DNA from: Patescibacteria group bacterium | Lineage (GTDB): Bacteria; Patescibacteriota; Microgenomatia; UM-FILTER-40-11 | Direction: 5' to 3' | Assembly: GCA_035530075.1 (NCBI GenBank) | Contig: DATKVM010000005.1 | Coordinates: 167,006-231,005 of the forward strand | Length of the DNA stretch: 64,000 nucleotides | The notes under the pieces: model-generated | What the model saw: the letters and a program-made list of their open reading frames with translations, nothing else | What the model was told of the DNA's origin: nothing | The model's database searches: none | Translations under genes and position numbers: made by a program | Shown here: one piece after another, positions 1 through 64,000 of the stretch | Position numbering within the stretch: position 1 is the stretch's first letter | Layout: each line of letters starts with the position of its first letter

Positions 1-2
1 GG

Positions 3-689
3 CTGGCCAAACCGACCCTCTCAACTGTCAGCGGAACCGTTATTAAACTTCTTGTCGGCTCAGGTCGGGAAACTCTCCGCCTCCTCGCTTTAGCCGGTTT
101 TACCATCGTTTTAGCCGCTCGCCGCTGGGCAAAAGATAAAGCCAAATCTGCTTTCCTTTTAGCCTGGTTTTGGACACCTTTAATTCTGACTTACTTTATC
201 TCCCAATTTTTCCAATCTGTCTTTTACGACCGTTACCTTTTGATTACCATTCCCGCCATAACCCTTTTAATTGCCTCCCATCGGCGGAAAGTTTCCTCTC
301 TCCTGCTCCTTGCCGCTATTTTTCTTCTAACCTTTTTGGATTGCCGTTATTTTCTACACCCCGACAAAAGACCGTTTAGAGATTTAGCCGATTTCATTAA
401 GAAGGAAGCTCCCCAACTGACTCTCATTAACTATAACGCCGCCGCTCATCACCTTTGGGAAAGCAAATATTATGGTTTACAGGCACCGATTTATTCTCCC
501 CAACCCCTCCCTTTTTATACGGGAACTGCCTTGATGGAAAAAAATGATGTTACTACTACTCTCCCCGTCCAACCTATTATTGGCATTATTGCCAGCTCCC
601 CAGTTGAGGAAGTTAAACTTAATGGTTATCATATGATAAAGGCCAAACAATTCGGCCAACTTTCTTTGCTATGGATGGAAAAAAATTAA
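3..689 (+). CDS. 3' portion of a GT-C family (ArnT/PMT-like) membrane glycosyltransferase; 5' end outside window
   Basis: Frame 3 is open from the window start and continues into listed ORF 240..689. It has hydrophobic segments followed by a soluble C-terminal domain. It overlaps the start of a full-length paralog at 671. Confidence 0.5.
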   Translation: MAKPTLSTVSGTVIKLLVGSGRETLRLLALAGFTIVLAARRWAKDKAKSAFLLAWFWTPLILTYFISQFFQSVFYDRYLLITIPAITLLIASHRRKVSSLLLLAAIFLLTFLDCRYFLHPDKRPFRDLADFIKKEAPQLTLINYNAAAHHLWESKYYGLQAPIYSPQPLPFYTGTALMEKNDVTTTLPVQPIIGIIASSPVEEVKLNGYHMIKAKQFGQLSLLWMEKN

Positions 690-2161
690 GAACGTTTATT
701 GCCAGCCACTGGCTGTTAATCTTGCTGGGAATGGTTTTTCTCCTTCGGCTGCCCTCTCTTTTTGAGCCTTATTGGTATGGCGATGAGGGAATCTACCTGG
801 TTTTGGGCCAGGCAATCAAGAAAGGGCTTCTTTTGTATCGTGATATTTTTGATAATAAACCGCCCTTGATTTATCTTTTAGCAGCAGTGGCGGGAGGGAC
901 AATCTTTTGGTTTCGTTTTTTCCTTTTGGCTTCTGTTCTGGCCAGCATTTACCTTTTCTTCCAACTCTCCCGGAAACTTTTTCCCAGAGAGAAAAAGGCA
1001 ATTATCGTGGCAACCATCACCTTTGCCTTCTTGACCACTATCCGTAAATTCGAAGGGACAATTGCCAACTCAGAAATTTTCATTCTATTGCCAACAGTAG
1101 CCGGCCTTAATCTTATTTTTCATCTGCTGGAACAACGAGCTAGAAATTACAAAAGTTTTTTTATCGCCGGCCTAATTATGGGCCTGGCTCCTCTTTTAAA
1201 GATCCCGGCAGTTTTTGACTTTGCCGCGATTTTCCTTTTTCTGGCTCTTTTTCGGGCAAAAAACAGGTTTATTAGTTTGGGCAAAAAAGAGGTGCTTTTT
1301 TTGGTGGGCTATCTCCTGCCTCTTGTCTTAACCGGCCTTTTCTTTTTGGCCAGGGGTGCTTTTACCCCATTCTTTACTGCTTGTTTTAAGCAAACCTTTG
1401 GCTACCTTTTCTCCTGGGAAACTGGCTCCCATCTTTTTTCTCTTGCCTCCTTCGTCAAAAGTGACCTTCTGATAAGAAGCGGGCTACTTTTAGCCGGTCT
1501 GGGAATACTTTTCTTAAGAAGAAAGAGGCTTAGTCCACTCCTGATTTTTGTCCCCCTCTGGTTTATCTTCGCTCTCTTTGCCGCCACTCTTCCTGGCCGG
1601 CCTTATCCTCACTATCTTATTCAGGTAATCCCACCCTTTTCTCTCGCTGTTGGTCTTCTTTTTGCCAAAAAGGATTGGCTGAACCGACTTTTGGTCATCA
1701 GTCTTTTCGGACTTTTGGCCCTGAGTATTGTTCGCTACCATTTTTGGTCCTACGCCACCCTTTCCTATTACCAAAACTTCTTTCAATTCGCCTGCCGCCA
1801 AAAAAATAAAACTGCTTATTTTGCCTATTTCGGCCAAAAAACTCCTCAGCTTTATGAATTGGCACAATTTATTAATGAAAGTACTGGGCCGCAGGAAAAA
1901 ATCTTTATTTGGAGCAACGAACCACAACTTTATGCTCTCTCCCGCCGCCTGCCAATTGGGCCTTATACAGTTGCCTATCACATTCAAGACCTCCACCAAC
2001 AAAAAACTATTGCCACCCTTCTTGGTCAGCAAAAACCAAACCTCATCATTGTCAATCACCTTTTGCCTACTTTCACTGAACTGGAATCACTAGTTAACAA
2101 AGAATACCGAATAATAAAGGCAACTGAAGATTTTACGGTTTGGCAAAGGAGAAATCGCTAA
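671..2161 (+). CDS. GT-C family (ArnT/PMT-like, GT39/GT83-type) polyprenyl-phosphate-sugar-dependent glycosyltransferase
   Basis: 496 aa with about 11 hydrophobic helices. An acidic DE motif (YWYGDEGIY) sits in the first extracytoplasmic loop, as in GT-C enzymes, followed by a soluble C-terminal domain. Confidence 0.7.
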   Translation: MDGKKLRTFIASHWLLILLGMVFLLRLPSLFEPYWYGDEGIYLVLGQAIKKGLLLYRDIFDNKPPLIYLLAAVAGGTIFWFRFFLLASVLASIYLFFQLSRKLFPREKKAIIVATITFAFLTTIRKFEGTIANSEIFILLPTVAGLNLIFHLLEQRARNYKSFFIAGLIMGLAPLLKIPAVFDFAAIFLFLALFRAKNRFISLGKKEVLFLVGYLLPLVLTGLFFLARGAFTPFFTACFKQTFGYLFSWETGSHLFSLASFVKSDLLIRSGLLLAGLGILFLRRKRLSPLLIFVPLWFIFALFAATLPGRPYPHYLIQVIPPFSLAVGLLFAKKDWLNRLLVISLFGLLALSIVRYHFWSYATLSYYQNFFQFACRQKNKTAYFAYFGQKTPQLYELAQFINESTGPQEKIFIWSNEPQLYALSRRLPIGPYTVAYHIQDLHQQKTIATLLGQQKPNLIIVNHLLPTFTELESLVNKEYRIIKATEDFTVWQRRNR

Positions 2162-2509
2162 ATGGTTTTCAGCCTCGGTCAAGACAAAATTCTTTCCCGG
2201 TTGTTTGCGGCTAATTTAATTTTGGTGGCTCTTGATTTGCTGACTGTTTTTTTCAAAAGAGGCAGTCTTCCCGAAAAGGTTCCCCTTTTCTACAGCCGGC
2301 CATGGGGCCAAGAACAGCTGGCAGCCAAAGATTTTCTCTTTCTGATTCCTCTTTTTTCCTTCCTAATCCTTCTTCTCAATTACTACCTCGCCTTGATTTT
2401 ACTCAAAAAAAAGGAAAAGTTTTTGGCCATCCTAGGTGGTAGCTTTGCTCTCCTTTTTTCTGTTTTAGGAGCAATTACGCTTTGGAAAATTATTTTTCTT
2501 GTTTCTTAA
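2162..2509 (+). CDS. small hypothetical membrane protein (operon partner of glycan genes)
   Basis: 115 aa with 3 hydrophobic helices. The start abuts the upstream stop and the end overlaps the next gene. Confidence 0.4.
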   Translation: MVFSLGQDKILSRLFAANLILVALDLLTVFFKRGSLPEKVPLFYSRPWGQEQLAAKDFLFLIPLFSFLILLLNYYLALILLKKKEKFLAILGGSFALLFSVLGAITLWKIIFLVS

Positions 2510-3617
2510 AATGGACTGGTCCTTTTTGAATTATGTTCTTCCCCTTCTGCTCGCCGCTTTGGTCAGTTTTTTTTCCACCCCTCTTATTATTTTACTTTTA
2601 AAAAAATGGCGGGTGATTGACGACCCGACCAGACATAAACATCCTAAAGTAACCCATACTTATCCTGTTCCCCGTGGTGGCGGCTTGCCGATTTTTTTAG
2701 GTTTGCTCTCCTCCCTCTTCTTTCTCCCTCTCGACAAGCATCTCCGCGGCATTCTTCTGGGGGCAACTGTAGCTCTTTTAGTCGGCCTCCTGGATGACAA
2801 ATTTGAAGAAAAGATCCATCCCTACATCAGGTGGATCAGTAATTTAGTGGCGGCAGGACTAGTCGTCGCGGCGGGAATTGGCATTGCCTTTATCAACAAT
2901 CCTTTTGGCGGCTTGATCCATCTCGATTCCCCCCAGATTTGCTTTTCCTTTTTAGGAGGAAGCCACTGTATCTGGCTGTTGGCCGACCTTCTGGCTATCC
3001 TCTGGATTGCCTGGACGATGAATTTTATCGGCTGGTCAGGCGGAGTTGAAGGACAATTGCCCGGCATTGTCGTCGTGGCGGCTTTGACTATTGCCGGGCT
3101 AAGTTTGCGGTTTTCGGCTGACATTACTCAATGGCCGGTAATTGTTTTGGCTTTAATCGTGGCCGGCAGTTACTTGGGCTTTCTGCCCTGGAACTTTTAT
3201 CCTCAAAAAATTATGCCCGGCTATGGAGGAAAAACCTTAGCCGGCTTTATGCTGGCAGTTTTATCTATTCTTTCCACCGCCAAAATTGCCACTTTAATGC
3301 TGGTTTTGGCTATTCCCCTAATTGATGCCACTTATTTAGTGGTAAAAAGGCTCGCCTCGGGGAAAGCCCCTTTTTGGGGAAGCAGAGAGCACCTTCATCA
3401 TCGTTTACTTTCAATTGGCTGGGGCAAGCGCCGGATTGCTCTCTTTTATTGGCTCTTGACGGCAATCTTAGGTTTTCTGGCGTTGAATTTGAATAGTCAA
3501 CAAAAGTTTTATACAATGTTTATGTTAATAATCGCGTTTTTAGCGGGAACTTTGTGGTTACATTATCTCTCAACCTCCTTAAGACCGCGCGGCCAAAACA
3601 ATGGCTCAAAAATTTAA
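2499..3617 (+). CDS. polyprenyl-phosphate N-acetylhexosamine-1-phosphate transferase (WecA/MraY family, GT4)
   Basis: 372 aa polytopic protein. It carries the conserved LLDDK/DD motif (VGLLDDKFEE) and the multiple-helix layout of MraY/WecA transferases. Confidence 0.8.
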   Translation: MFLKMDWSFLNYVLPLLLAALVSFFSTPLIILLLKKWRVIDDPTRHKHPKVTHTYPVPRGGGLPIFLGLLSSLFFLPLDKHLRGILLGATVALLVGLLDDKFEEKIHPYIRWISNLVAAGLVVAAGIGIAFINNPFGGLIHLDSPQICFSFLGGSHCIWLLADLLAILWIAWTMNFIGWSGGVEGQLPGIVVVAALTIAGLSLRFSADITQWPVIVLALIVAGSYLGFLPWNFYPQKIMPGYGGKTLAGFMLAVLSILSTAKIATLMLVLAIPLIDATYLVVKRLASGKAPFWGSREHLHHRLLSIGWGKRRIALFYWLLTAILGFLALNLNSQQKFYTMFMLIIAFLAGTLWLHYLSTSLRPRGQNNGSKI

Positions 3618-4489
3618 GCCTGGCGGCGCCTTTGTTTTTTTCCGGTCGGTTATTTCATCGCCCTAGTTTTCTGGTCGTCCTTTGGGCGGTAATTGTCTTT
3701 TCCCTTTTAACCTCTTCTTCTTACTTTATCAATGATATTGTCGACTACTCCCGTGACCGGCTCCACCCTTTTAAAAAATTCCGACCGATTGCTTCGGGCG
3801 AGCTCCCTATTCCCCTGGCCGCCTTTTTCGCCATGATAGGTATTTTTATCAGCTTTTATTTTGCCTTTCAGTTTTCCTTCTTTTTTTTCTTAGTTTGTTT
3901 AACCTACTTTGCCCTTCAGATTGTCTACTCATTTTACTTAAAGCACTTAGTTATTTTGGATGTTTTTTCCATTGCTGCCAGTTTCATCTTGCGCATTTAT
4001 GCCGGCGCCATCGTTCTTAATTACCATATTTCTATTTGGTTTTTGCTTTGCGTTACTTCTCTGGCTCTCTTCTTAGCCGTCGGTAAAAGGCGGGCAGAAT
4101 TAGCTATTTTAAGCAAAGAAAGCGCTCCCGCTCACCGCAAAACTTTAACCCACTATTCCCCCACTCTTTTAGACAATTACCTTGCCACCTTCGCTGCCTC
4201 AACCTGGTTATCCTGGGCTTTCTTTACTTTCTTAGAATCTCCGCCAATTGTTTTCGGCCCTTTACTTTCAACCACTATTTTGCCCCTCACTATTTCCGGC
4301 ACTAACAAATGGCTAATGATTACTATTCCCGTTGTCATCTACGGCCTTATGCGTTATATGAATATTATTTATGGGGGTTCTCGGGCCGAGTCTCCCGAAA
4401 GAGTTCTTCTTTCGGATAAACCACTTTTAGGAGCAGTACTTCTTTGGGGATTTTTAGTCGTCTGGGTAATTTACGGCGTTGGCCGGTAA
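3554..4489 (+). CDS. UbiA-family prenyltransferase (decaprenyl-phosphate phosphoribosyltransferase-like)
   Basis: 311 aa polytopic protein with the Asp-rich NDxxDxxxD motif (NDIVDYSRD) and a RPIASG segment typical of the UbiA superfamily. Confidence 0.75.
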   Translation: MVTLSLNLLKTARPKQWLKNLSLAAPLFFSGRLFHRPSFLVVLWAVIVFSLLTSSSYFINDIVDYSRDRLHPFKKFRPIASGELPIPLAAFFAMIGIFISFYFAFQFSFFFFLVCLTYFALQIVYSFYLKHLVILDVFSIAASFILRIYAGAIVLNYHISIWFLLCVTSLALFLAVGKRRAELAILSKESAPAHRKTLTHYSPTLLDNYLATFAASTWLSWAFFTFLESPPIVFGPLLSTTILPLTISGTNKWLMITIPVVIYGLMRYMNIIYGGSRAESPERVLLSDKPLLGAVLLWGFLVVWVIYGVGR

Positions 4490-4492
4490 ACC

Positions 4493-5362
4493 TTAAAGCT
4501 TACTGGCATATTGCCCCGAAATCCAGCCGGTTTTCTCTTCTTCGTATTCGATCTTATACCAACCGGATTTTTCTTCAAGCAAAGGATACTTTTCGCCCGG
4601 ATTAACTTTGGCTACTTCGGTGGAGGTAGTGCTGGGACCGCTTCTCACTCGTAACCACCCGGTCGGAGTCTCTTTAATTAAGACTTCGCCGGAAGCGGGC
4701 TGGCTCTTGTCTGACGGTGTGGGTGTAATTTGCTTCTTGTCAGCCACCGTTGGTGTCGGGGTTCCAGACAAAGAAGCTACCGGCACCTCGTCCAATTCCT
4801 GAGCCAATTTCGCGTTTACAATTAATTTAAAACCGGTAACGGCCTTCGCCTTAATACTTTTTTCCACGAAACCTTCCTTGGAAATAACAATCTGATGATC
4901 ACCTTCTCCAATTTTCTCCACCGTTAACGGCGTAAAGCCTTTCGCTTCACCGTCCAGATGAACCAAAGCTCCATCTGGATCAGAAATTAAGGAAAAAGAG
5001 GCGGCTTTTTTGTCTTTCAATCGCTCCAGCGTTAATACTTGACCCGAAGAACCGGCTTCACTGGTGGCAAAATCTCTTTCAATTAAAGTTAAAACGCCAT
5101 TGCTCAATTTCACTTTTCCCTCCCAAGAAGCGAGAGGTGCGGTCGCTGATTCGGGGATTAATTTTAAGGAGATTTCTCCCGCTTTGAGGTCACTACTTTG
5201 ATAAGGAGTTTTTCCGGTTAATTTGCCATCAATAAAGACATTAGCAATAGGAGTAGTATTAATCTGCAGGGCGGCCGGCGACTTTTTTAGAGAACAGCCG
5301 GTAAGTAAACCCCCGCAAAGAAGGAAGCTGACAAAGACAAGTATCTTCTTCATCTTAAGCAC
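4493..5362 (-). CDS. lipoprotein with PEGA-like and C-terminal SH3b-like domains
   Basis: Signal peptide with lipobox (LLTGC). PEGA-like beta domains are followed by a C-terminal SH3b-like segment (GWYKIEYEEEKTGWISGQY). Confidence 0.55.
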   Translation of the reverse strand: MLKMKKILVFVSFLLCGGLLTGCSLKKSPAALQINTTPIANVFIDGKLTGKTPYQSSDLKAGEISLKLIPESATAPLASWEGKVKLSNGVLTLIERDFATSEAGSSGQVLTLERLKDKKAASFSLISDPDGALVHLDGEAKGFTPLTVEKIGEGDHQIVISKEGFVEKSIKAKAVTGFKLIVNAKLAQELDEVPVASLSGTPTPTVADKKQITPTPSDKSQPASGEVLIKETPTGWLRVRSGPSTTSTEVAKVNPGEKYPLLEEKSGWYKIEYEEEKTGWISGQYASKL

Positions 5363-5404
5363 TATACCATATGACCGATAGAACTGACAAGGCTATTTTT
5401 GAGT

Positions 5405-6031
5405 TTAATTTTCCTCGCTCGTTTCCCCCTCGGTTCCCTCGGCTCTTTCTTTCAGCAAATGCACTATTCCCGGTATTACTGAGGCCAAAATAATCAGGGC
5501 GACAATCGGCAAAAGATAGCGGTCAACATTGGGAATTAAGCTGCCCAAGAAGAATCCGGCAATGGTCATACCGAAAGCCCATAGAATTCCCCCCAGAACA
5601 TTAAAAAAGAAAAAATGGCGATACTCCATCTTGCCAATACCGGCGGCAATCGGCACAAAGGTTCTCACCGCCGGGATAAAGCGGGCCAAGACTAAAGCTT
5701 TGCCGCCGTGCTTAGCAAAAAACTTTTGGGCCCTTACGAGATTTTTTTTCTGAAAGAAAAAAGACTCTTTTTGCTTAAGCAACCACCCCCCTAATTTCGT
5801 TCCCGTCCAAAAGCCGGCATTGTCCCCACCGATGGCGGCGACAATCAGTAAAGGAATTAAAAGGTGAATATTAAAAAAACCCTGAGAAGCGAGAAAACCG
5901 GCGGTAAAAAGGAGGCTGTCTCCCGGTAAGAAAAAGCCAAAGAAAAGCCCGGATTCGGCAAAAACCATAAAGAAAAGACCGAAGTAGCCAAAGGTTTTAA
6001 TAATTTGAATTAAATCGAGATGTGGCAACAT
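5405..6031 (-). CDS. DedA/SNARE-associated family membrane protein
   Basis: 208 aa. The hydrophobic profile is DedA-like, with a conserved ARFIPxVRTFVPxxAG segment and a GGAGAG RBS before the ATG. Confidence 0.8.
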   Translation of the reverse strand: MLPHLDLIQIIKTFGYFGLFFMVFAESGLFFGFFLPGDSLLFTAGFLASQGFFNIHLLIPLLIVAAIGGDNAGFWTGTKLGGWLLKQKESFFFQKKNLVRAQKFFAKHGGKALVLARFIPAVRTFVPIAAGIGKMEYRHFFFFNVLGGILWAFGMTIAGFFLGSLIPNVDRYLLPIVALIILASVIPGIVHLLKERAEGTEGETSEEN

Positions 6032-6313
6032 CTCTCCATCTTAACCGAAGCTAATCTTAGTTTCAAGAAGGATAATTGACTTTGCTTTCCGAGGCTGAAT
6101 AGGATAAACTATACATATAAACGCTAGTCCATTCGGCAAGAAGTAGAGCGGAATTAGAATAGGTTATAGATTATCTTGGCGGAAAGGTTCGAGCGAAGAT
6201 CTGCCAAGATACCTTGTAAGGAAAAGTTTGCGAAAAACCAGAGGTTTTTCGCATGACAAGACCTGGTAGCCAAGTAGTAAGGCAGCGGTCTGCCCGCCCG
6301 CTTTCGCCAACGC

Positions 6314-6385
6314 GATCGCGTAGCCAAGTAGTAAGGCAAGTGTCTGCAAAACACTTATGCGTGGGTGCAATTCCCACCGCGATCT
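6314..6385 (+). tRNA. tRNA-Cys (anticodon GCA), predicted by manual folding
   Basis: Perfect 7-bp acceptor stem (GATCGCG/CGCGATC) with U8. Perfect 5-bp anticodon stem (AGTGT/ACACT) with loop CUGCAAA (U33, GCA, A37). 5-nt variable loop and 5-bp T-stem (GTGGG/CCCAC) with G53-C61. Discriminator is U73, the CysRS identity element. The D-arm is short (3 bp) and the T-loop is UGCAAUU (G55 instead of U). No CCA is encoded. Confidence 0.65.
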
Positions 6386-6485
6386 CAAGGAAGCTCAAGC
6401 GTTGGCGGGCGGGCAAAACCGCTATTTGAACGAAGTGAAAGCAAGCTATGCTTATGCGCGAGTGCAATTCTCGCCGTGGTCTCCA

Positions 6486-6878
6486 ATGAAATTGAAAATT
6501 AAAAAAGGAAATTTCAATCTGGAAACAGTACCCTTCAAAGGCTGGGTTCTGGGTCATTTCATCGATAAAAGCTCTCCTTTTTATAACGTTGATTTCGAGA
6601 TTAAGTGGGCACGACATCATAAAGGAGAGATCAAAGAAGCAAGATTAGAAACACCCGCCAGAACCTTATCAATCTTGATCTCCGGCAAGCAGATTACCAA
6701 ATTTTTTTCCACCGATGAAGAAGTTGTTCTGGAGAATGAAGGTGATTACCTTTTTTATCAGCCAAATGTCCCCCATGTTAATGAATATCCAAAAGACACT
6801 CTGCTTTTGGTCATCCGTTGGCCCTCTATTCCTATCCAAAAACAAATAATTCTTCTTCCGCCGAAGAGTTATTCTTGA
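6486..6878 (+). CDS. hypothetical protein (beta-rich, cupin-like?)
   Basis: Downstream part of listed ORF 6357..6878. The 5' extension of that ORF merely reads through the non-coding tRNA-derived repeats, so the start was moved to an ATG at 6486. Confidence 0.4.
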   Translation: MKLKIKKGNFNLETVPFKGWVLGHFIDKSSPFYNVDFEIKWARHHKGEIKEARLETPARTLSILISGKQITKFFSTDEEVVLENEGDYLFYQPNVPHVNEYPKDTLLLVIRWPSIPIQKQIILLPPKSYS

Positions 6879-7456
6879 AGGTCGAATTCCTTAATCAGCT
6901 CGTCCCGCAGATAAACGCCGCAAACCCGCAAGACATCAGCCATATTTTTACCTGAAGTAAATGCGTATTTCTTTACTGGCTTTAACAGAGGATCGCTTGC
7001 CATCTCCACGATGGCCATAAACGCGGCCTCCTGCGCTTCATATTTCAGTTTTATATTGTGGCTCGAAACCAGTTTCAAAAACTTTTCTCGGTTTCTCTTA
7101 TAAATCGTCAAAAAACTGCTCTCTAAAAGCAGCTTTTCCCCTTGCTTAGTCAGTTTAATTGGGCTTTTATAATGAAGAAAGCGGTTAGTCGAAGAAGTAG
7201 AGCCAAGGAAAAGATAGCTTTTGAGAAACTTTTCAATCGAGCCGACTTTCCCCCGAATATAGTTAACGTCCTCTTTTAAATCATCAATATCCTTTTCAAT
7301 CTCCCCTACCCGGGCTGCGTTCTTCGCCATTCTGGAAAAACCGCGGAACACCAGAAAGCTTAATCCCGTCAGCCCAGATATCGGCAGCCAAAAATCCTTG
7401 ACAAAGAGTAAGGTAGAGGAAACGGTATAACCGGATGGTGTCGTTACGAGCGGCAT
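6869..7456 (-). CDS. hypothetical membrane-anchored protein with coiled-coil segment
   Basis: 195 aa with an N-terminal hydrophobic helix. There is no recognisable catalytic motif. Confidence 0.4.
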   Translation of the reverse strand: MPLVTTPSGYTVSSTLLFVKDFWLPISGLTGLSFLVFRGFSRMAKNAARVGEIEKDIDDLKEDVNYIRGKVGSIEKFLKSYLFLGSTSSTNRFLHYKSPIKLTKQGEKLLLESSFLTIYKRNREKFLKLVSSHNIKLKYEAQEAAFMAIVEMASDPLLKPVKKYAFTSGKNMADVLRVCGVYLRDELIKEFDLQE

Positions 7457-7586
7457 AAAAACCCAACGCTTCCATTCTTACACAAATGTTTCAAAAAACA
7501 CAAGGGGGTTTTGAGGTCAAAGATTTTCCTTGCCGTTTTTGGTTATTTGGTTATACTGGACTAATCGGGAAAGGGGGTGAGGAAAA

Positions 7587-7961
7587 ATGGCAGGATTTGT
7601 CACTAATATTGAAGAAGCAACCGAAAAAAACGAAAATTACCGCCAGGTTTTGTTTACTGCTCCTCACAGCCAGTTGGTTTTAATGACTTTGCAACCGGGT
7701 GAAGAGATTGGGATGGAGGTCCATCCGAATGTCGACCAATTTTTTCGCTTTGAGGAAGGTGAAGGGAAAGTAATTATCGATGGCGAAGAGCACGAGATTA
7801 AAGATGGCTTTGCCATAGTGGTCCCAGCCGGTAGTCAGCATAATATTATCAACACTTCCACTACCGAAGCCTTAAAGCTTTATACGATTTATTCCCCAGC
7901 CCAGCACCCGGACGGAACAATTCATGGAACTAAAGCGGAAGCGGTGGCTAAGGGAGATTAA
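7587..7961 (+). CDS. cupin-domain protein (cupin_2 type)
   Basis: 124 aa. His-containing cupin motifs (GMEVHPNVDQFF ... GEEHEIKDG ... PAGSQHNI) match the two-motif cupin beta-barrel. GGTGAGG RBS. Confidence 0.75.
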   Translation: MAGFVTNIEEATEKNENYRQVLFTAPHSQLVLMTLQPGEEIGMEVHPNVDQFFRFEEGEGKVIIDGEEHEIKDGFAIVVPAGSQHNIINTSTTEALKLYTIYSPAQHPDGTIHGTKAEAVAKGD

Positions 7962-8200
7962 GGGCGGCGAAAATCAGAACCCTCAAACTCTTTTCCATAA
8001 AGAAGTGTAGTTGTAGAATAACCTGCTTCGTTTAAATATTTCGCTACTAAGAAAGCCGCTTTCTTTAAAGGGATATCAGGCCGGAGAGTAACCACTCCCG
8101 CTGTGCCGATATCTTCCACCATCACATAAACACTCTTTCCCACCAGGTGATCTCCTTCCCAGTGTTCCGTCGGTACCAGAGTTAATCTTTCCCTCGACAT
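7958..8200 (-). CDS. hypothetical small protein
   Basis: Listed ORF 7958..8269 trimmed to the internal ATG at 8200. The upstream part overlaps the preceding gene and the repeated 18-bp intergenic motif. Confidence 0.3.
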   Translation of the reverse strand: MSRERLTLVPTEHWEGDHLVGKSVYVMVEDIGTAGVVTLRPDIPLKKAAFLVAKYLNEAGYSTTTLLYGKEFEGSDFRRP

Positions 8201-8223
8201 AGCTGGATTATACCAAAAGCTCA

Positions 8224-8240
8224 GGCGGCAAAAATTAGGG
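8224..8240 (+). repeat. copy of 18-bp intergenic motif GGCGGCAAAAATTAGGGG
   Basis: Exact 17/18 match. It lies between two minus-strand genes. Confidence 0.6.
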
Positions 8241-9011
8241 TTTTGCCATTTCAGGAAAGCACAAACCAAAATTATTCGTTTTTACAAACTGGTTTTTATA
8301 CATGGGGTGGGGCTCCGATTCTCCCTTGCTTCCGCCGCCTTTATACCAAACCCTATCCTGATTATGCTCATCCACCCAAAGCAAAGCCTTCGAGTTATAC
8401 ATCTCTGGATCTTTAAAAAAGTTGTTTTTTAAAAGGATAAAAAACCAAAAGTAATTAGATGGTTTATCAAAACCCTTTTCGTCTTCAAAGTACCTTATCA
8501 CCTGTTTATGATCTCCAACAACTCCCTCTACATCCTTGACTTTATTTTTCAGGTATTCCACCCGAATTTCTAAAGCATTAAGAGGAATTCCTTCTTTTTC
8601 AAAATGCAGATTATGCATTGGGTCAATTACCAGCCATTTTTGAAACTGGTTTGACCAAATGTCCGTAACGCCGTGGTGCCTTTCCTCTTCCCCCTGTCGG
8701 TGGTTATAATCCACCCCAAGCTTCCGGCAGTACCAGCCCAAAGCCGTCGCGCATTGCAAAAGGGCCAAAGAATAATGAGAGCAATAAAACTCCCCCTCTC
8801 GGGCGTCTCTCAAAATTTCAATTGCATTTTGATAACCTGGTTTAGGATTATTCCCGTGCGGAAGCGTCTGATAAACCCAGTCTTTGAGAAGCAGCTGCTT
8901 CTCAAATTCATTCCTTCCACTCTCCACCACTTTCTCCAGTTGAAATTCATTTCTAAGTTGAAGCGCCAGCGGATGATTAAAATGTTCCCAGACAAACTTT
9001 GGAATATCCAT
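8235..9011 (-). CDS. transglutaminase-like cysteine protease superfamily protein
   Basis: 258 aa. A Cys motif (FYCSHYSLALLQCATALGWYCRKLG) resembles the transglutaminase-like catalytic core, followed by His and Asp candidates (HHGVTD, VIDPMH). Confidence 0.6.
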   Translation of the reverse strand: MDIPKFVWEHFNHPLALQLRNEFQLEKVVESGRNEFEKQLLLKDWVYQTLPHGNNPKPGYQNAIEILRDAREGEFYCSHYSLALLQCATALGWYCRKLGVDYNHRQGEEERHHGVTDIWSNQFQKWLVIDPMHNLHFEKEGIPLNALEIRVEYLKNKVKDVEGVVGDHKQVIRYFEDEKGFDKPSNYFWFFILLKNNFFKDPEMYNSKALLWVDEHNQDRVWYKGGGSKGESEPHPMYKNQFVKTNNFGLCFPEMAKP

Positions 9012-9034
9012 TACCTAATTCTACCAAATCATCC

Positions 9035-9052
9035 GGCGGCAAAAATTAGGGG
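9035..9052 (+). repeat. copy of 18-bp intergenic motif GGCGGCAAAAATTAGGGG
   Basis: Exact copy. It lies 26 bp before ATG 9078, with a TAAAAT -10-like element between. Confidence 0.6.
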
Positions 9053-9077
9053 ATAAAATATCTGATAAAATCAAAGT

Positions 9078-9326
9078 ATGTCCAATTCGGACTACCAGTC
9101 TGTCCTCACCCTCATTTTCCTCGCTTCCGGCACAATCGGCTGTTGGCTATATGCTGTTAAGGGGTTAAAGAGCAAAAAAATTACTGTTGCCTTCAGAAGA
9201 ATGAAAGTAGCCGAGCTTACCGGCAAGAGCGCAATAAAATATAGTCTTATTTGGATTGTTTTTGCCCTCCTACTTACCATCTGTACCGTTAAATATCTCA
9301 CTTTGGTCCTGGCGGGAAAAGGATAA
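9078..9326 (+). CDS. small hypothetical membrane protein (2 TM)
   Basis: 82 aa with two hydrophobic helices. A -10-like TAAAAT lies just upstream. Confidence 0.4.
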   Translation: MSNSDYQSVLTLIFLASGTIGCWLYAVKGLKSKKITVAFRRMKVAELTGKSAIKYSLIWIVFALLLTICTVKYLTLVLAGKG

Positions 9327-9332
9327 AACTCC

Positions 9333-9350
9333 GGCCACAAAAATTAGGGG
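9333..9350 (+). repeat. copy of 18-bp intergenic motif (GGCCACAAAAATTAGGGG variant)
   Basis: 15/18 match. It starts 7 nt after stop 9326 and is followed by TATAAT and ATG 9381. Confidence 0.55.
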
Positions 9351-9380
9351 CACTAAAAATCCTCCTGCTATAATGCAAGT

Positions 9381-9845
9381 ATGGACAAAGAAGAATGGAA
9401 AGATTGGCTTAATGTTAAGCTTTTGCAAAAAGTGGCCATTGTTGACGAAGAAGGCAATATTTTGGTTTTAACCAGAAACCCTAAGAGTCCGGGCTCAAGA
9501 CCGGGCAAACCAGATCTTCCTGGCGGCAGTTTCTCTCCTGAAGATTTAACCAGCGAAGATAACCCCCACCTGGAAGCAGTTAAGAGAGAAATTAAAGAAG
9601 AAACCGGACTAACAGTCCAAAATATCGAAGTTATTCATGCTTCTTCAGGCATTAAACCAACTCAAACGGCCGGAAAAGTTTTGATAATGGCCCTTGGATA
9701 TAAAGCTGGTGTTAAAGGCGTTAAGCCGGAAGTAACTTTAGGCCAGGAACACACCGAATACCAATGGCTTCCCAAAAATGAAGCTCTTAGCCTCGACTTC
9801 GGCAATGATGGCGGCCTTCATAAAGCAATTATCGAAGCAATTTAA
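9381..9845 (+). CDS. NUDIX hydrolase
   Basis: A Nudix box is present (GGSFSPEDLTSEDNPHLEAVKREIKEETGL = GX5EX7REUXEEXGU). TATAAT lies 7 nt before the ATG, suggesting a leaderless-like start. Confidence 0.8.
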   Translation: MDKEEWKDWLNVKLLQKVAIVDEEGNILVLTRNPKSPGSRPGKPDLPGGSFSPEDLTSEDNPHLEAVKREIKEETGLTVQNIEVIHASSGIKPTQTAGKVLIMALGYKAGVKGVKPEVTLGQEHTEYQWLPKNEALSLDFGNDGGLHKAIIEAI

Positions 9846-9851
9846 ATTCTG

Positions 9852-9869
9852 GGCGGCAAAAATTAGGGG
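9852..9869 (+). repeat. copy of 18-bp intergenic motif GGCGGCAAAAATTAGGGG
   Basis: Exact copy 7 nt after the NUDIX stop. Confidence 0.6.
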
Positions 9870-9977
9870 CTTAAATTTTTCCCAAGGCCAAATTCTGGCA
9901 CATTTGATATGGTTTCTAGTCTTGGTTAAGGCCTAAACTATTGTGAAGGATAAGGTGAAAAATGCTACTATAATTAT

Positions 9978-10952
9978 ATGTCCCCTATAGATTATTTAGT
10001 CAGTTTATTATTACTATTACCACGCTGGGTAGCGCTACCCCCAATCTTTATTTTCTTAGCAATTCTTCTACTGAATTTCCCTGATTACTTAACAAGGTTA
10101 GGAATTACCAAAAACCGTCTAACTGTTAAAAAACTGTTTATCATCTTTACTGCTATCATAATTATCTATTTTGTTGGCGCCTTACCAATGTTGCTCAGCT
10201 TCAGAAATACCCAGGAAGACCTTAAAAGCAAGGTTAATGGTCTAAATCAAGATCTTTCTCATTGCAGACTTGGAACTGCCAGCAGCAACCCACCACAAAA
10301 TAATGGAGAACCTCCTCCACAAGAAAACTTACCTCTTTGTCAAGATTGGAATCAATGTACTAATTTCAAGAATGATTTCGGTTTAGATAATAGTTATTAT
10401 GTTCATACAGACGACGATCCTCAAGTATTGATATTGACAAATTCAGGCTCTTGGAAAACACCGCCATTATATTTTGAAAAAGAATGTTCACCCTTTTATT
10501 CATTTAGACTTGATGTTACTCCATTAAACTCTGAGGCTGCAAATATCATCATTGAGAGCAAAGAGATGTTTCAGTTATTTATCGGAGACGGTGATTACCG
10601 AAGCTTGGCATTTCTGAAATGGGATCAAAAAAGCAGCGGGTGGCAAAGGGAGGAGAATTCCAAAATTTTCTTAGGTCGTGACCTTAACCTTCCGGACATG
10701 GAATCCAAAACCCAATTTAGTGTCAGTATTGAAACGAGAAAAAAGGCCGGTAACGCTGAAGTAACCGTTAGTATAACTTACAAACCAGCTGGAGGAAAGA
10801 AAGAAAAAGAAACAGCGACATTTAGGAAAGAAATAGGCCTAGCGGCAGCAGAGCCAGAAAAAATCACAACAAAGGTCGGAATAGGAATGTATCACCCAGA
10901 TGGAAATATCCCTCAAGCAAAATTTTATTTTATGGGGCTTAGAAGTAGGTAA
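9978..10952 (+). CDS. hypothetical membrane-anchored protein
   Basis: 324 aa with two N-terminal hydrophobic helices and a Cys-containing extracytoplasmic domain. The region is AT-rich. Confidence 0.45.
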   Translation: MSPIDYLVSLLLLLPRWVALPPIFIFLAILLLNFPDYLTRLGITKNRLTVKKLFIIFTAIIIIYFVGALPMLLSFRNTQEDLKSKVNGLNQDLSHCRLGTASSNPPQNNGEPPPQENLPLCQDWNQCTNFKNDFGLDNSYYVHTDDDPQVLILTNSGSWKTPPLYFEKECSPFYSFRLDVTPLNSEAANIIIESKEMFQLFIGDGDYRSLAFLKWDQKSSGWQREENSKIFLGRDLNLPDMESKTQFSVSIETRKKAGNAEVTVSITYKPAGGKKEKETATFRKEIGLAAAEPEKITTKVGIGMYHPDGNIPQAKFYFMGLRSR

Positions 10953-10957
10953 CCAAT

Positions 10958-10990
10958 ATGCCCACCGGGCGGTGGGCATTTAATTTCATT
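10958..10990 (+). terminator. rho-independent terminator
   Basis: A 9-bp GC-rich perfect stem (ATGCCCACC/GGTGGGCAT) with a 4-nt loop is followed by TTAATTTCATTT, 6 nt after the stop codon. Confidence 0.55.
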
Positions 10991-11053
10991 TCAGCGGTTT
11001 ATCTCTTTAAACCTAAGCGACTCAACTTAATCCGTCGAAGTCTTGAAATCTGC

Positions 11054-11494
11054 CTAAAGGTTACCTTTTTCTTGAAGAGCGCGCTTTTCTGCCTTACCTC
11101 TGACCTTTTGCGCCTCTTTTTTCTTCATTTCTAACTCTCTCACCAAATTTTCTTTCAATTTTTCCTCAATTTCCGGGCTTTCCGGAATTTCAAAATCCGG
11201 ACTTTCGACCATCTCAATTGCCGCATCAAAGACTTCAGCCGAAGGGCAATATCTGTGACCCATTTCCCCGCTTGGCCTTGTGCCAAAAATTTTCTCCTGA
11301 AATTCCTGAAAGAATTGAAGCCTTCGTTCTCTTATTGTCTTTCCCCGCTCTTCTGGGCTAAACAATTCTTCAAGCCCCGTTGGTTCATTGGAGGCCTTCG
11401 CCAGATACAAAGCATCTTTTCTTTTCCAATCCTTAAGTCTGGTCGTCCATTCACCTAGATTTGATTCGCCTTCAAGATTGTCTACGCTGGTCAT
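11054..11494 (-). CDS. hypothetical protein with charged C-terminal helix
   Basis: 146 aa ORF with a good coding look and no recognisable motif. Confidence 0.4.
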   Translation of the reverse strand: MTSVDNLEGESNLGEWTTRLKDWKRKDALYLAKASNEPTGLEELFSPEERGKTIRERRLQFFQEFQEKIFGTRPSGEMGHRYCPSAEVFDAAIEMVESPDFEIPESPEIEEKLKENLVRELEMKKKEAQKVRGKAEKRALQEKGNL

Positions 11495-11634
11495 TTTAAA
11501 GCCCCTTTAATTTACACTTCAATCTAACAAAACACGACTCCTTCGTCAACCAAAGTGCCCTTCGCCAGAAGGGTACATAATTTCCCCCGTCCAATTTGAT
11601 CAGAGGAGTATAATTACTTTGAGGAGGATAGAAA

Positions 11635-12027
11635 ATGCTGACAGCAGAAATGCGTAGTACAAGGGAGGGCGAATTAAAAAGTCCCGAGCGTCAACGACTC
11701 TTCCATGTATTAACTGATTTTTTAATCGGCCAGTCTCCAGAGATTCCAGAAAATGCCTGTGCCTCAAGTCCTTTTCTTCTCATGGGCGGCTGGCTGCATC
11801 CGGTCGTAAATATGGAGACAGCGGAGAGAGAGGAAGGTCAAGGGGGAGAAATTGTAGGTTTAAGGTGGATAGATAATGAAGCAGTAAAAGCCCATCCCGG
11901 GGAAGATCCTGCTTGGGCAAAGATGGAAAAAGCAATGGCCCACGTTCCTGTCCAAGCCTTCTTTGTAAACTCGTCGAAGGATTTATCCTGCTTGCCCATC
12001 GTAACCCTGGTGAAGATGGGAGCGTAG
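11635..12027 (+). CDS. hypothetical protein
   Basis: 130 aa with GAGGAGG RBS and TATAAT upstream. The 3' end runs into a tandem 23-bp repeat. Confidence 0.35.
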   Translation: MLTAEMRSTREGELKSPERQRLFHVLTDFLIGQSPEIPENACASSPFLLMGGWLHPVVNMETAEREEGQGGEIVGLRWIDNEAVKAHPGEDPAWAKMEKAMAHVPVQAFFVNSSKDLSCLPIVTLVKMGA

Positions 12028-12058
12028 TCGAGGATTTATCCTGAGCGTAGTCGAAGGA

Positions 12059-14749
12059 TTACTTATTGGTGTGAGTACTTGCACCCATTTTGTCCTCCAC
12101 TGCCGCTTGGGCGGCGGCGAGCCGGGCAATGGGGACCCTGAATGGCGAGCAGGAAACATAGGTCAGTCCTACCCGGTGGCAGAATTTGATTGACTCCGGG
12201 TCACCGCCATGCTCACCACAAATTCCCACTTTCAGATTCTTTCTGACCGAGCGGCCTTTTTCGACTGCCATCTTAACGAGCTGCCCGACCCCGTCTTGGT
12301 CCAAAGTCTGGAATGGGTCAGCTTTTAAAAGCTTTTGGTCAAGATAAACTTTTATAAACTTCCCTGAATCATCTCTGGAAAAACCCATACACATCTGGGT
12401 CAAGTCGTTAGTGCCGCAAGAGAAAAATTCGGCTTCTTGGGCAACTTCATCGGCCGTTAAAGCGCCTCTAGGCACCTCAATCATCGTCCCGACATGGTAT
12501 TCCAGCTTGACGCCTTCTTCCTTCATCACCTCATCCGCCACGCGGACAACGACTTCCTTTTGGTGTTTAAGCTCGTTAACATTCCCAACCAAAGGAATCA
12601 TCACTTCCGGAATGACCTCCAGCTTTTCTTCTTTCTTAAGCTCACAAGCGGCCTGGAAAATGGCCCACGCCTGCATTTCGGTAATCTCCGGATAAGTAAT
12701 GCCTAAGCGGCAGCCGCGATGGCCAAGCATCGGGTTAAATTCGTGGAGTTCGGCCGACTTGGCCCAGATTTTCTCGGCGGGCACGCCGATTTTCTTAGAA
12801 AGCTCAACCGCTTCCTCCTCGGTCTTGGGCAAAAATTCATGAAGCGGCGGGTCCAAGGTTCTAATCGTTACCGGGAGTCCCTCCATTTCCTTAAAGAGCC
12901 CCTTAAAGTCCTCTTTTTGGAACTCAAGTAGTTTTTTGAGGGCTTTCCGCCGGTCTTCTTCATTGTCAGCCACAATCATTTCCTGCATAAAAGGCAGCCG
13001 GTCTTTGGCAAAGAACATATGCTCGGTTCGGCAAAGCCCGATGCCTTCGGCCCCGAATTTGCGAGCCACGACCGCGTCTCTTGGAATATCGGCATTGGCC
13101 CGAACCCCGATTCTTCTCGCTTCGTCCGCCCAGCCCATAAACTCGCCAAAGTCCCCGGTCATACTCGGCTCCATGGTCGGGACTTTGCCTAAAATCACCT
13201 CGCCGGTGCTGCCGTTTAGGGTAATAAACTCGCCCTCATGAAACTCTACCCCGCCAACCGAAAACTTCTTAGCTACCTCATCCACCCTGATATCTTCACA
13301 ACCGGCCACGCAGCATTTACCCATACTTCTGGCCACAATCGCCGCATGCGAAGTCATTCCGCCTCGGCCAGTTAAAATCCCTTGAGACATCGCCATTCCC
13401 GCAATATCATCCGGGTTGGTTTCCAAACGAACTAAAATCACTTTGTCCGTGTCTCCTTGAGTGACCGCGTCTTCCGAGGAAAAAACCACCTGGCCGACGG
13501 CCGCTCCCGGGGAGGCAGGCAAACCCTTGGCCAAAACTTCACACTTAGCGGTCGGGTCCAAAATCGGGTGCAAAAGCTGGTTTAAAGATTCCGGCTCGAC
13601 CCGCATTAAAGCCTCATCTTTGGTAATGAGCTTTTCCTTGACCATATCAACGGCAATTTTTACCGCCGCCAAAGCGGTTCTTTTACCGTTCCGGGTCTGA
13701 AGCATATAAAGCTTGCCTTTCTCAATCGTGAACTCAAAATCCTGGACATCCCGGTAATGCTTTTCCAAGCGGGAAGTAATTTCCTTAAGCTGCTTAAAAA
13801 CGGCCGGCATTTCGTGCTCAAGCTCGGTAATCGGCTTTGGCGTGCGCACGCCAGCAACCACATCCTCGCCTTGGGCATTGACCAAATATTCACCATAAAA
13901 AGCTTTTTCTCCAGTGGCTGGATTGCGGGTAAAACCAACGCCGGTAGCACAATCATTGCCTAAATTGCCAAAAACCATTGTCTGAACATTAACCGCTGTC
14001 CCTAAATCATCCGCAATTTTATTAAGCTTGCGGTAAGTAATGGCCCGGGGGTTGTTCCAACTCCTAAAAACCGCATCTTGGGCTAAATCCAGCTGAACTA
14101 AAGGATCTTGAGGAAAAGCCCGGCCGGTCTTTTCTTGAATCAGCTCTTTATACTTCCCCACCAAATCTTTAATGTCGGCCACTTTTAAATCCGTATCCAG
14201 CATGGCTCCAACTTCTTCTTTCTTTTTCCCTAAAATCTCTTCAAAAACCTCCTTGCCCAAACCTAAAACCACATCGCCGAAGGTATAGAGGAAACGGCGG
14301 TAAGAGTCCCAGGCAAACCAGTCATTGCCGGTTCTCTTGGCTAAGCCTTCCACAATTTTGTCATTCAAGCCTAAGTTCAAAACTGTATCCATCATTCCCG
14401 GCATGGAAAATTTAGCGCCGGAACGGACAGAAACTAAAAGTGGGTTTTCGACCTCGCCGAACTGCTTACCATTTACTTTCTCCAGCTTCTTGACCGCCGC
14501 TTCGTATTGTTCCTTAAATCCCTCTGGTAACTTATGCCCCCGGCTATAGAGAAACTTGCAGACCTCGGTGGTAATGGTGAATCCGGGCGGGACAGGAATA
14601 CCGGCGTTAGTCATCTCCGCCAAACCAGCGCCTTTGCCGCCTAAAAGATCCTTCATTTTGCCGTTGCCTTCGGCTTTGCCCTCACCAAAGAAGTAAACAT
14701 ACTTATTCTCTTTATTTGAACCGGAGGTTTTCCTTTTTGAAGTTACCAC
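12059..14749 (-). CDS. ppdK: pyruvate, phosphate dikinase
   Basis: 896 aa. It has the PEP-utilising phospho-His region (GGMTSHAAIVARSMGKCCVAGC), an N-terminal ATP-grasp and a C-terminal PEP/pyruvate-binding domain with RTEHMFF. Confidence 0.95.
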   Translation of the reverse strand: MVTSKRKTSGSNKENKYVYFFGEGKAEGNGKMKDLLGGKGAGLAEMTNAGIPVPPGFTITTEVCKFLYSRGHKLPEGFKEQYEAAVKKLEKVNGKQFGEVENPLLVSVRSGAKFSMPGMMDTVLNLGLNDKIVEGLAKRTGNDWFAWDSYRRFLYTFGDVVLGLGKEVFEEILGKKKEEVGAMLDTDLKVADIKDLVGKYKELIQEKTGRAFPQDPLVQLDLAQDAVFRSWNNPRAITYRKLNKIADDLGTAVNVQTMVFGNLGNDCATGVGFTRNPATGEKAFYGEYLVNAQGEDVVAGVRTPKPITELEHEMPAVFKQLKEITSRLEKHYRDVQDFEFTIEKGKLYMLQTRNGKRTALAAVKIAVDMVKEKLITKDEALMRVEPESLNQLLHPILDPTAKCEVLAKGLPASPGAAVGQVVFSSEDAVTQGDTDKVILVRLETNPDDIAGMAMSQGILTGRGGMTSHAAIVARSMGKCCVAGCEDIRVDEVAKKFSVGGVEFHEGEFITLNGSTGEVILGKVPTMEPSMTGDFGEFMGWADEARRIGVRANADIPRDAVVARKFGAEGIGLCRTEHMFFAKDRLPFMQEMIVADNEEDRRKALKKLLEFQKEDFKGLFKEMEGLPVTIRTLDPPLHEFLPKTEEEAVELSKKIGVPAEKIWAKSAELHEFNPMLGHRGCRLGITYPEITEMQAWAIFQAACELKKEEKLEVIPEVMIPLVGNVNELKHQKEVVVRVADEVMKEEGVKLEYHVGTMIEVPRGALTADEVAQEAEFFSCGTNDLTQMCMGFSRDDSGKFIKVYLDQKLLKADPFQTLDQDGVGQLVKMAVEKGRSVRKNLKVGICGEHGGDPESIKFCHRVGLTYVSCSPFRVPIARLAAAQAAVEDKMGASTHTNK

Positions 14750-14865
14750 AATCTCTCCTTAATTAAGGCTAGCTAACAAGTTTCTCTATTCTACTCTTTG
14801 AGCCTCAAATTGGCAAGAAACGATTACTATGATAGGATAGTTAAAGTACTGCTCAAGATAAGAAG

Positions 14866-16101
14866 ATGGCTGAGATTAAGAGGCTAGTTTTCCCTCCGGG
14901 GTTTTTGTGGGGAACGGCGACGGCTGCCCATCAAGTTGAAGGAAATAATATTCACAGCGATTGGTGGGAATGGGAACAGGCTGGCGGCGGAACTGAACCA
15001 TCAGGCCAGGCCTGTGGCCAATATGAACTTTTCTCCAAAGATTTTAATCTCATTAAAAAGCTTCATAACAACGCCCATCGGCTTTCCTTAGAATGGGCCC
15101 GGCTGGAGCCAAAATGTGGTTGGTTTGATCCTCAAGAAGTCAAACACTACCGAAAAGTGCTTTCTTCCTTAAAAAAGAGGGGGATAAAAACTTTCGTTAC
15201 CCTTCACCACTTTACTAATCCCTCTTGGTTTGCTCAAAAGGGGGGTTTTGTCAAACGAGCCAATCTTCAGTATTTTGAAAAATATGTTAGCTACTGTGCG
15301 AAAAATTTTGGTGATTTAGTGGATGCCTGGATAACGATTAACGAACCAAATATGTATGTCGGAGCCGCTTATCTTCAGGGTCTTTGGCCACCTCAAAAGC
15401 GCAGTCTTTGGCTATCTTTAAAGGTGATGCTCAACTTAGCTCTGGCGCACCGAAGAGCTTACCAGATACTCCATCAAAAATTCACCGACTGCCAAGTGGG
15501 AGCCGCCGTTAGCTATCAGTCAATTCACCCCACGAGGAAAAAGCTAATTAATCGGCTTCTATGCTGGGTGGTAAAATTTTTTTCCAATAACTTCTTTTAT
15601 TTTCTTACCGGCAAAACCCATGATTTTTTAGGTCTTAATTATTATCAAAACGTTAAGATTTCCTGGCGGATTTTTAAACTGTTCTTGAGCTCAAGCGAAG
15701 AGAAAATTGAAGAAGAACAAGACGACTATTTTTCCGGAGAAACCACCGATTTGGGCTGGAACATTTATCCCCGAGGGATTCATGAAGTGGTAGTTGAGGC
15801 TTACCGCAAATACAGAAAGCCAATTTTTATTACCGAAAACGGAGTCGCCGATAGTAAAGATACCCGAAGAAAAGACTTTATCCAAGACCACCTTCGGTGG
15901 CTTTACGAAGCCATCAAGGAAGGAATCGATGTTCGAGGCTACTTTTATTGGACTTTACTGGATAATTTCGAGTGGGCTTTAGGTTTTAAACCAAAGTTTG
16001 GTTTGGCGAAAACCGATTATTCAACTCTTCGGCGGAACTTTCGCCCTAGTGCCCGTTTTTACGCAGAAGTCTGCCAGAACAATGCGATCTTAGACTTATA
16101 G
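14866..16101 (+). CDS. glycoside hydrolase family 1 (beta-glucosidase/6-phospho-beta-glycosidase)
   Basis: GH1 signatures are present. These include N-terminal FLWGTATAAHQVEG, acid/base TINEPN and the nucleophile motif ITENG. Confidence 0.9.
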   Translation: MAEIKRLVFPPGFLWGTATAAHQVEGNNIHSDWWEWEQAGGGTEPSGQACGQYELFSKDFNLIKKLHNNAHRLSLEWARLEPKCGWFDPQEVKHYRKVLSSLKKRGIKTFVTLHHFTNPSWFAQKGGFVKRANLQYFEKYVSYCAKNFGDLVDAWITINEPNMYVGAAYLQGLWPPQKRSLWLSLKVMLNLALAHRRAYQILHQKFTDCQVGAAVSYQSIHPTRKKLINRLLCWVVKFFSNNFFYFLTGKTHDFLGLNYYQNVKISWRIFKLFLSSSEEKIEEEQDDYFSGETTDLGWNIYPRGIHEVVVEAYRKYRKPIFITENGVADSKDTRRKDFIQDHLRWLYEAIKEGIDVRGYFYWTLLDNFEWALGFKPKFGLAKTDYSTLRRNFRPSARFYAEVCQNNAILDL

Positions 16102-16245
16102 ACTATTTTCTTGCTTGCAAAATAAGGTCCAAATCGGGTAAAATCCACCTCGAAGAGGGAAAAATTCCTATCTTTTATGCCATGGAACAAGAAGAACCTC
16201 CTTTGAGTCGGGAAACAATTAAGGTTAAACCTAATCAAAACCAAT

Positions 16246-16596
16246 ATGAAAGAGTTTTTAAACATCTTACTCTATTTTGGCGTTGGCTTTCTGGAGATGT
16301 TTTTGGCCACCCAAAGAACTTACTGGATTTCCAAAGGCCGATCGTCCGCAGCGGCCCTCTTAGTGTTTTTTGAAAACTTCATCGCTCTTTTCGTCATTTA
16401 TCAAATCGCTAACAATCTTTATGGCCACTGGCCGATCTTCGTCGCTTATGCTATCGGCAACTCTCTGGGCACTTTCCTTAATCTTGAGGGAAACAAGGGT
16501 TTTCCGCCTCGTTTGAGGCTATTTAAGGCTAAAAGGGCCACTTCCAAGGCTAAACTAGCCGCGGAAGCCTCTTCGCTTCAGCCAGCCTCAATCTGA
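16246..16596 (+). CDS. hypothetical small membrane protein
   Basis: 116 aa with 3 hydrophobic helices. The C-terminal tail is encoded by GAGGCTA-type repeats and may not be real. Confidence 0.35.
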   Translation: MKEFLNILLYFGVGFLEMFLATQRTYWISKGRSSAAALLVFFENFIALFVIYQIANNLYGHWPIFVAYAIGNSLGTFLNLEGNKGFPPRLRLFKAKRATSKAKLAAEASSLQPASI

Positions 16597-16723
16597 GGCT
16601 AAATCTTGCCTTAACCGTTCGGTTGCCGGTGGAAAAGAAAGGTTTTTCCTTGACTTTTTGCCCTTCTTCGGTTATAATCCCCGAAGTCCTGAGCAAACTG
16701 TTCAGGATTTTTTTGCGGGCTAA

Positions 16724-17398
16724 TTGGCCCGCCCTATGAACCAAAAATTCAATCAGGTTAAAAGGTTTCTCGAACCAAAACTTAATCTTTTAGCCAGCCG
16801 AATTTTCACTTCTGTAGTTAAGCCGTTTAGCCGGTATTCCCGCCAGATTTTTGAATTCCAAAAAATCAAACAGGCTGTCGGCTCCCTAATGGTCGTTTCC
16901 GTCTTAGCGATGGCGGTTTTGCCAACCTCGCTTTCCACGGCCCAAGCCAACATTGAAACTAATCAGGCTCAAATCGAAGTTGATTTGGCCTCGCTGACAA
17001 CTGAACAATCGGTTCACTTGCCCTTGGAAACTTTTAAGTTTAGCCAAGGCTTTAGCTTCTTCCATCCAGGTATTGATTTGGCTGCTCCCAAAGGAACGCC
17101 TACTTACCCGATTATGGAAGGTTATGTTGAAGAAATTGAGTATAGCCACTGGGGTTATGGTAACCATATCTATATTAACCATGGTAACGGCTTTCGATCC
17201 CTCTATGCCCATTTATCTCAAATTGAGGTGAAAAAAGACGAATTCGTTAACCGAGACTCGATTATCGGGTTAGTCGGTTCAAGCGGTTGGTCGTCTGGAC
17301 CCCACCTTCACTTGCAAATTTGGGAAGGGGAAAAATTGATTAACCCCAAAACTTTCCTGGAAAGCTATTTAGGCCAAAAATTAGCCAGTGTTAAGTAA
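16724..17398 (+). CDS. M23 family metallopeptidase (LytM-like)
   Basis: M23 active-site motifs are present (HPGIDLAAPKGTP, YGNHIYINHGNG, GPHLHLQIW). An N-terminal signal/anchor is present. Confidence 0.85.
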   Translation: MARPMNQKFNQVKRFLEPKLNLLASRIFTSVVKPFSRYSRQIFEFQKIKQAVGSLMVVSVLAMAVLPTSLSTAQANIETNQAQIEVDLASLTTEQSVHLPLETFKFSQGFSFFHPGIDLAAPKGTPTYPIMEGYVEEIEYSHWGYGNHIYINHGNGFRSLYAHLSQIEVKKDEFVNRDSIIGLVGSSGWSSGPHLHLQIWEGEKLINPKTFLESYLGQKLASVK

Positions 17399-17404
17399 CC
17401 TAGG

Positions 17405-18526
17405 TTACTTAAGATACTGCCGGAAAAACTCCCAATCCCTTTGTCTTAAAAGATCACCGGTCTCTTTATAACGGTTAAAGTTGTGGTTTTCGCCCCGGTA
17501 AAGATAAAAATCGACACTCAAATCCTGGTCTCTTAGTCTCTCAACTAAGCCTCGAGTCCACTCAGTTTTAACCAGCTCATCCGCTAATCCTTGATGAACG
17601 ATAAAAGGAGCTTTTATTTGAGTGAAATATTCGGCGATAGAGAATTTTTTCGGGTCATTGGTCTTCAAAAATTCCTCGACTTTTTCCTTAACCGGATTAC
17701 CCACTTCCTCTTCTTTTCCCAGATAAACCGTTACGCTTTCCGGAAAACCCAGGGAAACCGGTGACCAAAGGCTCGTCGGGTAAGCCTGGCCGGTAATTTC
17801 CAGAATTGAAAGGGCAATTTGGCCGCCATTGGAATGACCCCATAAGCCGATTCGGCTATTGTCAGCTTGCGGCAGACTATCTATTACCCAAAGGAGATTA
17901 AGAACTTCTACCGGCCGGTAAAAACGAGCCAATAAAATATCTTTATCCTCCCAATCAGACCAGCCATAGCCCAAAAAATCAGGCGCTAAGGTTAAAAACC
18001 CATGCTCAGCCAAAAAATTCGCGCTTCTTTCCGTTCCCAAGCCAATATGATAAGTTTCCTGGTTAGCATAACCACGTAGCAGAATAATTACCGGAAATGG
18101 CCCCTTACCGGTGGGGATATTGGCCATCCCGGATATAGTTTTACCATCGGATTGATAAGTAAAAACATAGGTGTCGAAATTCTGACCTTTTTTAGTTAAA
18201 GAAGTCAGATTTATCTTCCCCAACTGAAATTCCCGAGCCGAAAGCGCTTCAAAAGTATAAGGAGCGTATTTATTTCCCCCCGGTAAAGATTTTTTCAAGG
18301 AAGAGGCCAAGGGGGAAACGATTTCTTCTCCCCTCCCCCAAAGCTGAAAAAGGCCTCCCGCCAAAAGGATAATTCCCCCAACAATTAACCCTCCGGCAAA
18401 CCATTTCCTCATAAACTTCCTAGGGCTAAAAGCCCTTGGTATTAATTCTAAGTTTTCAAGAGTTGGCAGAACTCTCAAACTTGTTTTGCCTTTAGGCTCG
18501 GAAGTTTGAAAGAGATGGGCATTCAC
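17405..18526 (-). CDS. membrane-anchored alpha/beta hydrolase (S9 peptidase/dienelactone hydrolase-like)
   Basis: Nucleophile elbow GHSNGG (GxSxG), a C-terminal Asp/His region and an N-terminal TM anchor. Confidence 0.7.
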   Translation of the reverse strand: MNAHLFQTSEPKGKTSLRVLPTLENLELIPRAFSPRKFMRKWFAGGLIVGGIILLAGGLFQLWGRGEEIVSPLASSLKKSLPGGNKYAPYTFEALSAREFQLGKINLTSLTKKGQNFDTYVFTYQSDGKTISGMANIPTGKGPFPVIILLRGYANQETYHIGLGTERSANFLAEHGFLTLAPDFLGYGWSDWEDKDILLARFYRPVEVLNLLWVIDSLPQADNSRIGLWGHSNGGQIALSILEITGQAYPTSLWSPVSLGFPESVTVYLGKEEEVGNPVKEKVEEFLKTNDPKKFSIAEYFTQIKAPFIVHQGLADELVKTEWTRGLVERLRDQDLSVDFYLYRGENHNFNRYKETGDLLRQRDWEFFRQYLK

Positions 18527-18872
18527 CCCAGGACTAAAAGTCCTAGGTACTCTGCCAACTCTTATAAGAAGATTTTAACAAAAGAAGACTTAGAAGGTTA
18601 ATAGTTCACAGTGCGGCAGCGATTTTCGGGTCTAGGCGTCATCTCTATAGCCCACTTAATTTTTAGCCTTTCCAGCCTTTCCCGCATTTCCTTGTTAATC
18701 CGGTAAGGCTTTTTTCTCTCATCGTCTTCAATGCCAGTGATTTGACTGACCAAAAAGTCCTTTAATCTCTCACAAGAAGGCATCTATTAAAGATTATAGC
18801 AAAAAGAATTGGCCCGATGTCAAGATGTTCATCGGACCGATTCCTTGCTACTTGCTACTTGCTACTGACTAC

Positions 18873-20534
18873 TTAGTACTCTCCCATTCCACCCATCCCG
18901 GCCGGCATACCGGCTCCACCAGCTGGCGGAGTCTTTTCCGGCTTATCGCAAATCAGGCACTCGGTCGTCAAAACCATACCAGCAACAGAAGCACCATTGC
19001 GCAAAGCTTCTTTAACCACTTTGGCCGGGTCAACAATTCCCACTTCAACCAAGTCAACTGGCTGGGCAGTAACTACCGACTGGATTTGCATTACATCAAA
19101 CCCCATTTGGTTTGACTTGGTTTCTCTTATCTTGGCCAAAAGCTCACCCGGATCAAATCCAGAGTTACTAATTAAGGTCTGGAAGGGGACTTCCAAGGCT
19201 TCCTTAACTACTTCATAGCCAATAACTTCATCTTTCGAGACGCCTTTGAGTTTACTCAAGTCCAAAGTACGAGCGATATTAAGTAAAGTGATTTCGCCGC
19301 CAGGGACTATGCCGCTCTCCATGGCCGCCTTAGTTGCTTCCACCGCATCTTTGACCCGCTCCAGTTTCTCTTTCATTTCCACTTCGGTGGCTGCCCCAAC
19401 ATTAATTTGCACCACTCCGCCGGAAAGCTTGGCCAGTCTCTCCTGAAGTTTTTCTTTATCAAAATCGCTGGTCGTGGTCTTAATTTCACTGCGGATTTGA
19501 TCAATCCGGGCCATAATCTTTTTAGGATCACCCTTACCACCGATAACTCGACAGTTGTCTTTGTCAACCCAAACTTTATCCGCCTGGCCGCAGTCTTCAG
19601 CCGTCACCGAATCAAGTTTCCGGCCGGTATCTTCGGAAATCACTGTCCCGCCGGTGAGGATAGCAATATCCTCAAGTATCGCTTTTCTGCGGTCACCAAA
19701 ACCTGGAGCTTTTACCGCTACCATGTTGAAGGTTCCGCGCAGCTTGTTAACGACCAAAGTGGCCAAAGCTTCACCCTCGACCTCATCGGCAATAACGACA
19801 AAGTTTTTGGTGACTTTGACAAGGTTTTCCAAGAAAGGCAGAATATCGGAAACGGCGGAAATTTTTTTGTCGGTAATTAGAATGTAAGGAGCTTCCACCT
19901 CCGCTTCCATCCGCTCAGGAATGGTAACAAAGTAAGCTGAGGCATAGCCCTTATCAAATTCCATTCCTTCTTTAAATTCCTTTTCCAACTCCAAGCCCTT
20001 TCCTTCCTCAACAGTGACTACCCCGTCTTTGCCGACTTTTTCCAAAGCCTCGGCAATCATCTCCCCAATTTGGGAATCACCGGCAGAAATAGTGGCTACT
20101 TGAGCAATCTCGGTCTTACCTTTAATTGACTTGGCTCTTTTGTCAATTTCTGCCAAAACTTCGGCCACTGCCCGATCAATGCCTCTTTTAACTTGCATCG
20201 CATTGGCACCGGCAGTAATGTTCTTCATTCCCCTGGCAGTAATGGCATAAGCAAGAATGGTCGAAGTAGTAGTTCCGTCTCCAGCCGTATCATTGGTCTT
20301 TGAAGCCGCTTCCTTAATCAAAGAAGCTCCCATATTCTCAAATGGGTCCTCAAGCTCAACCTCCTTGGCGACTGTCACTCCATCGTGAACAACACTCGGC
20401 GACCCCCACTTTTTGTCAATCGCCACGTTGCGGCCTTTCGGGCCCAAAGTGGTTGCCACCGCCTCGTTAACCTGTTTCATGCCATTAAGCAAAGCGGTTC
20501 TCGCTTCTTCTTTATATTTTAAAACCTTGGCCAT
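18873..20534 (-). CDS. groEL: chaperonin GroEL (Cpn60)
   Basis: 553 aa with canonical GroEL sequence throughout and a GGM-repeat C-terminus. Confidence 0.97.
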
Positions 20535-20593
20535 TTTTTTCTCCTTTACCCGCCTTAATTTTTGTCAAAAAGTATGGCGGGTTTCAACTCTAA

Positions 20594-20899
20594 TTAGGCC
20601 TCTACTGCCATAATATCTTCAAATTTAATAAACATGAGCTCTTTCTCGCCAACTTTATATTCATTGCCGCCCCATTTTTTGTAAATCACGGTATCTCCTA
20701 ATCTACAAGGCGCTTTTCTGGCGCACTTTGAGTCACCGCAGTCACAAGGCTCGGCTGGGCCAACAGCGAGAACTTTGCCTTTCTGGGGTTTTTCATCATG
20801 GGATTCGGGAAGAACAATTCCGGAAGAAGTCTGTTTAACTGCCTCTTCTGGCTCAATTAAGACATAGCCGGCAGTAGGTTTAAGATTTATTTTTGCCAT
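20594..20899 (-). CDS. groES: co-chaperonin GroES (Cpn10) with Cys-rich roof insertion
   Basis: GroES fold motifs are present (PTAGYVLIEPEE, GKVLAVG, LMFIKFEDIMAVEA). The roof hairpin is replaced by CDCGDSKCARKAPC. Confidence 0.9.
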   Translation of the reverse strand: MAKINLKPTAGYVLIEPEEAVKQTSSGIVLPESHDEKPQKGKVLAVGPAEPCDCGDSKCARKAPCRLGDTVIYKKWGGNEYKVGEKELMFIKFEDIMAVEA

Positions 20900-20978
20900 A
20901 GGTTTTAGAAATAGTAATTATTAACTTACTAACACTAGGAATTGTCACTTGAAGAATACGATTGCTATTATATATGGC

Positions 20979-21881
20979 CTATTGTAAAATTGTCAAGTCC
21001 TTCAACTTCTCTTCGTATTGTCGCCGAATTTTCGGTTCTAAATCAAGCGGGTGGAAAAAGGCTTGGTGGAGAGAGACTTTTTCGGAGGTCATTTTTGGTT
21101 TCATATATTGGTGTTGCAATGCAAAAGCAACTTTATTTAAAACAGCAATGAAACAGTCGAACAATGAAACAATTGCCTTTACAGGCTGACTATTGCTATA
21201 TTGCTTCATTGCTTCATTGTTGAGAGCATTGGGGAGATAATCTTTTACCCACTGATTCCCCCACAGAAATTTCTCATGAACACGATCTTTATTCAAAAGT
21301 GGTTTCATTTGGCAAACCTCATGAGCTAAAAAAAGATTATGTGGGGAAATCTCCAAATGATTCTCTTCAAGAAAAAGATTAAAACAGATTTTGTTTGTGA
21401 CCTTTGTCTCTCCCGGCTTCCTGCGGGCTATTTTCATCAGTGGCGAAAGCATTACAATCAATAATCGCACCAGCCACAGACATCCCGCAGAAGTAATTAC
21501 TAAAAGGTCGATATCGTCCTCTCTTTTGCAATTATTCATGGCCAAAGCACCGGTAACTCCAATCAACCGAATCCCAGGAATTCTTTCTAACTTTGCCGCT
21601 GTTTTTTGGGCAATCACCCACTTCTCTCTCGCCCACTTTTCTCTCTTTTTCCTCAGCTCAACAATTTTTTCTCTCCCCCTTAAAAAAAACCATTCCCCGT
21701 CCGTGTCAATCTGCTTTAAATCCGCGATAATCCTTAACAAGGCCTTTTGGGTAGTTTTAATCCCAACTTCATTGCCGCCGATCAAAAACTTCCTCAACTC
21801 TTCGAGGGTTAAGGGATAATCAAAAACATCAGCATAAATTAGCGCTTGGAGAACTCCCCCTGAATCTCTAAGGCTTTGCAT
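20979..21881 (-). CDS. predicted nucleotidyltransferase (Pol-beta superfamily) domain protein
   Basis: 300 aa with a minimal NTase motif hG[GS]x9-13DxD (GVTGALAMNNCKREDDIDLLVI). Confidence 0.45.
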   Translation of the reverse strand: MQSLRDSGGVLQALIYADVFDYPLTLEELRKFLIGGNEVGIKTTQKALLRIIADLKQIDTDGEWFFLRGREKIVELRKKREKWAREKWVIAQKTAAKLERIPGIRLIGVTGALAMNNCKREDDIDLLVITSAGCLWLVRLLIVMLSPLMKIARRKPGETKVTNKICFNLFLEENHLEISPHNLFLAHEVCQMKPLLNKDRVHEKFLWGNQWVKDYLPNALNNEAMKQYSNSQPVKAIVSLFDCFIAVLNKVAFALQHQYMKPKMTSEKVSLHQAFFHPLDLEPKIRRQYEEKLKDLTILQ

Positions 21882-21889
21882 CTTTGCAT

Positions 21890-23383
21890 CTACTTGGCCA
21901 CCCCGTATTGTCTCAAGACTTGGGTAATCCCCTGACTAGCAGTGGTCAGAGCAGCCAGTGGATCTCCGCCCAGATTAACAACATTAACCGCATCTTCATA
22001 ATATTTAATTAACTGGTCGTTTAGGCCATTATCGCCGGTTCGAGAAGCCAAATACCAACCTTGAGCATAAGGCGCTTGCTCTATAAAAGCCCCGACGAAG
22101 GGCTGCCCCTTCAAGCTATTGGCCAAATCGACTCGGGAATAAGGTTCGCCAAAAAGCCTCAGGGCACTTTGAGTCTGATAGAGTTTTTGCATTACCTCGT
22201 TGGAGGAAAGGTACTTCAAGAATTCCCAAGCCTCAGCTTGATGTTTGGAATTTTTGGAAACCACTTCGACCCAGAAACTTGCCCAAGCCACATTTTTACC
22301 TTCTAATTGAGGCACCGGGACAATTTTGAAATTAAGATTGGAGTTTAGCTGCTTAATCTCAAAAACTTCCCAAGATGGGCCGAGATACATCGCCACACTA
22401 CCGGTAGCAAAGGCGTAAGTTGAGGTAGGCATAAGCTCATCCCAAACCGCTCCCGTATTCATTCCTTCATCTTCACAGGCCTGGCTGCTGGCAAAAAGAG
22501 TGTAAAAAGTGAGAGCGTCTCGCCCCAAACAAACCTCTCCCCCCTCCAAACCCGAACTACTTTCTTGACTACAAAAAGCGGGGTTGGCCAAATTGGCGTC
22601 ATTTTGGAGCATCATTAGACCTAAAATATCCGACCAATGTTCCACATTTTTCGTCGTTCCCAAAGCGACGCCGGCAGTTCGAATCTTTCCCTGATTGTCT
22701 TTAACCGTTAGCTCGCAAGCCACTTTTTTGAGCTCTCCCCATGTGCGCGGTGGCGTCTTCCCGGCCGCCCGAAAAAGGTCCTCATTATAAAAAAGGGCCA
22801 AACCGTCGAACTCTAAAGGGATAGCCATATATTGACCCTGGAAACGCAGCATCTCTTGAGCTGAGGGATAAAAAGTCTGCTCAAAAGCAGCCGCATCGTA
22901 AACATTCGCCGGTAGCGGTGATAAAAAACTGCCAAGCATGGGAATCCAAGTCTGGTGAATTCGAAAAATATCCGGGCCCTCATTCCGACCTAACGCTGCT
23001 TGCAGTCTCTCTCGATAGGTTTTTAAATTCTCTTGAGAGTAATTAATTTTTATTTTGGGGTGAGTTTTTTCAAAGTCTGCAATAACTTGCTGAAAAACTG
23101 AAGGAGGCTCAAAAAGTCCCCAATAAGTCAGAACCACCTTGGTTTGAGTTGCATTTCTCCTTAAAAAAATGGTAAAAATTGACAAAACCAATCCCAAGAT
23201 CAAAATTGCCGCTAAGCCCAAAAGAATTTTTTTGGTTCTTGAATTCCTGGTTGGCGCAGGGGAAAATGAGGGCGGGTTACTCGCCAAAGGCGGCGCCGAA
23301 GCGCTGACCGACGCTGGCGTTCCCGGAGAAACGGGTGGCAGAGTGGTTGCAAGAGGAGTTGTCGGCAATGAACTTATCTCCAT
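21890..23383 (-). CDS. ABC transporter extracellular solute-binding protein (family 1, sugar-type), membrane-anchored
   Basis: 497 aa. An N-terminal Pro/Ser-rich segment and TM helix precede a periplasmic-binding-protein-like domain (sugar SBP-like). Confidence 0.75.
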   Translation of the reverse strand: MEISSLPTTPLATTLPPVSPGTPASVSASAPPLASNPPSFSPAPTRNSRTKKILLGLAAILILGLVLSIFTIFLRRNATQTKVVLTYWGLFEPPSVFQQVIADFEKTHPKIKINYSQENLKTYRERLQAALGRNEGPDIFRIHQTWIPMLGSFLSPLPANVYDAAAFEQTFYPSAQEMLRFQGQYMAIPLEFDGLALFYNEDLFRAAGKTPPRTWGELKKVACELTVKDNQGKIRTAGVALGTTKNVEHWSDILGLMMLQNDANLANPAFCSQESSSGLEGGEVCLGRDALTFYTLFASSQACEDEGMNTGAVWDELMPTSTYAFATGSVAMYLGPSWEVFEIKQLNSNLNFKIVPVPQLEGKNVAWASFWVEVVSKNSKHQAEAWEFLKYLSSNEVMQKLYQTQSALRLFGEPYSRVDLANSLKGQPFVGAFIEQAPYAQGWYLASRTGDNGLNDQLIKYYEDAVNVVNLGGDPLAALTTASQGITQVLRQYGVAK

Positions 23384-25185
23384 GGCGAGCGATTAAAAAA
23401 GTCGCTAAAAACATAATAAAAAAAATTCCGAAGGAAAACAAGGAAAAACGGCTAAATTGGCTCGGTTTTGTTCTCGTTATACTGCTGGGAACCCCCTTGG
23501 CCATTTTGTCCGCCTATCTTTTAGCCTTTAAGAACCGAGCTTACCCCCGCGTGACGATTTGCCAAACCCCCCTTTTAGGTAAAAGTCAAAATGAAGTTTT
23601 TCTTTTCTTAACCAGCATCATTGAAACTCAAGCTCAACCAGAAATCATTCTTACTTCCCAAAAACAGAATCGCTCTTTGAATTTATCCTCTCTGCAATAC
23701 CAACCGACAATAACCACTCAAAAAATCATCCGGGCCGGCCGAGGCAAATTTCCCTTAGAATACTTAAAACAGCTGATTCTGGTTACTTATCAAGGCAAAG
23801 ACTTTGTCTTTGATTTCCAAATTGATGAGAAGAAGCTTGAGGCCCAAATTAGTGATATCGCCGCCGAGCTTTACTTACCAGCCGTTGAACCATCAATCAA
23901 AATTAATCAAGATGCCCAGAAAAAAAAGACCGTATCCGTAGAGAAAGGAGAAAATGGTCAAGAGGTTAATTCAAAAAAGCTAAAAGAAAGTCTTTTCCAA
24001 ACCCTCGCTTGCCCTCAGTCAAAGGCTAATCTCTCTATTCCTTTAACTATCATTACTCCCGCTATTTCTCCAGAAATGGCAGCCGCCACCGAAAAAAGGG
24101 CCGAACTTTTCCTGAATAAACAAATCGGGCTTAAATTAGATGACCAAAGTTGGACTACCAAAGATGAAGAGATAATAAGTTTCCTTTCCTTTGCCGGTGG
24201 TTTTGACCGCACCAGAATCACCGAATTCGCCCAAAATTTGGCCAAAACGGTAAACCGCCCGGCTGAAGACGCTGCTTTTCATTTTGAAAACAATCGGGTA
24301 ACGCTTTTCCGTCCTTCTCGAGAGGGGATTGCCCTAGAAGAAGACCGCTTTGGCAATGAATTTGAGGAAGCTTTATCTTCACTCGAAGAGGGCGAGGAAA
24401 AAGAGGAAATAATCATTCCTGTTAATAAAACCCCGGCTAAAATTTCGACCGGGGATGTCAATTCCCTGGGAATTAAAGAACTCCTGGGGCGCGGCAGCTC
24501 ATTTTTTTACGGCTCTATCAGCGAAAGAGTTCATAACCTCAATCTAGCCAGCTTGAAAATAAATGGCACTTTAATCGGCCCCGGTGAAGAGTTTTCTTTT
24601 AACCGTACTTTAGGCGATGTTTCCGCTGACACCGGTTTTAAACAAGCTTACATTATTAAAGACGGGCGCACGGTTTTAGGCGACGGCGGAGGCGTTTGCC
24701 AAGTCTCCACTACTCTTTTCCGAGCGACTTTCAACGCTGGTTTACCGATTACCGAAAGACATGCCCACGCTTATCGAGTTCACTATTATGAAGATGATTT
24801 AGGCCCCGGTTTTGATGCGACCGTTTTCGACCCTACTGCCGACTTGAAATTTAAAAATAATACTCCCGCCCATATATTAATTCAAAGATCAATTAACCTT
24901 AAAACTAAGCAATTGGCCTTTGAAATTTATGGCACTAGCGACGGTCGAAAAGTGGAGATTTCCAAAGCAAAAGTTTGGGACAAAGTGCCCCCCCCACCCG
25001 ATCTTTACCAAGACGACCCGACTTTGCCAGCGGGAGCGATTAAACAGATTGACTGGAAGGCTTGGGGAGCCAAAGCCTCTTTTGACTATAAAGTTACTCG
25101 TGGGGGCGAAGTACTAGAAAAGAAAACTTTCTATTCTTATTACAAACCCTGGCAAGCAGTGTATTTAAGAGGAACAGGACAATAA
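23335..25185 (+). CDS. VanW family protein
   Basis: 616 aa with an N-terminal TM. The VanW core is GGGVCQVSTTLFRATFNAGLPITERHAHAYRVHYY. Confidence 0.8.
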   Translation: MAEWLQEELSAMNLSPWRAIKKVAKNIIKKIPKENKEKRLNWLGFVLVILLGTPLAILSAYLLAFKNRAYPRVTICQTPLLGKSQNEVFLFLTSIIETQAQPEIILTSQKQNRSLNLSSLQYQPTITTQKIIRAGRGKFPLEYLKQLILVTYQGKDFVFDFQIDEKKLEAQISDIAAELYLPAVEPSIKINQDAQKKKTVSVEKGENGQEVNSKKLKESLFQTLACPQSKANLSIPLTIITPAISPEMAAATEKRAELFLNKQIGLKLDDQSWTTKDEEIISFLSFAGGFDRTRITEFAQNLAKTVNRPAEDAAFHFENNRVTLFRPSREGIALEEDRFGNEFEEALSSLEEGEEKEEIIIPVNKTPAKISTGDVNSLGIKELLGRGSSFFYGSISERVHNLNLASLKINGTLIGPGEEFSFNRTLGDVSADTGFKQAYIIKDGRTVLGDGGGVCQVSTTLFRATFNAGLPITERHAHAYRVHYYEDDLGPGFDATVFDPTADLKFKNNTPAHILIQRSINLKTKQLAFEIYGTSDGRKVEISKAKVWDKVPPPPDLYQDDPTLPAGAIKQIDWKAWGAKASFDYKVTRGGEVLEKKTFYSYYKPWQAVYLRGTGQ

Positions 25186-26790
25186 CTACTTAATCACGTT
25201 TAGGGCTTCCTCCCGTTTCTCACGCAAGAATTGACGCCATCCTTCAATAATTTCCAGCAAGGTCTTAAACGGCGCTTCTAGAATAATATCAAATATAAAA
25301 ACAAAGATGTTTACTTCTTTTAGGCCGGTGGAGATCGCCCGACCCACCTTAACAAAAGGCAGCATAAAAAAATCCAAAGTGGTGGAGACAAAATTGGCAC
25401 CTTCTTCTCCTACCACTAATTCTTTGAAAGAGGAGCGGATGCGGAAAGCAAAAAAAGCAATTGAGGAGAGAAAGAAAAAGAAAATTCCTAGCGAAACCAA
25501 AGAGAAGTTAAGCCTACTCAAGACAAAAACCGTCAAACCAAAGGTCAGCAAAAAAGCCAGGCCGTAAAAGAAACGGAAAAGAAAAGTTAAGAAAGGAGAT
25601 TTTTGACTGGAAAAATCAATCTTTAGCGGTGTAAGCCCGCTTTCGCCAAAAGTCATCACTAAAATGTCTTCCACAATTCTTCGCGTATTTTCTTTAGTCG
25701 GCATCTCCACCGTTAACGCCATAAAAAGCATCAGCGAAGGCGGGAAAAAGAGGTTAATTAAAATCGGCAAAAAGTTAACGTGACTGGCGACATAAAGCTC
25801 ATAAGGAATTTCAATTGCCAAAGCAAAAACCATCTTGGTAACAAAAATATAAACAAAAGAGTTGGCGGCACTGCGCCTTAAGGTCGAGAGGGCTCGCCGG
25901 TATCGTCCCGCCGCGGCAGTTTCTGCCGCTTTCGCTAATTTATCAGACGAAGAAAAAGTTTCCTCCACTTCCACAAAACCTTGATTGATTAAATCTCTTA
26001 AAATCTCAAATGGGGCAATTTGCTTTTTTAAAAGCCGCATTAGCGGTTCTCCTTGGCTCTCGCTTAAAAGCTTTCTAAGGGTGGAGTCCGCCTCAGTAAA
26101 GTTTTTGGCCGTTAAGATAATTTCTTTTTCCGTTGCCTCACTCCAAAAAGGAAAATACAGCCGCCATAGGTGAAAATATATCGTTCGGTCCTCATCTTTC
26201 GATAGCGCTCTCATTAAGGCAATCAGCAACCGGGTTCTTTTTTCTTCATCACTACCACCGCTAGGCCAAATCACCCTTTTTTCAATCTTTTTCAAGGCAA
26301 AATTGATGAGTAAATCCTCATTTGAAGGAACGAAAATCTCCTCAGTTTCCCGCCCGGCTAAAGAAAGCAAAAAATCCCAAAGGCTTTCCCCGTTTTCCAG
26401 CCTCCTCTGACCAAGGTGTCGATAAAGCAAGAAATACTTATCCAAGATTCTTTTGGCAATTGTTACTTTCTCCTCACTCAAAAACCCGTTGCTTAAATAG
26501 CGAGCCATCAAAAGCTCTCCCACTAATTCTTCAATTAATTTTTGGGGGTTCGTTTCCGTCTTAGTCCTTCTTACAAGAATCCGAGTAATTGCTCGCCGTA
26601 AGAGCAAATGCTCCTCCTGATAATCAACGAAGTTCCTGGCTTTTTCATAAATGAAAGCAAAAAGGCCAACGGCGGAGGAAAGGCTAATTTTAGGCTTTTG
26701 TCCGTCCGCCTGCTTTTCCTTATCTCTTTCCGCCAAAAAATAAATTAGATGTTGGGCATCTTGGGAAAGCATCGTAGGTGATTTTAGCAT
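25186..26790 (-). CDS. hypothetical integral membrane protein (large cytoplasmic N-domain, C-terminal multi-TM)
   Basis: Listed ORF 25186..27024 trimmed to the ATG at 26790. The 5' extension would overlap valS by 195 nt. The C-terminal third has 5 to 6 hydrophobic helices. Confidence 0.5.
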   Translation of the reverse strand: MLKSPTMLSQDAQHLIYFLAERDKEKQADGQKPKISLSSAVGLFAFIYEKARNFVDYQEEHLLLRRAITRILVRRTKTETNPQKLIEELVGELLMARYLSNGFLSEEKVTIAKRILDKYFLLYRHLGQRRLENGESLWDFLLSLAGRETEEIFVPSNEDLLINFALKKIEKRVIWPSGGSDEEKRTRLLIALMRALSKDEDRTIYFHLWRLYFPFWSEATEKEIILTAKNFTEADSTLRKLLSESQGEPLMRLLKKQIAPFEILRDLINQGFVEVEETFSSSDKLAKAAETAAAGRYRRALSTLRRSAANSFVYIFVTKMVFALAIEIPYELYVASHVNFLPILINLFFPPSLMLFMALTVEMPTKENTRRIVEDILVMTFGESGLTPLKIDFSSQKSPFLTFLFRFFYGLAFLLTFGLTVFVLSRLNFSLVSLGIFFFFLSSIAFFAFRIRSSFKELVVGEEGANFVSTTLDFFMLPFVKVGRAISTGLKEVNIFVFIFDIILEAPFKTLLEIIEGWRQFLREKREEALNVIK

Positions 26791-26829
26791 AACTCGCGGC
26801 TGAAGGTAAAAAGTGATAAAATAAGGCCT

Positions 26830-29100
26830 ATGGAACCCGTCTACCAGCCGCAAAAACATGAAGAAAAAATCTATTCCCTCTGGGAAAAGGGTAGTTGCTT
26901 TACGCCCAAAATTGATCAAAACAAAAAGCCCTTTACCATCCTTCTCCCCCTTCCCAATGCTAATGATCCTATTCATATGGGCCACGCTCTTTTTGTCATC
27001 CAGGATATTTTGGTGCGCTACCACCGGATGCTTGGTGACCCCACTTTATGGTTGCCAGGAGCAGACCACGCCGGCATCGAAACTCAATTCGTTTTTGAAA
27101 GAGAATTGGCCAAAAAAGGCAAAAGCCGCTTCGATTATGACCGCCAGACACTTTTCCAGCTAATTTGGGATTTTGTGGAAGAGAACCGAAAAATCAATAA
27201 AAATCAACTTAAAAAGCTTGGTTTTTCTCTGGACTGGAGCCGTTATCACTATAGTCTGGAGCCGGAAATTGTTAAACAAGTTCTATCCACTTTCAAAAAG
27301 CTTTTCCATGATAACTTGATTTATCGTGGCCAAAGAATTGTCAATTACTGCATTAACTGTGGCACCGCTTTCTCTGAACTCGAAGTTGACCATGTTGAAA
27401 AAGATGAGTCCCTCTACTATCTCGACTATGGCCCAATTCAAGTTGCCACTACCCGACCGGAAACTATTTTTGCCGATGTCGCCGTCGCCGTTAACCCCAA
27501 AGACAAGCGATATAAAAATCTTATCCGGAAGAAAGCTGTTGTCCCCCTGGTAGAAAGAGAAGTCCCCATCATTGCTGACCAAGCAGTGGAGCCATATTTT
27601 GGCACCGGGGCGCTAAAAATTACTCCCGGCCACGACATCACTGATTTTGAAATTGGGGAGCGGCATGGTTTACCCGCTCTTTCTTGCATTGATTTTGGTG
27701 GCAAAATGATTAATTGCACCCCGGAAATCACCGGCCTTTATCCTAAAGCAGCCAAAGAAAAAACCATTGAAGAGCTTAAAAAAGCAGGAAAATTAATCAA
27801 AGTTGAACCGCTTAAGCACACTATTGGTATTTGCTATCGTTGCCAAAATATAATTGAGCCTCTGCTTTCACCCCAGTGGTTTGTTAAAATTGCTCCTCTG
27901 GCCAAGCCAGCAATTGAAGCAGCCAAATCCGGCCAGACCAAATTCTTCCCACCTAGATTTAAAAAACTTTACCTCGACTGGCTTCTTAACATTCGCGACT
28001 GGAATATCAGCCGACAAATCGTTTGGGGCCCAAGAATTCCGGCTTGGTATTGCCTGGATTGTAATCCCAAGATAAAACTAAACTTTCTTAATAAAAACCA
28101 AAATCTGACTAGGGATACTTATCAGGAATTGAAAGACAAATATACTTTTGAAGAGATTAAAGAGGGTTTACAAAATTTAATGGCTCCGGTAGAAGCCACT
28201 TTCAGCATTGAAGAAAAAGAAACTTGCGAAAAATGTGGGGGCACTCACCTACTCCAAGAAACCGATACCTTTGATACCTGGTTTTTATCCGGCCAGTGGC
28301 CGTTGACTACTTTGGGTTTTAAGGTGGAGCATCCGGAAAAAAGCGCTGAAGACTTTAAATACTTCTACCCTACCAGTGTTTTGGATACTCTTTGGGATAT
28401 CTTGTTTTTTTGGGTCGGCCGGATGATGATGTTCGGAATCTATTTGGCGGGTGAGGTTCCTTTTAAATGGGTGCACCTCCACGCGCAAGTAGTTGATAAG
28501 AGGGGCCAGAAAATGAGTAAATCTAAAGGCAATGTGGTTGACCCACTAATTATGTCAGAAGAATATGGAGCTGATGCTCTGAAAATGTCCTTGGTTTTTG
28601 GTGTTGCTCCTGCTTCAAACATTGTCGTTTCCGAAGAAAAAATTAAGGCAATGCGCAATTTTGCCAACAAAGTTTGGAACATCGGCCGCTTTATCTTGAG
28701 CAATCTTGAGGCAAAAGAATACCCAAAATTTGCAGACTTACCGGAATATTCAGATGGCTTAGCCGGTCTAAAGTCAGAAGATAAAGCTATTATCAAAGAC
28801 TTCAATGTCACCGTTAAGAGCGTAACCAAATTAATTGAAAAATATCATTTTGGCTTAGCTTCAGAGGCAATTTATGAATTTTTATGGCACCGCTTTGCCG
28901 ATCAATACCTTGAGTATGCCAAAACAAGAATCAAGGAAAACGATAAAGTGGTTTTCTCTGTCCTGCGTTATGTTTTCTTAAACAGCCTAAAACTTTTGCA
29001 TCCTTTTATGCCGTTTGTCACCGAAACGCTGTGGCAGGAATTTCCCCGGAAAGACGACTTGCCCCTCATTGTTACTCCCTGGCCAAAAGTCCAAAAATAA
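26830..29100 (+). CDS. valS: valine--tRNA ligase (short form lacking C-terminal coiled coil)
   Basis: Class I HIGH motif (PIHMGHAL), KMSKS, the ValRS-type GADHAGIETQ segment and a CP1 editing domain. 756 aa. Confidence 0.88.
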   Translation: MEPVYQPQKHEEKIYSLWEKGSCFTPKIDQNKKPFTILLPLPNANDPIHMGHALFVIQDILVRYHRMLGDPTLWLPGADHAGIETQFVFERELAKKGKSRFDYDRQTLFQLIWDFVEENRKINKNQLKKLGFSLDWSRYHYSLEPEIVKQVLSTFKKLFHDNLIYRGQRIVNYCINCGTAFSELEVDHVEKDESLYYLDYGPIQVATTRPETIFADVAVAVNPKDKRYKNLIRKKAVVPLVEREVPIIADQAVEPYFGTGALKITPGHDITDFEIGERHGLPALSCIDFGGKMINCTPEITGLYPKAAKEKTIEELKKAGKLIKVEPLKHTIGICYRCQNIIEPLLSPQWFVKIAPLAKPAIEAAKSGQTKFFPPRFKKLYLDWLLNIRDWNISRQIVWGPRIPAWYCLDCNPKIKLNFLNKNQNLTRDTYQELKDKYTFEEIKEGLQNLMAPVEATFSIEEKETCEKCGGTHLLQETDTFDTWFLSGQWPLTTLGFKVEHPEKSAEDFKYFYPTSVLDTLWDILFFWVGRMMMFGIYLAGEVPFKWVHLHAQVVDKRGQKMSKSKGNVVDPLIMSEEYGADALKMSLVFGVAPASNIVVSEEKIKAMRNFANKVWNIGRFILSNLEAKEYPKFADLPEYSDGLAGLKSEDKAIIKDFNVTVKSVTKLIEKYHFGLASEAIYEFLWHRFADQYLEYAKTRIKENDKVVFSVLRYVFLNSLKLLHPFMPFVTETLWQEFPRKDDLPLIVTPWPKVQK

Positions 29101-29114
29101 TCTAGAATGGCCTT

Positions 29115-29531
29115 ATGGCCAGAAACTCTAAGGTGGGAAAGAGCCAGCACAAAGTCCATCCCTTCTTTCCAAGCTACTTTTGGAAATATTGGTCCACTCT
29201 TGATAAGAAACTAAAAGAAACATCCCCCAGTATTGTTTTTGCTCTTCTCTTTTTCATCATTGCCTGCCTGGCATTGCGAGCCGAGAATCTAAAGACTAAC
29301 CGTCGAGTCTTAGGCCTGCAAGCCGAAATCCAAACCCAGAGGCAGGAAATTGCCAACTGGGAAAAAATTGTCGCCGAAAAACCTGACTTCCGCGACGGCT
29401 GGCTTAAGTTGGCTGCCGCTTATGCCGAAGCTGGCAACCGAGAAAAAGCTCAGGAGGCTCTCAACCACGCCAAAAATCTGGATCCCAATAACCAAAAGAT
29501 TTCTCTCCTGGAAGAACTTTTAAGAAAGTAG
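29115..29531 (+). CDS. membrane-anchored TPR-like protein
   Basis: 138 aa with one TM helix followed by a helical TPR-like repeat (AAAYAEAGNREKAQEALNHAKNLDP). Confidence 0.45.
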   Translation: MARNSKVGKSQHKVHPFFPSYFWKYWSTLDKKLKETSPSIVFALLFFIIACLALRAENLKTNRRVLGLQAEIQTQRQEIANWEKIVAEKPDFRDGWLKLAAAYAEAGNREKAQEALNHAKNLDPNNQKISLLEELLRK

Positions 29532-29534
29532 GCG

Positions 29535-30230
29535 TTACTCTTTTTCTTCTTCTTTTTTCTCTTCCGCTGGCGCCTCTTCCGCTTCGGCTGGAGCCTCAGC
29601 TTCAGCTGGAACTTTAGCCTCTTCTTCGACCACCTCTTCTGCTGGCGGAACCACAACTTTTTCTTCTTTCGCCAAAGGTTCAATCTTAGCTAAAACTAAG
29701 TTCTCCTCTGCGTGAATCTCGACTTTGCTTTTATCGTAAGAAAGGTCTTTGACTGTAAACTCATCTCCGACATTAGCCAGCCTCGTCACATCAACCACAA
29801 AATGTTCTGGTAAATCCATTGGCAACGCTTCCGCTTCTACTTCAGCAACGGTTTGAATTAAAATTCCCAGCTTCTGCTCCACCGCCGGTGATTCACCCAT
29901 CATCTCTACCGGAATCATCGCGGTTATCTTTTCTGTCAGGATAATTTGGCGCAAATCGGCGTGAAGCGGCTCTTCCGTTAAAGGGTCACTTTGGATATTC
30001 TGAATTAAAATGGGTCTCTCTTCTTTGTCATCGGCAATTAACAGTTTTACAATTCCGGTTTCACCTGCTTCTTCAAATACTTTCGCAAATTCGTCCTTTT
30101 TTAGGGTTACCGCGATCGAAGAAGTATTCTTACCAAAGACATTGGCCGGCACTAGGCCCTCTTTCCTTAAATTTTTGACTTTTCGGCCAGTGACCGTTCT
30201 TTTTTGAGCGTTTAATTTAATCTCTGCCAT
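29535..30230 (-). CDS. rplY: 50S ribosomal protein L25 (general stress protein Ctc form) with acidic low-complexity tail
   Basis: The N-terminus MAEIKLNAQKRTVTGRKVKNLRKEGLVPANVFG is canonical L25. The C-terminal tail is E/A/K-rich. Confidence 0.9.
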   Translation of the reverse strand: MAEIKLNAQKRTVTGRKVKNLRKEGLVPANVFGKNTSSIAVTLKKDEFAKVFEEAGETGIVKLLIADDKEERPILIQNIQSDPLTEEPLHADLRQIILTEKITAMIPVEMMGESPAVEQKLGILIQTVAEVEAEALPMDLPEHFVVDVTRLANVGDEFTVKDLSYDKSKVEIHAEENLVLAKIEPLAKEEKVVVPPAEEVVEEEAKVPAEAEAPAEAEEAPAEEKKEEEKE

Positions 30231-30306
30231 TCTCTTCCTCTAATAAATTAACAAAGCAACTTTTGAATTTTAACAAAAATTCAAGCTTAATGCAAACCAA
30301 AAGTAG

Positions 30307-33306
30307 TCAGTGAGCCAAGTCCAGTTGAAAAATGAGGTCCTTAATCAGCTTATCACTAGTCAAAAGCTGCTGTTGGCCAACTATCGCCGAAGGAATCACC
30401 CTCACCGGAACAAAGTTCTCTGGATAAGCAAAATTAAGAGTGTAGTCCGAAGGATGAGCTCCTGGCTGTTTTTGAACTAAAAGAAGATAAGCGTTAAGCC
30501 TCTGAGAGAAATCCATTCTTTGAGCTAGTTCATATTTAATCTCGATTGCCCTTTTGGTCTGAATTGGCACCTCAAAGAAGAAACCGAAAAGCGCTTTATT
30601 ATGGTCTTCCGAAATATCAAAATATCGCCATTCGAAAGGCAACCAGAGAGAGGAGTTTTTAGGGTCGGTAATCAGAATTGAAGTGACTTTAGCCCCTTGG
30701 GGTAGATAGAGCCTCAAGTAGGTTTTATAAGTCCCGGCCGGCCAATCTTCAGATTGGCTTTGGTTTTCATAAGCAATCGTTAATTTCTCTTCAACTCGAC
30801 CATCGCGACTAAGGTTAATTCGATGGTCAATTTTTCTTTGTAAAAAGTAATTGGCCTTGTTCACTCCGACATTAGTTTCATTGAGAAAAAGGTAATCCGG
30901 GAAAGCCGCCACTAACCCTGCCTTTGGTTGGTATTCGCGAATGTTCCCGCTCCAATTCAGGCTTCCCACCACTTTCTGCACCGCCGCATCGTTAAAATAA
31001 AAAAGAATTTCTTTTTGCTCCAACGAGGAAAAAAGAGCTCCTCCCACCTCCATTAGCTCTCCCTCTTCAGCGTTTTTAATTCTTTCGAAAAGAGACTGAA
31101 AAAGACTGCCCAAAAAATCCTTCTTTTGAGTGGAGCCAGGGAAACTGCCCAATTCTGAATAATATTCGGCTTTCTGGAAGAGATTGTCCTGATTAACCTT
31201 TTCCTGATAATCCAGGACCTCGACTTCACCCAAGGCCGCCAGTATCTTCCGGGCTGTCTCCAAAGTGACCGCCATCACTCCGTCAGTCGTTACCTGAAGC
31301 TCTTTATCTAAAAACCACTGGGCCCGCTGAGCCGAAACAGCAAAATCCGGATCCCAATTGGAATCCCGCAAAAACCAATTCGCTTCCCCCAAGTACTCCT
31401 TGAGTTTTGCCGGGGGTTCAACATGGCCTTTCAGTTGACCATCGGCCTGATAAACATCAAAAACCTCAAAACCGACTAACTTACCATTTTCCAAATTGAC
31501 AATCGCATAAGAGCCGATAAAACCCCCCGTCGGCCGCAGCTCAGCGTTGTTCTGAAAAAGAATTAAATATGTTTTTCTGCCCGAAAAACCTAAGATCTCA
31601 GGAAAAAGGGCCAATAAAGATTGGCCTTTAATTAAAATTTCCCGGCTTTCCGGCAAATAGTTCTTCAACTTTTCATACTGAGTAGTTTGTTTTAAATATT
31701 TGAAGCCCGGCTCCACTGCTGCCAAAGAAGATTGAGCCAAAGAAGCTTGTTCGTAGGCAGAAGCTAAGTTCGCTTTAATTGATCCTAATATTTCCGGCTG
31801 ATTCACCTCCCCTCCTTCAAAAAAATTATCCGTCCAGGCAAAAAGGTCTTGACTGGCCAACAAGGCAAATTGAAGCGTTTCATTAAGATTTTGGCTAAAT
31901 TGGAAAACGGCCACCACCACCGCCACTTGTTTATCAAACCCCACTAAGGCATAAAAAGGACTGGTAGTTAAAAGCAGTCGCTGAGAAAAATTTAGAAACT
32001 TCTCGCCGGAATGGCTTTTTTTAAGGGCCAAAGAAAAACCCCCGCGGTCAACCGCTTGACGCGCTCCTTCCAATTCCTTCATTCCCCAAAGACCAAGGGT
32101 GCCAGCCAAGAATAAAGGTAAAATAAAGAAACTAAAAGAAAGAAAAAGAAAGATACCTAAGCCCCAGAACAGTTTCCTGGGGGTCGAAACCGCTAGACGA
32201 TCGGCCTCTGTTTTCTTTTCTCGCCTAGAGGGAAGTTTTTCTTGAACCAAAAATTCTGGCAAAGTTGGTTTTTTCTCTTTTTCGTTTTCTCTTGGCTCTG
32301 GAGGGAGGGGTGGCTCCAATAAGGGTTCCGGAGTAAAGCTCGGCGGCTTCGAAAGTTCCTCAGGAAGGACAAGCTCTTTCTTGGGTAAAATTGTTTTCGT
32401 TTGGGAAAGCGAAACGGTTGGCGGGGCCGGCGGAGGAAAAGTTTTCTGAAACCAATCAACGGTCTTAACCAGCCCCTCCTCCCAATTCTCATTAACCAAC
32501 AATTCCTCCAAGCCCCACTCTTTACCCTTCCTCCTTTTCCTCTCAGCTGGCAAAAAGTCTACCGTCATTCCGGGCCAGAACTGTTTCAGAGAATTGATAA
32601 AATCGGCTAAATTAGTTTGTCTTCCCTCCAAAAAGTAGGCCTGCCCTTTAGTTTGGGGAGAAAAGGCCAAACTGATAATCTCTCCCACCAGGGCTTCTGC
32701 TGACAAAGGAAAAATTGGTTCCTCCGCCGGCCAAGGAATTTTCGCCGGGTATCCGCTAACCCCGGCTCGAAAAAGCTCACCCAATAACCCTAATTTAATT
32801 CCTGGACCATAAAGACAGTCAAAAACCGCCAACCGCGCATTTAGTCCCCTCTCGCCCACTAAACCCTGATATTTTTCAATGGCCATTGAATCGACAGCAC
32901 AACAAACTAAAATTTTACACGCGTTTTCTTGAGTTAAGCGAAAAAGATCTCTTTCTTTAATTAAAGCTCCCCTAAAAACACTTTCTGCAAGTTTTGGGAG
33001 AGGAAGATTAACGCCAAACGGCGCCGGCAAATAAAAAAGATAATCAATTTTTTTTAGGGAATCAATTTCCGAAAAAGAATTAAGATATTGAAATTCTTTT
33101 CTCGATGAGAGATAAGAAAAAGAATTCCGACTTTCTTTGCCAAAATAATTTAGAGAACAGTTAGCGCCCAAAAGCTTTTCAACCAGTATCGCTGAGTACT
33201 CACCGGTCTCATCGATAACTAAAACATTAGCGTAATTACTAAATTCTGTTCTTAGGTTATAAGAGGAACTAGACATTAAGGAAATTCTAAACGATTTTAA
33301 AAACAA
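30307..33306 (-). CDS. large bitopic envelope protein: cytoplasmic N-domain, Pro-rich linker, TM, large extracytoplasmic domain
   Basis: 999 aa. Residues around 300 to 350 are Pro-rich (PPPAPPTVS...PPLPPEP). A single strong TM helix follows (LFWGLGIFLFLSFSFFILPLFLAGTLGLW), then about 600 aa of extracytoplasmic domain. It sits beside the Wzx/Wzy-like genes. Confidence 0.55.
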   Translation of the reverse strand: MFLKSFRISLMSSSSYNLRTEFSNYANVLVIDETGEYSAILVEKLLGANCSLNYFGKESRNSFSYLSSRKEFQYLNSFSEIDSLKKIDYLFYLPAPFGVNLPLPKLAESVFRGALIKERDLFRLTQENACKILVCCAVDSMAIEKYQGLVGERGLNARLAVFDCLYGPGIKLGLLGELFRAGVSGYPAKIPWPAEEPIFPLSAEALVGEIISLAFSPQTKGQAYFLEGRQTNLADFINSLKQFWPGMTVDFLPAERKRRKGKEWGLEELLVNENWEEGLVKTVDWFQKTFPPPAPPTVSLSQTKTILPKKELVLPEELSKPPSFTPEPLLEPPLPPEPRENEKEKKPTLPEFLVQEKLPSRREKKTEADRLAVSTPRKLFWGLGIFLFLSFSFFILPLFLAGTLGLWGMKELEGARQAVDRGGFSLALKKSHSGEKFLNFSQRLLLTTSPFYALVGFDKQVAVVVAVFQFSQNLNETLQFALLASQDLFAWTDNFFEGGEVNQPEILGSIKANLASAYEQASLAQSSLAAVEPGFKYLKQTTQYEKLKNYLPESREILIKGQSLLALFPEILGFSGRKTYLILFQNNAELRPTGGFIGSYAIVNLENGKLVGFEVFDVYQADGQLKGHVEPPAKLKEYLGEANWFLRDSNWDPDFAVSAQRAQWFLDKELQVTTDGVMAVTLETARKILAALGEVEVLDYQEKVNQDNLFQKAEYYSELGSFPGSTQKKDFLGSLFQSLFERIKNAEEGELMEVGGALFSSLEQKEILFYFNDAAVQKVVGSLNWSGNIREYQPKAGLVAAFPDYLFLNETNVGVNKANYFLQRKIDHRINLSRDGRVEEKLTIAYENQSQSEDWPAGTYKTYLRLYLPQGAKVTSILITDPKNSSLWLPFEWRYFDISEDHNKALFGFFFEVPIQTKRAIEIKYELAQRMDFSQRLNAYLLLVQKQPGAHPSDYTLNFAYPENFVPVRVIPSAIVGQQQLLTSDKLIKDLIFQLDLAH

Positions 33307-33347
33307 AAAAAACCCGTTATGACAAATTCTGAACGTGAAAAACTACT

Positions 33348-33785
33348 TCAATGAGCTGAACCATCAAGCGAAGAGTTAACTAAATTATCAGCAATTTTAT
33401 TATCATTGCGTGAAATGTAATGATAGGAAATATTTCCGCCAACAAGTTGTTCTAACTCCCTAATTTTTACTATCAATTCCCGCAAATGCGGTTCCTTTAT
33501 TTTAAACCAACCGTTTAATTGACTCACCACTAAGTTCGAATCCAAAAAAAATTTTGCTTCCTGAATTTCATCCCTGAGATTATTCCTCACCCACTCCAAC
33601 GCGGTAATTACCGCTTGGTATTCTGCTACATTATTGGTTGCTCGCCCAATTCCTTTTCCAAATCTAACGATTTCCTTTCCTTTTTCGTCAGCAATAAAAA
33701 CCCCAACTGCGGCTGGTCCCGGATTACCACGGGCTCCTCCGTCAGTTTTGATTATTAAATATTTTTTCATTAGTCCTACCGTCAA
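33348..33785 (-). CDS. rnhA: ribonuclease HI-like (RNase H fold)
   Basis: Start motif DGGARGNPGPAAVG and TNNVAEYQA (catalytic Glu region) of type-1 RNase H domains. 145 aa. Confidence 0.75.
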   Translation of the reverse strand: MTVGLMKKYLIIKTDGGARGNPGPAAVGVFIADEKGKEIVRFGKGIGRATNNVAEYQAVITALEWVRNNLRDEIQEAKFFLDSNLVVSQLNGWFKIKEPHLRELIVKIRELEQLVGGNISYHYISRNDNKIADNLVNSSLDGSAH

Positions 33786-35092
33786 AGTTCCTGAAAATAT
33801 TTTTGTTTCTTTAAAGATAGCGATTTAAGATTATCCGCTAAGGCCGAAAAAGAATATCTTAGACCCAATCGTCGACTCAAAAATCTCTGAGTCAATAGGA
33901 AAATGGAAAGCTCGGTTAAAACCGTTACTCCAGCCGCGGCGAAAAAGGAATACCGCGGGATCAAAAGCCAGTTTAAACCTAAATTAATCACCAGCGCCAC
34001 TAAAGAAAAAGAAAACAGTTCTTTCTGTTTACCTGTGGCAATCATTATATATCCCGTAAGGTGGTTAAGATAGGCAAAAACTGTCGCCAGGAGTAAAATC
34101 CGCAGGGCTAAAACTGAGGGGGCAAAATCGCTCCCCGCAATTATCCTAACTACTGGGGGCGCCAAAGGCAAACCAACCAGAAGGATAGCCAGTCCGCTTA
34201 GCAAAAGAACCGTAAAGGTTTTTTCAAAAGTTCTCTTCAAAATTGATGTCCCCTCCTCCAAGGAAGAGAGAAAAGGAAAAAGGCTGTTCATTAAAAAGGC
34301 CGCTCCCAGAATTAAATTACCATGAATTTTGTAAGCCAAACCATAATAACCCACAGCCGCGCTGTCAACGTAGGTTTTAATCATAAAAGAGTCAATCCCT
34401 CGGTCATAAACGGAATAAAGCAAAAGGTAAAGACCTAACGGTAAAGCTTCCCTCACTAGACGATCAGCTATTGGTCGCGAAAGCGTCGGTCGGAAAGAAA
34501 TAAAGTGGCGAGAAAATAACCAGCCCAAACAGCCGGACAAGAAGGCTCCGCCTAACCAAAACGCCATTAACCAATTTAAAGAGACCGCTTTGCCTGCCCA
34601 AAAAAGGCCACCAAGGGCTAAAAGGAAAACCCCCGCCGCCAGAATTTCTAGGAACGAAACTAAGTCCAGCCGAAATGATGATTGGAGCACTCCTTGCGCG
34701 GTTGTCCGCAGAACTAAAAAGAAAAGGACAAATGAAGCTAAAAAAGCGGGTTCACGCAAGTTCCTAAACTGCGGCAAAAAGAAAATCGCCAGATTCAAAA
34801 CCAGAAAAAGACAAAAAGAAGTAAAAAGGCGCAAGCTTAAAACATTGCCGAAAATTACTGAAGCCTCTCCTCTCTTTTTGGCTGTCTCTCTCACGGCAAT
34901 CGTGGTTATGCCTAAGTCAGACAGACCAACAAAAATCAAGACAAAAGCGGTGATAAAAACATAATCACCATAACCCGAAGCACCAACAAGACGAGTTAAG
35001 ACGGCGGTAGTTAAGAGAGACACTCCAACCACCACTCCCCGACCGAAAATCTGACTAAAGGTATTGAAGAATACTCGGGAACCAACTTTCAT
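33782..35092 (-). CDS. polysaccharide/O-antigen flippase (Wzx, MOP superfamily)
   Basis: 436 aa with about 12 TM helices. The N-terminal GRGVVVGVSLLTTAVLTRLVGASGYGDY is typical of Wzx/RfbX flippases. Confidence 0.8.
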   Translation of the reverse strand: MKVGSRVFFNTFSQIFGRGVVVGVSLLTTAVLTRLVGASGYGDYVFITAFVLIFVGLSDLGITTIAVRETAKKRGEASVIFGNVLSLRLFTSFCLFLVLNLAIFFLPQFRNLREPAFLASFVLFFLVLRTTAQGVLQSSFRLDLVSFLEILAAGVFLLALGGLFWAGKAVSLNWLMAFWLGGAFLSGCLGWLFSRHFISFRPTLSRPIADRLVREALPLGLYLLLYSVYDRGIDSFMIKTYVDSAAVGYYGLAYKIHGNLILGAAFLMNSLFPFLSSLEEGTSILKRTFEKTFTVLLLSGLAILLVGLPLAPPVVRIIAGSDFAPSVLALRILLLATVFAYLNHLTGYIMIATGKQKELFSFSLVALVINLGLNWLLIPRYSFFAAAGVTVLTELSIFLLTQRFLSRRLGLRYSFSALADNLKSLSLKKQKYFQEL

Positions 35093-35128
35093 TGCCTAAT
35101 TCTATCACTTTCAATGAGGAAGGCGCAG

Positions 35129-36373
35129 TTAAGGATTTTTACCGGCGACTCCCCAACTTAAACCCAGGACTACCGCAAAAAATAGCTGGTTTTGAATTAA
35201 AGTTAGCCAGTAGTGATCAAAAAGACCCGTCAAGAGAATCGCTCCCAAAGCTAAAAGGATTGCCCAGGTAGAGGCGTCTTTGGTTTTTTTCAAGAGAGAG
35301 AAAAGGCCGCCAAAAACCCAATAACCAAAAAGGGCTAAACCAAAGAACCCTCCTTCGGCGGTCACTAAAAGAAAAATGTTGTGCACCGGCTGAAGCCAGT
35401 AAAGCCATTGCCATACCGGCCGATTTTGAGAAAGACTAATAACAAAACGACCGGCGCCAAAGCCAATTAAAGGATTTTCCCTCATTTCTTGTAAAGAGAA
35501 TTCCGCCAACTCACGACGGATTAGAAAAGAAGAAGAGTCGATCGTTGTCCGGCTAAAAAAATAAGTCAACAAAGGCAGAGAGAATATTGAGGCTAAAAAG
35601 GGGAAACGCCGGAGAGATGTTTTTCTAAGAAACCCCAGTTTCAGCTGATTTAAGAGGAAAAGAAGACCTAAGATAAGAGCCGCTAACCAAGCCGCCCGAG
35701 AAAAGGTCAGTAAAAGCAAAATAAATCCCAAACTTATGGCTAATCGGTCGAAAAGACTCAATTTCCTCTTCCCGAAAATCAAAATCAGGGCAACTAAAGT
35801 AAATCCTGCTAAGCTGTTTGGATGAGAAAAAGTCCCATAGGGACGCAAAAGAACTTTTCCTAACCATGAACCGCGAGCAATTCCTGGAGTAAAAATCGTG
35901 AAGGAGCGCTCCCCTAAAAACCAAAATAGGCCGCCTTGGGAAGATTGAGAAATAGCTTGTCTCAAGCTCAAAAAAAATTCAAAAACTAAAGTTAGGGGTA
36001 AAATCCGACCCAGAAGAGAAAAAACTTGGCCCGCGTTTTGAGAGACAAACCAACCAAGAAAAACCAGTTCGGTTATTCTCAGCCAAGAAAAAAAAGAGAC
36101 TTGAGGGTTAGGGGAAAACCCGATATTCAAGGAGGAAATTAAAACGTATAATCCCGCCAAGATTAAATGCTTTTTTTCACTAAAAAATTTTTTCCGGTTC
36201 CTTTTCACTGAGAAAAGAAAAAGAAGCAAGAGACATAAATCTTGGAGGTAGAGGGTGGGGGAGAGGTAGTCAACCTTAAGGCCAAAGAGATACGCTTCCG
36301 AAGGCCAAAAATGACGCCCAAACTGGCTTGGCAAAAGAAGTAAGAGGATGGCTAAAATTATCCCCTCAATCAC
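35129..36373 (-). CDS. O-antigen ligase/polymerase-like (Wzy_C domain) membrane protein
   Basis: 414 aa polytopic protein. It has a Wzy_C-like periplasmic loop with conserved Arg/His, and HNIFLLVTAEGGFFGLALF near the C-terminus. Confidence 0.7.
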   Translation of the reverse strand: MIEGIILAILLLLLPSQFGRHFWPSEAYLFGLKVDYLSPTLYLQDLCLLLLFLFSVKRNRKKFFSEKKHLILAGLYVLISSLNIGFSPNPQVSFFSWLRITELVFLGWFVSQNAGQVFSLLGRILPLTLVFEFFLSLRQAISQSSQGGLFWFLGERSFTIFTPGIARGSWLGKVLLRPYGTFSHPNSLAGFTLVALILIFGKRKLSLFDRLAISLGFILLLLTFSRAAWLAALILGLLFLLNQLKLGFLRKTSLRRFPFLASIFSLPLLTYFFSRTTIDSSSFLIRRELAEFSLQEMRENPLIGFGAGRFVISLSQNRPVWQWLYWLQPVHNIFLLVTAEGGFFGLALFGYWVFGGLFSLLKKTKDASTWAILLALGAILLTGLFDHYWLTLIQNQLFFAVVLGLSWGVAGKNP

Positions 36374-36379
36374 CTGGTT

Positions 36380-36847
36380 TTATTGAGCTGCCCGCGGCTT
36401 AATCGTTAAGACCCTTTGCCGACCTTCACCCTCAGATTCACTGATAACTTCCGGATGGTCCGCTAAGGCCAAGTGAATAATTCTTCTTTCCGCGGCGGTT
36501 AAATTAGGAATCGATTGAGCTTCGCCAGAAAATTTCACCTTCATCGCCAAGTTCTGAGCTAGCCGGCGCAATTGTTCCTCCCTTTTTTGGCGGTAATCGC
36601 CAACATTAACGCTCACTTTAACCCACTCTCCCAAAACCTTATGAGCAACAAAAGAAAGTATCAGCTGTAAGGCTTGGAGAGTTTCGCCATGGAAACCGAT
36701 AAGAAAAGCTGCTTCCGGCGATTCAATCTGCAGAGCAATTACTCCCGTCGCCTCATCAAAACTGGCGGCCACTGTCGCCGTCACCCCTAAGCTGGTTAAA
36801 AGAGCAGTGGCTTCGCACTCAATTTCTTTTAAATGTTCTTTATTCAT
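36380..36847 (-). CDS. jag: Jag/SpoIIIJ-associated protein (KH + R3H RNA-binding domains)
   Basis: R3H motif (LTAAERRIIHLALADHPEVISESEGEGRQRVLTIKP) preceded by a KH-like fold. Located in the conserved position after yidC. Confidence 0.85.
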   Translation of the reverse strand: MNKEHLKEIECEATALLTSLGVTATVAASFDEATGVIALQIESPEAAFLIGFHGETLQALQLILSFVAHKVLGEWVKVSVNVGDYRQKREEQLRRLAQNLAMKVKFSGEAQSIPNLTAAERRIIHLALADHPEVISESEGEGRQRVLTIKPRAAQ

Positions 36848-37634
36848 GAGAGGTCTCCGTGATCATCTTACCTTTATTAACATAACGATTAACCAACCAT
36901 TGCTGAAGGAGGGTAAAAAGAGAAAAGATCAACCAGTAGAGCATTACTCCTGACGGCATGGTATAGGCCAAAATTAGAGTCATTAAGGGGAAAAAATAGA
37001 GCATCTGTTTCTGCATCATCGTCGAAATATCATCGCTTTGGGTTTCAGTGGCCTTGGCCCCTTTTTCTTGAACCTTAACGACAGGCATCATCATTTTCGA
37101 GGAGAGAAATTGAAAAACTGTGGCTAAAATCGCCAGTATCCCAGGGAGAGCCACAAAGCCGGGAATTTGGATTAGGTCGGGACGGCTCAAATCAAAAAAC
37201 AAGAACTGAAAATTAAAGGTAGAGTTGGGGGGCAATTGAGCAAAAGAATAAAGACTCCGGTTAAGAGTTTCCGCCGCGCTAGCGCCCGCCCTCATAACTT
37301 GATTGAAAACTTGAAACATGGAAATTAAAATGGCGAAGTTCAAAATTTGCGGCAGACAGCCAGCGGTCGGATTAATGCCGTGCTTCTTATAAAGTTCCAT
37401 CTGGGCCTGCATTAGTTTTTGTTTATTCTTTCCGAACTTCGTTTTTATTTTTTCCATTTCTGGACCCAACTCCTGTATCTTTTGGGCGGATTTCATTTGG
37501 GGATTGGTGAGGGGAATTAGGAGGAGACGAACTAAAGCCGTTAAGGCAATCGTCGCCAAGCCCAAATTAGAAAAAAAGATTTTGTAAAAAAGGATTAAGA
37601 CATTTAAAATTGGTTGCGCCAGAATTTGAAACAT
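36840..37634 (-). CDS. yidC: membrane protein insertase YidC (short Gram-positive/Oxa1-like form)
   Basis: 264 aa with 5 TM helices. YidC/Oxa1 core motifs are present, and the gene sits in the rnpA-yidD-yidC-jag cluster. Confidence 0.9.
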   Translation of the reverse strand: MFQILAQPILNVLILFYKIFFSNLGLATIALTALVRLLLIPLTNPQMKSAQKIQELGPEMEKIKTKFGKNKQKLMQAQMELYKKHGINPTAGCLPQILNFAILISMFQVFNQVMRAGASAAETLNRSLYSFAQLPPNSTFNFQFLFFDLSRPDLIQIPGFVALPGILAILATVFQFLSSKMMMPVVKVQEKGAKATETQSDDISTMMQKQMLYFFPLMTLILAYTMPSGVMLYWLIFSLFTLLQQWLVNRYVNKGKMITETSHE

Positions 37635-37681
37635 ACTTTTAAATTACTTTAGAAGGACAAAAAACAAATTTTGGTTAAATT

Positions 37682-37918
37682 TTATCTTAGAGGGTCCTTA
37701 CCGCCTTTGCTCCAAGGGTGACACCTGACAATCCTTCTCACTCCTTTCCAGCCACCGCTCATTATACCATATTTTTCGATCGCCTGACGGGCATACTCGG
37801 AACAAGAGGGCTGAAAACGACAAGCCTTATCGGTTAAAAAAAGCATTTTAAGAAGACCGGCGTCAAAAGAAAGATATTTTTGATAGAACCGAATTAAGCA
37901 AAGGACTAATTGCTTCAT
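37682..37918 (-). CDS. yidD: membrane protein insertion efficiency factor YidD
   Basis: 78 aa with the Cys motif CRFQPSCSEYARQAIEKYG and the HPWSKGGKDP ending, characteristic of YidD. Confidence 0.85.
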   Translation of the reverse strand: MKQLVLCLIRFYQKYLSFDAGLLKMLFLTDKACRFQPSCSEYARQAIEKYGIMSGGWKGVRRIVRCHPWSKGGKDPLR

Positions 37919-38238
37919 TTAATTTTTCTTTCAAATTCCTCCATTTCTTTAATAAAATCTTCCCGGGTTCCGGCAAGGCTACTTTTCTTAGCTAAGAAAA
38001 GAAACTTGCCCTCTTTGCCCCCAAATTCCTCTTTGACCACCGCCATAAGCAATCGCTTCACCCGGTTTCTCTCAACTGCTTTTTTGGAAATCTTATTCGA
38101 GATAATTAAGCCAAATTTTTGCTCGTTAGGGTAGGGTTGAAAAACCAAACCAAAAAAGCGTCCTTGGAGAATGTGCGACCGGCTTTCTTTTATTTTCGTA
38201 ATTTCTTTTCTCGTTAGGCGATGTTTTCGAGGAAGCAT
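37915..38238 (-). CDS. rnpA: ribonuclease P protein component
   Basis: 107 aa basic protein. It starts MLPRKHRL and has the NRVKRLL (RNR-like) motif. It overlaps yidD by 4 nt. Confidence 0.85.
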   Translation of the reverse strand: MLPRKHRLTRKEITKIKESRSHILQGRFFGLVFQPYPNEQKFGLIISNKISKKAVERNRVKRLLMAVVKEEFGGKEGKFLFLAKKSSLAGTREDFIKEMEEFERKIK

Positions 38239-38266
38239 CTAGCTCACTTACTTATCACGCTCAATC

Positions 38267-38410
38267 TTAACCGGAAACGGTGACTTTCTTTCTCCCTTTT
38301 ACTCTCCGGCGTTTAATAACCTTCCGGCCGTTATGAGTCGCCATCCGACTCCTGAATCCATGCTTTCTTAGTCTTTTGGTTTTTTTAGGTTGATAGGTTC
38401 GTTTGGGCAT
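38267..38410 (-). CDS. rpmH: 50S ribosomal protein L34
   Basis: Manual translation gives [47 protein letters not shown], canonical L34. It was not in the ORF track (47 aa). Confidence 0.85.
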
Positions 38411-38556
38411 ATTTTCTCCTATTGTCCGAAATTATATTTAAAAACACTGTAGTTTCTGTCGTAATTATAGCTTAAATAACCAAAAGTGCAAAGTTAAAAA
38501 TTCAAAGTGACAATTCAAAATCAAAAGAAGGCTTGAAATTCTAACTTATATTCTCC

Positions 38557-38585
38557 TTGACAAATTGTGGATAACTTCTTATGAT
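38557..38585 (+). promoter_or_regulatory. dnaA promoter (TTGACA-17bp-TATGAT) with perfect DnaA box TGTGGATAA in the spacer
   Basis: TTGACA at 38557-38562 and TATGAT at 38580-38585. The consensus DnaA box at 38567-38575 is the classic dnaA autoregulation layout. Confidence 0.5.
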
Positions 38586-38638
38586 GAATTTACTTTCGCT
38601 GTCTCCTGCCCAAAGTTATCAGTAAGGAAGACTGGTCT

Positions 38639-39991
38639 ATGAACAATAATTTCCTTTGGAAAAGCATTCAAGAAGAACTAAAAATTTCCGTTTCAAAAGC
38701 AATTTTTCAAACTCTTTTTCAAGGCACTCAATTGGTTTCTTTGGAGAACAATATCGCCACCATTGGTTGTCCCTCCGGTTATATCCAAAATTTAATCGAA
38801 AGCCGCTACTACAGTCTTTTAAAAGATGTCCTGGACCGGCAGACCAAAAATAACAACAGCCTTGTTTTTGTAATTAAGCCCCTCGCTTCTTCGCCCCTAG
38901 ACAGCGGTCCTCTCTTCAGTCAAAGCGCTACTTCCGAATCTGTCGTTCCTCGCATCGACCATCGTTTACGGTCAGATTTTACCTTTGAAAACTTCGCTGT
39001 TTCTTCTTCTAATCAACTTCCGTTTGCGGCCGCGACGGCCGTAGCCAGAAATCCTGGCAGCGCTTACAATCCGCTCTTCTTGTGGGGTGGGGTAGGAGTT
39101 GGCAAAACTCACTTAATGCAAGCGATTGGTCATGAAATTCTTAAAAAGAACCCGTCGGCCAAAGTCCTTTACTGTTTGGGCGAAGAATTTACCAACGAAA
39201 TTATTAATGCTATTCGAAACAAAACCACCGACCAGTTCAAAAAGAAATATCGAAGCACTAAAGTTTTACTCTTAGATGATGTTCAGTTTATCGCTGGCAA
39301 ACTTACCGTTCAAGAAGAATTTTTTCATACTTTTAATGCCGTTCAAAGAGAAGGCGGCCAAATTGTTCTAACCAGTGACCGCCCACCGGAAGAAATTGCT
39401 AAGTTAGAGGAACGGCTTAAGTCTCGCTTTGAGGCCGGTTTAATTGTCGATATTCCGACGCCCGATTTTGAACTAAGAACGGCCATTCTTCTCATCAAGG
39501 CTCGACAACGCAAACTGGAACTGGCGATGGACATCGCTCAGCTGATCGCTGCCAATATTGAGTCTAACCGCAAAATGGAGGGCTTTTTGACCCGATTAGT
39601 CACGGAGGCAGAAACGAGAGGTGTCTCCCTTTCGGTTGAGCTGGTAAACTCACTTTTGGGCAAAACCCTGGCAGAGAAGGAACTGGGGGAGAAAAATATC
39701 AAGCCTAAAGAAGTAATTGAAGCGGTGGCCAACTATTACCACCTCAAAGCCGCTCAATTAAAAAGTCAAAGCCGAGTAAAAGAAATTGCCTTTCCGCGTC
39801 AGGTTTTAATGTACCTTTTACGAGCGGAATTGAACTTGCCTTTAATGGAAGTTGGCAAGTTGCTGGGTGGTCGTGACCACACCACCATTATGTATGGTGT
39901 GGATAAGATTACCAACTTACTTCGGGAAAAGGAGGATTTACGAGTGGATATTTCTGGGATAAAACAGCGCCTTTCCCTACACCTCACCTAG
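38639..39991 (+). CDS. dnaA: chromosomal replication initiator DnaA
   Basis: 450 aa. AAA+ Walker A (GGVGVGKTHL), a sensor region and a C-terminal DnaA-box-binding domain (LPLMEVGKLLGGRDHTTIMYG). Confidence 0.97.
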   Translation: MNNNFLWKSIQEELKISVSKAIFQTLFQGTQLVSLENNIATIGCPSGYIQNLIESRYYSLLKDVLDRQTKNNNSLVFVIKPLASSPLDSGPLFSQSATSESVVPRIDHRLRSDFTFENFAVSSSNQLPFAAATAVARNPGSAYNPLFLWGGVGVGKTHLMQAIGHEILKKNPSAKVLYCLGEEFTNEIINAIRNKTTDQFKKKYRSTKVLLLDDVQFIAGKLTVQEEFFHTFNAVQREGGQIVLTSDRPPEEIAKLEERLKSRFEAGLIVDIPTPDFELRTAILLIKARQRKLELAMDIAQLIAANIESNRKMEGFLTRLVTEAETRGVSLSVELVNSLLGKTLAEKELGEKNIKPKEVIEAVANYYHLKAAQLKSQSRVKEIAFPRQVLMYLLRAELNLPLMEVGKLLGGRDHTTIMYGVDKITNLLREKEDLRVDISGIKQRLSLHLT

Positions 39992-39994
39992 GTT

Positions 39995-40184
39995 TTACAC
40001 TTATCAACAAAGATGGGGAAAGTTATCAACAAACTTGCTCACAATAAGTTAGGCATGTTGTAAACAGAAAGATAACCCGAAAATCGAAGCAAGCCTAGAA
40101 AAATATCAACTTTTACACAACGCCTACTACTACTACTACTATTTAAATAGATATTTAGTTAAAATTGATAAACAAAGGAGAGAA
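39995..40184 (+). promoter_or_regulatory. candidate oriC segment (dnaA-dnaN intergenic DnaA-box cluster)
   Basis: Two TTATCAACA boxes (40001-40009, 40023-40031) plus AGATAACCC and ATATCAACT variants, an AT-rich stretch and a (TAC)5 tract at 40126-40142. Confidence 0.45.
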
Positions 40185-41300
40185 ATGAAAATTCAAATTC
40201 TTCAGGAAAACCTTAACCGGGGTCTTAATATCGCTTCGCGATCTATTTCTTCTAAAGCTCAACTTCCCATTTTGGCAAATCTGCTTTTGAAAACCGATAA
40301 AAACCGACTCCAAATTTCCGCCACTAATTTAGAAATGGGAATTGCTCTTTGGTTAGGAACAAAAGTCGAAAAAGAAGGAGAGATTACGGTTCCGGCGAAA
40401 ATCTTAACGGAAATAGCGGCTTCCTTGCCACCGGGGAAAATAGATTTAACCGCGGAAGGCAATCTCTTAAAAATTGTCACTGAAGGTTATGAGGCAACCC
40501 TTAACGGGATCCCGGCTGGCGAGTTTCCCAAACTCCCCAGCTATAACGGGGAGGCACTTTTCTCTCTTCCAACCGAAAAATTCTTGGAAGCGATTAATCA
40601 GGTTGCTTTTGCGGCCGCTTCCGATGAAGGGCGGCCGGTCTTAACCGGAGTTTTGTTTAAACTGCAAGGGAAAAGACTCTCTTTGGCGGCGACTGACGGA
40701 TACCGGCTTTCTTTAAAAACCTTGGAACTAGAAAACCCCACCAAAGAGGACGTTTCTTTGCTCTTGCCCGCCAAAACCTTAATGGAGGTGGGACGGATTA
40801 TTGCCGATGAAAAATCTCCCACGGTTAAAATGGGATTCACTCGAGAGCAAAATCAAGTGGTCTTTGTCTTTTCCGATTTGGAACTTTTCTCGAGGGTAAT
40901 CGAAGGAGAATTCCCTGATTATGAAAAAATCATCCCCCAAAATCTTACCAGCAAGCTGGTTTTAGATCGGGAAGAATTTAGCCGAGCCATTAAAGTGGTG
41001 GCTATTTTTGCCCGGGATTCAGCCAATATTGTCCGATTAAAAATCAACAAGGACTCTTTAGAGATGAGCGCTAATTCACCCCAAGTAGGGGAGAATAAAA
41101 ACTCTCTTTCGGCTAAGCTTGAAGGAGAAGAAGGGGAAATTGCCTTTAACTTCCGCTTTTTACAAGGATTTTTAGGGGCAGTAACCACGGAAGAGATTTC
41201 TCTGGAAACGAATGGTTCTTTAAACCCCGGGGTTTTTAAGGCAGTGGGGGATGACTCTTTTCTTCACATTATTATGCCGGTCAGGCTACAGACAGAGTAA
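40185..41300 (+). CDS. dnaN: DNA polymerase III beta sliding clamp
   Basis: 371 aa with a three-domain clamp layout and typical N-terminus MKIQILQENLNRGLNIASRSIS. AAAGGAG RBS. Confidence 0.95.
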   Translation: MKIQILQENLNRGLNIASRSISSKAQLPILANLLLKTDKNRLQISATNLEMGIALWLGTKVEKEGEITVPAKILTEIAASLPPGKIDLTAEGNLLKIVTEGYEATLNGIPAGEFPKLPSYNGEALFSLPTEKFLEAINQVAFAAASDEGRPVLTGVLFKLQGKRLSLAATDGYRLSLKTLELENPTKEDVSLLLPAKTLMEVGRIIADEKSPTVKMGFTREQNQVVFVFSDLELFSRVIEGEFPDYEKIIPQNLTSKLVLDREEFSRAIKVVAIFARDSANIVRLKINKDSLEMSANSPQVGENKNSLSAKLEGEEGEIAFNFRFLQGFLGAVTTEEISLETNGSLNPGVFKAVGDDSFLHIIMPVRLQTE

Positions 41301-41302
41301 GG

Positions 41303-41944
41303 TTACTTTTTCAGCTTCCAAATAATCTGGTGGGTTGCGGGATCAACTCCCTTGGAGCGAATCCAGTCTAAGACTTCCGCCCGAATTTCGGGAGTATCTT
41401 TAGTTAAGGAAATATAAAGAGTTAAAGGCCTAGTATAACCAATCCAATAATTCTCCGTTTTGTAAGGAACATAATCAAAAAGCGGCATGGCTTCGTAGGT
41501 TTTTCGGCTTAAGTCCCAGTAGTATTTTTCTACTTCTTCTTTGCTTGGAGTTTTACCCCCTGGCGGTGGTCCTAAGAGGTCAGGGACGGTTTTAAAGGAG
41601 AAGGTAAAATAAAAACTAGGGTCTTGGCTGTTTTTAACCTCGATTTTATATTGCGTGTCTGCCGCTAGTTCTTTTTTAGGAATTACTTCCAGAGTTTCTT
41701 TATCGTTTTTTACAGAAAACTCAAAGCTTGGAAAGGGGATAATCTGCCAGCCTTCAGTAGAAATTGGACGGTCAAAAGTTAATTTCAGGGTTTGTTTGGG
41801 ATAAACATTTTGTTGATTATCGGCCGGGTCGGTTCTAATTATTTTTGGAGTTAGTGGCGGAGGGAGTAATAGTTTTAGGCCAAGCAAAACCCCCACGATT
41901 CCTGCAAGAATAATAATCAATTTAGTTTTTTGACCGACTTTCAT
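41303..41944 (-). CDS. membrane-anchored protein with bacterial Ig-like domain
   Basis: 213 aa with an N-terminal TM. A beta-rich segment begins PADNQQNVYPKQTLKLTFDRPI, resembling Big/SbsA-type Ig-like domains. Confidence 0.4.
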   Translation of the reverse strand: MKVGQKTKLIIILAGIVGVLLGLKLLLPPPLTPKIIRTDPADNQQNVYPKQTLKLTFDRPISTEGWQIIPFPSFEFSVKNDKETLEVIPKKELAADTQYKIEVKNSQDPSFYFTFSFKTVPDLLGPPPGGKTPSKEEVEKYYWDLSRKTYEAMPLFDYVPYKTENYWIGYTRPLTLYISLTKDTPEIRAEVLDWIRSKGVDPATHQIIWKLKK

Positions 41945-41968
41945 CTTAGTTAGAATTATAAACCACTT

Positions 41969-44422
41969 TTACTGACAATTACCGCCAGAGCAAAAACGCA
42001 GGTAAACCGATGGTCCGCCGGGCATCCCTGCCGGCGGCCTTTCGATTAACCCGACTCCGCCTTGAAGATCAAAGTTGGCTTCGGCAACCAAGAGTTTCAG
42101 AATTGTGGGGTGGTCTTCCGGTGGTCCAAGAACGGTGCTGATTACGATGCCAATATGTCCCGGTATTCCCCGCCAAACCGCAATATCACCTAGATTCGGC
42201 TCGGCAACCTTTTTATAGAATGAAGGATAGTCGTCGGCATAAAGGCCGGCATGGTCGAAACCACGGTTAATATTTTGGCCAATAGCTTCCGTGATCGCAA
42301 TGACAAATTGAAGACACTGCAGCGGGCATTCTTCCGGCTGACATACTGGGGGACAGCCGGGGGCAGAGTCGTAGCAATGGTAATACTGGAGGACTTCTTT
42401 CAGCCCCATTAAAGCGTCTCCACCGGCCAGGGAAACATTATTAAGACAATTGCTAATTGACGATCGGCTATCCCAATTAATTCGATTTTGATCAAAATTG
42501 CAGGGTGGATGAGTCAATAAGCAAATAACTTCTTCGGCCAAATGGCGGGGAGCTTGACACTCTGGTGGTTTGGCCACTGGCAATCCAGGGGCAGAAGGGG
42601 GACCGCCGCCTCCTCGGCCCAAAAGAGCGCTGTCTTTAACTTGATTATTAGTAAAGAAGGTCAGAAAAGCAATTAGAGCAATCGGGCCAATGGCGACCCA
42701 TTTGACCCAGCCAAATTCGTCTTTTGCTGGTTCCCATTGGCCGGTTATTCCTCCCAGGATTAAATTACCTAAGCCGAAGCCTGAGGTAATAAAGCCACCA
42801 ACCTTTTTTAATCTGGAAAAGACTTTTTTAGTTAGCCACTCTCCCGCTGCTGCCAATGCAGTCGCAATTAAACCACCACCTGGGATAGCAATGTTGAGTA
42901 GCGATGCCAAGCCAATTTTGGTTAGAAAACCCGCGATTCCTTTAGCCGCCACTTGTCTAGCCCCGGTTTTGGCCGTTGCCCAAAGCGCCTCCAGACTTTT
43001 TTGGCTGGCTCTTCTTAACCAAAGCTTAACCGCTTGCCCGGCACCAGTCTTAAAAAACCAATTTTTTACTCCCTGAACAATTTTGCCTAGGGGAGCGGTC
43101 GGCCTGAAAGTAGTAAAGATTTGTCTTACACGATTAATTTGCCAGAAAGTCGGTTCTTGGGAAAAATATTGAGTTTGAAACTGGCGCAATTCGTTAGCCA
43201 ATTGGAATAATTGTTGGCTGGTAAGGGATTGGGGATCGCCGGTAAGCCTTTGTTGGATTTGTCCTAGTTTCTCTAGTTCTTCTGCAGGAACGCCACTGGT
43301 TGTCAAGCAATAGAAAAGAGCTTTTTTCGGCTGGTCATTTAAGTCAGGATGTTTTGTTTGCCAGTGATTGCCCCAAGGATTGCCGGAAATTTCATAAAGT
43401 CCCACAAAAGGAACAAGTTTTTCATTAACAACCATTACTAGCGGAGAAAAAAGAGAGGCTTCGCCAGAAAGTGAACTGGCAGGCACAGATTTTTCTGCTT
43501 CTTTAGCTAACCGAAGAGCACGAGGATAGATTTTCTCTAAAGGAATTCCTTTAAATTCTTCTTTTGCCTGCAAAGCAGCGGTTTTTGCCACTCTTTCCCA
43601 GCCCAAATCTTTGGCCAGGGGCGCGAGAGAAACCAAGTTAGCCTCCAGGGTTTCTTTTAAGCGAAGTGCTTGTTCTTGTCTTAATGGCTGACTAAGGGAT
43701 TGAAGGCGCTCGGTTAAAGAGACTCTCTGATTGGCAGGCTGGTTTAATTGCTCGGCGAGCAAACTGAAGGTTTCTAAGGAAAGCGGCAGTTCTTTGGCTC
43801 CTTCCAGGGCGGTAGCTGGTAGAGTTTGTTGCCCAAGCAGTCCTTCCCACTCCTTTTGAAGAATGGCTTCTTTTTCAATCTGAGAAAGATTAGGGTTTGC
43901 CGCTGTTTTTCGAATAGAATTGGAAAAATCGCTGTCCGGCGGGAGATTTTCAATAATAGTTTGCCATTCAGGAGGGGGTTGGGCTTCAGGTTGGATTGAA
44001 GTCTCTTTGAGGGCTTTCAAGAGTTTTCTTCGGTTGTTCAAATCCTTTGCTAACTTACTTACCTCTTGGGCTAGCCCTTCCTGCTTGGCTGCCTCTTCAG
44101 CTTCTTTCTCTTTTTTCCGGCTTAATTCATCTCCTAGTTCAGCTAAGTTAACCGGAACGCTCCCGCCACCAGTTAGTTCTTCCTGTTTGAAAAGCCATTC
44201 CAGCCGCTCAAAAACTTCCTCAAAGGCTAAACTCTCATATTCTTCCAGGCTAATGAGCGTTAAGTTCAAAGCGTAAACTCGCAGAACTTGGTCAATTTGA
44301 TCAAAATCGGTTTCTTTCCCCTGCCGGTTCTTCAAGTCCAGAAACGAGCGTGCTTGACTGAGGAGTGAGGGGAGGTCAGCTAAGTAATTAAGGGTTTGGT
44401 TTTGGTTGAGCTGGTTGACCAT
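41969..44422 (-). CDS. T4SS-associated polytopic protein with C-terminal CHAP/NlpC-P60-type peptidoglycan hydrolase domain (PrgK/TraG-like)
   Basis: 817 aa. A helical N-half is followed by Gly-rich TM helices. The C-terminal domain has a Cys then His arrangement (CLQFV...GDIAVWRGIPGHIGIV) as in CHAP amidases. It is translationally coupled to the VirB4 gene (35-nt overlap). Confidence 0.55.
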   Translation of the reverse strand: MVNQLNQNQTLNYLADLPSLLSQARSFLDLKNRQGKETDFDQIDQVLRVYALNLTLISLEEYESLAFEEVFERLEWLFKQEELTGGGSVPVNLAELGDELSRKKEKEAEEAAKQEGLAQEVSKLAKDLNNRRKLLKALKETSIQPEAQPPPEWQTIIENLPPDSDFSNSIRKTAANPNLSQIEKEAILQKEWEGLLGQQTLPATALEGAKELPLSLETFSLLAEQLNQPANQRVSLTERLQSLSQPLRQEQALRLKETLEANLVSLAPLAKDLGWERVAKTAALQAKEEFKGIPLEKIYPRALRLAKEAEKSVPASSLSGEASLFSPLVMVVNEKLVPFVGLYEISGNPWGNHWQTKHPDLNDQPKKALFYCLTTSGVPAEELEKLGQIQQRLTGDPQSLTSQQLFQLANELRQFQTQYFSQEPTFWQINRVRQIFTTFRPTAPLGKIVQGVKNWFFKTGAGQAVKLWLRRASQKSLEALWATAKTGARQVAAKGIAGFLTKIGLASLLNIAIPGGGLIATALAAAGEWLTKKVFSRLKKVGGFITSGFGLGNLILGGITGQWEPAKDEFGWVKWVAIGPIALIAFLTFFTNNQVKDSALLGRGGGGPPSAPGLPVAKPPECQAPRHLAEEVICLLTHPPCNFDQNRINWDSRSSISNCLNNVSLAGGDALMGLKEVLQYYHCYDSAPGCPPVCQPEECPLQCLQFVIAITEAIGQNINRGFDHAGLYADDYPSFYKKVAEPNLGDIAVWRGIPGHIGIVISTVLGPPEDHPTILKLLVAEANFDLQGGVGLIERPPAGMPGGPSVYLRFCSGGNCQ

Positions 44423-46370
44423 TCTCCATAATTATCTCACTTTTAAATCGAGGCGGTAAAGATGAAGTCGGGTTTTGGGCCACCGGCGGCGGGGGAGATG
44501 GGGGTGGAGAAGGAATTGGCGGAGGGGTAGGCGGGGGAGTAACGGGTGCGGTTGGTTGGGCTCTCTGTGCCAAAATTTCCTGAGGCTTGGAAGTGACCAG
44601 CTGGTGTTCTTGGGGAGAGGCCATCGCCCGCATGGCCACATGATTGCTGCCGGCGAAAAAGAGACCTTCGCCGACATCGCAAGCCAGAAGAAACTGTTTT
44701 TCTCCCTCGGAAAGATAAAAAACTTGACCAATCTTATCAATTGCCGCCGAATGCTGCTTCATTAAAATCTGAATGGAAGAGTTGGTGACAATCGCTTTGC
44801 CTAAGTCATTTTTTAAAAAGTCTTCTACATCTTGAGTGATGGTGGTTACTCCCAGGTAGTATTTTCGGGCTCTTTTGGCGATTGAATTTAAGAAGTTGGC
44901 CGAATCAGGCGTTTGCATCATAAACCAGGCCTCATCAACGACTAAGATTCTTTTTTTCAATTCCTTGCGTACCTTGGTCCAAATAAAGTCCAGAACAATA
45001 AACATGGCAATGGGGCGCAGAGTGCTTTCTATATCCCGGAGAGAAAAGACAGTAAAGGGATTGCGAATGTCAACGTTAGAATACTGGTCAAAAATCCCGA
45101 CAAATGACCCTTTCACAAATTTCTCAATTCGGTCCGCCAGCAAGCGGGATTGCGAGTCCTCCATGCCGATTAAAACTTTGTAAAGGTCTTCCATTAAAGG
45201 CGGTTCTTTCGTCTGGCTTCCTGGGTCTTGAGTAATTCCTTTCATCTGGTAAGTCATAATTAAAGCGCGGTCCAAAATTGCTTCTTCCGTGGCGTTTAGT
45301 TCGCCCATAATTACTTTGAAAAGAGAATGGAGAGAAAGGATTTTATTGTTAAGTTCGTTTTCTCCCTCTTCCCGGACCTGAGAAAGGTCAAAAGGATTAA
45401 CCTTGGCTTGAGAATTGAAACCAAAGCTAATATATTCGCCGCCGACCGCCTGACAGAGAGTTTCATACTCGTTTTCTGGGTCGATGACAATAATTTCAGC
45501 ATCAAACATTAGCGAGCGCAGAATTTCCAGCTTTACCAAATAGCTTTTGCCCGCTCCCGCTTTAGCAAAAACGACACTATTATAATTCTCCAAAGTGAAC
45601 CGATCGAAAATAATCAGGGAACCATTGTGTTCATTAATCCCGTATAAAATTCCCTCGTTAGCGGTTAACTCCGAAGAAGTAAAAGGAAAAGTTGTGGCCA
45701 GTGAGGTGGTGTCCATATTGCGGGTGATATTTAGGTAATCCAAACAAAGCGGTAGAGTGGTCTTAAAACCTTCTTCCATTTGGAGAGTGGCGTGTTTGGG
45801 AATAATCATCAGAGAGGCTAAAGTAGATTCCACTCCGCGGGAAATTTCGTTTAATTCTTCGATGCCTTCTGCTTGAATAGTCACGTAAAGCCCAAATTGG
45901 AAAAATCGCTCGGCTCCCTTAACTAACTGTTCCTGCATCACTCGGGCGTCTTCTAGTTTGGCTTGAGTGGCGGGGTCGGCCACTCGACCCCTTTCCATAT
46001 CGGTGGCAATTTCTGCCTCCATTTCGGCAATTTTTCTTCTCAAATCATCCAAAACCGTTTTGCTTTCGACGGGATAGACAAAGAGGGCAATATCGAGCGA
46101 ATGATCATAATTGACCAGAGGGGAAAGCCAGTTGGCACTAACATAACGAGGATAACCGGCGACAAAAAGAGTGCGGACGAAATGATTGTTAATTTTTAGA
46201 TGGTCAAAGTCCACTTCAATCGCCGAAGGCGCAATCGTATCTTGAGCCGTTGAGGTAGTTGGGGGCTGACTGGGACCGCTGGTCACGATTGGCGGTTTAA
46301 GATTGGGGATTTTCCCCTTTAGTTGCTTTAATTTATCGAGATTGATATTTTTTAATAAATCAGTTTTCAT
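44388..46370 (-). CDS. VirB4/TraE/PrgJ-family type IV secretion ATPase
   Basis: 660 aa with Walker A (AKAGAGKSY) and Walker B (RILVVDEAWFMM). The domain order matches VirB4/CagE-TrbE, and the C-terminal tail is Pro-rich. Confidence 0.85.
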   Translation of the reverse strand: MKTDLLKNINLDKLKQLKGKIPNLKPPIVTSGPSQPPTTSTAQDTIAPSAIEVDFDHLKINNHFVRTLFVAGYPRYVSANWLSPLVNYDHSLDIALFVYPVESKTVLDDLRRKIAEMEAEIATDMERGRVADPATQAKLEDARVMQEQLVKGAERFFQFGLYVTIQAEGIEELNEISRGVESTLASLMIIPKHATLQMEEGFKTTLPLCLDYLNITRNMDTTSLATTFPFTSSELTANEGILYGINEHNGSLIIFDRFTLENYNSVVFAKAGAGKSYLVKLEILRSLMFDAEIIVIDPENEYETLCQAVGGEYISFGFNSQAKVNPFDLSQVREEGENELNNKILSLHSLFKVIMGELNATEEAILDRALIMTYQMKGITQDPGSQTKEPPLMEDLYKVLIGMEDSQSRLLADRIEKFVKGSFVGIFDQYSNVDIRNPFTVFSLRDIESTLRPIAMFIVLDFIWTKVRKELKKRILVVDEAWFMMQTPDSANFLNSIAKRARKYYLGVTTITQDVEDFLKNDLGKAIVTNSSIQILMKQHSAAIDKIGQVFYLSEGEKQFLLACDVGEGLFFAGSNHVAMRAMASPQEHQLVTSKPQEILAQRAQPTAPVTPPPTPPPIPSPPPSPPPPVAQNPTSSLPPRFKSEIIMENGQPAQPKPNP

Positions 46371-46371
46371 C

Positions 46372-47025
46372 TTAAGCCTTCTTTTGGGCCTCTCTTTCAG
46401 CCGCGATCATTTCCGCATTATAAATGCCATAATAAAGCTTTATTAGCTCTTTGCTGATTAACTGTTTGGCGACTAAGCCCAGCCGGGCAGAGAGCTTAAT
46501 TAAATGGTCTCTTTTGGGGGTCAAAGCGGTCTTGGCTTTGGTAATGATATAGGTTTTAGCGTAGGGAAGCGAGGTAGTTTTCTTAAAAATTGAGGTGAGG
46601 GTTGGTGCTATTCCTAGCTCTAAAGAGGAAAAGGGGATAACGACATAAAATTTTTTGTCCAGAACATTGTTTTTTTTCACCATCTCGGCTACAAATTTAC
46701 GGTAGGAATTAATTAGGCCGGCCAAAAGGGGAGAGCTGCTCTTTTTCGCTTCTTGTTTTTCTAAAAGGTCCAAGTAGGAAGAGATATCTTTCCTTTCCGA
46801 GCGGAGTAAAATTTGAATTGAAAAAGTGAGTGAGTTCAAAAGAGCTCCATAGGCATAAATAATGGCTTCCTGTTCTCGCTCGGAGAGCAAGTCGAAATTT
46901 AGAGAAGAAACCGATAGAACCATCGCACACGAGCCGTCTTTGAGGATAACTAAATCGTCCTGAATATCCTCTATTGGCAGATGTTCTTGAGTGCTGGCAC
47001 GGATGGGAATTTGGGCAGGGTCCAT
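46372..47025 (-). CDS. hypothetical T4SS-locus protein (soluble)
   Basis: 217 aa with no TM. Its stop lies 1 nt before the VirB4 start, indicating operon coupling. Confidence 0.4.
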   Translation of the reverse strand: MDPAQIPIRASTQEHLPIEDIQDDLVILKDGSCAMVLSVSSLNFDLLSEREQEAIIYAYGALLNSLTFSIQILLRSERKDISSYLDLLEKQEAKKSSSPLLAGLINSYRKFVAEMVKKNNVLDKKFYVVIPFSSLELGIAPTLTSIFKKTTSLPYAKTYIITKAKTALTPKRDHLIKLSARLGLVAKQLISKELIKLYYGIYNAEMIAAEREAQKKA

Positions 47026-47102
47026 ATGTTTTTAGAACTTGAGAGAGGGAGAGCAGGAGAGTAGAAGTTTTTATACTCTTCTACTCTTACACTCTTCTAC
47101 TC

Positions 47103-47894
47103 TTACTTGCTGATAACTTCAATTGGCGAGATAATTTCGCCTTTCAATTCCACTTTGATTATATCAAAGCGGTAGCCTTCTCTTTCCGTTTCTATTTCGT
47201 AAAGACCGCTGGGAAGGGGAGTCGCGCTTCTAAATTGGCCCAATTTATTGGTTCTAAAAGCGCGCACCGGATTCCCGGCGACATCGCGAATTTCAAGAAT
47301 GGCTGACTCGATAATTTTTCCCTGCTGGTCATGGGCGAAACCGGAAAGTAGATTGGGCATCGAAGGGGTAGCCGGAATAGCCATATTCGTAAATTTAGCC
47401 GCGACTGCCGGCGCGAGGGGTGGTTTGGGGATACTTGGCGCCTGAAAGATAGTGGCTGGTCGAGGAGGACTGACCAGTGGTGGGGGAGGAGTGGATCTAG
47501 TGATTGCCGGGGAAGGTGGAGCGGTGGGAGCACTGAGCGGCTTAACCAACGGCAGGGGGGAAACGGGAGAAGTAGTTTTTTTGGTGGAAATCAAATCTTC
47601 TCCTTCTCCTCGCTTTTTCCAAGTATATTGAGTGGGGGAGTAAATTCTTTTAAAGAAGGCAATAATCCAGACATCAATTGGCCGCCCCTCAAACGGCACA
47701 AAAGCGGCGGCTGCCCCGACCCCGCCAAAAAGAAGAATTAAAAACCACTTAATGAAACTGGGGGGATTAATGGCGTAAACAATTAGGGCGAGGACTATCC
47801 CGGCGGCCAATTTGCCGAATTGCCTTAAGGTCATATCGCCGACGAGGCGAAATTCATAACTGGTGATTGGTTGGGGTACTGGGTGTTGTTCCAT
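47103..47894 (-). CDS. membrane protein: N-terminal 2-TM hairpin (VirB3/PrgI-like?), Pro-rich linker, C-terminal carboxypeptidase-regulatory-like beta domain
   Basis: 263 aa with two adjacent hydrophobic helices near the N-terminus. A long P/S/T/A-rich linker leads to the C-terminal QGKIIESAILEIRDVAGNPV...GLYEIETEREGY beta-sandwich motif. Confidence 0.4.
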   Translation of the reverse strand: MEQHPVPQPITSYEFRLVGDMTLRQFGKLAAGIVLALIVYAINPPSFIKWFLILLFGGVGAAAAFVPFEGRPIDVWIIAFFKRIYSPTQYTWKKRGEGEDLISTKKTTSPVSPLPLVKPLSAPTAPPSPAITRSTPPPPLVSPPRPATIFQAPSIPKPPLAPAVAAKFTNMAIPATPSMPNLLSGFAHDQQGKIIESAILEIRDVAGNPVRAFRTNKLGQFRSATPLPSGLYEIETEREGYRFDIIKVELKGEIISPIEVISK

Positions 47895-47991
47895 CGATAT
47901 TTAAATCTTACTTTTTCCGGCAACCGCTTTCAACGGTAACAAAGTGGGTCAGAAACTACTTAAAGACAGTTAAATTTGCTACCATTAGATT

Positions 47992-48519
47992 ATGCTAGAA
48001 CTTTTTGGCTTAGGGGCCTTGCTGTTGGCCGCCATTTTCTGGGGTCCTTACGTGATGAAGACTGCCAAGAAAGGCGCTCCCTTTGTTCCTTTAGAGCCGG
48101 AAGTAGTCGAGGAGGTAATGAAATTAGCCAAAGTCGGCGAGGATGATGTTTTTTATGATTTGGGCTCTGGTGACGGTCGATTAGTAATTGCCGCGGCTTT
48201 AAGAGGGGCCAAGGAAGCTTACGGAGTAGAAATTGACCCCTTACGCGTTTTTTACTCCCGACTTTGGCTAAAAATTATGCGCTGTCGAAACGCTAAGATT
48301 TTCAAACAAGATATTTTTAAAACCGATTTGTCAGGGGCGACGGTGATTACCCTTTACTTGCTTCAGGAAACCAACGACAAACTAACAGAGAAGTTAAAAA
48401 AAGAATTGCCCAAAGGAGCGCGAGTAGTTTCCATTGCCTTTTCTCTTCCTGGCTGGGAGCCGGTTAAAGTCAGCCCCATTGGTCCAATTTATGGACCGGT
48501 ATATCTATATATTGTTTAA
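47992..48519 (+). CDS. small class I SAM-dependent methyltransferase
   Basis: 175 aa. SAM motif I is VFYDLGSGDGRLVIAAA and the acidic motif II is YGVEID. Confidence 0.6.
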   Translation: MLELFGLGALLLAAIFWGPYVMKTAKKGAPFVPLEPEVVEEVMKLAKVGEDDVFYDLGSGDGRLVIAAALRGAKEAYGVEIDPLRVFYSRLWLKIMRCRNAKIFKQDIFKTDLSGATVITLYLLQETNDKLTEKLKKELPKGARVVSIAFSLPGWEPVKVSPIGPIYGPVYLYIV

Positions 48520-48592
48520 TAGTTCCATTAAATTGCAAATCTTACCTTTTGCTCTTGAACGGAGAGAGGCTTTAAAGTAAAATAGGGTTGAA

Positions 48593-50644
48593 ATGAAAGA
48601 AAAAGGACCCAACGGTTCAGAGTTTCAAGCTCAACCAGCTTCAGACGAAACAGAGAAAGAGAAGACCGAAAGACTGGAAGAGGAACGGAAGCAGGCGCAA
48701 GCTGCGCAGGAAGAGAAGAGGCGGCAACAGCAACCAGAAAAGAAAAGAGGAGAGAGGAGAAGAGAGGAAAGGCCTACAGGGCAAGAACGAGCCGCAAAAA
48801 AACCAGAGGATCAAAGGGCAGCCGAGAGGGCCGCTCAGCTTCCGCAGAGCGAGTCGGTAGCAAGGGAGACTCCGGGCCGCACTTTTGAAGAACGCCAGGC
48901 TGATTATCGAGCAAAGAGAGAAGACTTAGAAGCAAGGATAAAACTGCTAGATGACCAGATTGATGACTTAAAAGCCCAATCTCCTGGGGCGAATGAAGCC
49001 GAGATTGCCAAAACAGAGGCTGAAAAGGCCAGCGTAAACAGGGAATGGAAAGAAACTATTGAGAGGATGGGGAGAGAGCAGGACGAGAGGATCAGAGAAC
49101 TATCCTCTTTTTCCGCGCCAGAGAGAGCAAGGTATGGAGTTCCTGAGGTGGCTTTTGACCCTAACAAACTTGAGGAACAAATGGCTTGGTTCCAAAGAAC
49201 CATTGCCCGAATAGAATCACAAAAACTGCCTTTCACCGAAGCGTGGCAGGATACCTCAGCCCTTAAATGGTTTATTTCTTCCATTGACCTCATAAAATAT
49301 CCGGAACATCTAGGCACTCTACGCACTTTCCAGCAAATATATGAAAATCGCCGGATGCTGCATGATTTTATGTATGTCTATGAGAAGGCAGGGGGAACAG
49401 ACGATATCATCGGCATTGCTCATTATGCTAATTTAGAGAACTTGGAACAATTGATTAAGGGAGATGTTTGGGTGGAGACAGAGGGAGGGATGGTAGCTAG
49501 AGATCCGGTTAAGGCGATGCTTTGGTTCCAAGGGAGAGCAGATAAAGTATTAGAAGAAAGAAAAAAGGTGGCTGAAGCGGCAGCAAAGATGGAAGGAGCC
49601 AGTGGAAGCAAAAAAAAGGAATATAAAACAGAAAAAGATGAAGCAGAAGAAAGAGAAAGGAGCATAATTAGTGAAATGCAGGTTAGGGCAAGGGGAGAGG
49701 TGGTTGAAATAGATAAAGACGCAAAGAAAATTGTTAAGCCCGACGATAAAGAAGGAGCATATTATCGCTTGGGCGGAAGGCTTTTCTCTGCTTTTGGGTT
49801 TGCCGCCCAATACAACATCACCCTTAACGGCTCAGGAGATTTTTTGGTTGGTCGCTTGTTGAATATGAAAGGCCATTTGCTTGACGACAATTGGGCTGGC
49901 CGGGAAAAGCTTTGGAAGTATTTTAGGCAAGAATCTTTTGCCCGTCCCCTTTTTAGTGATAAGCATTTAGGTGATGGCTTTGAAACAAGCGAAAGCGAAG
50001 TTGGTCTGGAAACAACCGAAGAAATTATAGACGAAAAGAAGGGCATTTCCGCCCGAATAACCAGAATAGTCGATGATGACAAACATGGCAAATTTAAAAA
50101 TTTAAGTTTCCGAGCCCATAACGTTGATGGCTCAGCCTACGCTTCCCGTTGGTGCGATCAGAATGTTAAGGCTGACAAGTGGCGGTCCTATGTCCTCTCC
50201 GGAGCAGGATATAGTCAGAGTCCGGATATGCAGACATTTATGGAAATGTCAAAATACTTAGAGCATATTAAAGGTGGTAAAAGGAGAAACAAATTTACAG
50301 AGGGGGTAATGAAAGGATTGATTGAGTTTTATAAAAAGGAAGGGCTGGTGTTTAAAAAAAGCGATGCGCAAAGACTCTTTGGCGATAAAGAGGCATATTG
50401 GAAAAGTGCGCAGGTTGAAGCCGCTCTTAATACCGCAACTCCAGGAATGTTAAGCGCCGAGGGCAGAGAAAAGCTCCTTAAAGAATATGTTGGGGCAAAC
50501 GAATTTACCAGGGGAGTGCGGCATCTTCGTGATAGTCTTGGGAGAAGACCACTCCTTTTCTTCTTAGGTTTCCTTTGGGACGCCCTTTGGGGAGCCTTAG
50601 GTGAAGCAGCCGAACTAAAAGCGGATAAGAAAAAAAGAAGATAA
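48593..50644 (+). CDS. hypothetical protein with highly charged low-complexity N-terminal region
   Basis: 683 aa. The first 100 aa or so are E/K/R/Q-rich, followed by a globular region with no recognised motifs. No TM is present. Confidence 0.45.
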   Translation: MKEKGPNGSEFQAQPASDETEKEKTERLEEERKQAQAAQEEKRRQQQPEKKRGERRREERPTGQERAAKKPEDQRAAERAAQLPQSESVARETPGRTFEERQADYRAKREDLEARIKLLDDQIDDLKAQSPGANEAEIAKTEAEKASVNREWKETIERMGREQDERIRELSSFSAPERARYGVPEVAFDPNKLEEQMAWFQRTIARIESQKLPFTEAWQDTSALKWFISSIDLIKYPEHLGTLRTFQQIYENRRMLHDFMYVYEKAGGTDDIIGIAHYANLENLEQLIKGDVWVETEGGMVARDPVKAMLWFQGRADKVLEERKKVAEAAAKMEGASGSKKKEYKTEKDEAEERERSIISEMQVRARGEVVEIDKDAKKIVKPDDKEGAYYRLGGRLFSAFGFAAQYNITLNGSGDFLVGRLLNMKGHLLDDNWAGREKLWKYFRQESFARPLFSDKHLGDGFETSESEVGLETTEEIIDEKKGISARITRIVDDDKHGKFKNLSFRAHNVDGSAYASRWCDQNVKADKWRSYVLSGAGYSQSPDMQTFMEMSKYLEHIKGGKRRNKFTEGVMKGLIEFYKKEGLVFKKSDAQRLFGDKEAYWKSAQVEAALNTATPGMLSAEGREKLLKEYVGANEFTRGVRHLRDSLGRRPLLFFLGFLWDALWGALGEAAELKADKKKRR

Positions 50645-50660
50645 GGTAATAATTTTTTTA

Positions 50661-52073
50661 TCAGAGTCGTCCAATTGCTTTTTGCCACCAACTTAGTGGA
50701 GTTCTTATGCCAGGAGGCTTCAGGCCACGGGCTGTTTGAATATCAAACATTCTGTTTCCCTCTTCTATTTTCCTTATTGCCCCAATCTGAGGACCGAGAG
50801 TTCGATCAACTCCGCCCGAAATGGTTCCTTGGGCCCAACCGACCGTTTGGCCAATGGCGGTTCCAAAAGTTCCAAACCCAGCGGCCTTAAAGGCTTCGAG
50901 GACTACGTTGGGAATACTTCCGACCGCCATAAGCAAACCCAACCCTAGAATTGCTGTTAAAGCTCCTCCTCCTACTCCTAAGACTGGAGGAGTCCATGTT
51001 GGCCCTTTTCCCACCTCAATAATTACACTGGCTAGGAGCAAGAAAAGCGCCACGGCTGGAAAGACTAAAACATTGGCCAGGAGGTTTAGAAACCAGGCGC
51101 CAAATCCTCCTTTACTGCCCGGGACGGCTCCAAGAAGTATTTGGATTGGACCAATAATGACGGAGACAATAATGGAGATATAAGATTTGAGAAGGTTAAA
51201 AAATAGCTTAAGGACTAAGTAAAGAGCGATAATGAGGAAAATTAAGGTGAAAATAACGCCCCCAATTCCAGCTAGAATCCCCACCAAAATATTAGGGTTT
51301 AATCCTGCAAAAAAGGTCTTCACTACAACTCCCTCCCACACCGCCTTAATGCCGCCCCCCAACACTAAACCATAAGCTTCACCGAAACCGAGACTAACAA
51401 ATTTACGTTGTTCGGCGGCAATCTCGGCCATACTTCCCAAAAGACCACTTTGCCCGATAATTAAAACACCCACATAGATAAGAACATAGATTAAATCAAT
51501 CAGTAAGCCAGCAATGGCATAAGAGAAAGTAACTAAGATTAGGGCAATAACTAGTTTTGGAATGGAGTTTTGAATTGTTACTGCTGTTTTAGGGTCAATT
51601 TTTACCCGAAACATGATGGCCAAACCAGTAAAGAGAAAGATTAAAACAAAGAAAAGATAAGCCAAATTGCGTGAGGCTCGCCAAAGAGGGAGTAGGCTAC
51701 TTAAGCCTCTAAAGCCGATGCCGCCTTGGGCGTAAGCTGGTTTAACCAAGCCAAAGTTCCTTCCGAGATAGGCAAAATATTCGATTGAAGAAGCGGGAGG
51801 ATTAGTATACATTGAAACAATCAAATTGCCAACCGCCGTTAAGGCACCCCCCTCACTTTTGTTAGTATTTTCTGAAGGGGCAATTGATTTAATAACAGAG
51901 ATAGCGAGGTCTTTATAAGTTTCATTAGTGTGGCTTTCTAGGTTTAGATCCGGAAGAGTAAGAGCTTTTTCGTAATCGTCAAGATTAGTGCTTCCTTTGT
52001 AGGCTAGGGTGGACGTAGCATTTATAAATAGAAAAACAAAAGATAATGGAATTATAACCTTGAAGAATTTCAT
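50661..52073 (-). CDS. VirB6/TrbL-like polytopic membrane protein
   Basis: 470 aa. A signal peptide and extracytoplasmic N-domain precede at least 5 TM helices with Gly-rich loops. It sits in the T4SS-like locus. Confidence 0.5.
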   Translation of the reverse strand: MKFFKVIIPLSFVFLFINATSTLAYKGSTNLDDYEKALTLPDLNLESHTNETYKDLAISVIKSIAPSENTNKSEGGALTAVGNLIVSMYTNPPASSIEYFAYLGRNFGLVKPAYAQGGIGFRGLSSLLPLWRASRNLAYLFFVLIFLFTGLAIMFRVKIDPKTAVTIQNSIPKLVIALILVTFSYAIAGLLIDLIYVLIYVGVLIIGQSGLLGSMAEIAAEQRKFVSLGFGEAYGLVLGGGIKAVWEGVVVKTFFAGLNPNILVGILAGIGGVIFTLIFLIIALYLVLKLFFNLLKSYISIIVSVIIGPIQILLGAVPGSKGGFGAWFLNLLANVLVFPAVALFLLLASVIIEVGKGPTWTPPVLGVGGGALTAILGLGLLMAVGSIPNVVLEAFKAAGFGTFGTAIGQTVGWAQGTISGGVDRTLGPQIGAIRKIEEGNRMFDIQTARGLKPPGIRTPLSWWQKAIGRL

Positions 52074-52114
52074 TCTCTTTTAGCTTAAATTTTTTTTCAA
52101 TCCTTGTCAATCAG

Positions 52115-54115
52115 TTAGAAACTGCAAGTTGGGCATAAAGGGTCAAAACTTTGAATGTCAATTCCTTGCGGCCTTAAAGCGCAACGTTCCAGACAATATC
52201 GCTTTCTGGCCGCTTCCTGCTGGTAATTCAATGCCGATGAACCGACGCCTACTTGATATCCTTCGACTTTAAACTCCGCTTCTCCGGCTAAGGGTTCATC
52301 CTTATTGCTCGGCTTTATCGCTTCCGGAATAGCGTGATTAAGGTAAGTTGACTGCTCATTAAAAGTTTCCCCGCCGGGCAGTTTCCCTCGGCTTTTATTA
52401 ATTAAAGCCACTTTCGTTTGGGTTACGGTTACCCACTGCCAAATGTTGTCAATTAGTTTCAAAATCGGCTCCAAGACTTTAGTAATGAAGCTGGCGGGAG
52501 TAGAAAAATTGGACTGAAGAGTCGCTAATTGATTAACGGGATTATCCTCGGCCGGGTTTCCCGATTGGCAGGTGATTTCCCACCCCGGCGGCTCAGGCAC
52601 ATTGGCGGCCACTTTAATCGCCATCTTTGGTGGGGGCTCGCAAGCATTAAAAAGCCCGCAAGCAATTTTGGTTGACCCTAGAAGCCGGGTCCACCAGGAG
52701 GGGAGAGTCACTCCTGTTTCCGGAATTTTGCTTGGCTTGCTTGCTGGCCCAAGATCTTCTTTGTCCACCACATAGTGTTTTAGTTTAGTTTTAAGCGGGG
52801 TTGAATCCAGGTTTAGGTTTTGCCGTAAGGCTTGAGGTAAGAGTCGATTAAGACCTAGATAAAGGTTTTGCTCCATTACGGAAAAATTAGGCACCGCCTC
52901 TTTCTGCAGCGTTAAAGAACCTTCTGCCGACTGGCCGCTGCCAGCCGCCAATACCCGTTGTTGTTGGCCAGGGGGCAGAGTTGCCGGAGTGTATTGGGAG
53001 GTTTCGCTGCCTTTATTAAGGCTAAAGTCAGTGCAAATTAAGTTATCTTTCACCGCTAAAATCATTGGCTCGTCTCCCGAGCCACACTCGTTACATTCGC
53101 TGGAGCTGGTAACATAGTAAGCGTGTTGCTTCCCCGGGCAGCGGTTTAATGTTGGGGTGGTAGCAGAGGGGGTAATCCTTTGAGTGTCGCCGCCGCCGCG
53201 GTGACTCTTTAAGAAACTGGCGGTTTTGGCGGAGCCGAAAATGCTCCAGCTCCCGGGGCGATGGGGGTCATAGGAAAAAACGGCAAACATCTTAAAACTT
53301 GAATCTCCTGCCCATTTTGGCCAAACCTTTTCCAGCATTTGGCCAATTTCTTCGTCACGGTAACAGGGGGGAGTACAGGTGCCCGCCACCCCGGTTTCTA
53401 AAGCGTAATAAGGGCTGGGAATACCAATTTCATCATATCGGCAATTATTCATCGGCGGAATTGCCGAGCAGGGACCATTAACAAACTGGTCATATTCATT
53501 AATGGAGGAACCAGCAAAAAGCCCATAGAACCCCGCTTTCCCGCCAGGGTTAGTGAAAAAAGAGCCGTTGATGAATGACGGGTTTAATTTGTCTACCATA
53601 GGAGACAGGAGGATTACTTTTGATCCCAGAATTCCTGCTTCTTGAAACAAATTTTTGAGGAACTGAGAATATTGATAGACCCTGTTTCCCTCCGTCTCCC
53701 CTCCGCCTTCATTTTGGTGGTTTGGTTCGTTCCAGGGCATAAAGTAAACTTTGTTGGGAAAGGGGATACCTTGTAAGGTAGCTGTCCAAGCGCGAGCCTG
53801 ATTTTCGTCGGGAGTTTTTTCGGGATAATGACCGCGAATGACGAGATTAATGTTTTGATATTTGGGGTCGCTGACAATTTTGGCAATCTTGTCGCCATCG
53901 CCAGGACAAGCCATAACTACTACCCAGCCGCCTGGACCGACTAATCCGGCTGCCTGGTCAAATTCTTGCCAGTGGTCGCCAATATTGACTCCGACTTTAT
54001 TTTGGGCTCTTGCCGAACCAGCGGTTAGGAAGAGCAAAGCTGGGAAAATCAGGAGAAAGACCAGTTTTTTCATTGCGCCCTCCGGGTTGCCATCATAGTG
54101 GTCCGGGAATTTCAA
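52115..54115 (-). CDS. secreted putative glycoside hydrolase (GH5-like NEP motif) with Cys-rich C-terminal region
   Basis: 666 aa with a signal peptide. PWNEPNHQ resembles the GH5/clan GH-A acid/base strand. Many Cys lie in the C-terminal half. Confidence 0.4.
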   Translation of the reverse strand: MKFPDHYDGNPEGAMKKLVFLLIFPALLFLTAGSARAQNKVGVNIGDHWQEFDQAAGLVGPGGWVVVMACPGDGDKIAKIVSDPKYQNINLVIRGHYPEKTPDENQARAWTATLQGIPFPNKVYFMPWNEPNHQNEGGGETEGNRVYQYSQFLKNLFQEAGILGSKVILLSPMVDKLNPSFINGSFFTNPGGKAGFYGLFAGSSINEYDQFVNGPCSAIPPMNNCRYDEIGIPSPYYALETGVAGTCTPPCYRDEEIGQMLEKVWPKWAGDSSFKMFAVFSYDPHRPGSWSIFGSAKTASFLKSHRGGGDTQRITPSATTPTLNRCPGKQHAYYVTSSSECNECGSGDEPMILAVKDNLICTDFSLNKGSETSQYTPATLPPGQQQRVLAAGSGQSAEGSLTLQKEAVPNFSVMEQNLYLGLNRLLPQALRQNLNLDSTPLKTKLKHYVVDKEDLGPASKPSKIPETGVTLPSWWTRLLGSTKIACGLFNACEPPPKMAIKVAANVPEPPGWEITCQSGNPAEDNPVNQLATLQSNFSTPASFITKVLEPILKLIDNIWQWVTVTQTKVALINKSRGKLPGGETFNEQSTYLNHAIPEAIKPSNKDEPLAGEAEFKVEGYQVGVGSSALNYQQEAARKRYCLERCALRPQGIDIQSFDPLCPTCSF

Positions 54116-54548
54116 ATTTGGTTACATCTACTCCGGTAATAGTTTGAATCAGTTTTAAGATAAACCAAATTCCCAAGAAAACCACTAGCCCGCCAATCGC
54201 GTAAGTAAGAGTTGAGCGAGCTTTTTGCATCGCTTTGGCGTCTCCGCCTGCCGTTAAAAGTTGAAATGAGCCGACAATGAGCATCACAAACATTGCTAAG
54301 CCAGCAATTGGCGTTAAAATGCGGACAATATTGATAAAAAGGCATTCAAATCCCTGGATGGTCGCCACGTCTTCTGTCCCCGGAATTTGGCCAAGGCAGT
54401 TTTTAGAAATATCCCCCCAAGGTTGGGGAAAAGATTCTTGAGCGAGCACCGGTGGGGATAAGAAGTGAGAAGCAAAAAGCGAGACAGTGCTTATTAGCAC
54501 AAAACAGCCAGACAACAAGCCAACAAGATAACTGCTAATCTTCTTCAC
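54093..54548 (-). CDS. VirB2/TrbC-like pilin paralog 1
   Basis: Signal peptide, then helix, a TAGGDAK loop, a second helix and a short tail. This architecture is shared with 7 paralogs. Confidence 0.6.
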   Translation of the reverse strand: MKKISSYLVGLLSGCFVLISTVSLFASHFLSPPVLAQESFPQPWGDISKNCLGQIPGTEDVATIQGFECLFINIVRILTPIAGLAMFVMLIVGSFQLLTAGGDAKAMQKARSTLTYAIGGLVVFLGIWFILKLIQTITGVDVTKFEIPGPL

Positions 54549-54646
54549 ATTTTTAGTCTAACATAACTATCTTGAGAGTAAAAGAAGTTGTCAAACTCAA
54601 AAGCGCCAACTTTCGCTGGCGCTTCCATTTTTCTTCCTTAACTTGC

Positions 54647-55081
54647 CTATTTGACCGTAAAGGTAGGGATTTGCAAATTAAGAATATTGACGCCGAAAAG
54701 CGCTTGGATTAAAGCGATAATGGCCCAAGCGGCAAAAACAATCGCCAAACCGATTAAAGCATTAGTAATTCTTTTGCGGGCAGTTTCCGTCCCGGCCTTA
54801 TCGCCACCGGAGGTAATCCATTGGATTCCCCCGATAACTAAGACAAAGAAAAAGATAATGGCGGCCGCAATCAAGACCAACCTAATTGCTCCCTGAAGAA
54901 TACTCACCAGGGTAATATTAAGCAGTCCCTCAAACCCCGAACCCTCACCCGGTTCGATTTGAATTTCCGACGGCAGCGGCGCTACGGTCGTTCCCGCTAA
55001 AGCCACGGAAGGGTTAATTAAAAAGACACCAACCGCTAGCGAAATACTCGCTAAAACCTTTCTAACTTTACTCATATTCAC
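54647..55081 (-). CDS. VirB2/TrbC-like pilin paralog 2
   Basis: Shares the architecture, with conserved WITSGGDKAG...ITNALIGLAI. Confidence 0.6.
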   Translation of the reverse strand: MNMSKVRKVLASISLAVGVFLINPSVALAGTTVAPLPSEIQIEPGEGSGFEGLLNITLVSILQGAIRLVLIAAAIIFFFVLVIGGIQWITSGGDKAGTETARKRITNALIGLAIVFAAWAIIALIQALFGVNILNLQIPTFTVK

Positions 55082-55094
55082 CCCCTTTCGGTAA

Positions 55095-55475
55095 CTAAAA
55101 AGACGGTAGTTTTAATCGAGTGAGTTTAATGTCAAAGAAAAACTCGATTGCTCCTATTATAGCAAAGATTGAAAGGAGAATGGCAAGGCCGATTAAAGCG
55201 TTGGTAATAGTTTTTTGGGCCGATTCCATTCCCGCCTTGTCGCCTCCGGCGGTAATCCATTTAATCGCGCCGATTAAGAAAATAAAAACAAAAACAACCG
55301 CTCCGCTAATTAGAAAGAGGTTGATAGCCAAAGTCAGTCCTTTTTGAAGGAAAGCCAGGCCGGAAAGTTGGCTGATTGGAGTAGGCAATATCGGATTGTG
55401 AATGTCCGGCATCGGCGTGACTGCCGCCAGAAGCTTTTGGCCAAGAAGAGTAGTGTTCAAAACTAAAGATATCAT
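55095..55475 (-). CDS. VirB2/TrbC-like pilin paralog 3
   Basis: Conserved WITAGGDKAG...ITNALIGLAI and a two-helix hairpin. Confidence 0.6.
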   Translation of the reverse strand: MISLVLNTTLLGQKLLAAVTPMPDIHNPILPTPISQLSGLAFLQKGLTLAINLFLISGAVVFVFIFLIGAIKWITAGGDKAGMESAQKTITNALIGLAILLSIFAIIGAIEFFFDIKLTRLKLPSF

Positions 55476-55882
55476 TTAGGGGCTAAATCTTTAATAAATT
55501 TGGCCACCGAGAGAATATTGGGAATGCCGATTAAACTGCCGATAAGGTCAATAAGGAAGGTAGCCGATAAGACCAAAATTAAGCCAATTATGCCGGTCGT
55601 AATTTGTTTTTGGGCATTTTGCAGTTTGGTTTTGTCGCCGCCGGAAGCCAGCCAGCCGATGGCGCCAGTGAATAGAACAAAGGTAAACCAAATAACGGCA
55701 ATAATCGTCATTACCCCGATAATGTTCGAAAGAATATTGACAAAAGTGCTAATCGCCGTAATTTCGTTAGTTAGAGGCCAGCTCTCCCCTCCCAAGATGC
55801 CAATTCCCTCCAGGGGCCCTAACTGAACTCCGGAAGGGGTCGGCCCGGCGGCTAAAACTGATTTAGTCAAATTAAGGTCCAT
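55472..55882 (-). CDS. VirB2/TrbC-like pilin paralog 4
   Basis: Conserved WLASGGDKTK...ITTGIIGLIL. Its start overlaps the neighbouring gene. Confidence 0.6.
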   Translation of the reverse strand: MDLNLTKSVLAAGPTPSGVQLGPLEGIGILGGESWPLTNEITAISTFVNILSNIIGVMTIIAVIWFTFVLFTGAIGWLASGGDKTKLQNAQKQITTGIIGLILVLSATFLIDLIGSLIGIPNILSVAKFIKDLAPK

Positions 55883-56399
55883 AAATTGTTGGCACTAAAA
55901 TCGCCCTGGCATCGCCAAAGATTAACCAGCCAAAAATGGCGGCCAGGACGAAGGAGCCGGCGACAAAAAGAAGTCCGAGCAAAGATTGCCAAATTCTTGC
56001 CCAGGCTTGCTCAACTTTTTTGGCGTCGCCCCCGGCTCCCATAAAACTGTAGCCGGCAATAATAATATTAAAAAAGGCAAAGAGCCCAGCCGCACCAATG
56101 AGTAATTTAAGCAAAACGTTCATAAATTTAACTAGGCCAGTTTGGAAATCACCATATTCGGAAACCCCCTGGGGAGCAGCGATAGAACCAAAAAAGCTTG
56201 CTGGGGCGGGCGTTCGACATTGGGGACAGTTTTCAGGTAAAGAACATCGCGTGTCATTACAGGGGATACCTCCTATATTGGCGGGTTTACCGCACAAATA
56301 GGGACAAGTGTCTGCCAAAACCGTTGACGCTGAGCAAAAAAGAAAGAAGACTAAAAAAATTAAGATGGGCGTTATTGCCTTCGCAAATTTATTTTTCAT
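55872..56399 (-). CDS. VirB2/TrbC-like pilin paralog 5 with Cys-rich N-terminal module
   Basis: A signal peptide and an 8-Cys segment (CPYLCGK...CNDTRCSLPENCPQC) precede a C-terminal GAGGDAKK two-helix pilin module. Confidence 0.55.
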   Translation of the reverse strand: MKNKFAKAITPILIFLVFFLFCSASTVLADTCPYLCGKPANIGGIPCNDTRCSLPENCPQCRTPAPASFFGSIAAPQGVSEYGDFQTGLVKFMNVLLKLLIGAAGLFAFFNIIIAGYSFMGAGGDAKKVEQAWARIWQSLLGLLFVAGSFVLAAIFGWLIFGDARAILVPTIYGP

Positions 56400-56740
56400 T
56401 ACAGTTTAGGGTTTAGGATGTCAATTCCCGTGATAAATCCAATAATTTGGATAATCCAGTAACTGGCAAAAATAATTAAAAAGCCGATTACTGCGGCTGT
56501 GGCCGCTTTTTGTCCTTGGCCCGCTTTTTTTGGATCACCTCCGCCTGCTCCCAGAATAATTGATATGCCACCGAAAAGCAATAAAACCAGCAAGAATAAA
56601 CCGGCCACCATATAGACGTTGCGGAGAATAATGGAAATTAAAGCTCCGGGAGACTGAAACTGGGGAGCATCTTTAATTGCTTCGCCAGGCTTAAGAAACC
56701 ATTCTTTGCCAATGTTAACTTCCGCCAAAAGATTTTTCAT
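56399..56740 (-). CDS. VirB2/TrbC-like pilin paralog 6 (shortest, possibly the major subunit)
   Basis: 113 aa with GAGGGDPKKAG between two hydrophobic helices. It is the first gene of the tandem array. Confidence 0.6.
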   Translation of the reverse strand: MKNLLAEVNIGKEWFLKPGEAIKDAPQFQSPGALISIILRNVYMVAGLFLLVLLLFGGISIILGAGGGDPKKAGQGQKAATAAVIGFLIIFASYWIIQIIGFITGIDILNPKL

Positions 56741-56814
56741 AATTAGATTTAGCTATTTTTCATTTAACAACATCTGTCGGCAGGTTTGCAAGTAAATGCT
56801 ACAATTAGCTCAAG

Positions 56815-57879
56815 ATGCCGCAAGATTTCCAACAAGTTTTAGCTGAAAAAAGAGAAATTGTTTGGCAGGAAATCCAAAAATACTTAAAAACCCCTCGGTT
56901 TCCAGGAAAAATAGCTATTCCCCCCAAATATCAAAAGGAAATGGATTTTCATTGGCAGATAGTGCGAACTTATCCAGAAAGATTAGGAAAGTACTTGCGG
57001 CCAACACTGGTCTTGTTAACCGCGGAAGCGATGGGGGTGCCAGAGGAGAAAGCCATCAGAACTGCGGCGGCAATGCAAACTTCAGAGGATTGGATTTTGA
57101 TTCATGATGATTTTGAGGATGGTTCACTAGCCAGGCGGGGAGATGCGACGCTTCATCGACTTTATGGAGAAGAACTGGCGGTTAATGCTGGTGATGGCTT
57201 GCATATAGTAATGTGGAAGATGCTTTGGGATAACCGGAGGGTTCTAGGAGAGAAAAAAGCAGAGGAAGTGACGGAGGAATTTTATCAAATGTTAACGCGA
57301 ACGATCTTTGGCCAGGCAGTAGAGATTAAATGGACAAAAGACAATCGGCAAGACTTGACAGATGAGGACATTTTCTTAATCTTGGATGGTAAAACTTCTT
57401 ATTACACCATTGCCGGACCAATGCGCTTGGGGGCAATTCTTGGGGGAGCCACCGCAAAACAGTTAGAAGCGCTTTGGGAATTTGGTCAACTTCTTGGCCG
57501 CTGTTTTCAAATTACAGACGACCTTCTGGACTTAACCTCCGACTTTCGCGGTCTTAAAAAGCAGATAGGTAATGATATTTATGAAGGGAAGAGGACAATT
57601 ATGCTCATGCATTTATTCCGAAAAGCTAAAGGAAAAGATAAAGAGAAGCTAAGCCGGATTATGCGGAAGGGCCGTGAGGAAAAGACAGAGACAGAGACAG
57701 AGTGGATAATAAACCAAATGAAAGAGTGTGGCAGTTTAGATTATGGCCGAAGGATTGCCCAGGATTTAGCGACTAAAGCCTTAGAGGCCTTTGAGACAAA
57801 ACTTGATTTTTTGAGAAAACAACCCGCTCGAGATCAATTGAAAGCAGGAATAGATTTTATCCTCAAAAGAGATTTTTAG
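56815..57879 (+). CDS. polyprenyl diphosphate synthase (trans-IPPS, GGPP/FPP synthase-like)
   Basis: First DDxxD (IHDDFEDG) and second DDxxD (ITDDLLD) motifs with correct spacing. Confidence 0.85.
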   Translation: MPQDFQQVLAEKREIVWQEIQKYLKTPRFPGKIAIPPKYQKEMDFHWQIVRTYPERLGKYLRPTLVLLTAEAMGVPEEKAIRTAAAMQTSEDWILIHDDFEDGSLARRGDATLHRLYGEELAVNAGDGLHIVMWKMLWDNRRVLGEKKAEEVTEEFYQMLTRTIFGQAVEIKWTKDNRQDLTDEDIFLILDGKTSYYTIAGPMRLGAILGGATAKQLEALWEFGQLLGRCFQITDDLLDLTSDFRGLKKQIGNDIYEGKRTIMLMHLFRKAKGKDKEKLSRIMRKGREEKTETETEWIINQMKECGSLDYGRRIAQDLATKALEAFETKLDFLRKQPARDQLKAGIDFILKRDF

Positions 57880-57884
57880 AAGAG

Positions 57885-58682
57885 ATGGCTCAACAGGATT
57901 TAGTTTTGATCAAACTTGGCGGAAGTTTAATAACAGACAAAACGAAACCACTTGCTGCCAGGGAAGAGGTAATTAGAAGGTTGGGTGAAGAGATTAAAAG
58001 TGGGATGGAAAAATTTTCTGGAAAGATAGTTATTGGTCATGGAAGTGGCTCTTTTGGTCATACAGTGGCGGCTAAATATCAAACACAAGATGGAATAATA
58101 AATAAAAGAAGCATCGAGGGTTTAACCTTAGTCGCGGACGCTGCAATCCGGATAAACAGAATTGTCGTTAAGAATTTTTTGAGAATTGGTTTGCCCGTTT
58201 TTTCTCTTTCCCCAGCAAGTTTTCTAACTGCTGAGGATCAAAAACCCCACAAAGTTTTTCTTGATCCGATTTTTGAGCTTCTTCACAGAGGGCTAATTCC
58301 AATAATTTATGGAGATGTAATTTTAGATGCTAAAAGTGGTTGTTGTATATTTTCGTCTGAAAAGACTCTAAACATTCTGGCCTCCAATCTGGTGAAAGAA
58401 TTTAAGATCTTAAAGGTTATTCACTGTGGAGATACTGACGGGGTTTATAACTCAGAAGGAAAGACAATTCCAATGATTACGGAAGGTTCATTTAGGACGT
58501 TTCAAAAGGCAATTGGAGGCTCTAGGGCCACTGATGTGACTGGGGGAATGTTTCATAAAGTGAAGGAATCACTAGAAGTCGCTCGCCTAGGAGTTTGCTC
58601 TCTCGTTATTAACGGTAAAAAACCAGGAAATCTTAAAAGTGCGATACTAGGGAAGAAAACAGAGGGGACTTTAATAAAGTAA
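57885..58682 (+). CDS. isopentenyl phosphate kinase (amino-acid-kinase family)
   Basis: N-terminal LIKLGGSLITDK and GHGSGSFGH motifs characteristic of IPK/AAK-fold kinases. 265 aa. Confidence 0.7.
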   Translation: MAQQDLVLIKLGGSLITDKTKPLAAREEVIRRLGEEIKSGMEKFSGKIVIGHGSGSFGHTVAAKYQTQDGIINKRSIEGLTLVADAAIRINRIVVKNFLRIGLPVFSLSPASFLTAEDQKPHKVFLDPIFELLHRGLIPIIYGDVILDAKSGCCIFSSEKTLNILASNLVKEFKILKVIHCGDTDGVYNSEGKTIPMITEGSFRTFQKAIGGSRATDVTGGMFHKVKESLEVARLGVCSLVINGKKPGNLKSAILGKKTEGTLIK

Positions 58683-58703
58683 TAACTAGATACCAACGAA
58701 CAT

Positions 58704-59237
58704 ATGGCCAAACAACAACTTATTTTAGTTGATGAAGATGATAAATTTTTGGGTCGGTATGCAATAAAGGCCGATTGTCACACAGGTGAAGGCTTGCATC
58801 ACCGAGCGTTTACTCTTTTAATTATTAATAACCAGAAAGAAGTCCTGCTCCAGGATAGGAAGCACCAACTTTGGGATCATTTTTGGGACTTAACTAACAG
58901 TCACCCCCTTCATTTAGAGAATGGTTCAGACGAAACCACCCCACAGGCGGCCAGCCGTTGTCTTAGAAGAGAATGGGGGATAGATTTTCCAGTTAAAAAA
59001 CTCTTTACTTTTAATTATTTCAGTCAATACGAAGGGAATTTCTGCGAAAACGAATGTTGCTATTTTTTAGTGGGGAAATATCAGGGAGAAGTTCACCCTA
59101 ATCCGGAAGTGGCTTATGGATACAAGTGGATGCCCCTCGACCAACTTTTAGAAGACATAAATATCCATCCGGAAATTTATACCCCTTGGTTGATGAGAGC
59201 TTTAAAGGAGGTCAAGAAGAGAAATCTGAATGTTTAA
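58704..59237 (+). CDS. idi: isopentenyl-diphosphate delta-isomerase type 1 (Nudix-fold IDI)
   Basis: IDI-1 active-site pattern TNSHP (Cys/His region) and the CENEC Glu/Cys motif. 177 aa. Confidence 0.7.
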   Translation: MAKQQLILVDEDDKFLGRYAIKADCHTGEGLHHRAFTLLIINNQKEVLLQDRKHQLWDHFWDLTNSHPLHLENGSDETTPQAASRCLRREWGIDFPVKKLFTFNYFSQYEGNFCENECCYFLVGKYQGEVHPNPEVAYGYKWMPLDQLLEDINIHPEIYTPWLMRALKEVKKRNLNV

Positions 59238-59745
59238 GGATAAATTTCTGTCTGAAATCTCTTCGCCATTCGAGGCCCGACTAAAAGCTTTTATCCGACA
59301 AAAAGTGGACAACGAAAACGATGCTGAAGATATTTTCCAGGAAACCTTAGTTGCTGCCTCTCAAAGCTTGCCTACTTTTAAAGGCAAGTCTTCTTTTTTT
59401 ACTTGGCTTTGCGGCATTGCCAATCATGAAATTGCTGACTTTTATCGAAAAAAGAAAATTAAGACTTTTTTGTTCTCACGCTTTCCTTTTTTAGAAACTT
59501 TAGTTTCTGAGGCTTTAGGGCCGGAAGAAGAATTATTAAAGCAGGAGCTGAGAAAGGAGGTGAAACAAGTTTTAAGCCGCATAAGCGAAGGATATTCTTT
59601 GGTTTTGCGACTAAAGTATTACCAAGGCTTAAGTATGGCAGAAATTGCCGAGAAATTGGGAATGACAGTTAAAGCCGTGGAATCCAAGCTGTCGCGGGCG
59701 AGAGAGGCTTTCCGCGTTCAATGGAACGCTCAATATAAAAAATGA
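59230..59745 (+). CDS. ECF-type RNA polymerase sigma factor
   Basis: Sigma region 2 (DAEDIFQETLVAA ... FFTWLCGIANHEIADFYRKK) and region 4 HTH (LSMAEIAEKLGMTVKAVESKLSRAREAF). Confidence 0.85.
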   Translation: MFKDKFLSEISSPFEARLKAFIRQKVDNENDAEDIFQETLVAASQSLPTFKGKSSFFTWLCGIANHEIADFYRKKKIKTFLFSRFPFLETLVSEALGPEEELLKQELRKEVKQVLSRISEGYSLVLRLKYYQGLSMAEIAEKLGMTVKAVESKLSRAREAFRVQWNAQYKK

Positions 59746-60113
59746 AAATGAAAATAGAAAAAATACATATAAAAATTAAAAAAGTTATGAGATTTGGGGT
59801 TTTGGTGGGAATAAAAGAGAGTTACTTACTGGTAAAGAATGCCTATGGGTTATATAGCCATCCGTTCTTGACGACTAAAAGAATTATGGAGGAAAAAGAT
59901 TTATCCCAAGGCCTTTTGCTTTTCGGCTTACCAATTTATCTTTGGTTGGCTTGGGTTTTGATTTTATTAGTCTCCCGAATCTTCATTTTTAAAGAGCTTC
60001 GTTTTGGCTTTCTAGCCAAAACCTCATTTTTACTTTCCTCTTTCTCGCTCTCCATCCTTTCTCTCTTTTTGGGCTATTGGCTATTTATGGTTTGTCGAAA
60101 GAAGGCGAAGTGA
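59742..60113 (+). CDS. putative membrane anti-sigma factor (co-transcribed with ECF sigma)
   Basis: 123 aa with a 4-nt overlap with the sigma gene and 2 to 3 hydrophobic helices. There is no conserved motif, so the call rests on position only. Confidence 0.3.
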   Translation: MKMKIEKIHIKIKKVMRFGVLVGIKESYLLVKNAYGLYSHPFLTTKRIMEEKDLSQGLLLFGLPIYLWLAWVLILLVSRIFIFKELRFGFLAKTSFLLSSFSLSILSLFLGYWLFMVCRKKAK

Positions 60114-60415
60114 GTTCAGAAAGAGGACATGGACTATCTTGGGGGTGGCGCGAAATGCGGCAGTTTGGAGTTAGTAAGGGGGTTTGTGGCGAGGAGCAGC
60201 GGGTGGTTTTCCAGAACCCGGGAGAGAGGATTCTTGGTCTTTTGCGCGGGAAATTATATATGTGGCATCAACCGATATTCGATGAGGAGGGAAAGCTGAT
60301 TGGCCATCATCTCGGGTGGTCTCTATTATCAGAAGAATACGATCAGCAGTTTCGAGAAGCCAGAAGAGACAAACTTGTTCCCCGTGAGGCTTAGTGTTAG
60401 AATTCGTTCACACAA

Positions 60416-61120
60416 ATGGTTAAATTAGACAAAAAAAATATCCCCCAACACGTTGCCATTATTATGGACGGCAACCGGCGGTGGGCAAAAGCGCGGGGGC
60501 TCTCTGTTAATGAAGGCCATGAGGAGGGAGCTAAAAACTTGGACCGGGTTGTTAGACGAGCAGAGGAGCTAGGGATTAGGTATCTAACCTTTTATACCCT
60601 CTCAACTGAAAATTGGCGCAAACGGACCAAACAAGAGGTCAAAGGAATTTTTGATTTGCTCTTAAGGATGGTTAAGGAGAAAAAAGAGCAGTATGAAAAA
60701 GAAGGGGTCAAGCTTTTTGTTTTGGGTAACTTCCAAGCTTTTCCCCGCAAAGTTGCCCGAGCAATTGCCGAAATGCTCAAAATTGTCCTCAAGCACGAAA
60801 GAATTAAAGTCAATCTCGCCTTAAATTATGGTGGTCGGGACGAGATTATTAAAGCGATTCAAGAAATTATTAAAGAGGGAGTTCCTCCCGAAAAAGTCAA
60901 TGAGGAGCTGGTAGCCAAACACCTCTATACTAATGGCCAACCGGATCCAGACTTAATTATCCGCACTGGGGGTGAAGTTCGGCTCTCTAACTTCCTTCTT
61001 TGGCAAATGTCCTACTCCGAGCTTTATTTTACTGATATTTTATGGCCGGACTTTGGACCTCGCGAGCTTGAGCGAGCGATATTTGAATATCAAAGAAGGC
61101 AAAGGCGATTTGGGAAGTAG
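60416..61120 (+). CDS. uppS: undecaprenyl diphosphate synthase (cis-prenyltransferase)
   Basis: HVAIIMDGNRRWA, RTGGEVRLSNFLLWQ and the canonical UppS length (234 aa). Confidence 0.95.
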   Translation: MVKLDKKNIPQHVAIIMDGNRRWAKARGLSVNEGHEEGAKNLDRVVRRAEELGIRYLTFYTLSTENWRKRTKQEVKGIFDLLLRMVKEKKEQYEKEGVKLFVLGNFQAFPRKVARAIAEMLKIVLKHERIKVNLALNYGGRDEIIKAIQEIIKEGVPPEKVNEELVAKHLYTNGQPDPDLIIRTGGEVRLSNFLLWQMSYSELYFTDILWPDFGPRELERAIFEYQRRQRRFGK

Positions 61121-61233
61121 TCCTTGAATGTCCAATTCCTGATGACCAATGTCCATTCAAGCCTAAATTTTCAAATTTTAGCGACCCTCTTTAGAGGTTT
61201 GCGTTTTTTTGACAATTGAGCTAAAAATTAAAT

Positions 61234-61566
61234 TTAATTCTTTTGCTTCTGCCAAAGACTGCGTGCTTTGATTTTTAGTTCTGGAACTGCCATTGCAATT
61301 ATTCTTAGCCAATACTTTGTCTCCTTGGCCTCTTTTTTGCACAGGCTAATTTTATGTTTGAAGTCCATTTTCGATTCGGCGTTATCAGCCTCACAATAGT
61401 TGGCTCCTATGCTAGTGGCCGCTCGGACTAATTGGCTAATAAGGGAGATGGTTATTGGGGATTGAGGAACTTTCTTAGAAAATTCAATTATTGCTTCACC
61501 AAAGTTCGCTGTTCTTTCTTCTAAGTCATAATTTTTGTTTTGACCAATTGGGTTTTGATTGGTCAT
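61234..61566 (-). CDS. four-helix-bundle protein (23S rRNA IVS-encoded protein family)
   Basis: 110 aa. Core SIGANYCEA ... KHKISLCKKEAKETKYWL is typical of the four-helix-bundle family. Confidence 0.7.
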   Translation of the reverse strand: MTNQNPIGQNKNYDLEERTANFGEAIIEFSKKVPQSPITISLISQLVRAATSIGANYCEADNAESKMDFKHKISLCKKEAKETKYWLRIIAMAVPELKIKARSLWQKQKN

Positions 61567-61590
61567 TAGGGTTTAGAACTTGGTCATTTT

Positions 61591-62277
61591 CTAAAATATC
61601 TGTATTCCTAAGATAACTTCCAGTATTTGGACTAACCAGTAGGAAATAAAAAGCAATAAAAATCCTGCTAAGGCACTGGTGATTTTTCCTTTAGCCGAGG
61701 CTAATCCTTTTTCATCGTTAGCAGCAATCATCATTTGAAAGCCGCCGGCAATTAAATAGAACAAAAGGAGTAAGCCGGCAATAACAAAAAGATAAGGCAA
61801 AAGGCCAAAAATGATTGCTCCTACATCAGAAGAGAGGCCCGGCAGGAATTGCTCTTTGAGTCCGGTTTCTTTCCCAAATTGTTTACCAAGCTGACCAAAA
61901 TCAATTCCCGAGTTACCACTTTCTTCTGAGAAAGTAGCCGTGCTTTTAGTAGGAACAGGTGTGGAAGTGGAAATAGAAGTTGGCGATGTTCCCCCTCGGC
62001 AATAACCGTTCATGCAGGTCTGGCCACTAACACAAGAGGGGTTTGGGTTGGGACAACAAGGATAGGGATATTGGCCACAAAGCGATCCTTGTTTACAGTA
62101 TCCATTCTGGCAATACCATTCAGGAAAACCGCAACAGGGGAGACTCACATCACAAGAGTTAGTGTTTTCGTAACAACTTACGGCTTTAACATGAGGAACG
62201 TGGAGAACGAATGGGAATGTTAAAATAAAGGAGGCTATAGTCACAAGCGGTAAGGATTTAGATTTTATTTTGATCAT
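61591..62277 (-). CDS. VirB2/TrbC-like pilin paralog 7 fused to Cys-rich N-terminal domain
   Basis: A signal peptide and about 70 aa with 16 Cys (CYENTNSCDVSLPCCGFPEWYCQNGYCKQG...) precede a Ser/Thr linker. The C-terminal two-helix module has AANDEKG. Confidence 0.55.
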   Translation of the reverse strand: MIKIKSKSLPLVTIASFILTFPFVLHVPHVKAVSCYENTNSCDVSLPCCGFPEWYCQNGYCKQGSLCGQYPYPCCPNPNPSCVSGQTCMNGYCRGGTSPTSISTSTPVPTKSTATFSEESGNSGIDFGQLGKQFGKETGLKEQFLPGLSSDVGAIIFGLLPYLFVIAGLLLLFYLIAGGFQMMIAANDEKGLASAKGKITSALAGFLLLFISYWLVQILEVILGIQIF

Positions 62278-62279
62278 TA

Positions 62280-63464
62280 CTATTTTCTAAACCCAGGAAT
62301 TTGTAAAATATCCACTCCGATTAATTTTAGCAGAAATAGGGAGAGAATAATCAGCAAAAGTCCGCTAATAGCGCTGGTAATCAGCTCGCCTCCGGCTTTG
62401 ACTTTCTCAGGGTTGCCGCCGGAGACAGTGATTTGAATGGCGCCTAAGGCCATTAAAAGGAAAGCAATCCCCGAAGCGATAAAAGTAACTTTTCCTAAAA
62501 GCCAACCGACAAATCTGTCAACACTGTCGACCGGGATACACCCAATAGCTGTTGTTACTCCCGTTCCCCCATCACAGGTGACGTCTATTATGGGAATATT
62601 TTGTATATACAGGCCTGTTCCCAGCGTGCAGTTAATTTTGTCTACAGTTATCTTTGATTGAAAGAACCCATAATTCTTGCAGCATGTTTTTGTCAGATCA
62701 GTACCCAAAGGACAATCAAAGAAACTACTCGTAAAACCTTCAGGGCAACAATATGGACCTGTAATAGTACTTCCGCAAGGAATTTTAGAGATGGTTTCTT
62801 TTAGTTGAAAAAGTCCATAATTTTTGCAGCAAAATCTAGAGGTATCTGTGCCCGTAGGACAGTCCAAACTGCGATCGCTATAGCCATCAGGACAACAAAA
62901 GGACGGCTGCCGTGAGGCCTCGCTTCCACAAGGAACTCTATCAGCGGTTTCTTTATAGCCAAAAGACCCGCTATTTCTGCAGCATTTTTTGGTTATATCT
63001 GTGCCTGAGGGACAATCCCAACAATTTTCAGAAAAACCGGCGGGACAGCAAAGGGGTTCGTTATCAATTGTGCCACAAGGAATTCTGTCTTTAGTTTCTT
63101 TCTCGCAAAAAAATCCATGATTCTTACAGCATTGTTTTGATAAGTCTGTAAAGGACGGGCAATCCATGGCATTTTCGGTAAAACTTGGAGGGCAACAAAG
63201 TAGTTCGGTTGTCTGCCCTCTAATAGATGAAGGTAGCCTTAAAGACAAAAGCAAGAAAAACAAACAGAGCAACGATAGTCTTTTGATCATGAAAGCCGTC
63301 TCCTTCTTAAAATCATAACATAACTGTTTGCAAATGGTAAAATTAAAAGTAATGCTCAAACTTAAGCTTCGTTGGTTGAAATTCACGGTTTTAATCTTTA
63401 CTTTCCTTTTTTTGGGTTTTTCCAGCTTCGGAACAATTAGTGTTCGGGCTGAGTGCCCGGCCAC
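62280..63464 (-). CDS. VirB2/TrbC-like pilin paralog 8 fused to four Cys-rich repeats
   Basis: Four roughly 45-aa repeats (CCPxGF(T/S)xxxxDCPxGTDx(T/S)KxCCKNxGxFxxKETxDxIPCG) precede a C-terminal VSGGNPEKVKAG two-helix pilin module. 1-nt spacing to paralog 7. Confidence 0.55.
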   Translation of the reverse strand: MAGHSARTLIVPKLEKPKKRKVKIKTVNFNQRSLSLSITFNFTICKQLCYDFKKETAFMIKRLSLLCLFFLLLSLRLPSSIRGQTTELLCCPPSFTENAMDCPSFTDLSKQCCKNHGFFCEKETKDRIPCGTIDNEPLCCPAGFSENCWDCPSGTDITKKCCRNSGSFGYKETADRVPCGSEASRQPSFCCPDGYSDRSLDCPTGTDTSRFCCKNYGLFQLKETISKIPCGSTITGPYCCPEGFTSSFFDCPLGTDLTKTCCKNYGFFQSKITVDKINCTLGTGLYIQNIPIIDVTCDGGTGVTTAIGCIPVDSVDRFVGWLLGKVTFIASGIAFLLMALGAIQITVSGGNPEKVKAGGELITSAISGLLLIILSLFLLKLIGVDILQIPGFRK

Positions 63465-64000
63465 TGATTATCAGTGCCAGATTGATGAATTGCAAAGAGA
63501 ATACGAGGCTCGGAAAGATGCTCACGAAAAAAATAAAGCAGAATTGGCTAACTACCGTAAACAACTGGCCTCCATTCAAAAAAGATTGGCCGACCTTGAT
63601 AGCCAACTGAAGAAAACTGAAGCGGAAATTCTGACTCGGGAAATAGATTTGGGGGTTCAGGAGGAGTTACTTTCGGCCCGGATCCGGGAGATGTACAAAA
63701 GAAATCGGGAATTTACCTTACTGACCCTTCTTCTTTCTTCTAAATCCTTGACCGATTTTTCTCAGGGCCTGGCTCTCCGGGGAATAACCGCCAAACAGGA
63801 TTGGCAAATAATCACGGCGACTTCGGAGAGAATTCTGTCTCTCAAAAATGACAAGGAAACATTAAAAAAGAATCAGGCTTCAGCCGCGGCTCTGAAAAGC
63901 CAAGTAGATAAACAAGTTGATTTCCTGGCTGGCGAAGTCGAGAAGACCGAAAGTTTTTTTGCTCGAATTAAGGCCCGGCAAGCGGAGCTTTCGGCTCTCA
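63352..64000 (+). CDS. partial CDS: secreted coiled-coil protein (N-terminus; EnvC/M23-activator-like?), continues beyond window
   Basis: ATG at 63352. A signal peptide (MLKLKLRWLKFTVLIFTFLFLGFSSFG) is followed by a long heptad-like coiled coil. No stop occurs before the window end. Confidence 0.4.
   Translation, partial: MLKLKLRWLKFTVLIFTFLFLGFSSFGTISVRAECPATDYQCQIDELQREYEARKDAHEKNKAELANYRKQLASIQKRLADLDSQLKKTEAEILTREIDLGVQEELLSARIREMYKRNREFTLLTLLLSSKSLTDFSQGLALRGITAKQDWQIITATSERILSLKNDKETLKKNQASAAALKSQVDKQVDFLAGEVEKTESFFARIKARQAELSAL

Follow-up and report, generated by a model that had tools for sequence, protein, structure and literature searches.

An intact tRNA-Cys gene nested within a second, interrupted tRNA-Cys gene of a CPR bacterium

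How does a bacterial tRNA-Cys gene come to lie between the pieces of another one? This question is raised by a stretch of 64,000 nucleotides from a Patescibacteria group bacterium (in the following, the window), in which an earlier note, made by reading the letters, had described a clean tRNA-Cys with U73 at 6314-6385, flanked by copies resembling a 5' half and a 3' half. The answer that we consider probable is a site-specific, self-compensating insertion cassette that entered a resident tRNA-Cys gene, of which the outer pieces would be the relic, while a helix around the inner gene would represent the paired ends of the cassette.

Two tRNA-Cys genes, one inside the other

ARAGORN calls the inner tRNA-Cys(GCA) at 6314-6386, and Rfam, which gave tRNA only, matches RF00005 with 63.9 bits at 6314-6385 (gathering score 29), in agreement with the earlier description. 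The cloverleaf lies above the detector threshold, the anticodon is GCA and the discriminator is U73; a D loop lacking GG and the T loop TGCAATT are usual among 117 CPR tRNA-Cys genes. The inner tRNA-Cys is the sole tRNA within the 64 kb, and it is the functional gene.

The two flanking copies were confirmed by alignment, over 28 nt at 89% identity including a 19-nt identical block for the upstream copy (6266-6293 versus 6320-6347) and over 33 nt at 82% for the downstream copy (6451-6483 versus 6354-6386). A tRNA-Cys HMM trained on the 117 CPR genes, with which the whole window was searched, likewise recovers them at 6262-6293 (E=1.6e-8) and 6449-6483 (E=3.3e-5), and the 5' piece shares 97% identity with the 5' portion of the uninterrupted L132 gene (L-numbers denote the CPR loci that were compared with the window).

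The window thus holds at 6260-6485 a whole second tRNA-Cys(GCA) gene, the outer gene, in interrupted form. Its anticodon stem has GCGGT (6285-6289), previously misread as part of an anticodon-arm-like hairpin with GCC, as 5' strand and ACCGC (6418-6422) as partner, and CTG (6290-6292) together with CAAA (6414-6417) forms its anticodon loop CTGCAAA. This loop is split in the middle of TGCA, where 121 nt (6293-6413) are inserted after G34 and before C35; within the insert the intact inner tRNA-Cys is preceded by a 5' arm and followed by a 13-nt trailer and then a 3' arm. The variable loop is also split, by a second insert of 29-30 nt within about 6423-6455, whose ends are ambiguous; several cut points were tried, and it is annotated as the 29 nt given in Table 1. 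The suggestion of a tRNA gene interrupted by a second tRNA therefore held, and the nesting goes further than had been noticed. Since the outer halves lie in cis, in normal order, on one strand and 121 nt apart, and neither at separate loci nor with the 3' half upstream, we rejected a split or permuted tRNA, which had already been regarded as less likely.

When both inserts are deleted in silico, ARAGORN calls a complete outer tRNA-Cys(GCA) with U73 and CCA. It calls no outer tRNA when only 6293-6413 is deleted, and in the native sequence its intron mode finds only the inner tRNA. With the inserts removed, the outer gene of the window does not have all four stems paired with a 7-bp acceptor, because GACCTGG and CGTGGTC pair at 5 of 7 positions, as had been counted before, and leave the adjacent mismatches T5.T68 and G6.G67. 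The outer T arm and acceptor 3' strand belong to another natural tRNA-Cys allele that was recombined onto the 5' half of a different one: the T stem GCGAG/CTCGC together with CGTGGTC forms 25 nt identical to the intact gene of L007, and the same T stem is also present in L047 and L145. The matching acceptor 3' strand CCAGGTC is retained in L124 and L132. Compared with L124, the window is 99% identical upstream, with 0 differences in about 750 nt, and shows 10 differences inside the unit, 6 of them in the last 30 nt, beyond which the downstream DNA differs. The 5/7 pairing and the seemingly compensatory T stem therefore result from the foreign origin of the 3' part, and the RNA-level selection on the flanks that the earlier note had derived from the covariation is not supported.

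The motif GCTTTCCGAGGCT..GGTAAAC upstream of the outermost tRNA-Cys copy is conserved in relatives, and the promoter scan gave no promoter-like site in the stretch from the outer 5' piece to the inner tRNA. The two spacer hairpins that had been set apart from the tRNA model are real as well. They are conserved with compensatory stem changes in L142, L143 and L146, where the tRNA-Cys is uninterrupted, from which we conclude that both are elements of a structured leader and have no part in the nesting.

Table 1 Features of the nested tRNA-Cys unit (positions in the window).
Feature	Position	Strand	Remarks
Promoter-like site TTGACT-18-TAGGAT	6076..6105	+	would drive the whole nested transcript (promoter scan)
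Leader hairpin 1, 12-bp stem	6172..6211	+	part of a ~150-nt structured 5' leader
Leader hairpin 2, 11-bp stem TGCGAAAAACC/GGTTTTTCGCA	6229..6253	+	covarying in relatives
Outer tRNA-Cys, 5' piece (positions 1-34)	6260..6292	+	acceptor GACCTGG, D arm, GCGGT, C32 U33 G34
Insertion 5' arm	6293..6313	+	CCCGCCCGC TTT CGCCAACGC; pairs with 6399-6413
Inner intact tRNA-Cys(GCA)	6314..6385	+	U73, no encoded CCA
Trailer, 13 nt, from inner tRNA to 3' arm	6386..6398	+	few positions variable among loci
Insertion 3' arm	6399..6413	+	GCGTTGGC GGGCGGG
Outer tRNA-Cys, middle piece	6414..6423	+	C35 A36 A37 A38, anticodon-stem 3' strand ACCGC, T
Second insertion, 29 nt, outer variable loop	6424..6452	+	its removal is needed for the outer ARAGORN call
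Outer tRNA-Cys, 3' piece	6453..6485	+	TATGC, T arm GCGAG-TGCAATT-CTCGC, acceptor CGTGGTC, U73, CCA

Filled and empty loci in CPR bacteria

We found 13 distinct nested tRNA-Cys loci in CPR bacteria, in several genomic contexts. An empty site is provided by L132, which represents the same locus with the same orientation and downstream ORFs (85% identity over 1.5 kb) and has an uninterrupted gene of the outer type (GACCTGG...GCGGT CTGCAAA ACCGC...CCAGGTC). As for a homing-type element, filled (window, L124) and empty (L132, L133, L142) alleles exist at the same site, and L046 (filled) and L146 (empty) form a further pair. The distribution is patchy, nested L130 and empty L132 sharing 89% PEGA-protein identity and L046 and L146 79%, and 0-1 nt differences separate the inner 'A' alleles of hosts that share only 63-69% identity in the adjacent PEGA protein. 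Host alleles and genomic contexts vary, among them the rbfA/tRNA-cluster context of L019, but the insertion point between G34 and C35 stays the same. Other tRNAs show the same layout: in L005 a tRNA-Ile is nested, at the centre of TTA^TAA, and in L111 a tRNA-Lys, here in the D loop.

The inner tRNA is intact in all 13 loci, and most outer genes are truncated (L046, L122, L015-X), mismatched (window, L120, L098, L148) or carry further inserts; the outer copy of L075 has lost C35. A homologous variable-loop insert occupies the same position in five loci (window, L124, L046, L130, L137) and is absent from L120, L019, L122 and L148. Other extra inserts lie in the T loop of L148 and, with 110 nt, in L015-Y; an otherwise clean outer gene is found only in L019 and L047. 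Serial invasion is indicated by L148, where tRNA-Cys fragments stand in a row upstream, and by L015, a three-level 'Russian doll', X[Y[Z]], of which Z alone is intact.

L130 shows a reciprocal nesting, with the native-type B allele inside and the A allele outside, and its nearest host, L132, has a plain B gene. No single inversion, crossover or deletion derives this nesting from the window-type arrangement, nor does one simple insertion account for it, a point against the cassette. A compensatory change in the outer anticodon stem of L046 was withdrawn, since the outer gene there is a different allele (D type, as in L019) and not a mutated B type.

It would be possible to do without any dedicated element if diverged tRNA-Cys alleles had repeatedly undergone homologous or illegitimate recombination at a hot spot, with the donor gene's own leader and trailer as arms. 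Such a history would fit the breakpoint inside the tRNA indicated by the differences between the window and L124, the patchwork of alleles in the outer exons (window, L137 and L148, whose 3' end is of the L146 type), the inversion of the promoter-plus-tRNA module relative to its flanks in some relatives, and the sequence TTTTTCAT on the 5' side of the inner gene in L130, which resembles the end of the native leader. However, random events would not be expected to hit the bond between G34 and C35 in at least 13 loci with three unrelated end pairs, nor the centre of TTATAA in tRNA-Ile, to leave near-invariant arms in contexts as different as those of the window and L019, or to keep the inner copy always intact and in the same orientation. 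We therefore regard recombination without an element as unlikely.

tRNA genes are common integration sites, and the locus could also be the product of integrase-mediated integration of a prophage or island, with the flanks as attL and attR and the insert left over after deletion of the element. As with tRNA-integrating prophages, ICEs and islands, a tRNA is the target, function is preserved by element-borne tRNA sequence, and relic fragments remain beside the functional copy, several of them after serial events. The ends of the insert are inverted repeats abutting the junction, like core-type sites, L130, L137 and L098 contain tandem units (a...a' a...a') that resemble serial integration at one site, and the 3' exon of the window has been swapped. 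Nevertheless, the Pfam scan of 10 of the about 25 ORFs at 5.4-16.1 kb, near the site, revealed no recombinase, integrase, transposase or nuclease domain, no displaced native 3' end was found in the 57 kb downstream, and the junctions share at most 2 nt (GC) instead of a 6-8-nt overlap. Moreover, the 121-bp unit itself recurs in many genomes and, in contrast to such elements, brings a whole tRNA gene instead of a 3' segment and sits in the middle of the anticodon, as a gene within a gene and not as attL and attR around a large element. We consider this explanation very improbable. The earlier proposal of remnants of site-specific insertion or recombination is thus borne out by the comparative evidence in its general direction but not in its att-like displaced 3' fragment, as the window contains no second copy of the 3' end, whether native or present, and the 10 scanned ORFs no recombinase.

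The nested layout could also be an assembly artefact in which alleles of co-occurring strains were wrongly joined; the 19-nt identical block common to both copies and several short contigs ending inside the unit (L137, L139, L127, L129) could be taken as signs of this. Against such an artefact, the nested unit and the arms unique to it occur in independent JGI, ENA, NCBI and Logan assemblies from many samples, and one ENA contig spans the whole unit of L129 and L127, so that we give this explanation hardly any credence.

The paired ends of the insert and splicing as an alternative

The long-range helix that had been proposed to bracket the 5' end of the tRNA-Cys is real and occurs in two alternative registers, 6291-6301 with 6405-6415 (11/11) and 6305-6313 with 6399-6407 (9/9), stopping exactly at the 5' end of the inner tRNA. 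Three sets of arms were found: the GC-rich arms of the window, L124, L120, L046, L122, L148 and L019, the variant arms CCTGCCCGC...GCAGGCGGG of L130, L137, L098 and L075, and the unrelated arms TCCCGAT...ATCGGGA of L047 and L015. Within the first set the 5' arm differs at no more than 2 positions, by C to T changes, one G to A in L124 and one deleted C in L148. Three sequence-unrelated arm families with one architecture fit a reading at the level of RNA structure, too, and to this extent speak against the cassette, as do the stronger conservation of the arms than of trailer or cargo and the perfect stems of four outer genes (L124, L130, L019, L047).

The arms form terminal inverted repeats as in a MITE or insertion sequence (CCCGCCCGC...GCGGGCGGG plus further paired segments). 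Arm pairs outside tRNA-Cys were found neither in the window nor in ~1 Mb of CPR loci, and this lack of copies elsewhere makes the insert unlike an ordinary multi-copy MITE. A search of viral contigs with the 3' arm gave 0 hits, and in phage and plasmid collections the tRNA part of the insert alone found matches. A target-site duplication was considered and dropped, since the 2-nt GC at both junctions fits blunt insertion at TG^CA equally well; 31-nt elements sit at the same TG^CA site without duplication.

A helix that joins exon ends is also what a genuine intron might show. In this case the 121-nt insert, and possibly the 29-nt insert too, would be excised by an endonuclease and a ligase, the inner tRNA would be released by RNase P and RNase Z, and one transcript would yield two functional tRNA-Cys. 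Indeed, removal in silico restores a perfect CTGCAAA loop and a cloverleaf accepted by ARAGORN, and the outer stems are fully paired in the four loci just named. Paired ends at the junction are the architecture common to three unrelated arm sequences and to insertions in anticodon, D and T loops, as structure-recognised archaeal introns also behave, and the C-G to T-A double change in the variant arms is compensatory in one register of the helix.

The likeness to archaeal BHB introns and split tRNAs (Nanoarchaeum, Caldivirga, Thermoproteales) extends to loop interruptions including non-canonical positions, a GC-rich helix joining the halves, several inserts per gene and intervening sequences that look mobile. 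However, the host is bacterial here, the insert lies at 34/35 and not at 37/38, many interrupted copies are visibly dead, and the required bulge-helix-bulge geometry, or its relaxed hBH / HBh' form, was found neither by hand nor by folding: the junctions face each other in a continuous 11-bp helix instead of lying in two 3-nt bulges separated by 4 bp, and the alternative register has one 5-nt bulge, in the 3' strand only. On this basis a BHB geometry was rejected. To our knowledge, protein-dependent tRNA splicing is not known in bacteria. Bacterial group I introns (in tRNA-Leu, tRNA-fMet, tRNA-Arg and tRNA-Ile) resemble the insert in their anticodon-loop position, sporadic occurrence and empty and filled alleles. 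They differ in their ribozyme core and in self-splicing, where here a replacement gene would come to the rescue, and a group I intron was also rejected, since Rfam gave no match to a catalytic core (P3-P9) and 72 of the 121 nt are tRNA; no other intron family was found either (6040-6560, E up to 10).

Further points against any intron are that the insert is kept although many outer copies cannot function (missing halves, loss of C35, 2 acceptor mismatches) and that the lesions are confined to the outer copies, the inner one being intact in 13/13 loci. Splicing is also unnecessary here, because a further copy of this tRNA comes with the insert. We therefore hold an intron to be distinctly unlikely, and slightly more doubtful still is that the helix-bounded inserts are true structure-recognised introns which a CPR protein machinery of a kind not known in bacteria excises, with re-ligation of the anticodon loop, to give two tRNAs per transcript. 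If they were, archaeal disrupted tRNAs would have their bacterial equivalent in nested tRNA genes with multiple interruptions, and reads of a spliced outer tRNA would run across a continuous loop, e.g. GGCAGCGGTCTGCAAAACCGC, with the acceptor GACCTGG...CCAGGTC.

The proposed cassette and its movement

Returning to the cassette that we favour, the resident tRNA-Cys of a Microgenomates-like CPR bacterium would have been invaded by 121 bp consisting of two complementary GC-rich ends around a complete tRNA-Cys of another allele. The point of entry would be the exact midpoint of TGCA, a palindrome in the anticodon loop, where G34 and C35 meet. The cassette would have no promoter of its own, so that the resident promoter would transcribe the whole unit, and the inner tRNA, freed by RNase P and 3' processing, would supply tRNA-Cys. 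Its paired ends may stack on the old anticodon stem to give a stable rod, which would hold the homologous outer halves apart from the folding inner tRNA. Because the cassette replaces the function that it destroys, the insertion would be neutral to the host and able to spread. What is left of the broken outer gene is a relic on which decay and recombination can act freely; in the window it gained the variable-loop insert, and another allele supplied its present T arm and acceptor 3' strand.

Bacterial rRNA intervening sequences are helix-forming inserts that are cut out by RNase III without re-ligation. They share with the insert described here the small, rod-like form, the location in hairpin loops of structural RNA genes and the patchy distribution, but they bring no spare copy of the host gene, and an unligated break in an anticodon loop gives no working tRNA. 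Our search of the literature on nested, interrupted or protein-spliced tRNA genes in CPR bacteria returned nothing relevant and no published description.

With 121 bp, the cassette is without obvious means of moving, which weighs against it. As to the mechanism, the foremost idea is homing, or else gene conversion, set off by a targeted break within the tRNA gene. Small GIY-YIG ORFs abut tRNA-Cys in L143, L148, L016, L032 and L072; their proteins of 83-95 aa, with 83 aa in L143 and L016, are, by sequence, candidate nucleases, and the relic tRNA-Cys fragments beside them are interrupted at the same TG^CA by ~31-nt inserts. The window contains no homologue of the L143 protein. A comparable neighbourhood is known from phage T4, where SegB, a GIY-YIG homing endonuclease recognising a tRNA T-stem-loop motif, drives the inheritance of its own gene and of neighbouring tRNA genes (PMC2330249). 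In contrast to the locus described here, where such a gene is absent from the window, SegB homing gives no nested genes.

If our reading is right, the insert would be a minimal selfish element that is harmless because it brings along a spare copy of the essential gene it destroys, unlike introns and inteins, which splice out, and integrative elements, which rebuild the end of their target. This would explain the tRNA fragments that surround CPR tRNA genes, and annotators would be warned not to dismiss as artefacts the tRNA halves found around a tRNA, which would be relics. It would also predict a successive replacement of tRNA alleles, visible as Russian dolls and as an alternation of the acceptor pairs 5:68 and 6:67 between invader and resident. 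The sequences provide material to ask whether a nuclease acts at the anticodon-loop palindrome, or whether a bacterial tRNA is spliced by proteins.

An interrupted tRNA-Cys gene around the intact one

The tRNA-Cys(GCA) that the earlier note had claimed at 6314-6385 was called by both ARAGORN and Rfam (6314-6385/6; 63.9 bits) as the sole tRNA in the 64 kb. The flanking tRNA-like copies and the long-range pairing, likewise noticed from the sequence, were also borne out: 6320-6347 recurs at 6266-6293 (28 nt, 89% identity), 6354-6386 recurs at 6451-6483 (33 nt, 82% identity), and 6291-6301 and 6305-6313 are perfectly paired with 6405-6415 and 6399-6407, respectively. What had been missed is the split anticodon arm. 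Inspection of the sequence revealed that GCGGT (6285-6289) is matched by ACCGC at 6418-6422, and that the anticodon loop CTGCAAA is present in two parts, CTG at 6290-6292 and CAAA at 6414-6417. From this we conclude that 6260-6485 is a complete second tRNA-Cys gene with two inserts, one of 121 nt at G34/C35, which holds the inner tRNA, and one of 29 nt in the variable loop. The first reading was confirmed and extended in its observations and right in part in its interpretation.

After removal of both inserts in silico, ARAGORN called a tRNA-Cys(GCA) with U73 and CCA; no outer tRNA was called when the 121-nt insert alone was taken out, nor did the ARAGORN intron mode find the outer tRNA-Cys in the native sequence. 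In a whole-window search with an HMM built from 117 CPR tRNA-Cys genes, the outer 5' piece was matched with E=1.6e-8 and the 3' piece with E=3.3e-5. Two neighbouring positions of the outer acceptor stem are mismatched.

Since homologues of the proteins encoded near the site (MraY-like, UbiA, PEGA/SH3 and DedA/VTT proteins) carry the names Shapirobacteria or Microgenomates, sequence similarity places the window in the CPR/Patescibacteria. A genome scan with a D-arm pattern gave an ordinary tRNA-Cys at the match in 118 of 119 loci, and the lineage norm in 117 CPR genes is a D loop without GG (AAGTAGTAA), a T loop TGCAATT (G at 55) and U73. The few copies with a T loop TTCGATT have a GG D loop (AAGAGGTAA), e.g. 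the inner copy of L122 and the outer copy of L019 (2264-2455; L-numbers denote the CPR loci or contigs compared), and this coupled switch is consistent with the tertiary 18/19-55/56 contact. CPR-type tRNA-Cys and CPR gene content were also seen in contigs labelled Gammaproteobacteria, Woesearchaeota, Pacearchaeota or 'archaeon' (doubtful labels: L046, L075, L098 and other 'binchicken' MAG records; L002, L014, L028, L050, L065, L091), probably through mislabelling or mis-binning.

Nested tRNA genes in CPR bacteria

Further nested loci came from searching metagenomes with the 3' arm of the insert and from contigs fetched through the PEGA protein; L098, L047, L075, L030 and L015 emerged when the 119 loci were scanned with an HMM (see table). 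L130 is reciprocal to the window, with the B allele inside and the A allele outside, although the host closest to it, L132 (89%), carries a plain B gene. In L046, the helicase gene that lost its 3' end is PIF1/RecD-like and adjoins the outer tRNA, the 3' half of which is lost too. The unit recurs in many independent assemblies and one contig spans it, which rules out an assembly artefact. Many short metagenome contigs (L137, L139, L127, L129, L150-L152) end within the nested unit, apparently because its internal repeat disrupts assembly, so MAGs probably understate how common nested tRNA genes are.

The arms and the old anticodon stem form a rod of ~22 bp (-35 to -41 kcal/mol, folded with a tetraloop for the inner tRNA). 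Arms of window-type loci differ at no more than 2 positions, the trailer varies, and variant arms carry a C-G to T-A change that is compensatory in just one register. Paired ends are of three sequence-unrelated kinds (CCCGCCCGC.../...GCGGGCGGG, CCTGCCCGC.../...GCAGGCGGG and TCCCGAT.../...ATCGGGA), all inserted at G34^C35, and quite different paired flanks, also abutting the inner tRNA, occur in L047, L015, L005 and L111. As the architecture is conserved and the sequences are unrelated, this suggests that the pairing itself matters. The helix would keep the inner tRNA apart from the homologous halves of the outer gene or aid processing, and it may act in the recognition of single-strand DNA or in splicing.

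Partial copies flank other tRNAs in the same CPR loci as well, and rough rates are 8/117 for Cys and ~5/183 for other tRNAs. One Gly and one Leu relic both stop in the T loop, and the same motif, TCTTACAGAWTCTGTACA, follows each.

Nested units, relics and associated elements in the compared loci
Locus	Position (strand)	Feature
L120/L126/L139		nested; outer acceptor GGCCTGG/CCAGGCC
L046/L121/L123/L134-136		nested; outer 'D' allele, 3' end deleted with end of helicase gene
L122		nested; 5' part of outer gene deleted
L148 (contains L129+L127)		nested; extra insert at TG^CA of T loop; more tRNA-Cys fragments upstream
L137, L130		nested
L019		nested; different context (rbfA, then tRNA cluster); window-type arms, third inner allele, intact 'D' outer gene
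L098		nested; inner and outer nearly identical
L047		nested; sole inner/outer difference, flipped base pairs 5:68 and 6:67
L075		nested; outer with D-arm mutations, C35 lost
L030		nested; from HMM scan
L015		three-level nest X[Y[Z]]; Z alone intact
L005	3960-4290	tRNA-Ile(TAT) nested at centre of TTA^TAA, anticodon loop
L111	5170-5480	tRNA-Lys(CTT) nested in D loop of relic copy
L030, L033, L111	7560-7800, 6620-6650, 4060-4090	further relic sites, tRNA-Gly and tRNA-Leu among them
L142	2069-2285	structured leader
L143	~2520-2700 (-)	structured leader
L146	~2420-2600 (-)	structured leader
L143	2205-2456 (-)	GIY-YIG ORF
L148	2228-2407 (-)	GIY-YIG ORF
L016	6025-6252 (-)	GIY-YIG ORF
L032	4722-4967 (-)	GIY-YIG ORF; with tRNA-Cys between 5' and 3' relics of another tRNA-Cys
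L072	4917-5132 (+)	GIY-YIG ORF
L016	~6270-6300, 6330-6360 (-)	~31-nt elements
L072	~4870-4900, 5245-5275 (+)	~31-nt elements
L032	near 5100-5200 and 4660-4700 (-)	~31-nt elements

Empty sites, recombined ends and the intact copy

In L132 (PEGA protein 82% identical to that of the window, downstream DNA 85% over 1.5 kb), the outer gene lies without interruption in the same place and orientation, and a single tRNA-Cys gene is also found in L133, L142 and L007. L124, which matches window 5508-6483 at 99% identity, shares the nested unit and has an outer 3' end, GCGGG-TGCAAAT-CCCGC-CCAGGTC, that pairs perfectly with GACCTGG; all 10 differences from the window fall within the nested unit, with six in its final 30 nt, and past the unit the DNA is different. 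The earlier note had taken covariation as a sign of selection on the outer pieces, which was not upheld: since the outer T arm and acceptor strand of the window (GCGAGTGCAATTCTCGCCGTGGTCT) are identical to the intact gene of L007, sequence comparison identifies the 'compensatory' T stem and the 5/7 acceptor pairing as an allele swap by recombination within the tRNA. Likewise, because the ORFs at 6486-6878 (+) and 6869-7456 (-), both without Pfam match, occur in the window and L132 and are absent from the otherwise 99%-identical L124, and the downstream cupin gene is just 76% identical to its L124 counterpart, a recombination boundary is placed at the tRNA (window 6486-7570 vs L124, L132). The promoter-plus-tRNA-Cys module is inverted against the DedA/PEGA flank in L007, L133, L142 and L130 relative to the window, L132 and L046.

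From promoter to tRNA-Cys, the window has a ~150-nt structured leader (6106-6259; hairpins 6172-6211 and 6229-6253), which is absent in L132, L133 and L130 and matched no Rfam family. Both hairpin stems covary, with double changes at 9 of 34 predicted pairs in four sequences.

All 13 distinct loci have an intact inner tRNA. An outer copy without a lesion beyond the main insert is present in L019 and L047 only; the outer copies of L124 and L130 carry a variable-loop insert as well, and the rest are truncated, mismatched or interrupted further. A conserved promoter-like motif lies upstream of the outermost copy, and a scan from the outer 5' piece to the inner tRNA gave no promoter-like site. The inner A allele shows 0-1 nt differences between hosts at 63-69% PEGA-protein identity, compared with 3-17 nt for single resident genes of hosts that are about as far apart, and empty and nested states are interleaved among hosts. 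Serial invasion by a cassette that carries a replacement gene would be expected to leave the lesion asymmetry, the Russian doll of L015 and the fragment row of L148, features that two co-functional genes would hardly explain.

Possible routes of movement

No candidate enzyme was found in the window (Pfam on 10 of ~25 ORFs in 5.4-16.1 kb; search for homologues of the L143 GIY-YIG ORF). In five CPR loci, a small GIY-YIG ORF (83-95 aa) lies immediately next to tRNA-Cys with partial tRNA-Cys copies alongside, and these relic pieces carry ~31-nt double-hairpin inserts at precisely the same TG^CA, both in the anticodon loop and in the T loop. This double-hairpin family (e.g. TCCCCCTGTGGGGGATCTCCCGTAGGGAGA) resides in non-functional tRNA-Cys fragments, once in a D loop. 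The GIY-YIG homing endonuclease SegB of phage T4, which recognises a motif in the T-stem-loop of tRNAs, takes nearby tRNA genes with it (PMC2330249). The patchwork of the outer exons would be explained by homing with co-conversion. Acceptor pairs alternate between AC-type and TG-type in resident and invader (L047, L075, L015, window 3' exon), which might reflect immunity alleles.

Other mobile elements were rejected. Against an att pair with an integrase close by, the window has no displaced native 3' end and no integrase among the 10 Pfam-scanned ORFs; a multi-copy MITE is discounted by the absence of the arms elsewhere in the window and in ~1 Mb of CPR loci outside tRNA-Cys; and phage or plasmid origin was not borne out in the viral, phage and plasmid collections searched. 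A BHB intron is ruled out by geometry and a group I intron by the Rfam search, which matched no intron family. In the literature on CPR bacteria, we found no description of tRNA-in-tRNA genes or of protein-spliced tRNA introns.

On balance, we favour a site-specific, self-compensating insertion cassette, of which the outer pieces would be a relic that has recombined and is in decay; a genuine spliced intron, which we consider improbable, would be far more novel.

Follow-up and report, generated by a model that had tools for sequence, protein, structure and literature searches.

Integrons are the best-known bacterial system for storing and shuffling single-gene cassettes at a dedicated site. 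In Acinetobacter plasmids, discrete gene modules are bounded by pdif (XerC/XerD) sites, short recombination sites whose recombinase is encoded outside the module; the pdif site is 28 bp long, consists of two partly symmetric 11-bp arms and a 6-bp spacer, and alternates in orientation. CIMEs, integrase-less integrative elements associated with tandem accretion, are flanked by att-like cores in direct orientation, which the integrase of a related element recognizes in trans. In the microcin H47 island, att-like direct repeats likewise flank units that have no recombination genes and rely on trans functions (PMC3191183). In T4-type phages, small ORFs, the PeSL (promoter-early stem-loop) cassettes, are shuffled by recombination at repeats that combine a promoter and a terminator, and mini-circles have been proposed as intermediates (PMC2839356, PMC4122927).

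Here, we analyze a chromosomal array of small genes in a 64-kb stretch of Patescibacteria DNA (the window, meaning the whole stretch). A scan of the window for GGCGGCAAAAATTAGGGG, allowing up to three mismatches, returns four matches, all on the plus strand, all within 1.65 kb, and each with 0–2 mismatches. These are the four near-exact, same-orientation copies that a first-pass annotation had placed at 8224, 9035, 9333 and 9852. Dinucleotide shuffles give a mean of 0.16 matches, and none of 100 shuffles attains four. No further strong copy is found elsewhere in the 64 kb. The array and its flanks are laid out as follows:

7587..7961, plus strand: cupin gene, the conserved left flank, with a Shine-Dalgarno-type leader (not leaderless)
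7958..8200, minus strand: cassette 1 gene, 80 aa, leaderless (TGgTATAAT-N6-ATG)
7963-7980, plus strand: degenerate motif copy, GGCGGCGAAAATCAGAAC, 13/18 positions matched, 1 nt past the cupin stop (7959-7961)
8224-8241, plus strand: motif copy 2, GGCGGCAAAAATTAGGGT, 1 mismatch to GGCGGCAAAAATTAGGGG
8235..9011, minus strand: cassette 2 gene, 258 aa, transglutaminase-like, leaderless (TGgTAGAAT-N6-ATG)
9035-9052, plus strand: motif copy 3, exact (0 mismatches), between the divergent 258-aa (minus) and 82-aa (plus) genes
9078..9326, plus strand: cassette 3 gene, 82-aa small membrane protein, leaderless
9333-9350, plus strand: motif copy 4, GGCCACAAAAATTAGGGG, 2 mismatches, between the 82-aa and NUDIX genes
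9381..9845, plus strand: cassette 4 gene, NUDIX hydrolase, 154 aa, leaderless
9852-9869, plus strand: motif copy 5, exact (0 mismatches), the last intact copy of the window array
9870..12058, both strands: distal variable region without an intact motif, with 324-aa (plus), 146-aa (minus) and 130-aa (plus) genes
12059..14749, minus strand: pyruvate phosphate dikinase (PPDK) gene, the conserved right flank

The array slot lies about 30 kb from oriC, and in all relatives the array starts at the stop codon of the cupin gene. A tRNA-Cys gene neighbours the array, and the units are not located at it. Elsewhere the window holds an ECF sigma factor gene and type IV secretion (T4SS) genes. Copies had been said to follow the stop codons of the cupin, small-membrane-protein and NUDIX genes by 1–7 nt, and this is borne out: the stops of the 82-aa gene (9324-9326) and of the NUDIX gene (9843-9845) each lie 6 nt ahead of the next copy. 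The copy at 8224 does lie between two minus-strand genes, with the refinement that it overlaps the stop codon of the 258-aa gene, the motif's TTA at 8235-8237 being the TAA of that gene. The usual unit between direct copies is one small gene, in either orientation. Both in the window and in relatives, copies are spaced 261–1128 bp apart with whole genes in each interval; some intervals hold at least two genes, and the variable region's distal third is motif-free. A CRISPR array, in which repeats of 23–50 bp alternate regularly with spacers of 25–70 bp beside a leader and cas genes, was considered and rejected on the basis of this spacing, the whole genes between copies and the lack of cas genes.

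The transglutaminase-like identity of the 258-aa protein comes from its NCBI name, and PF01841 is found in its homologues. The motifs that flank its gene are 811 bp apart (start to start), the same distance as in the related locus L056, where the homologue of the 80-aa gene, a 92-aa gene, sits on the opposite side of the 258-aa cassette. The NUDIX cassette is found in six loci, with differing neighbours. PADLOC, run on the array genes of the window and their neighbours, returns NUDIX only, as a weak match to candidate family PDC-S07. In the distal region, the 324-aa gene is leaderless and is followed by a terminator-like hairpin at 10958-10979.

The status of the degenerate copy, which the first-pass annotation had listed at 7962, is mixed. 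On a matrix built from 18 motif copies, GGCGGCGAAAATCAGAAC scores 9 bits, and about 20 chance hits in the window score equally well; taken alone, its score is at chance level. The 80-aa minus-strand ORF also reads through it, at the ORF's 3′ end. Its position beside the cupin stop is what stands. Because two relatives, L052 (at 1798) and L051 (at 227), have an intact copy at the same place, right after the cupin gene, we take the element at 7963 as a probable first copy that has decayed.

Counting only copies of at least 20 bits, the motif occurs 26 times in seven loci, namely the window and six metagenome or MAG loci (L026, L050, L051, L052, L056, L177). The core CAAAAATTAGG is invariant across all 26 copies, each of which reads ATTAGG(G/A)G, and the flanks are uninformative; in an alignment of copies with 40 nt on either side, only about 18–22 nt are conserved, and in the window the repeat family reaches no further than about 22–25 nt. 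The consensus is asymmetric and lacks dyad symmetry, and all 26 copies are direct, running from cupin to PPDK, so the motif is non-palindromic and fixed in orientation, as first described. Wherever flanks are present, all copies fall within the cupin-PPDK interval. This motif-bearing interval spans about 4–6 kb, and no copies occur elsewhere in the 64 kb or in the flanks of L056 and L177. Beyond the array, no strong copy turns up in the window, in the roughly 110 kb of flanking genome, or beside any other gene examined. Each genome has one array in the roughly 20–64 kb examined. A REP-, BIME- or MITE-type repeat, which would be palindromic or bounded by TIRs and scattered across the genome, was also considered and rejected, as the motif is non-palindromic, limited to one interval and not dispersed in the regions examined.

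The array-bearing organisms form a small, narrow clade of uncultured Patescibacteria (CPR bacteria). The motif is unchanged between genomes in which a flanking 195-aa protein is 69% identical and the 258-aa protein 75% identical. It is absent near more distant homologues, whether of the NUDIX protein at 57% identity (L055) or of the 258-aa protein at 62% (L178) and 65% (L180-183) identity. L055 carries palindromic repeats unrelated to the motif.

Comparison of the seven loci shows where they differ from one another. Homology of the NUDIX unit spans window positions 9338 to 9867, from motif to motif, with none beyond. Similarly, for the 82-aa unit, window positions 9035-9349 match L052 positions 4236-4549, again motif to motif. 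When the window, L050 and L056 are aligned at the copy 2 junction, the left side is unrelated and the right side homologous; at the copy 3 junction, the left side is homologous and the right side unrelated. For the 258-aa and 80/92-aa units, sequence on one side of the motif is homologous, and on its other side all similarity is lost at the first base. Homology stops within 1–2 nt of the motif despite the availability of 23–30 nt of intergenic sequence. The order of units is 80aa-258-82-NUDIX in the window, NUDIX-257 in L050 and 258-92aa in L056. In L052, an additional unit of 90 aa separates the 82-aa unit from NUDIX, and the His_Phos_1 slot differs between L056 and L177. About 20 gene families are confined to a single locus, and the units common to several loci (NUDIX, 258-aa, 82-aa, 80/92-aa, His_Phos_1) differ in order. 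Each gene nonetheless keeps a constant orientation relative to the motif, as expected of a directional site. These arrangements are not assembly artefacts, since the window arrangement is recovered in at least ten independent assemblies and that of L052 in three, and a repeat of 18 bp falls far below the k-mer size that contig names of the 'k141' type suggest for the assembly. Among the assembled loci compared, we see no circular excision product, no empty site and no variation within a population.

Because cassette content and order vary among relatives and homology breaks inside the motif, these comparisons support the earlier suggestion that the motif marks a cassette boundary and recombination joint, rather than a −35 or promoter element. 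In this respect, the locus resembles sedentary chromosomal integrons and CALINs, which likewise have a fixed platform, mostly single small accessory genes, a uniformly oriented repeated site, content and order that vary between close relatives, joints within the site, and old sites that decay. Could it be a genuine integron, or a CALIN, whose attC sites happen to be very short? Such a system would present small accessory genes in a variable array, with a repeated site at the gene boundaries, as here; the motif's TTAGGG resembles TTRRRY, and gene types such as NUDIX, cupin, toxin-antitoxin-like and Fic resemble those of chromosomal integrons. However, attC, with its imperfect inverted repeats (R″-L″ and L′-R′), folds as a single-stranded hairpin of 57–141 nt conserved in structure, whereas the motif here is a non-palindromic duplex of about 18 bp conserved in sequence, the conserved unit spanning only about 18–22 bp. 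No inverted partner (R″/L″) is found within 150 nt on either side of 18 copies, the best candidates matching 8–12 of 18 positions against 9.5–10.8 after shuffling. The integron junction falls between G and TTRRRY, but the core here is ATTAGGR-G, not GTTRRRY, with A as its first base and a purine as its seventh. Integron cassettes are mostly promoterless and co-oriented, run from Pc; here, leaderless promoters accompany many individual cassettes, and both orientations occur. A complete integron also has the tyrosine recombinase IntI and an attI/Pc module next to the array; neither is found in the DNA examined here, and the host is a CPR bacterium. With the hairpin absent, a true integron is effectively refuted, and we consider it extremely improbable. 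The label 'integron-like' used in the first-pass annotation is therefore kept for behaviour alone; four defining integron features were sought, namely an attC hairpin, a core of the GTTRRRY type, intI beside the array, and co-oriented cassettes that lack promoters, and the array shows none of them.

The expression signals of the cassettes bear on a second reading, in which the motif is purely cis-regulatory. The pattern TGNTANNAT-N6-ATG occurs at seven sites in the window, against 0.31 expected, and five of the seven are five consecutive array genes; all five array genes carry TGnTAnnAT-N6-ATG. The leaderless-style starts proposed at 9078 and 9381 are confirmed as sequence features, being preceded by TGaTAAAAT and TGcTATAAT, respectively, plus 6 nt. 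Many cassette genes of relatives share this design. Since they have their own leaderless promoter-start units, the cassettes are predicted to be transcriptionally autonomous. An operator, a UP-like A-tract or an alternative-sigma −35 element beside these promoters would account for copies just upstream of them, and the breakpoints would then coincide with the motif simply because it fills short spacers. In line with this, the motif stands 18–19 nt from TATAAT both for the NUDIX cassette and for an unrelated L050 cassette at 1553, and the −10 of each of the minus-strand 80-aa and 258-aa genes, which have the same leaderless promoter, lies 11 nt to the left of a motif copy. The ECF sigma factor gene in the window could also be cited in its favour.

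Nevertheless, several observations run against a regulatory role as the sole function. The distance from motif to nearest −10 or start, which would be fixed for a −35 or activator site, varies (11, 13, 18–19 and about 86 nt, with an overall range of 11 to >100 nt), and the orientation of the motif is constant whichever way the genes run. Many copies abut gene 3′ ends only. In L051, a 54-bp deletion took the motif and left the NUDIX −10 and ATG. In a consensus scan, no promoter or terminator spans any motif copy, the nearest promoter match (TTGCCA-18-CAAAAT) beginning at 8243, just past the end of copy 2. The motif is absent from the other genes examined, and homology ends 1–2 nt from it although longer intergenic sequence exists. 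We therefore do not retain the first-pass suggestion of an activator-bound, sigma-specific −35 or promoter/operator element, and regard a purely cis-regulatory element as improbable.

How units move between loci is a separate question. We think the chances about even that RGYGGCAAAAATTAGGRG both delimits the cassettes and serves as the crossover site in an integron-like gene-capture array with a short asymmetric core and an unlinked recombinase. In such a scheme, a recombinase encoded elsewhere in the genome would recognize the asymmetric core and excise a unit as a circle bearing one motif copy. Circles would re-insert at any copy, thereby restoring direct repeats on both sides, and mutated copies would freeze their cassette in place and then decay. 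The array might thus serve as a platform for gene capture and shuffling, by analogy with a sedentary chromosomal integron.

One difficulty for this proposal is the enzyme. As the first-pass annotation had observed, no integrase is visible: precomputed Pfam annotation of 10 kb on either side of the arrays in the window, L056 and L177 contains no recombinase, and none turns up when 50 window ORFs are scanned with Pfam; these scans and the precomputed annotation between them reach most, though not all, window ORFs of at least 100 aa. The lack of dyad symmetry is unusual for core sites of tyrosine or serine recombinases. Both points count against a dedicated recombinase, as does the fact that 18 bp of identity could in principle recombine without a dedicated enzyme. 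On the same side weigh the lack of any circle, empty site or within-population variant among the loci compared, the single array per genome in the 20–64 kb examined, the intervals with more than one gene and the motif-free distal region. The conserved 195-aa neighbour was considered as a candidate site-binding protein and set aside, with no match to a DNA-binding or other fold. Its AlphaFold2 model has a mean pLDDT of 56, with only the helical C-terminal half confident, and it has no PDB fold match at E<0.5 and no match in PDB sequences, Pfam, NCBIfam or PADLOC.

Other systems that move units between short sites differ from this one in informative ways. As in pdif modules, genes here lie between short sites, but the motif is asymmetric and always direct. 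As in CIMEs and the microcin H47 island, direct repeats flank the units; those elements, however, are kilobase-scale, usually at tRNA genes, and number one or a few per site, whereas the units here are 0.26–1.1 kb, single-gene, and up to six in a row. No integrase-bearing element that uses the motif is present in the DNA examined. The PeSL cassettes of T4-type phages are like the present array in that a short intergenic motif flanks small ORFs in a hypervariable region and in that breakpoints of insertion, deletion and replacement between relatives fall in the motif (PMC2839356, PMC4122927). Unlike the present motif, the PeSL consists of a sigma-70 promoter and a terminator hairpin with demonstrated regulatory function; here, neither is found and there is no inverted partner, and the motif is chromosomal, bacterial and limited to one locus.

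The PeSL precedent nonetheless suggests that shuffling may be driven by homology at a conserved protein-binding motif, with no dedicated recombinase. The motif would be kept because a host protein, for example an array-specific regulator or a nucleoid protein, binds it beside the compact promoters. Loss would occur by slippage or RecA-independent deletion between direct copies, and gain or replacement through transformed DNA anchored by the 18–25 bp motif plus any common neighbouring cassette. The breakpoint and permutation data also fit this explanation, the failure to find a recombinase nearby and the asymmetry of the motif agree with it, and a position 11–19 nt from −10 boxes on either side is plausible for a regulator. 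RecA-independent deletion between island-related short direct repeats is reported (PMC5426353). Yet to place the 90-aa cassette of L052 between adjacent units, either the intermediate must be circular or a single 18-bp site must undergo two crossovers. Moreover, 18 bp is below the usual length of an efficient RecA substrate. The array is not accompanied by any conserved regulator gene, the 195-aa neighbour offering no DNA-binding fold, and confinement of the motif to a single locus is more readily expected of a dedicated site than of a regulatory signal in general use. On balance, homology-driven shuffling strikes us as rather unlikely, though it is the main rival.

We found no published description of such an array in the literature searched on cassettes, integrons, hypervariable regions and recombinases of Patescibacteria/CPR bacteria. 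It is tempting to go further than a crossover site with an unlinked enzyme and propose that the locus represents an undescribed gene-capture platform of CPR bacteria, a counterpart of the integron that uses another mechanism, in which a dedicated recombinase, possibly of a new kind and encoded at a distance from the array, integrates and excises self-expressing, leaderless single-gene cassettes at the short asymmetric duplex core CAAAAATTAGG. We advance this tentatively, at somewhat less than an even chance. If true, it would be an independent solution that widens the known repertoire of gene capture, differing from integrons in site architecture (short, sequence-defined and asymmetric) and in expression logic, with a leaderless promoter-start module of 15 nt on many cassettes. 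The array would then offer a concrete way into the question of how CPR bacteria, which are ultra-small and host-dependent and have genomes of about 1 Mb, maintain a flexible pool of accessory genes. Any cognate enzyme would be a site-specific recombinase of compact size acting on a simple target of 18 bp.

The motif is also an easy search key with which to mine metagenomes for cassette pools. The exact 18-mer occurs as five singletons, in unrelated taxa, in 185,579 representative genomes, and in 24 single-match stretches of JGI metagenome contigs; since neither search recovered contigs known to carry the motif (Ga0307379_10014984; GCA_040961635.1), absence from these collections is of little weight. 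Viral contigs yield at least 120 singleton matches, with none multi-copy among the matches listed. Among the JGI stretches, L026 is the sole relative, and it carries a second copy of the motif with one mismatch.

We find that the 18-bp motif is confined to a variable gene array between a conserved cupin gene and the gene for pyruvate phosphate dikinase (PPDK). The genes run as follows.

7587–7961, + strand: cupin
next after the cupin gene, − strand: 80-aa gene
then, − strand: 258-aa gene, transglutaminase-like
then, + strand: 82-aa membrane protein
then, + strand: NUDIX
then, + strand: 324-aa gene
then, − strand: 146-aa gene
then, + strand: 130-aa gene
then, − strand: PPDK

A search with GGCGGCAAAAATTAGGGG, permitting 3 mismatches, returned exactly four matches in 64 kb, all on the + strand; dinucleotide shuffles predict 0.16, and none reaches four.

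8224 (copy 2, 8224–8241), + strand: motif, 1 mismatch
9035, + strand: motif, 0 mismatches
9333, + strand: motif, 2 mismatches
9852, + strand: motif, 0 mismatches
7963–7980: degenerate fifth copy, 13/18 positions matching

The four near-exact, same-orientation copies reported in the first-pass annotation are thereby borne out, and its placement of the motif relative to genes proved correct on inspection of 7700–10200 and the ORFs. A repeat finder recovered the same family (unit length 25 nt), and alignment of the window copies (±40 nt) shows conservation ending a few bases beyond the 18-mer. The degenerate copy, previously put at 7962, scores 9 bits on a matrix from 18 copies, a chance-level value that ~20 matches in the window equal. 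It is probably a decayed copy nonetheless, because it lies directly 3′ of the cupin stop, where two relatives carry an intact one; the 80-aa minus-strand ORF now reads through it.

An exact 18-mer scan of metagenomes yielded one related contig, L026, in which the NUDIX orthologue (88% amino acid identity) has the motif upstream at the corresponding place and a second copy lies 973 bp off, past a neighboring gene unlike that of the window. Further relatives were contigs encoding homologues of NUDIX, the 195-aa flank protein or the 258-aa protein. Their strong copies (≥20 bits) are listed here.

L050, + strand: 150, 666, 1505; no weak copies
L051, + strand: 227, 1213, 4272; no weak copies
L052, + strand: 1798, 2926, 3555, 4236, 4533, 4994; no weak copies
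L056 (GCA_040961635.1), − strand: 5294, 5621, 6432, 8340; weak copy at 7186
L177 (GCA_040961665.1), − strand: 8957, 9621, 9960, 10771; weak copy at 12065

The strong copies, 26 with those of the window and L026, give the consensus RGYGGCAAAAATTAGGRG, with an invariant 11-nt core, CAAAAATTAGG, and flanks almost without information. Wherever flanking genes are present, every copy falls in the cupin–PPDK interval and reads from cupin to PPDK; outside the array, ~110 kb of neighboring sequence from these genomes contains no strong copy. Two matches of 17–18 bits, where chance predicts ~1, fall within conserved coding genes of the window, one of them also in the orthologous L177 gene. The motif is unchanged across genomes whose neighboring proteins are only 69–75% identical. 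In more distant lineages (NUDIX homologue 57%, 258-aa homologue 62–65%), gene contexts are ordinary and lack the motif.

Comparing the encoded proteins of the motif loci all-against-all, we find units shared among six loci (NUDIX), four (258-aa protein), three (His_Phos_1) or two (82-aa, 80/92-aa, 90-aa, Asp_Glu_race and NUDIX-175), while ~20 families, such as Bro-N, Fic, Flavodoxin_2, Lactamase_B, BSP and SocA_Panacea, occur in one locus only. Unit order is 80-aa, 258-aa, 82-aa, NUDIX in the window; NUDIX, 257-aa in L050; and 258-aa, 92-aa in L056. L052 has an additional 90-aa unit between its 82-aa and NUDIX units, and the slot of His_Phos_1 is not the same in L056 as in L177. At the nucleotide level, shared units are homologous between one motif copy and the next and no further (window 9338–9867 for NUDIX, 9035–9349 for the 82-aa unit), and the conserved left flank stops at 7960, at the cupin stop. 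At the junctions the motifs are identical; the cassette side is homologous, and the other side is unrelated from the first base. Any given gene keeps a constant orientation relative to the motif, which supplies the TAA that ends several minus-strand genes (window 8235; L050 677; L052 1809, 2937; L056 6436–6438); the stop of the 258-aa gene, for example, is the TTA within the copy at 8224. Chimeric assembly does not explain these joints, because contig names of the 'k141' type imply an assembly k-mer far longer than an 18-bp repeat, and the arrangements are seen again in independent assemblies. The comparison of relatives for presence or absence of cassettes, suggested earlier, thus shows that content and order vary, with units appearing, disappearing and changing places, and that the joints of recombination lie within the motif. 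The motif has a uniform orientation and is conserved far beyond its surroundings.

The first-pass annotation had offered two readings, of which the cassette boundary or recombination joint stands and the −35 region or activator site falls. Distance to the start or −10 box, checked for constancy, is not fixed (11, 13, 18–19 and ~86 nt to the −10 box), and motif orientation is independent of gene direction. L051 (2440–2480) lacks 54 bp that are present in L050 and L052; this deletion has removed the motif upstream of NUDIX and fused two cassettes, leaving the TATAAT-N6-ATG start of NUDIX intact. A consensus scan found no sigma-70 promoter or intrinsic terminator across any motif copy, the nearest match beginning at 8243, past the end of copy 2. 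Expression signals belong instead to the cassettes. The arrangement TGNTANNAT-N6-ATG (TGnTAnnAT-N6-ATG), an extended −10 box with the start codon 6 nt on, corresponds to a leaderless mRNA design and is found at seven sites in the window against 0.31 expected, and five of the seven are those of five consecutive array genes (8198–9980). The other two begin a Polysacc_synt gene and a methyltransferase gene (35090–35107, 47977–47994). The minus-strand 80-aa and 258-aa genes, each preceded by a TGgTAnAAT box of its own, start 23 nt to the left of a copy, and many cassette genes of relatives share the design. The cupin gene at the flank is not leaderless; its leader, GGGGGTGAGG, is of Shine-Dalgarno type. 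Cassettes are thus self-expressing via predicted leaderless promoter-starts.

In behavior, the array is of a known kind, a site-delimited gene-cassette array. The earlier description of an integron-like cassette array without a visible integrase holds for behavior only, and fails for the attC hairpin, the GTTRRRY core, an adjacent intI and promoterless, co-oriented cassettes. An attC site is rejected: the inverted partner is absent, the core reads ATTAGGR-G, not GTTRRRY, promoters lie within the cassettes, whose genes run in both orientations, and no intI was found in the sequence scanned. The motif is not a REP or MITE element (non-palindromic, restricted to one locus), nor a pdif site, the XerC/XerD-site module of Acinetobacter plasmids (no dyad symmetry, copies never alternating in orientation), nor a CRISPR array. 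Compared with integrons, pdif modules and the promoter-early stem-loop (PeSL) cassettes of T4-type phages, this array has a short, sequence-defined, asymmetric site without a hairpin, self-contained, leaderless cassettes in either orientation, and no linked integrase. Papers searched on Patescibacteria/CPR with integrons, attC, cassettes, hypervariable regions or recombinases describe no such array. That it is a mechanistically new gene-capture system is a tentative proposal, somewhat short of an even call.

Two models of how units move both fit the sequence patterns. We put at about evens the idea that a recombinase encoded away from the array recognizes the asymmetric core; a unit would leave as a circle with one motif copy and re-enter at any copy, much as integron cassettes move or integrase-less elements accrete. 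Neither the ±10 kb around three arrays nor the scanned ORFs of the window yielded a recombinase, and fold and family searches with the conserved 195-aa neighbor gave no informative match. The main rival is PeSL-like shuffling, in which the motif would be kept for another reason (e.g. regulator binding near compact promoters) and would serve as a short homology anchor in slippage deletions and transformation-driven replacement. Such shuffling has precedents (PMC2839356, PMC4122927, PMC3191183, PMC5426353), and we regard it as the less likely of the two here.

The window belongs to the chromosome of an uncultured Patescibacteria (CPR) bacterium, the name under which NCBI lists the proteins. A 255-kb ENA contig carries the identical locus, as do at least 10 further independent assemblies. 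The chromosomal origin lies inside the window: dnaA and dnaN (38.6–41.3 kb; 38639–41300) coincide with the cumulative GC-skew minimum, which places the array ~30 kb left of oriC. The motif's G-rich strand is that of negative GC skew at the array. Genes for type IV secretion (41969–47894, 54093–56740, 61591–63464) border the origin region and encode a TraG/VirB4-like ATPase, a PrgI-family protein and five or more T4SS_pilin paralogues; neither a relaxase nor an integrase was seen in the window.

Several other elements were observed. A ~100-bp element, 93–94% conserved and far above its surroundings (L050:30–130, L051:2361–2461, L052:4875–4975), contains the hairpin AGATGTAAGG...CCTTACATC and lies upstream of differing minus-strand genes (90-aa in L052, Fic in L051), possibly as a shared 5′ UTR, regulatory RNA or promoter module. 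A strong terminator-like hairpin (ATGCCCACCgggcGGTGGGCAT, then a T-rich tail) lies 3′ of the 324-aa gene (10958–10979) and is 91% conserved at L052:7770–7803, at the distal end of the variable region, with differing neighboring genes. A near-tandem duplication, GAGCGTAGTCGAGGATTTATCCT / GAGCGTAGTCGAAGGATTA (12017–12060), separates the 130-aa ORF from the stop codon of PPDK. In a motif-less lineage (L180:127–4304, also L181), the 258-aa homologue (65% identical) adjoins a block with genes for a large serine recombinase (491 aa), an excisionase-like HTH_17 protein and SpoVG, probably an integrated element unrelated to the array. The more distant Patescibacteria relative L055 (5347–11998) has five dispersed copies of a palindromic 25–40-nt repeat (ACGTCATYCTGAACTTGTTTCAGRATCT), a REP-like element with no relation to the motif.

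Finally, a tRNA-Cys(GCA) gene (6314–6386) is nested in an apparent second, disrupted tRNA-Cys (6262–6486), whose 5′ half (6262–6297) shares 97% identity with L052's intact tRNA-Cys. The insert, flanked by the inverted repeat CCGCCCGC/GCGGGCGG, splits the outer anticodon between C35 and A36; the outer gene continues with AAAACCGC at 6414, and after ~31 extra nt come a T-arm and acceptor in degenerate form (6450–6486). This may be a scar left by integration into the anticodon loop, together with a replacement tRNA; a nested duplication is the alternative. At the position of the nested tRNA-Cys and cupin-like ORF of the window, L056, alone among the relatives, encodes a RecD2/TraA-like SF1B helicase (10640–11806, 388 aa), between the 196-aa flank gene and tRNA-Cys.

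Follow-up and report, generated by a model that had tools for sequence, protein, structure and literature searches.

The closest described counterparts of the locus reported here are the type IV secretion systems (T4SSs) of other Patescibacteria. In a survey of these systems, TrsD, PrgI and pilin arrays of ∼25% identity were found in loci without a relaxase, near dnaA/dnaN/rnpA (Quinonero-Coronel et al. 2025; PMC12102498). The locus of Southlakia epibionticum ML1, SEML1_0006-0019, has the order prgI-trsD-virB4 and six pilins (Wang et al. 2023; PMC10633639). In this organism the T4SS is essential in Tn-seq, for epibiotic growth (PMC10633639), whereas deletion of comEC is viable (PMC12857230).

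The 64-kb stretch of DNA that we analysed (the window) comes from a Microgenomates-group Patescibacteria MAG, in keeping with the small-genome CPR bacterium supposed in the initial annotation. It contains a T4SS/pilus locus beside the replication origin, with genes mainly on the minus strand. In common with the Southlakia and other Patescibacteria systems, the locus has the prgI-trsD-virB4 order with wall-hydrolase genes just downstream of virB4, a predicted VirB6-like protein, six divergent VirB2-like pilins, no relaxase, and a chromosomal position by dnaA, dnaN and rnpA. It is most probably a Patescibacteria-typical, origin-proximal chromosomal T4SS, descended from monoderm (MPF-FATA) conjugation machinery and no longer tied to DNA-processing genes.

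The locus is built of two gene blocks, both on the minus strand. The first runs from a six-gene array of VirB2-like pilins through a secreted clan GH-A glycosidase-like protein to a membrane protein with a predicted VirB6 fold. The second comprises genes for a PrgI/VirB3-like protein, TrsD, VirB4, a predicted CHAP hydrolase anchored in the membrane and a small protein with an Ig domain, and ends against dnaN. The extent first assigned, 41969-54115, was too short: the six tandem pilin genes (54093-56740) are part of the locus, and two further pilin-like genes lie at 61591-63464. A scan for promoters and terminators gave counts no higher than the shuffled expectation.

Components of the apparatus

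The VirB4 ATPase (44388-46370, minus strand) is a 660-aa protein with a Pro-rich C-terminal tail. Its family assignment, already proposed, holds: it scored 387.1 bits against the NCBIfam model NF045971 ('VirB4-like conjugal transfer ATPase, CD1110 family'; cutoff 325), aligning to model positions 184-734 of 752, and it matched Pfam P-loop_TraG (E = 3e-29) and AAA_10 (E = 2e-13). The Walker A and Walker B motifs, AKAGAGKS and ILVVDE, are at residues 269 and 475, respectively. The first ∼180 positions of NF045971 are left uncovered, and Pfam CagE_TrbE_VirB gave no better than E = 0.055. The score against HerA/DUF87, 36.7 bits, is much weaker than that for the VirB4 family, so the refuting outcome named beforehand, a profile match to FtsK/HerA or another non-VirB4 family, did not arise. 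Relatives of this VirB4 number at least 582 in GTDB genomes, and the best 80 of these are 57-77% identical to it.

Upstream of virB4 lies a gene for a 217-aa TrsD-like protein (46372-47025, minus strand; NCBIfam TrsD/TraD, E = 9.7e-11), which resembles a detached VirB4 N-terminal domain. It aligns to N-terminal positions of NCBIfam VirB4 models (103-280 of VirB4_plasma and 6-123 of TIGR00929), PF26593 TraC-like was found in its orthologues, and the gene is present in 78 of 80 related loci. The likeness of TrsD to the VirB4 N-terminal domain has been reported (PMC12102498). A recent duplication of the VirB4 N-terminus was considered and rejected, as BLASTP similarity is absent and the relation is seen through family models only. 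The identity of this ORF as TrsD had been overlooked in the initial annotation.

The PrgI/VirB3-like protein (263 aa; 47103-47894, minus strand) had been put forward as a VirB3-like candidate, and it scored above the cutoff for Pfam PrgI (PF12666, 31.8 bits; cutoff 27) and has two hydrophobic segments within residues 26-68. It also has a Pro-rich linker and a C-terminal beta-sandwich, and matched Pfam CarboxypepD_reg (E = 7e-5). The gene lies upstream of trsD-virB4 in 43 of 44 long loci. Together, the PrgI-like, TrsD-like, CD1110-type VirB4 and predicted CHAP hydrolase genes bear out the Gram-positive-type composition that had been suggested.

The hydrolase gene (41969-44422, minus strand), the ATG of which overlaps the virB4 stop by 35 nt, encodes an 817-aa membrane protein. 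Some 490 N-terminal residues without a signal peptide are followed by two or three hydrophobic segments and a Cys-rich CHAP end; the predicted topology is a cytoplasmic helical N-terminal part, two or three TM segments and, outside the cell, a Cys-rich CHAP-type hydrolase. The protein itself gave no Pfam CHAP match at E ≤ 1. The domain was recognised in its orthologues, two of which (59% and 56% identical) match PF05257 CHAP with a best E of 1.5e-7, while a third, in related locus L002, reaches 26.3 bits against a cutoff of 26. Cys703, His756, Glu781 and Asn783 are invariant in an alignment of three sequences. Of the claim of a polytopic CHAP protein coupled to virB4, the coupling stands and the CHAP domain is probable, but the protein is not strongly polytopic and appears to have a long cytoplasmic N-terminal part. 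It is a putative functional analogue of VirB1, PrgK and TraG. In relatives, the hydrolase slot is occupied by a Peptidase_M23 protein instead of a CHAP protein, and the likeness between the two protein families is confined to the TM region (hhalign probability 96.5%). An enteropeptidase match of the 817-aa profile was discarded.

The last gene of the operon (41303-41944, minus strand) encodes a 213-aa bitopic protein with an N-terminal TM segment and an Ig-like Big_5 domain (PF13205, 36.2 bits; cutoff 23.6). Orthologues occupy the same slot in related loci L002, L015, L022 and L023, and the proteins found in this slot in other relatives (clusters c11 and c18) have no detectable kinship to it. 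The profile search gave no support for this protein as a VirB8 analogue, and no VirB8/NTF2-like component was identified in the locus.

The main evidence for a pilus is the array of VirB2-like pilin genes on the minus strand, numbered here from its upstream end. The cutoff of PF18895 T4SS_pilin (26.6 bits) is exceeded by three of the six: paralogue 3 (136 aa; 55472-55882; 33.5 bits), paralogue 5 (144 aa; 54647-55081; 29.8 bits) and paralogue 6 (151 aa; 54093-54548; 32.9 bits), the last of which also weakly matches the NCBIfam Mbov_0395 pilin-like conjugal transfer protein. Below it fall paralogue 1 (113 aa; 56399-56740; E = 8e-5), paralogue 2 (175 aa; 55872-56399; E = 8e-4) and paralogue 4 (126 aa; 55095-55475; E = 1.2e-4), with alignment further supporting all three. 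Paralogue 2 has a Cys-containing N-terminal part, and the pattern of its hydrophobic segments agrees with a signal peptide and two TM helices. The arrayed pilins are 21-30% identical to the first, and a two-helix hairpin with a GGD-K loop is common to the paralogues. Two outlying pilin-like genes, encoding 228 and 394 aa (61591-63464, minus strand), lie 5 kb from the main array; they have Cys-rich N-terminal extensions and C-terminal PF18895 matches below the cutoff (E = 7e-4 and 8e-4), and the pilin hairpin aligns. An equivalent pair is present in related loci L082 and L084. The pilin array is absent from the initial annotation.

Next to the array lies the gene for a secreted clan GH-A-like protein of 652 aa (52115-54073, minus strand). 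The ORF as called mechanically begins with the TTG at 54115, giving 666 aa, but the ATG at 54073 is the more likely start because it gives a signal peptide. The AF2 model (pLDDT 89.6) has a clan GH-A TIM barrel at about residues 27-290, predicted at high confidence, and a beta-rich, Cys-containing C-terminal half; the protein has two long beta-hairpin repeats. Foldseek matched the model to GH26, GH128, GH113 and GH10. The earlier description as a secreted GH5-like enzyme agrees with the signal peptide but is too specific about the family: GH26, GH128, GH5 and GH1 are nearly tied, and the protein neither comes closest to GH5 nor matches a GH5 profile, so that clan GH-A-like is the better term. 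N115-E116-P117 and E226 are near-invariant (≥ 90%) in 60 homologues; in the model the former follows strand 109-112 and the latter lies inside strand 222-230, placements consistent with the Glu of N115-E116-P117 acting as acid/base and E226 as nucleophile. In L002, L022 and L082-L084, too, the gene is flanked by the pilin array and the VirB6-like gene, and this conserved glycosidase-like partner adjoining the VirB6-like gene is a usable lead. Matches of the 666-aa profile to SAKe designer proteins were due to a repeated short motif and were discarded.

The first block ends with a 470-aa polytopic membrane protein (50661-52073, minus strand). Neither the protein nor its 116-sequence profile matched Pfam (including TrbL, PF04610), NCBIfam or PDB sequences. 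The AF2 model (pLDDT 78), however, has a predicted VirB6/DotA fold like that of solved VirB6-class proteins, by which alone it is recognised, and the gene is syntenic in relatives. The predicted polytopic fold, within a T4SS locus, agrees with the proposed TrbL/VirB6-like identity despite the lack of a sequence-profile match. The family has at least 456 homologues in a large database, without annotation. VirB6 was described as 'scarce' in this class in the published survey (Quinonero-Coronel et al. 2025; PMC12102498), and the 470-aa family is a candidate for it.

Two plus-strand genes lie inside the locus. One, divergent from prgI, encodes a 175-aa membrane-anchored SAM methyltransferase (47992-48519; Pfam DOT1 and PrmA; NCBIfam protein-lysine N-methyltransferase, E = 5.5e-30, below cutoff). 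It is at the same place in L004 and L082 and is at most a possible associate of the T4SS. The other, convergent with the VirB6-like gene, encodes a fast-evolving 683-aa protein (48593-50644) with no Pfam or NCBIfam match. Its N-terminal region is charged, and a hydrophobic helix in its C-terminal part leads into a basic tail. Only 20 relatives were found among 1.84 billion representative proteins, and positional homologues occur in L082 (E = 5e-95 to the family HMM), L084 and L002. Its position suggests that it belongs to the T4SS. We rejected a degenerate coupling protein (T4CP), as a Walker A motif is lacking and the 683-aa protein does not resemble the T4CP-like protein of relatives; an orphan insertion, suggested by the lack of a match in 43 loci, was ruled out by the positional homologues in L082 and L084. 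Across the 817-, 666-, 470-, 683- and 213-aa proteins, sequence searches against Pfam, NCBIfam and PDB sequences gave nothing meaningful apart from Big_5 in the 213-aa protein.

Genomic context and proposed function

The context of the replication origin spans 38566-41300, with dnaA (38639-39991) and dnaN (40185-41300), both matched by Pfam, on the plus strand. Perfect TTATCCACA DnaA boxes occur only twice in the window, at 38566 and 39898; the spacer between dnaA and dnaN has two more with one mismatch each, and the cumulative GC skew has its minimum at 38-40 kb. The locus begins directly after dnaN, about 2 kb from the DnaA boxes and the skew minimum, and so abuts dnaN-dnaA-rnpA in the core chromosomal position noted before.

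The order prgI-trsD-virB4-hydrolase-dnaN-dnaA was found in about 40 of 43 long loci of the Microgenomates group. In 41 of 44 long loci, from Shapiro-, Gottesman-, Woese-, Beckwith- and Roizmanbacteria-type MAGs, prgI-trsD-virB4 is followed by dnaN and dnaA; the flanking of virB4 by trsD and prgI is kept in 41-43 of the 44. The wider layout, from the pilin array through virB4, is repeated in L082-L084. Because this order next to dnaN/dnaA recurs across dozens of species-level genomes, the locus is best read as an apparatus resident in the chromosome and not as an integrative element, in agreement with the initial annotation. Scans with T4CP, relaxase and integrase families gave no match for any sizeable ORF in the window, which is part of a 322-kb contig, so the reported lack of a VirD4-type coupling ATPase and of a relaxase in the 64 kb also held. 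A T4CP-like gene with TrwB_AAD_bind and TraG-D_C domains, absent from the window, lies beside prgI in 23 of 43 related loci. The lack of a coupling protein thus appears to be a property of this lineage or of the window, not of the system; a T4CP may be encoded elsewhere in this genome, beyond the 64 kb. Since 23 of the 43 relatives have the T4CP-like ATPase, the ancestral locus may still move a T4CP-dependent substrate.

By analogy with VirB-type systems, the VirB3-like and TrsD proteins would hold a VirB4 hexamer at the membrane. The hexamer would pull pilin hairpins out of the membrane and feed them to the VirB6 platform, so that a short pilus or channel is built. Local opening of the wall, either the cell's own or the host's, would fall to the CHAP hydrolase and possibly also to the glycosidase-like protein. 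The pilus or channel would then contact the host cell, the divergent pilin paralogues diversifying surface recognition. Southlakia genetics suggests that such an apparatus would serve the host-dependent lifestyle, by export of proteins or signals or by uptake of host material, and not conjugation.

A more elaborate scheme, which we think rather unlikely, makes the 652-aa GH-A-like protein a new structural T4SS component, a tip or stalk enzyme replacing VirB5 that would cut a polysaccharide on the host surface and so give the pilus or channel access to the host membrane. With VirB4 as its only ATPase, the machine would be a conduit for uptake of host material, and the 683-aa family a lineage-specific substrate or regulator.

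The absence of a relaxase and a T4CP from the window would also fit a DNA-uptake machine like Helicobacter ComB or archaeal Ced, supplying nucleotides or transformation to a genome unable to make nucleotides. VirB4 weakly matches models of the DNA-import ATPases CedB (E = 2.8e-12) and CedD (E = 1.9e-4), and T4SSs of the ABY1 class are co-localised with comF, recG and radA (PMC12102498). However, both Ced scores are far below the cutoffs, any VirB4-class ATPase would give the CedB match, and the window has no competence genes. Competence in Southlakia needs comEC and type IV pili (PMC12857230); since comEC can be deleted there and the T4SS cannot, the essential role is not DNA uptake. We consider such a machine decidedly unlikely here.

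The family NF045971 was defined on clostridial conjugative elements, related loci carry the T4CP-like gene, and the GC content of the locus (0.45-0.47) is slightly above that of its flanks (0.41-0.43). These points would suit a conjugative or integrative element, either still active or domesticated not long ago, of which the locus would be the transfer module and whose relaxase, coupling protein and integrase would lie outside the window. The identical dnaN/dnaA-adjacent position in about 40 species-level genomes, with VirB4 proteins 57-77% identical to that of the window, makes this very unlikely. Moreover, the window has no integrase and no relaxase, flanking direct repeats of att type were short chance matches only, and no tRNA adjoins the locus. 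Relaxases in thousands of Patescibacteria genomes numbered only 109 and were rarely near virB4 (PMC12102498). Finally, an ancient conjugation system in decay, retained by chance and assembling nothing, might explain why canonical parts (VirB8, T4CP) are missing or undetectable and many components lack a family match, but is extremely improbable given that all ORFs are intact, the Walker motifs and the predicted catalytic residues of the CHAP and GH domains are conserved, order and content are kept across the whole class in ∼1 Mb genomes, which shed unused genes, and the homologous Southlakia system is essential (PMC10633639).

Comparison with known systems

A resident, origin-proximal T4SS of this kind can be set against three groups of systems. 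With the effector and toxin T4SSs Bordetella Ptl and Brucella VirB it would share function without a coupling protein, and with the multi-pilin T4SSs of Bartonella and Anaplasma it shares tandemly amplified, diversified pilin genes, thought there to vary surface recognition. These are diderm VirB/D4-type systems with VirB7, VirB9 and VirB10 cores and VirB11, none of which is in the window.

The monoderm MPF-FATA systems (pCF10 Prg/Pcf, pIP501 Tra, pGO1/pSK41 Trs and Clostridioides difficile CTn2, CD1110) have in common with the locus a CD1110-family VirB4, a PrgI/VirB3-like partner, TrsD, a VirB6-like polytopic protein and a wall hydrolase, of CHAP type in PrgK and pIP501 TraG and by prediction here, as well as the absence of outer-membrane core components. 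They are carried on plasmids and ICEs with a relaxase, oriT and T4CP, and have adhesins instead of pilins, whereas the window locus is chromosomal and origin-proximal, with VirB2-like pilin arrays and no DNA-processing genes in view. The hydrolase of the window has a large predicted cytoplasmic N-terminal part where those of the MPF-FATA systems have an N-terminal anchor and then an SLT domain.

To our knowledge, no T4SS other than that of Patescibacteria is known to be essential for the cell that carries it. This system is probably the chief interface with the host across a huge uncultured radiation, a case already in print. Relative to Southlakia, the window represents the Microgenomates group, not Saccharimonadia, and its system is known from genes alone. 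Its VirB6-like protein is too divergent for sequence profiles, its hydrolase is one long polypeptide with a predicted CHAP domain at the end, the gene for a secreted protein of clan GH-A type lies between the pilins and VirB6, and no NTF2/VirB8-like protein was found.

The idea of the initial annotation is the published view of Patescibacteria T4SSs (PMC10633639, PMC12102498, PMC12857230). Relaxase-less, dnaA-adjacent T4SSs in this group were published from 2020 to 2025, and the window is a good and clean Microgenomates-group example of them, not a discovery. To these descriptions the present analysis adds a predicted VirB6/DotA fold for the 470-aa family, the CHAP/M23 swap and the T4CP-like gene of related loci. 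As the CHAP/M23 domain and the T4CP-like gene vary between sister lineages, these systems offer a natural comparison for the role of the coupling protein.

Gene content of the locus

ORF listing and family scans resolved the locus into two minus-strand gene blocks with two plus-strand genes between them. Block 1 (56740 down to 50661) encodes six pilins, a secreted protein and, as its last gene, a polytopic, VirB6-like membrane protein of 470 aa. Block 2 (47894 down to 41303) encodes a PrgI/VirB3-like protein scoring above the Pfam cutoff, a TrsD-like protein (217 aa), VirB4 (660 aa), an 817-aa protein whose gene shares its first 35 nt with the end of virB4, and a bitopic Big_5 protein (213 aa) whose stop lies 2 nt from that of the convergent dnaN. 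The span proposed in the initial annotation, 41969-54115, stops short of the pilin array at one end and of the terminal Big_5 gene at the other. A 16-nt unit is tandemly repeated (TTATACTCTTCTACTC / TTACACTCTTCTACTC; 47071-47102) inside the 77-nt prgI-trsD spacer.

The first gene between the blocks (47992-48519, plus strand), divergent from prgI, encodes a membrane-anchored SAM methyltransferase of 175 aa with an N-terminal hydrophobic segment; it resembles protein-lysine N-methyltransferase (E = 5.5e-30, below the cutoff) and is found at the same position in the related loci L004 and L082. The second (48593-50644, plus strand) encodes a charged protein of 683 aa, for which 1.84 billion representative proteins yielded only 20 relatives; positional homologues exist in L082 (E = 5e-95 to the family HMM), L084 and, weakly, L002. 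This gene is therefore a fast-evolving resident of the locus.

All six small block-1 proteins carry the PF18895 'T4SS_pilin' hairpin; three of them exceed the Pfam cutoff and the other three fall slightly short of it. Identity of the paralogues to the first is 21-30%. Two larger pilin-like proteins (228 and 394 aa; 61591-63464, minus strand), encoded 5 kb past the main array and with counterparts in L082 and L084, have the hairpin at their C-termini and Cys-rich N-termini; the 394-aa protein contains repeated CCP..G...DCP.GTD..K.CC units. A plus-strand block (56815-61120), syntenic in three other genomes (L082-L084), separates the two pilin clusters and encodes a polyprenyl synthase, an amino-acid kinase, a NUDIX protein, an ECF sigma factor, two small ORFs, possibly including an anti-sigma factor, and UppS. 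The ECF sigma factor could regulate pilin or T4SS genes. A small gene for a '23S rRNA-intervening sequence protein' (PF05635; 61234-61566, minus strand) recurs near T4SS/pilin genes in L022, L028 and L081.

ATPase, putative hydrolase and glycosidase-like components

The VirB4-family identity claimed for the ATPase was upheld by a score of 387 bits against NF045971, the CD1110-type VirB4 model (cutoff 325), and by its Walker A (AKAGAGKS) and Walker B (ILVVDE) motifs; the HerA/DUF87 match was far weaker, arguing against a HerA/FtsK-type ATPase. The match to NF045971 begins only at model position 184. The part that VirB4 lacks appears to be mirrored by the neighbouring TrsD-like protein, whose own matches fall on the N-terminal positions of VirB4 models.

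Its orthologues make the 817-aa protein a probable CHAP-type hydrolase; the protein's own CHAP match is below significance. PF05257 is matched by two orthologues, 56-59% identical (best E = 1.5e-7), the CHAP score of the Shapirobacteria orthologue (L002) is just above the cutoff, and Cys703, His756, Glu781 and Asn783 are invariant across three aligned sequences. The protein has ∼490 residues without a signal peptide, followed by 2-3 hydrophobic segments, and its architecture is unlike that of PrgK or pIP501 TraG. In the slot downstream of virB4, Gottesmanbacteria-like relatives encode a 590-1,000-aa protein (mostly 720-810) with a C-terminal Peptidase_M23 rather than CHAP domain; similarity between the two families that occupy this slot is confined to the membrane segment (hhalign probability 96.5%).

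The mechanical ORF of the secreted protein is 666 aa, but because a database orthologue and the signal peptide both point to the ATG at 54073, a 652-aa product was adopted. With N115-E116-P117 after strand 4 and E226 within strand 7, each at least 90% conserved among 60 homologues, the protein has the catalytic layout of clan GH-A, and these would be the catalytic residues. The earlier label 'GH5-like' is therefore correct at the level of the clan and not of the family. The window proteins come from a MAG entered as 'Patescibacteria group bacterium', where they bear the locus tags VMW04_03030 and VMW04_03035 on a contig of 322 kb.

Conservation and position near the origin

A search that took a single genome for each GTDB species yielded at least 582 relatives of VirB4, the best 80 being 57-77% identical. 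Where sensibly labelled, they come from Shapiro-, Gottesman-, Woese-, Beckwith-, Roizman-, Levybacteria or 'Microgenomates group' MAGs. Many public MAG records with a Microgenomates-type locus (L004-L007 and others) are titled 'uncultured Gammaproteobacteria', 'Clostridia bacterium' or 'Bathyarchaeia archaeon', and these titles are unreliable for taxonomy. In 43 loci with ∼10-kb flanks, on which the synteny counts rest, prgI-trsD-virB4 is near-universal, and dnaN and dnaA are also present in 40, usually 2-6 kb downstream of virB4. Three extra genomes, found via homologues of the secreted protein (L082-L084), have the order pilin-like pair, UppS, ECF sigma, polyprenyl synthase, pilin array, GH-like, VirB6-like, convergent variable gene, prgI, trsD, virB4.

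The cumulative GC-skew minimum lies at 38-40 kb, perfect DnaA boxes occur at just two sites in the window (38566 and 39898), and the dnaA-dnaN spacer holds two one-mismatch boxes. The skew minimum and the boxes place the likely origin at ∼38.5-40 kb, and hence the start of the T4SS ∼2 kb from it. The T4SS is transcribed toward this likely origin, head-on to replication, over the whole 15-kb region (within 38000-57000). The head-on orientation is kept in most relatives, with virB4 convergent with dnaN.

What argues most strongly against an integrative element is that the locus keeps the same origin-proximal position throughout a class. No T4CP (VirD4-type coupling ATPase), relaxase or recombinase family was found by Pfam among window ORFs of ∼100 aa or more, all of which were scanned, the T4CP-like protein of relatives gave no tblastn match in the window (E > 0.2), and no att-like repeats flank the locus. 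For the 64-kb window, the view that neither relaxase nor coupling protein is present thus stands. The sole tRNA (6314-6385, plus strand) is 35 kb from the locus; mechanical ORFs overlapping it (6171-6620, minus strand; 6357-6878, plus strand) are probably not genes. Elsewhere the window encodes housekeeping functions: PPDK, GroES/EL, an aminoacyl-tRNA synthetase, YidC, Jag, RnpA, wall and polyprenyl genes and the ECF sigma factor. Two minus-strand products have the look of uncharacterised envelope proteins: a 612-aa ORF (25186-27024) without any family match, and a 999-aa DUF4012 protein (30307-33306) encoded next to polysaccharide-synthesis genes (Wzy_C, Polysacc_synt).

In the present sample, about half of the relatives (23 of 43) have a gene for a T4CP-like ATPase (724-808 aa) next to the locus. 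In 20 of those 23 it is divergent from prgI, and the gene is missing at that site from the window and from L002, L004 and L022, its closest relatives. The only one scanned (L013; 5509-7701, minus strand) scored 29.4 bits for TrwB_AAD_bind (cutoff 20.5) and 22.1 for TraG-D_C (cutoff 22). In Gottesmanbacteria-like loci, the gene adjoins NadD-like and NadE genes and one for a 1,150-1,420-aa protein.

Comparison with described systems

The feature is real, and its parts list, conservation and genomic position are documented here. Its fixed origin-proximal position and the absence of mobility genes from the window support the interpretation as a resident T4SS. By analogy with VirB-type systems, VirB3 and TrsD would dock VirB4, which would drive the extraction of pilins and their assembly on a platform of VirB6; the hydrolases would open the cell wall. 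By analogy with Southlakia epibionticum ML1 (Saccharimonadia), the role may be in a host-dependent lifestyle rather than conjugation or DNA uptake.

This interpretation is correct yet already in print, because the same system is described in three publications. Quinonero-Coronel et al. 2025 (PMC12102498) report that Patescibacteria VirB4 forms a monophyletic clade allied to MPF-FATA, with TrsD its commonest partner and PrgI/VirB3 and VirB6 homologues also present; that VirB2 arrays have 2-11 genes of 25% mean identity, especially in Microgenomatia and Saccharimonadia; that relaxases are nearly absent and T4CP genes mostly distant from virB4, with few nearby; and that the T4SS lies near dnaA, dnaN and rnpA. 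In Southlakia, the T4SS locus was shown to be essential for epibiotic growth (Wang et al. 2023, PMC10633639); it includes PrgI (SEML1_0010), the adjacent gene 0009, VirB4 (0008), a VirB6-like protein (0013) and pilins (0014-0019). A 2025 FEMS review (PMC12857230) calls these T4SSs unique among monoderms for their essentiality and potential pili.

Three increments over the published view emerge. VirB6 is termed 'scarce' in Microgenomatia, with divergence suspected (PMC12102498); by its fold, the 470-aa family is a candidate VirB6. Neither the GH-A-like partner gene nor the CHAP/M23 swap is described in the available portions of Quinonero-Coronel 2025, Wang 2023 or the FEMS review. The third is the T4CP-like gene adjoining roughly half of the related loci.
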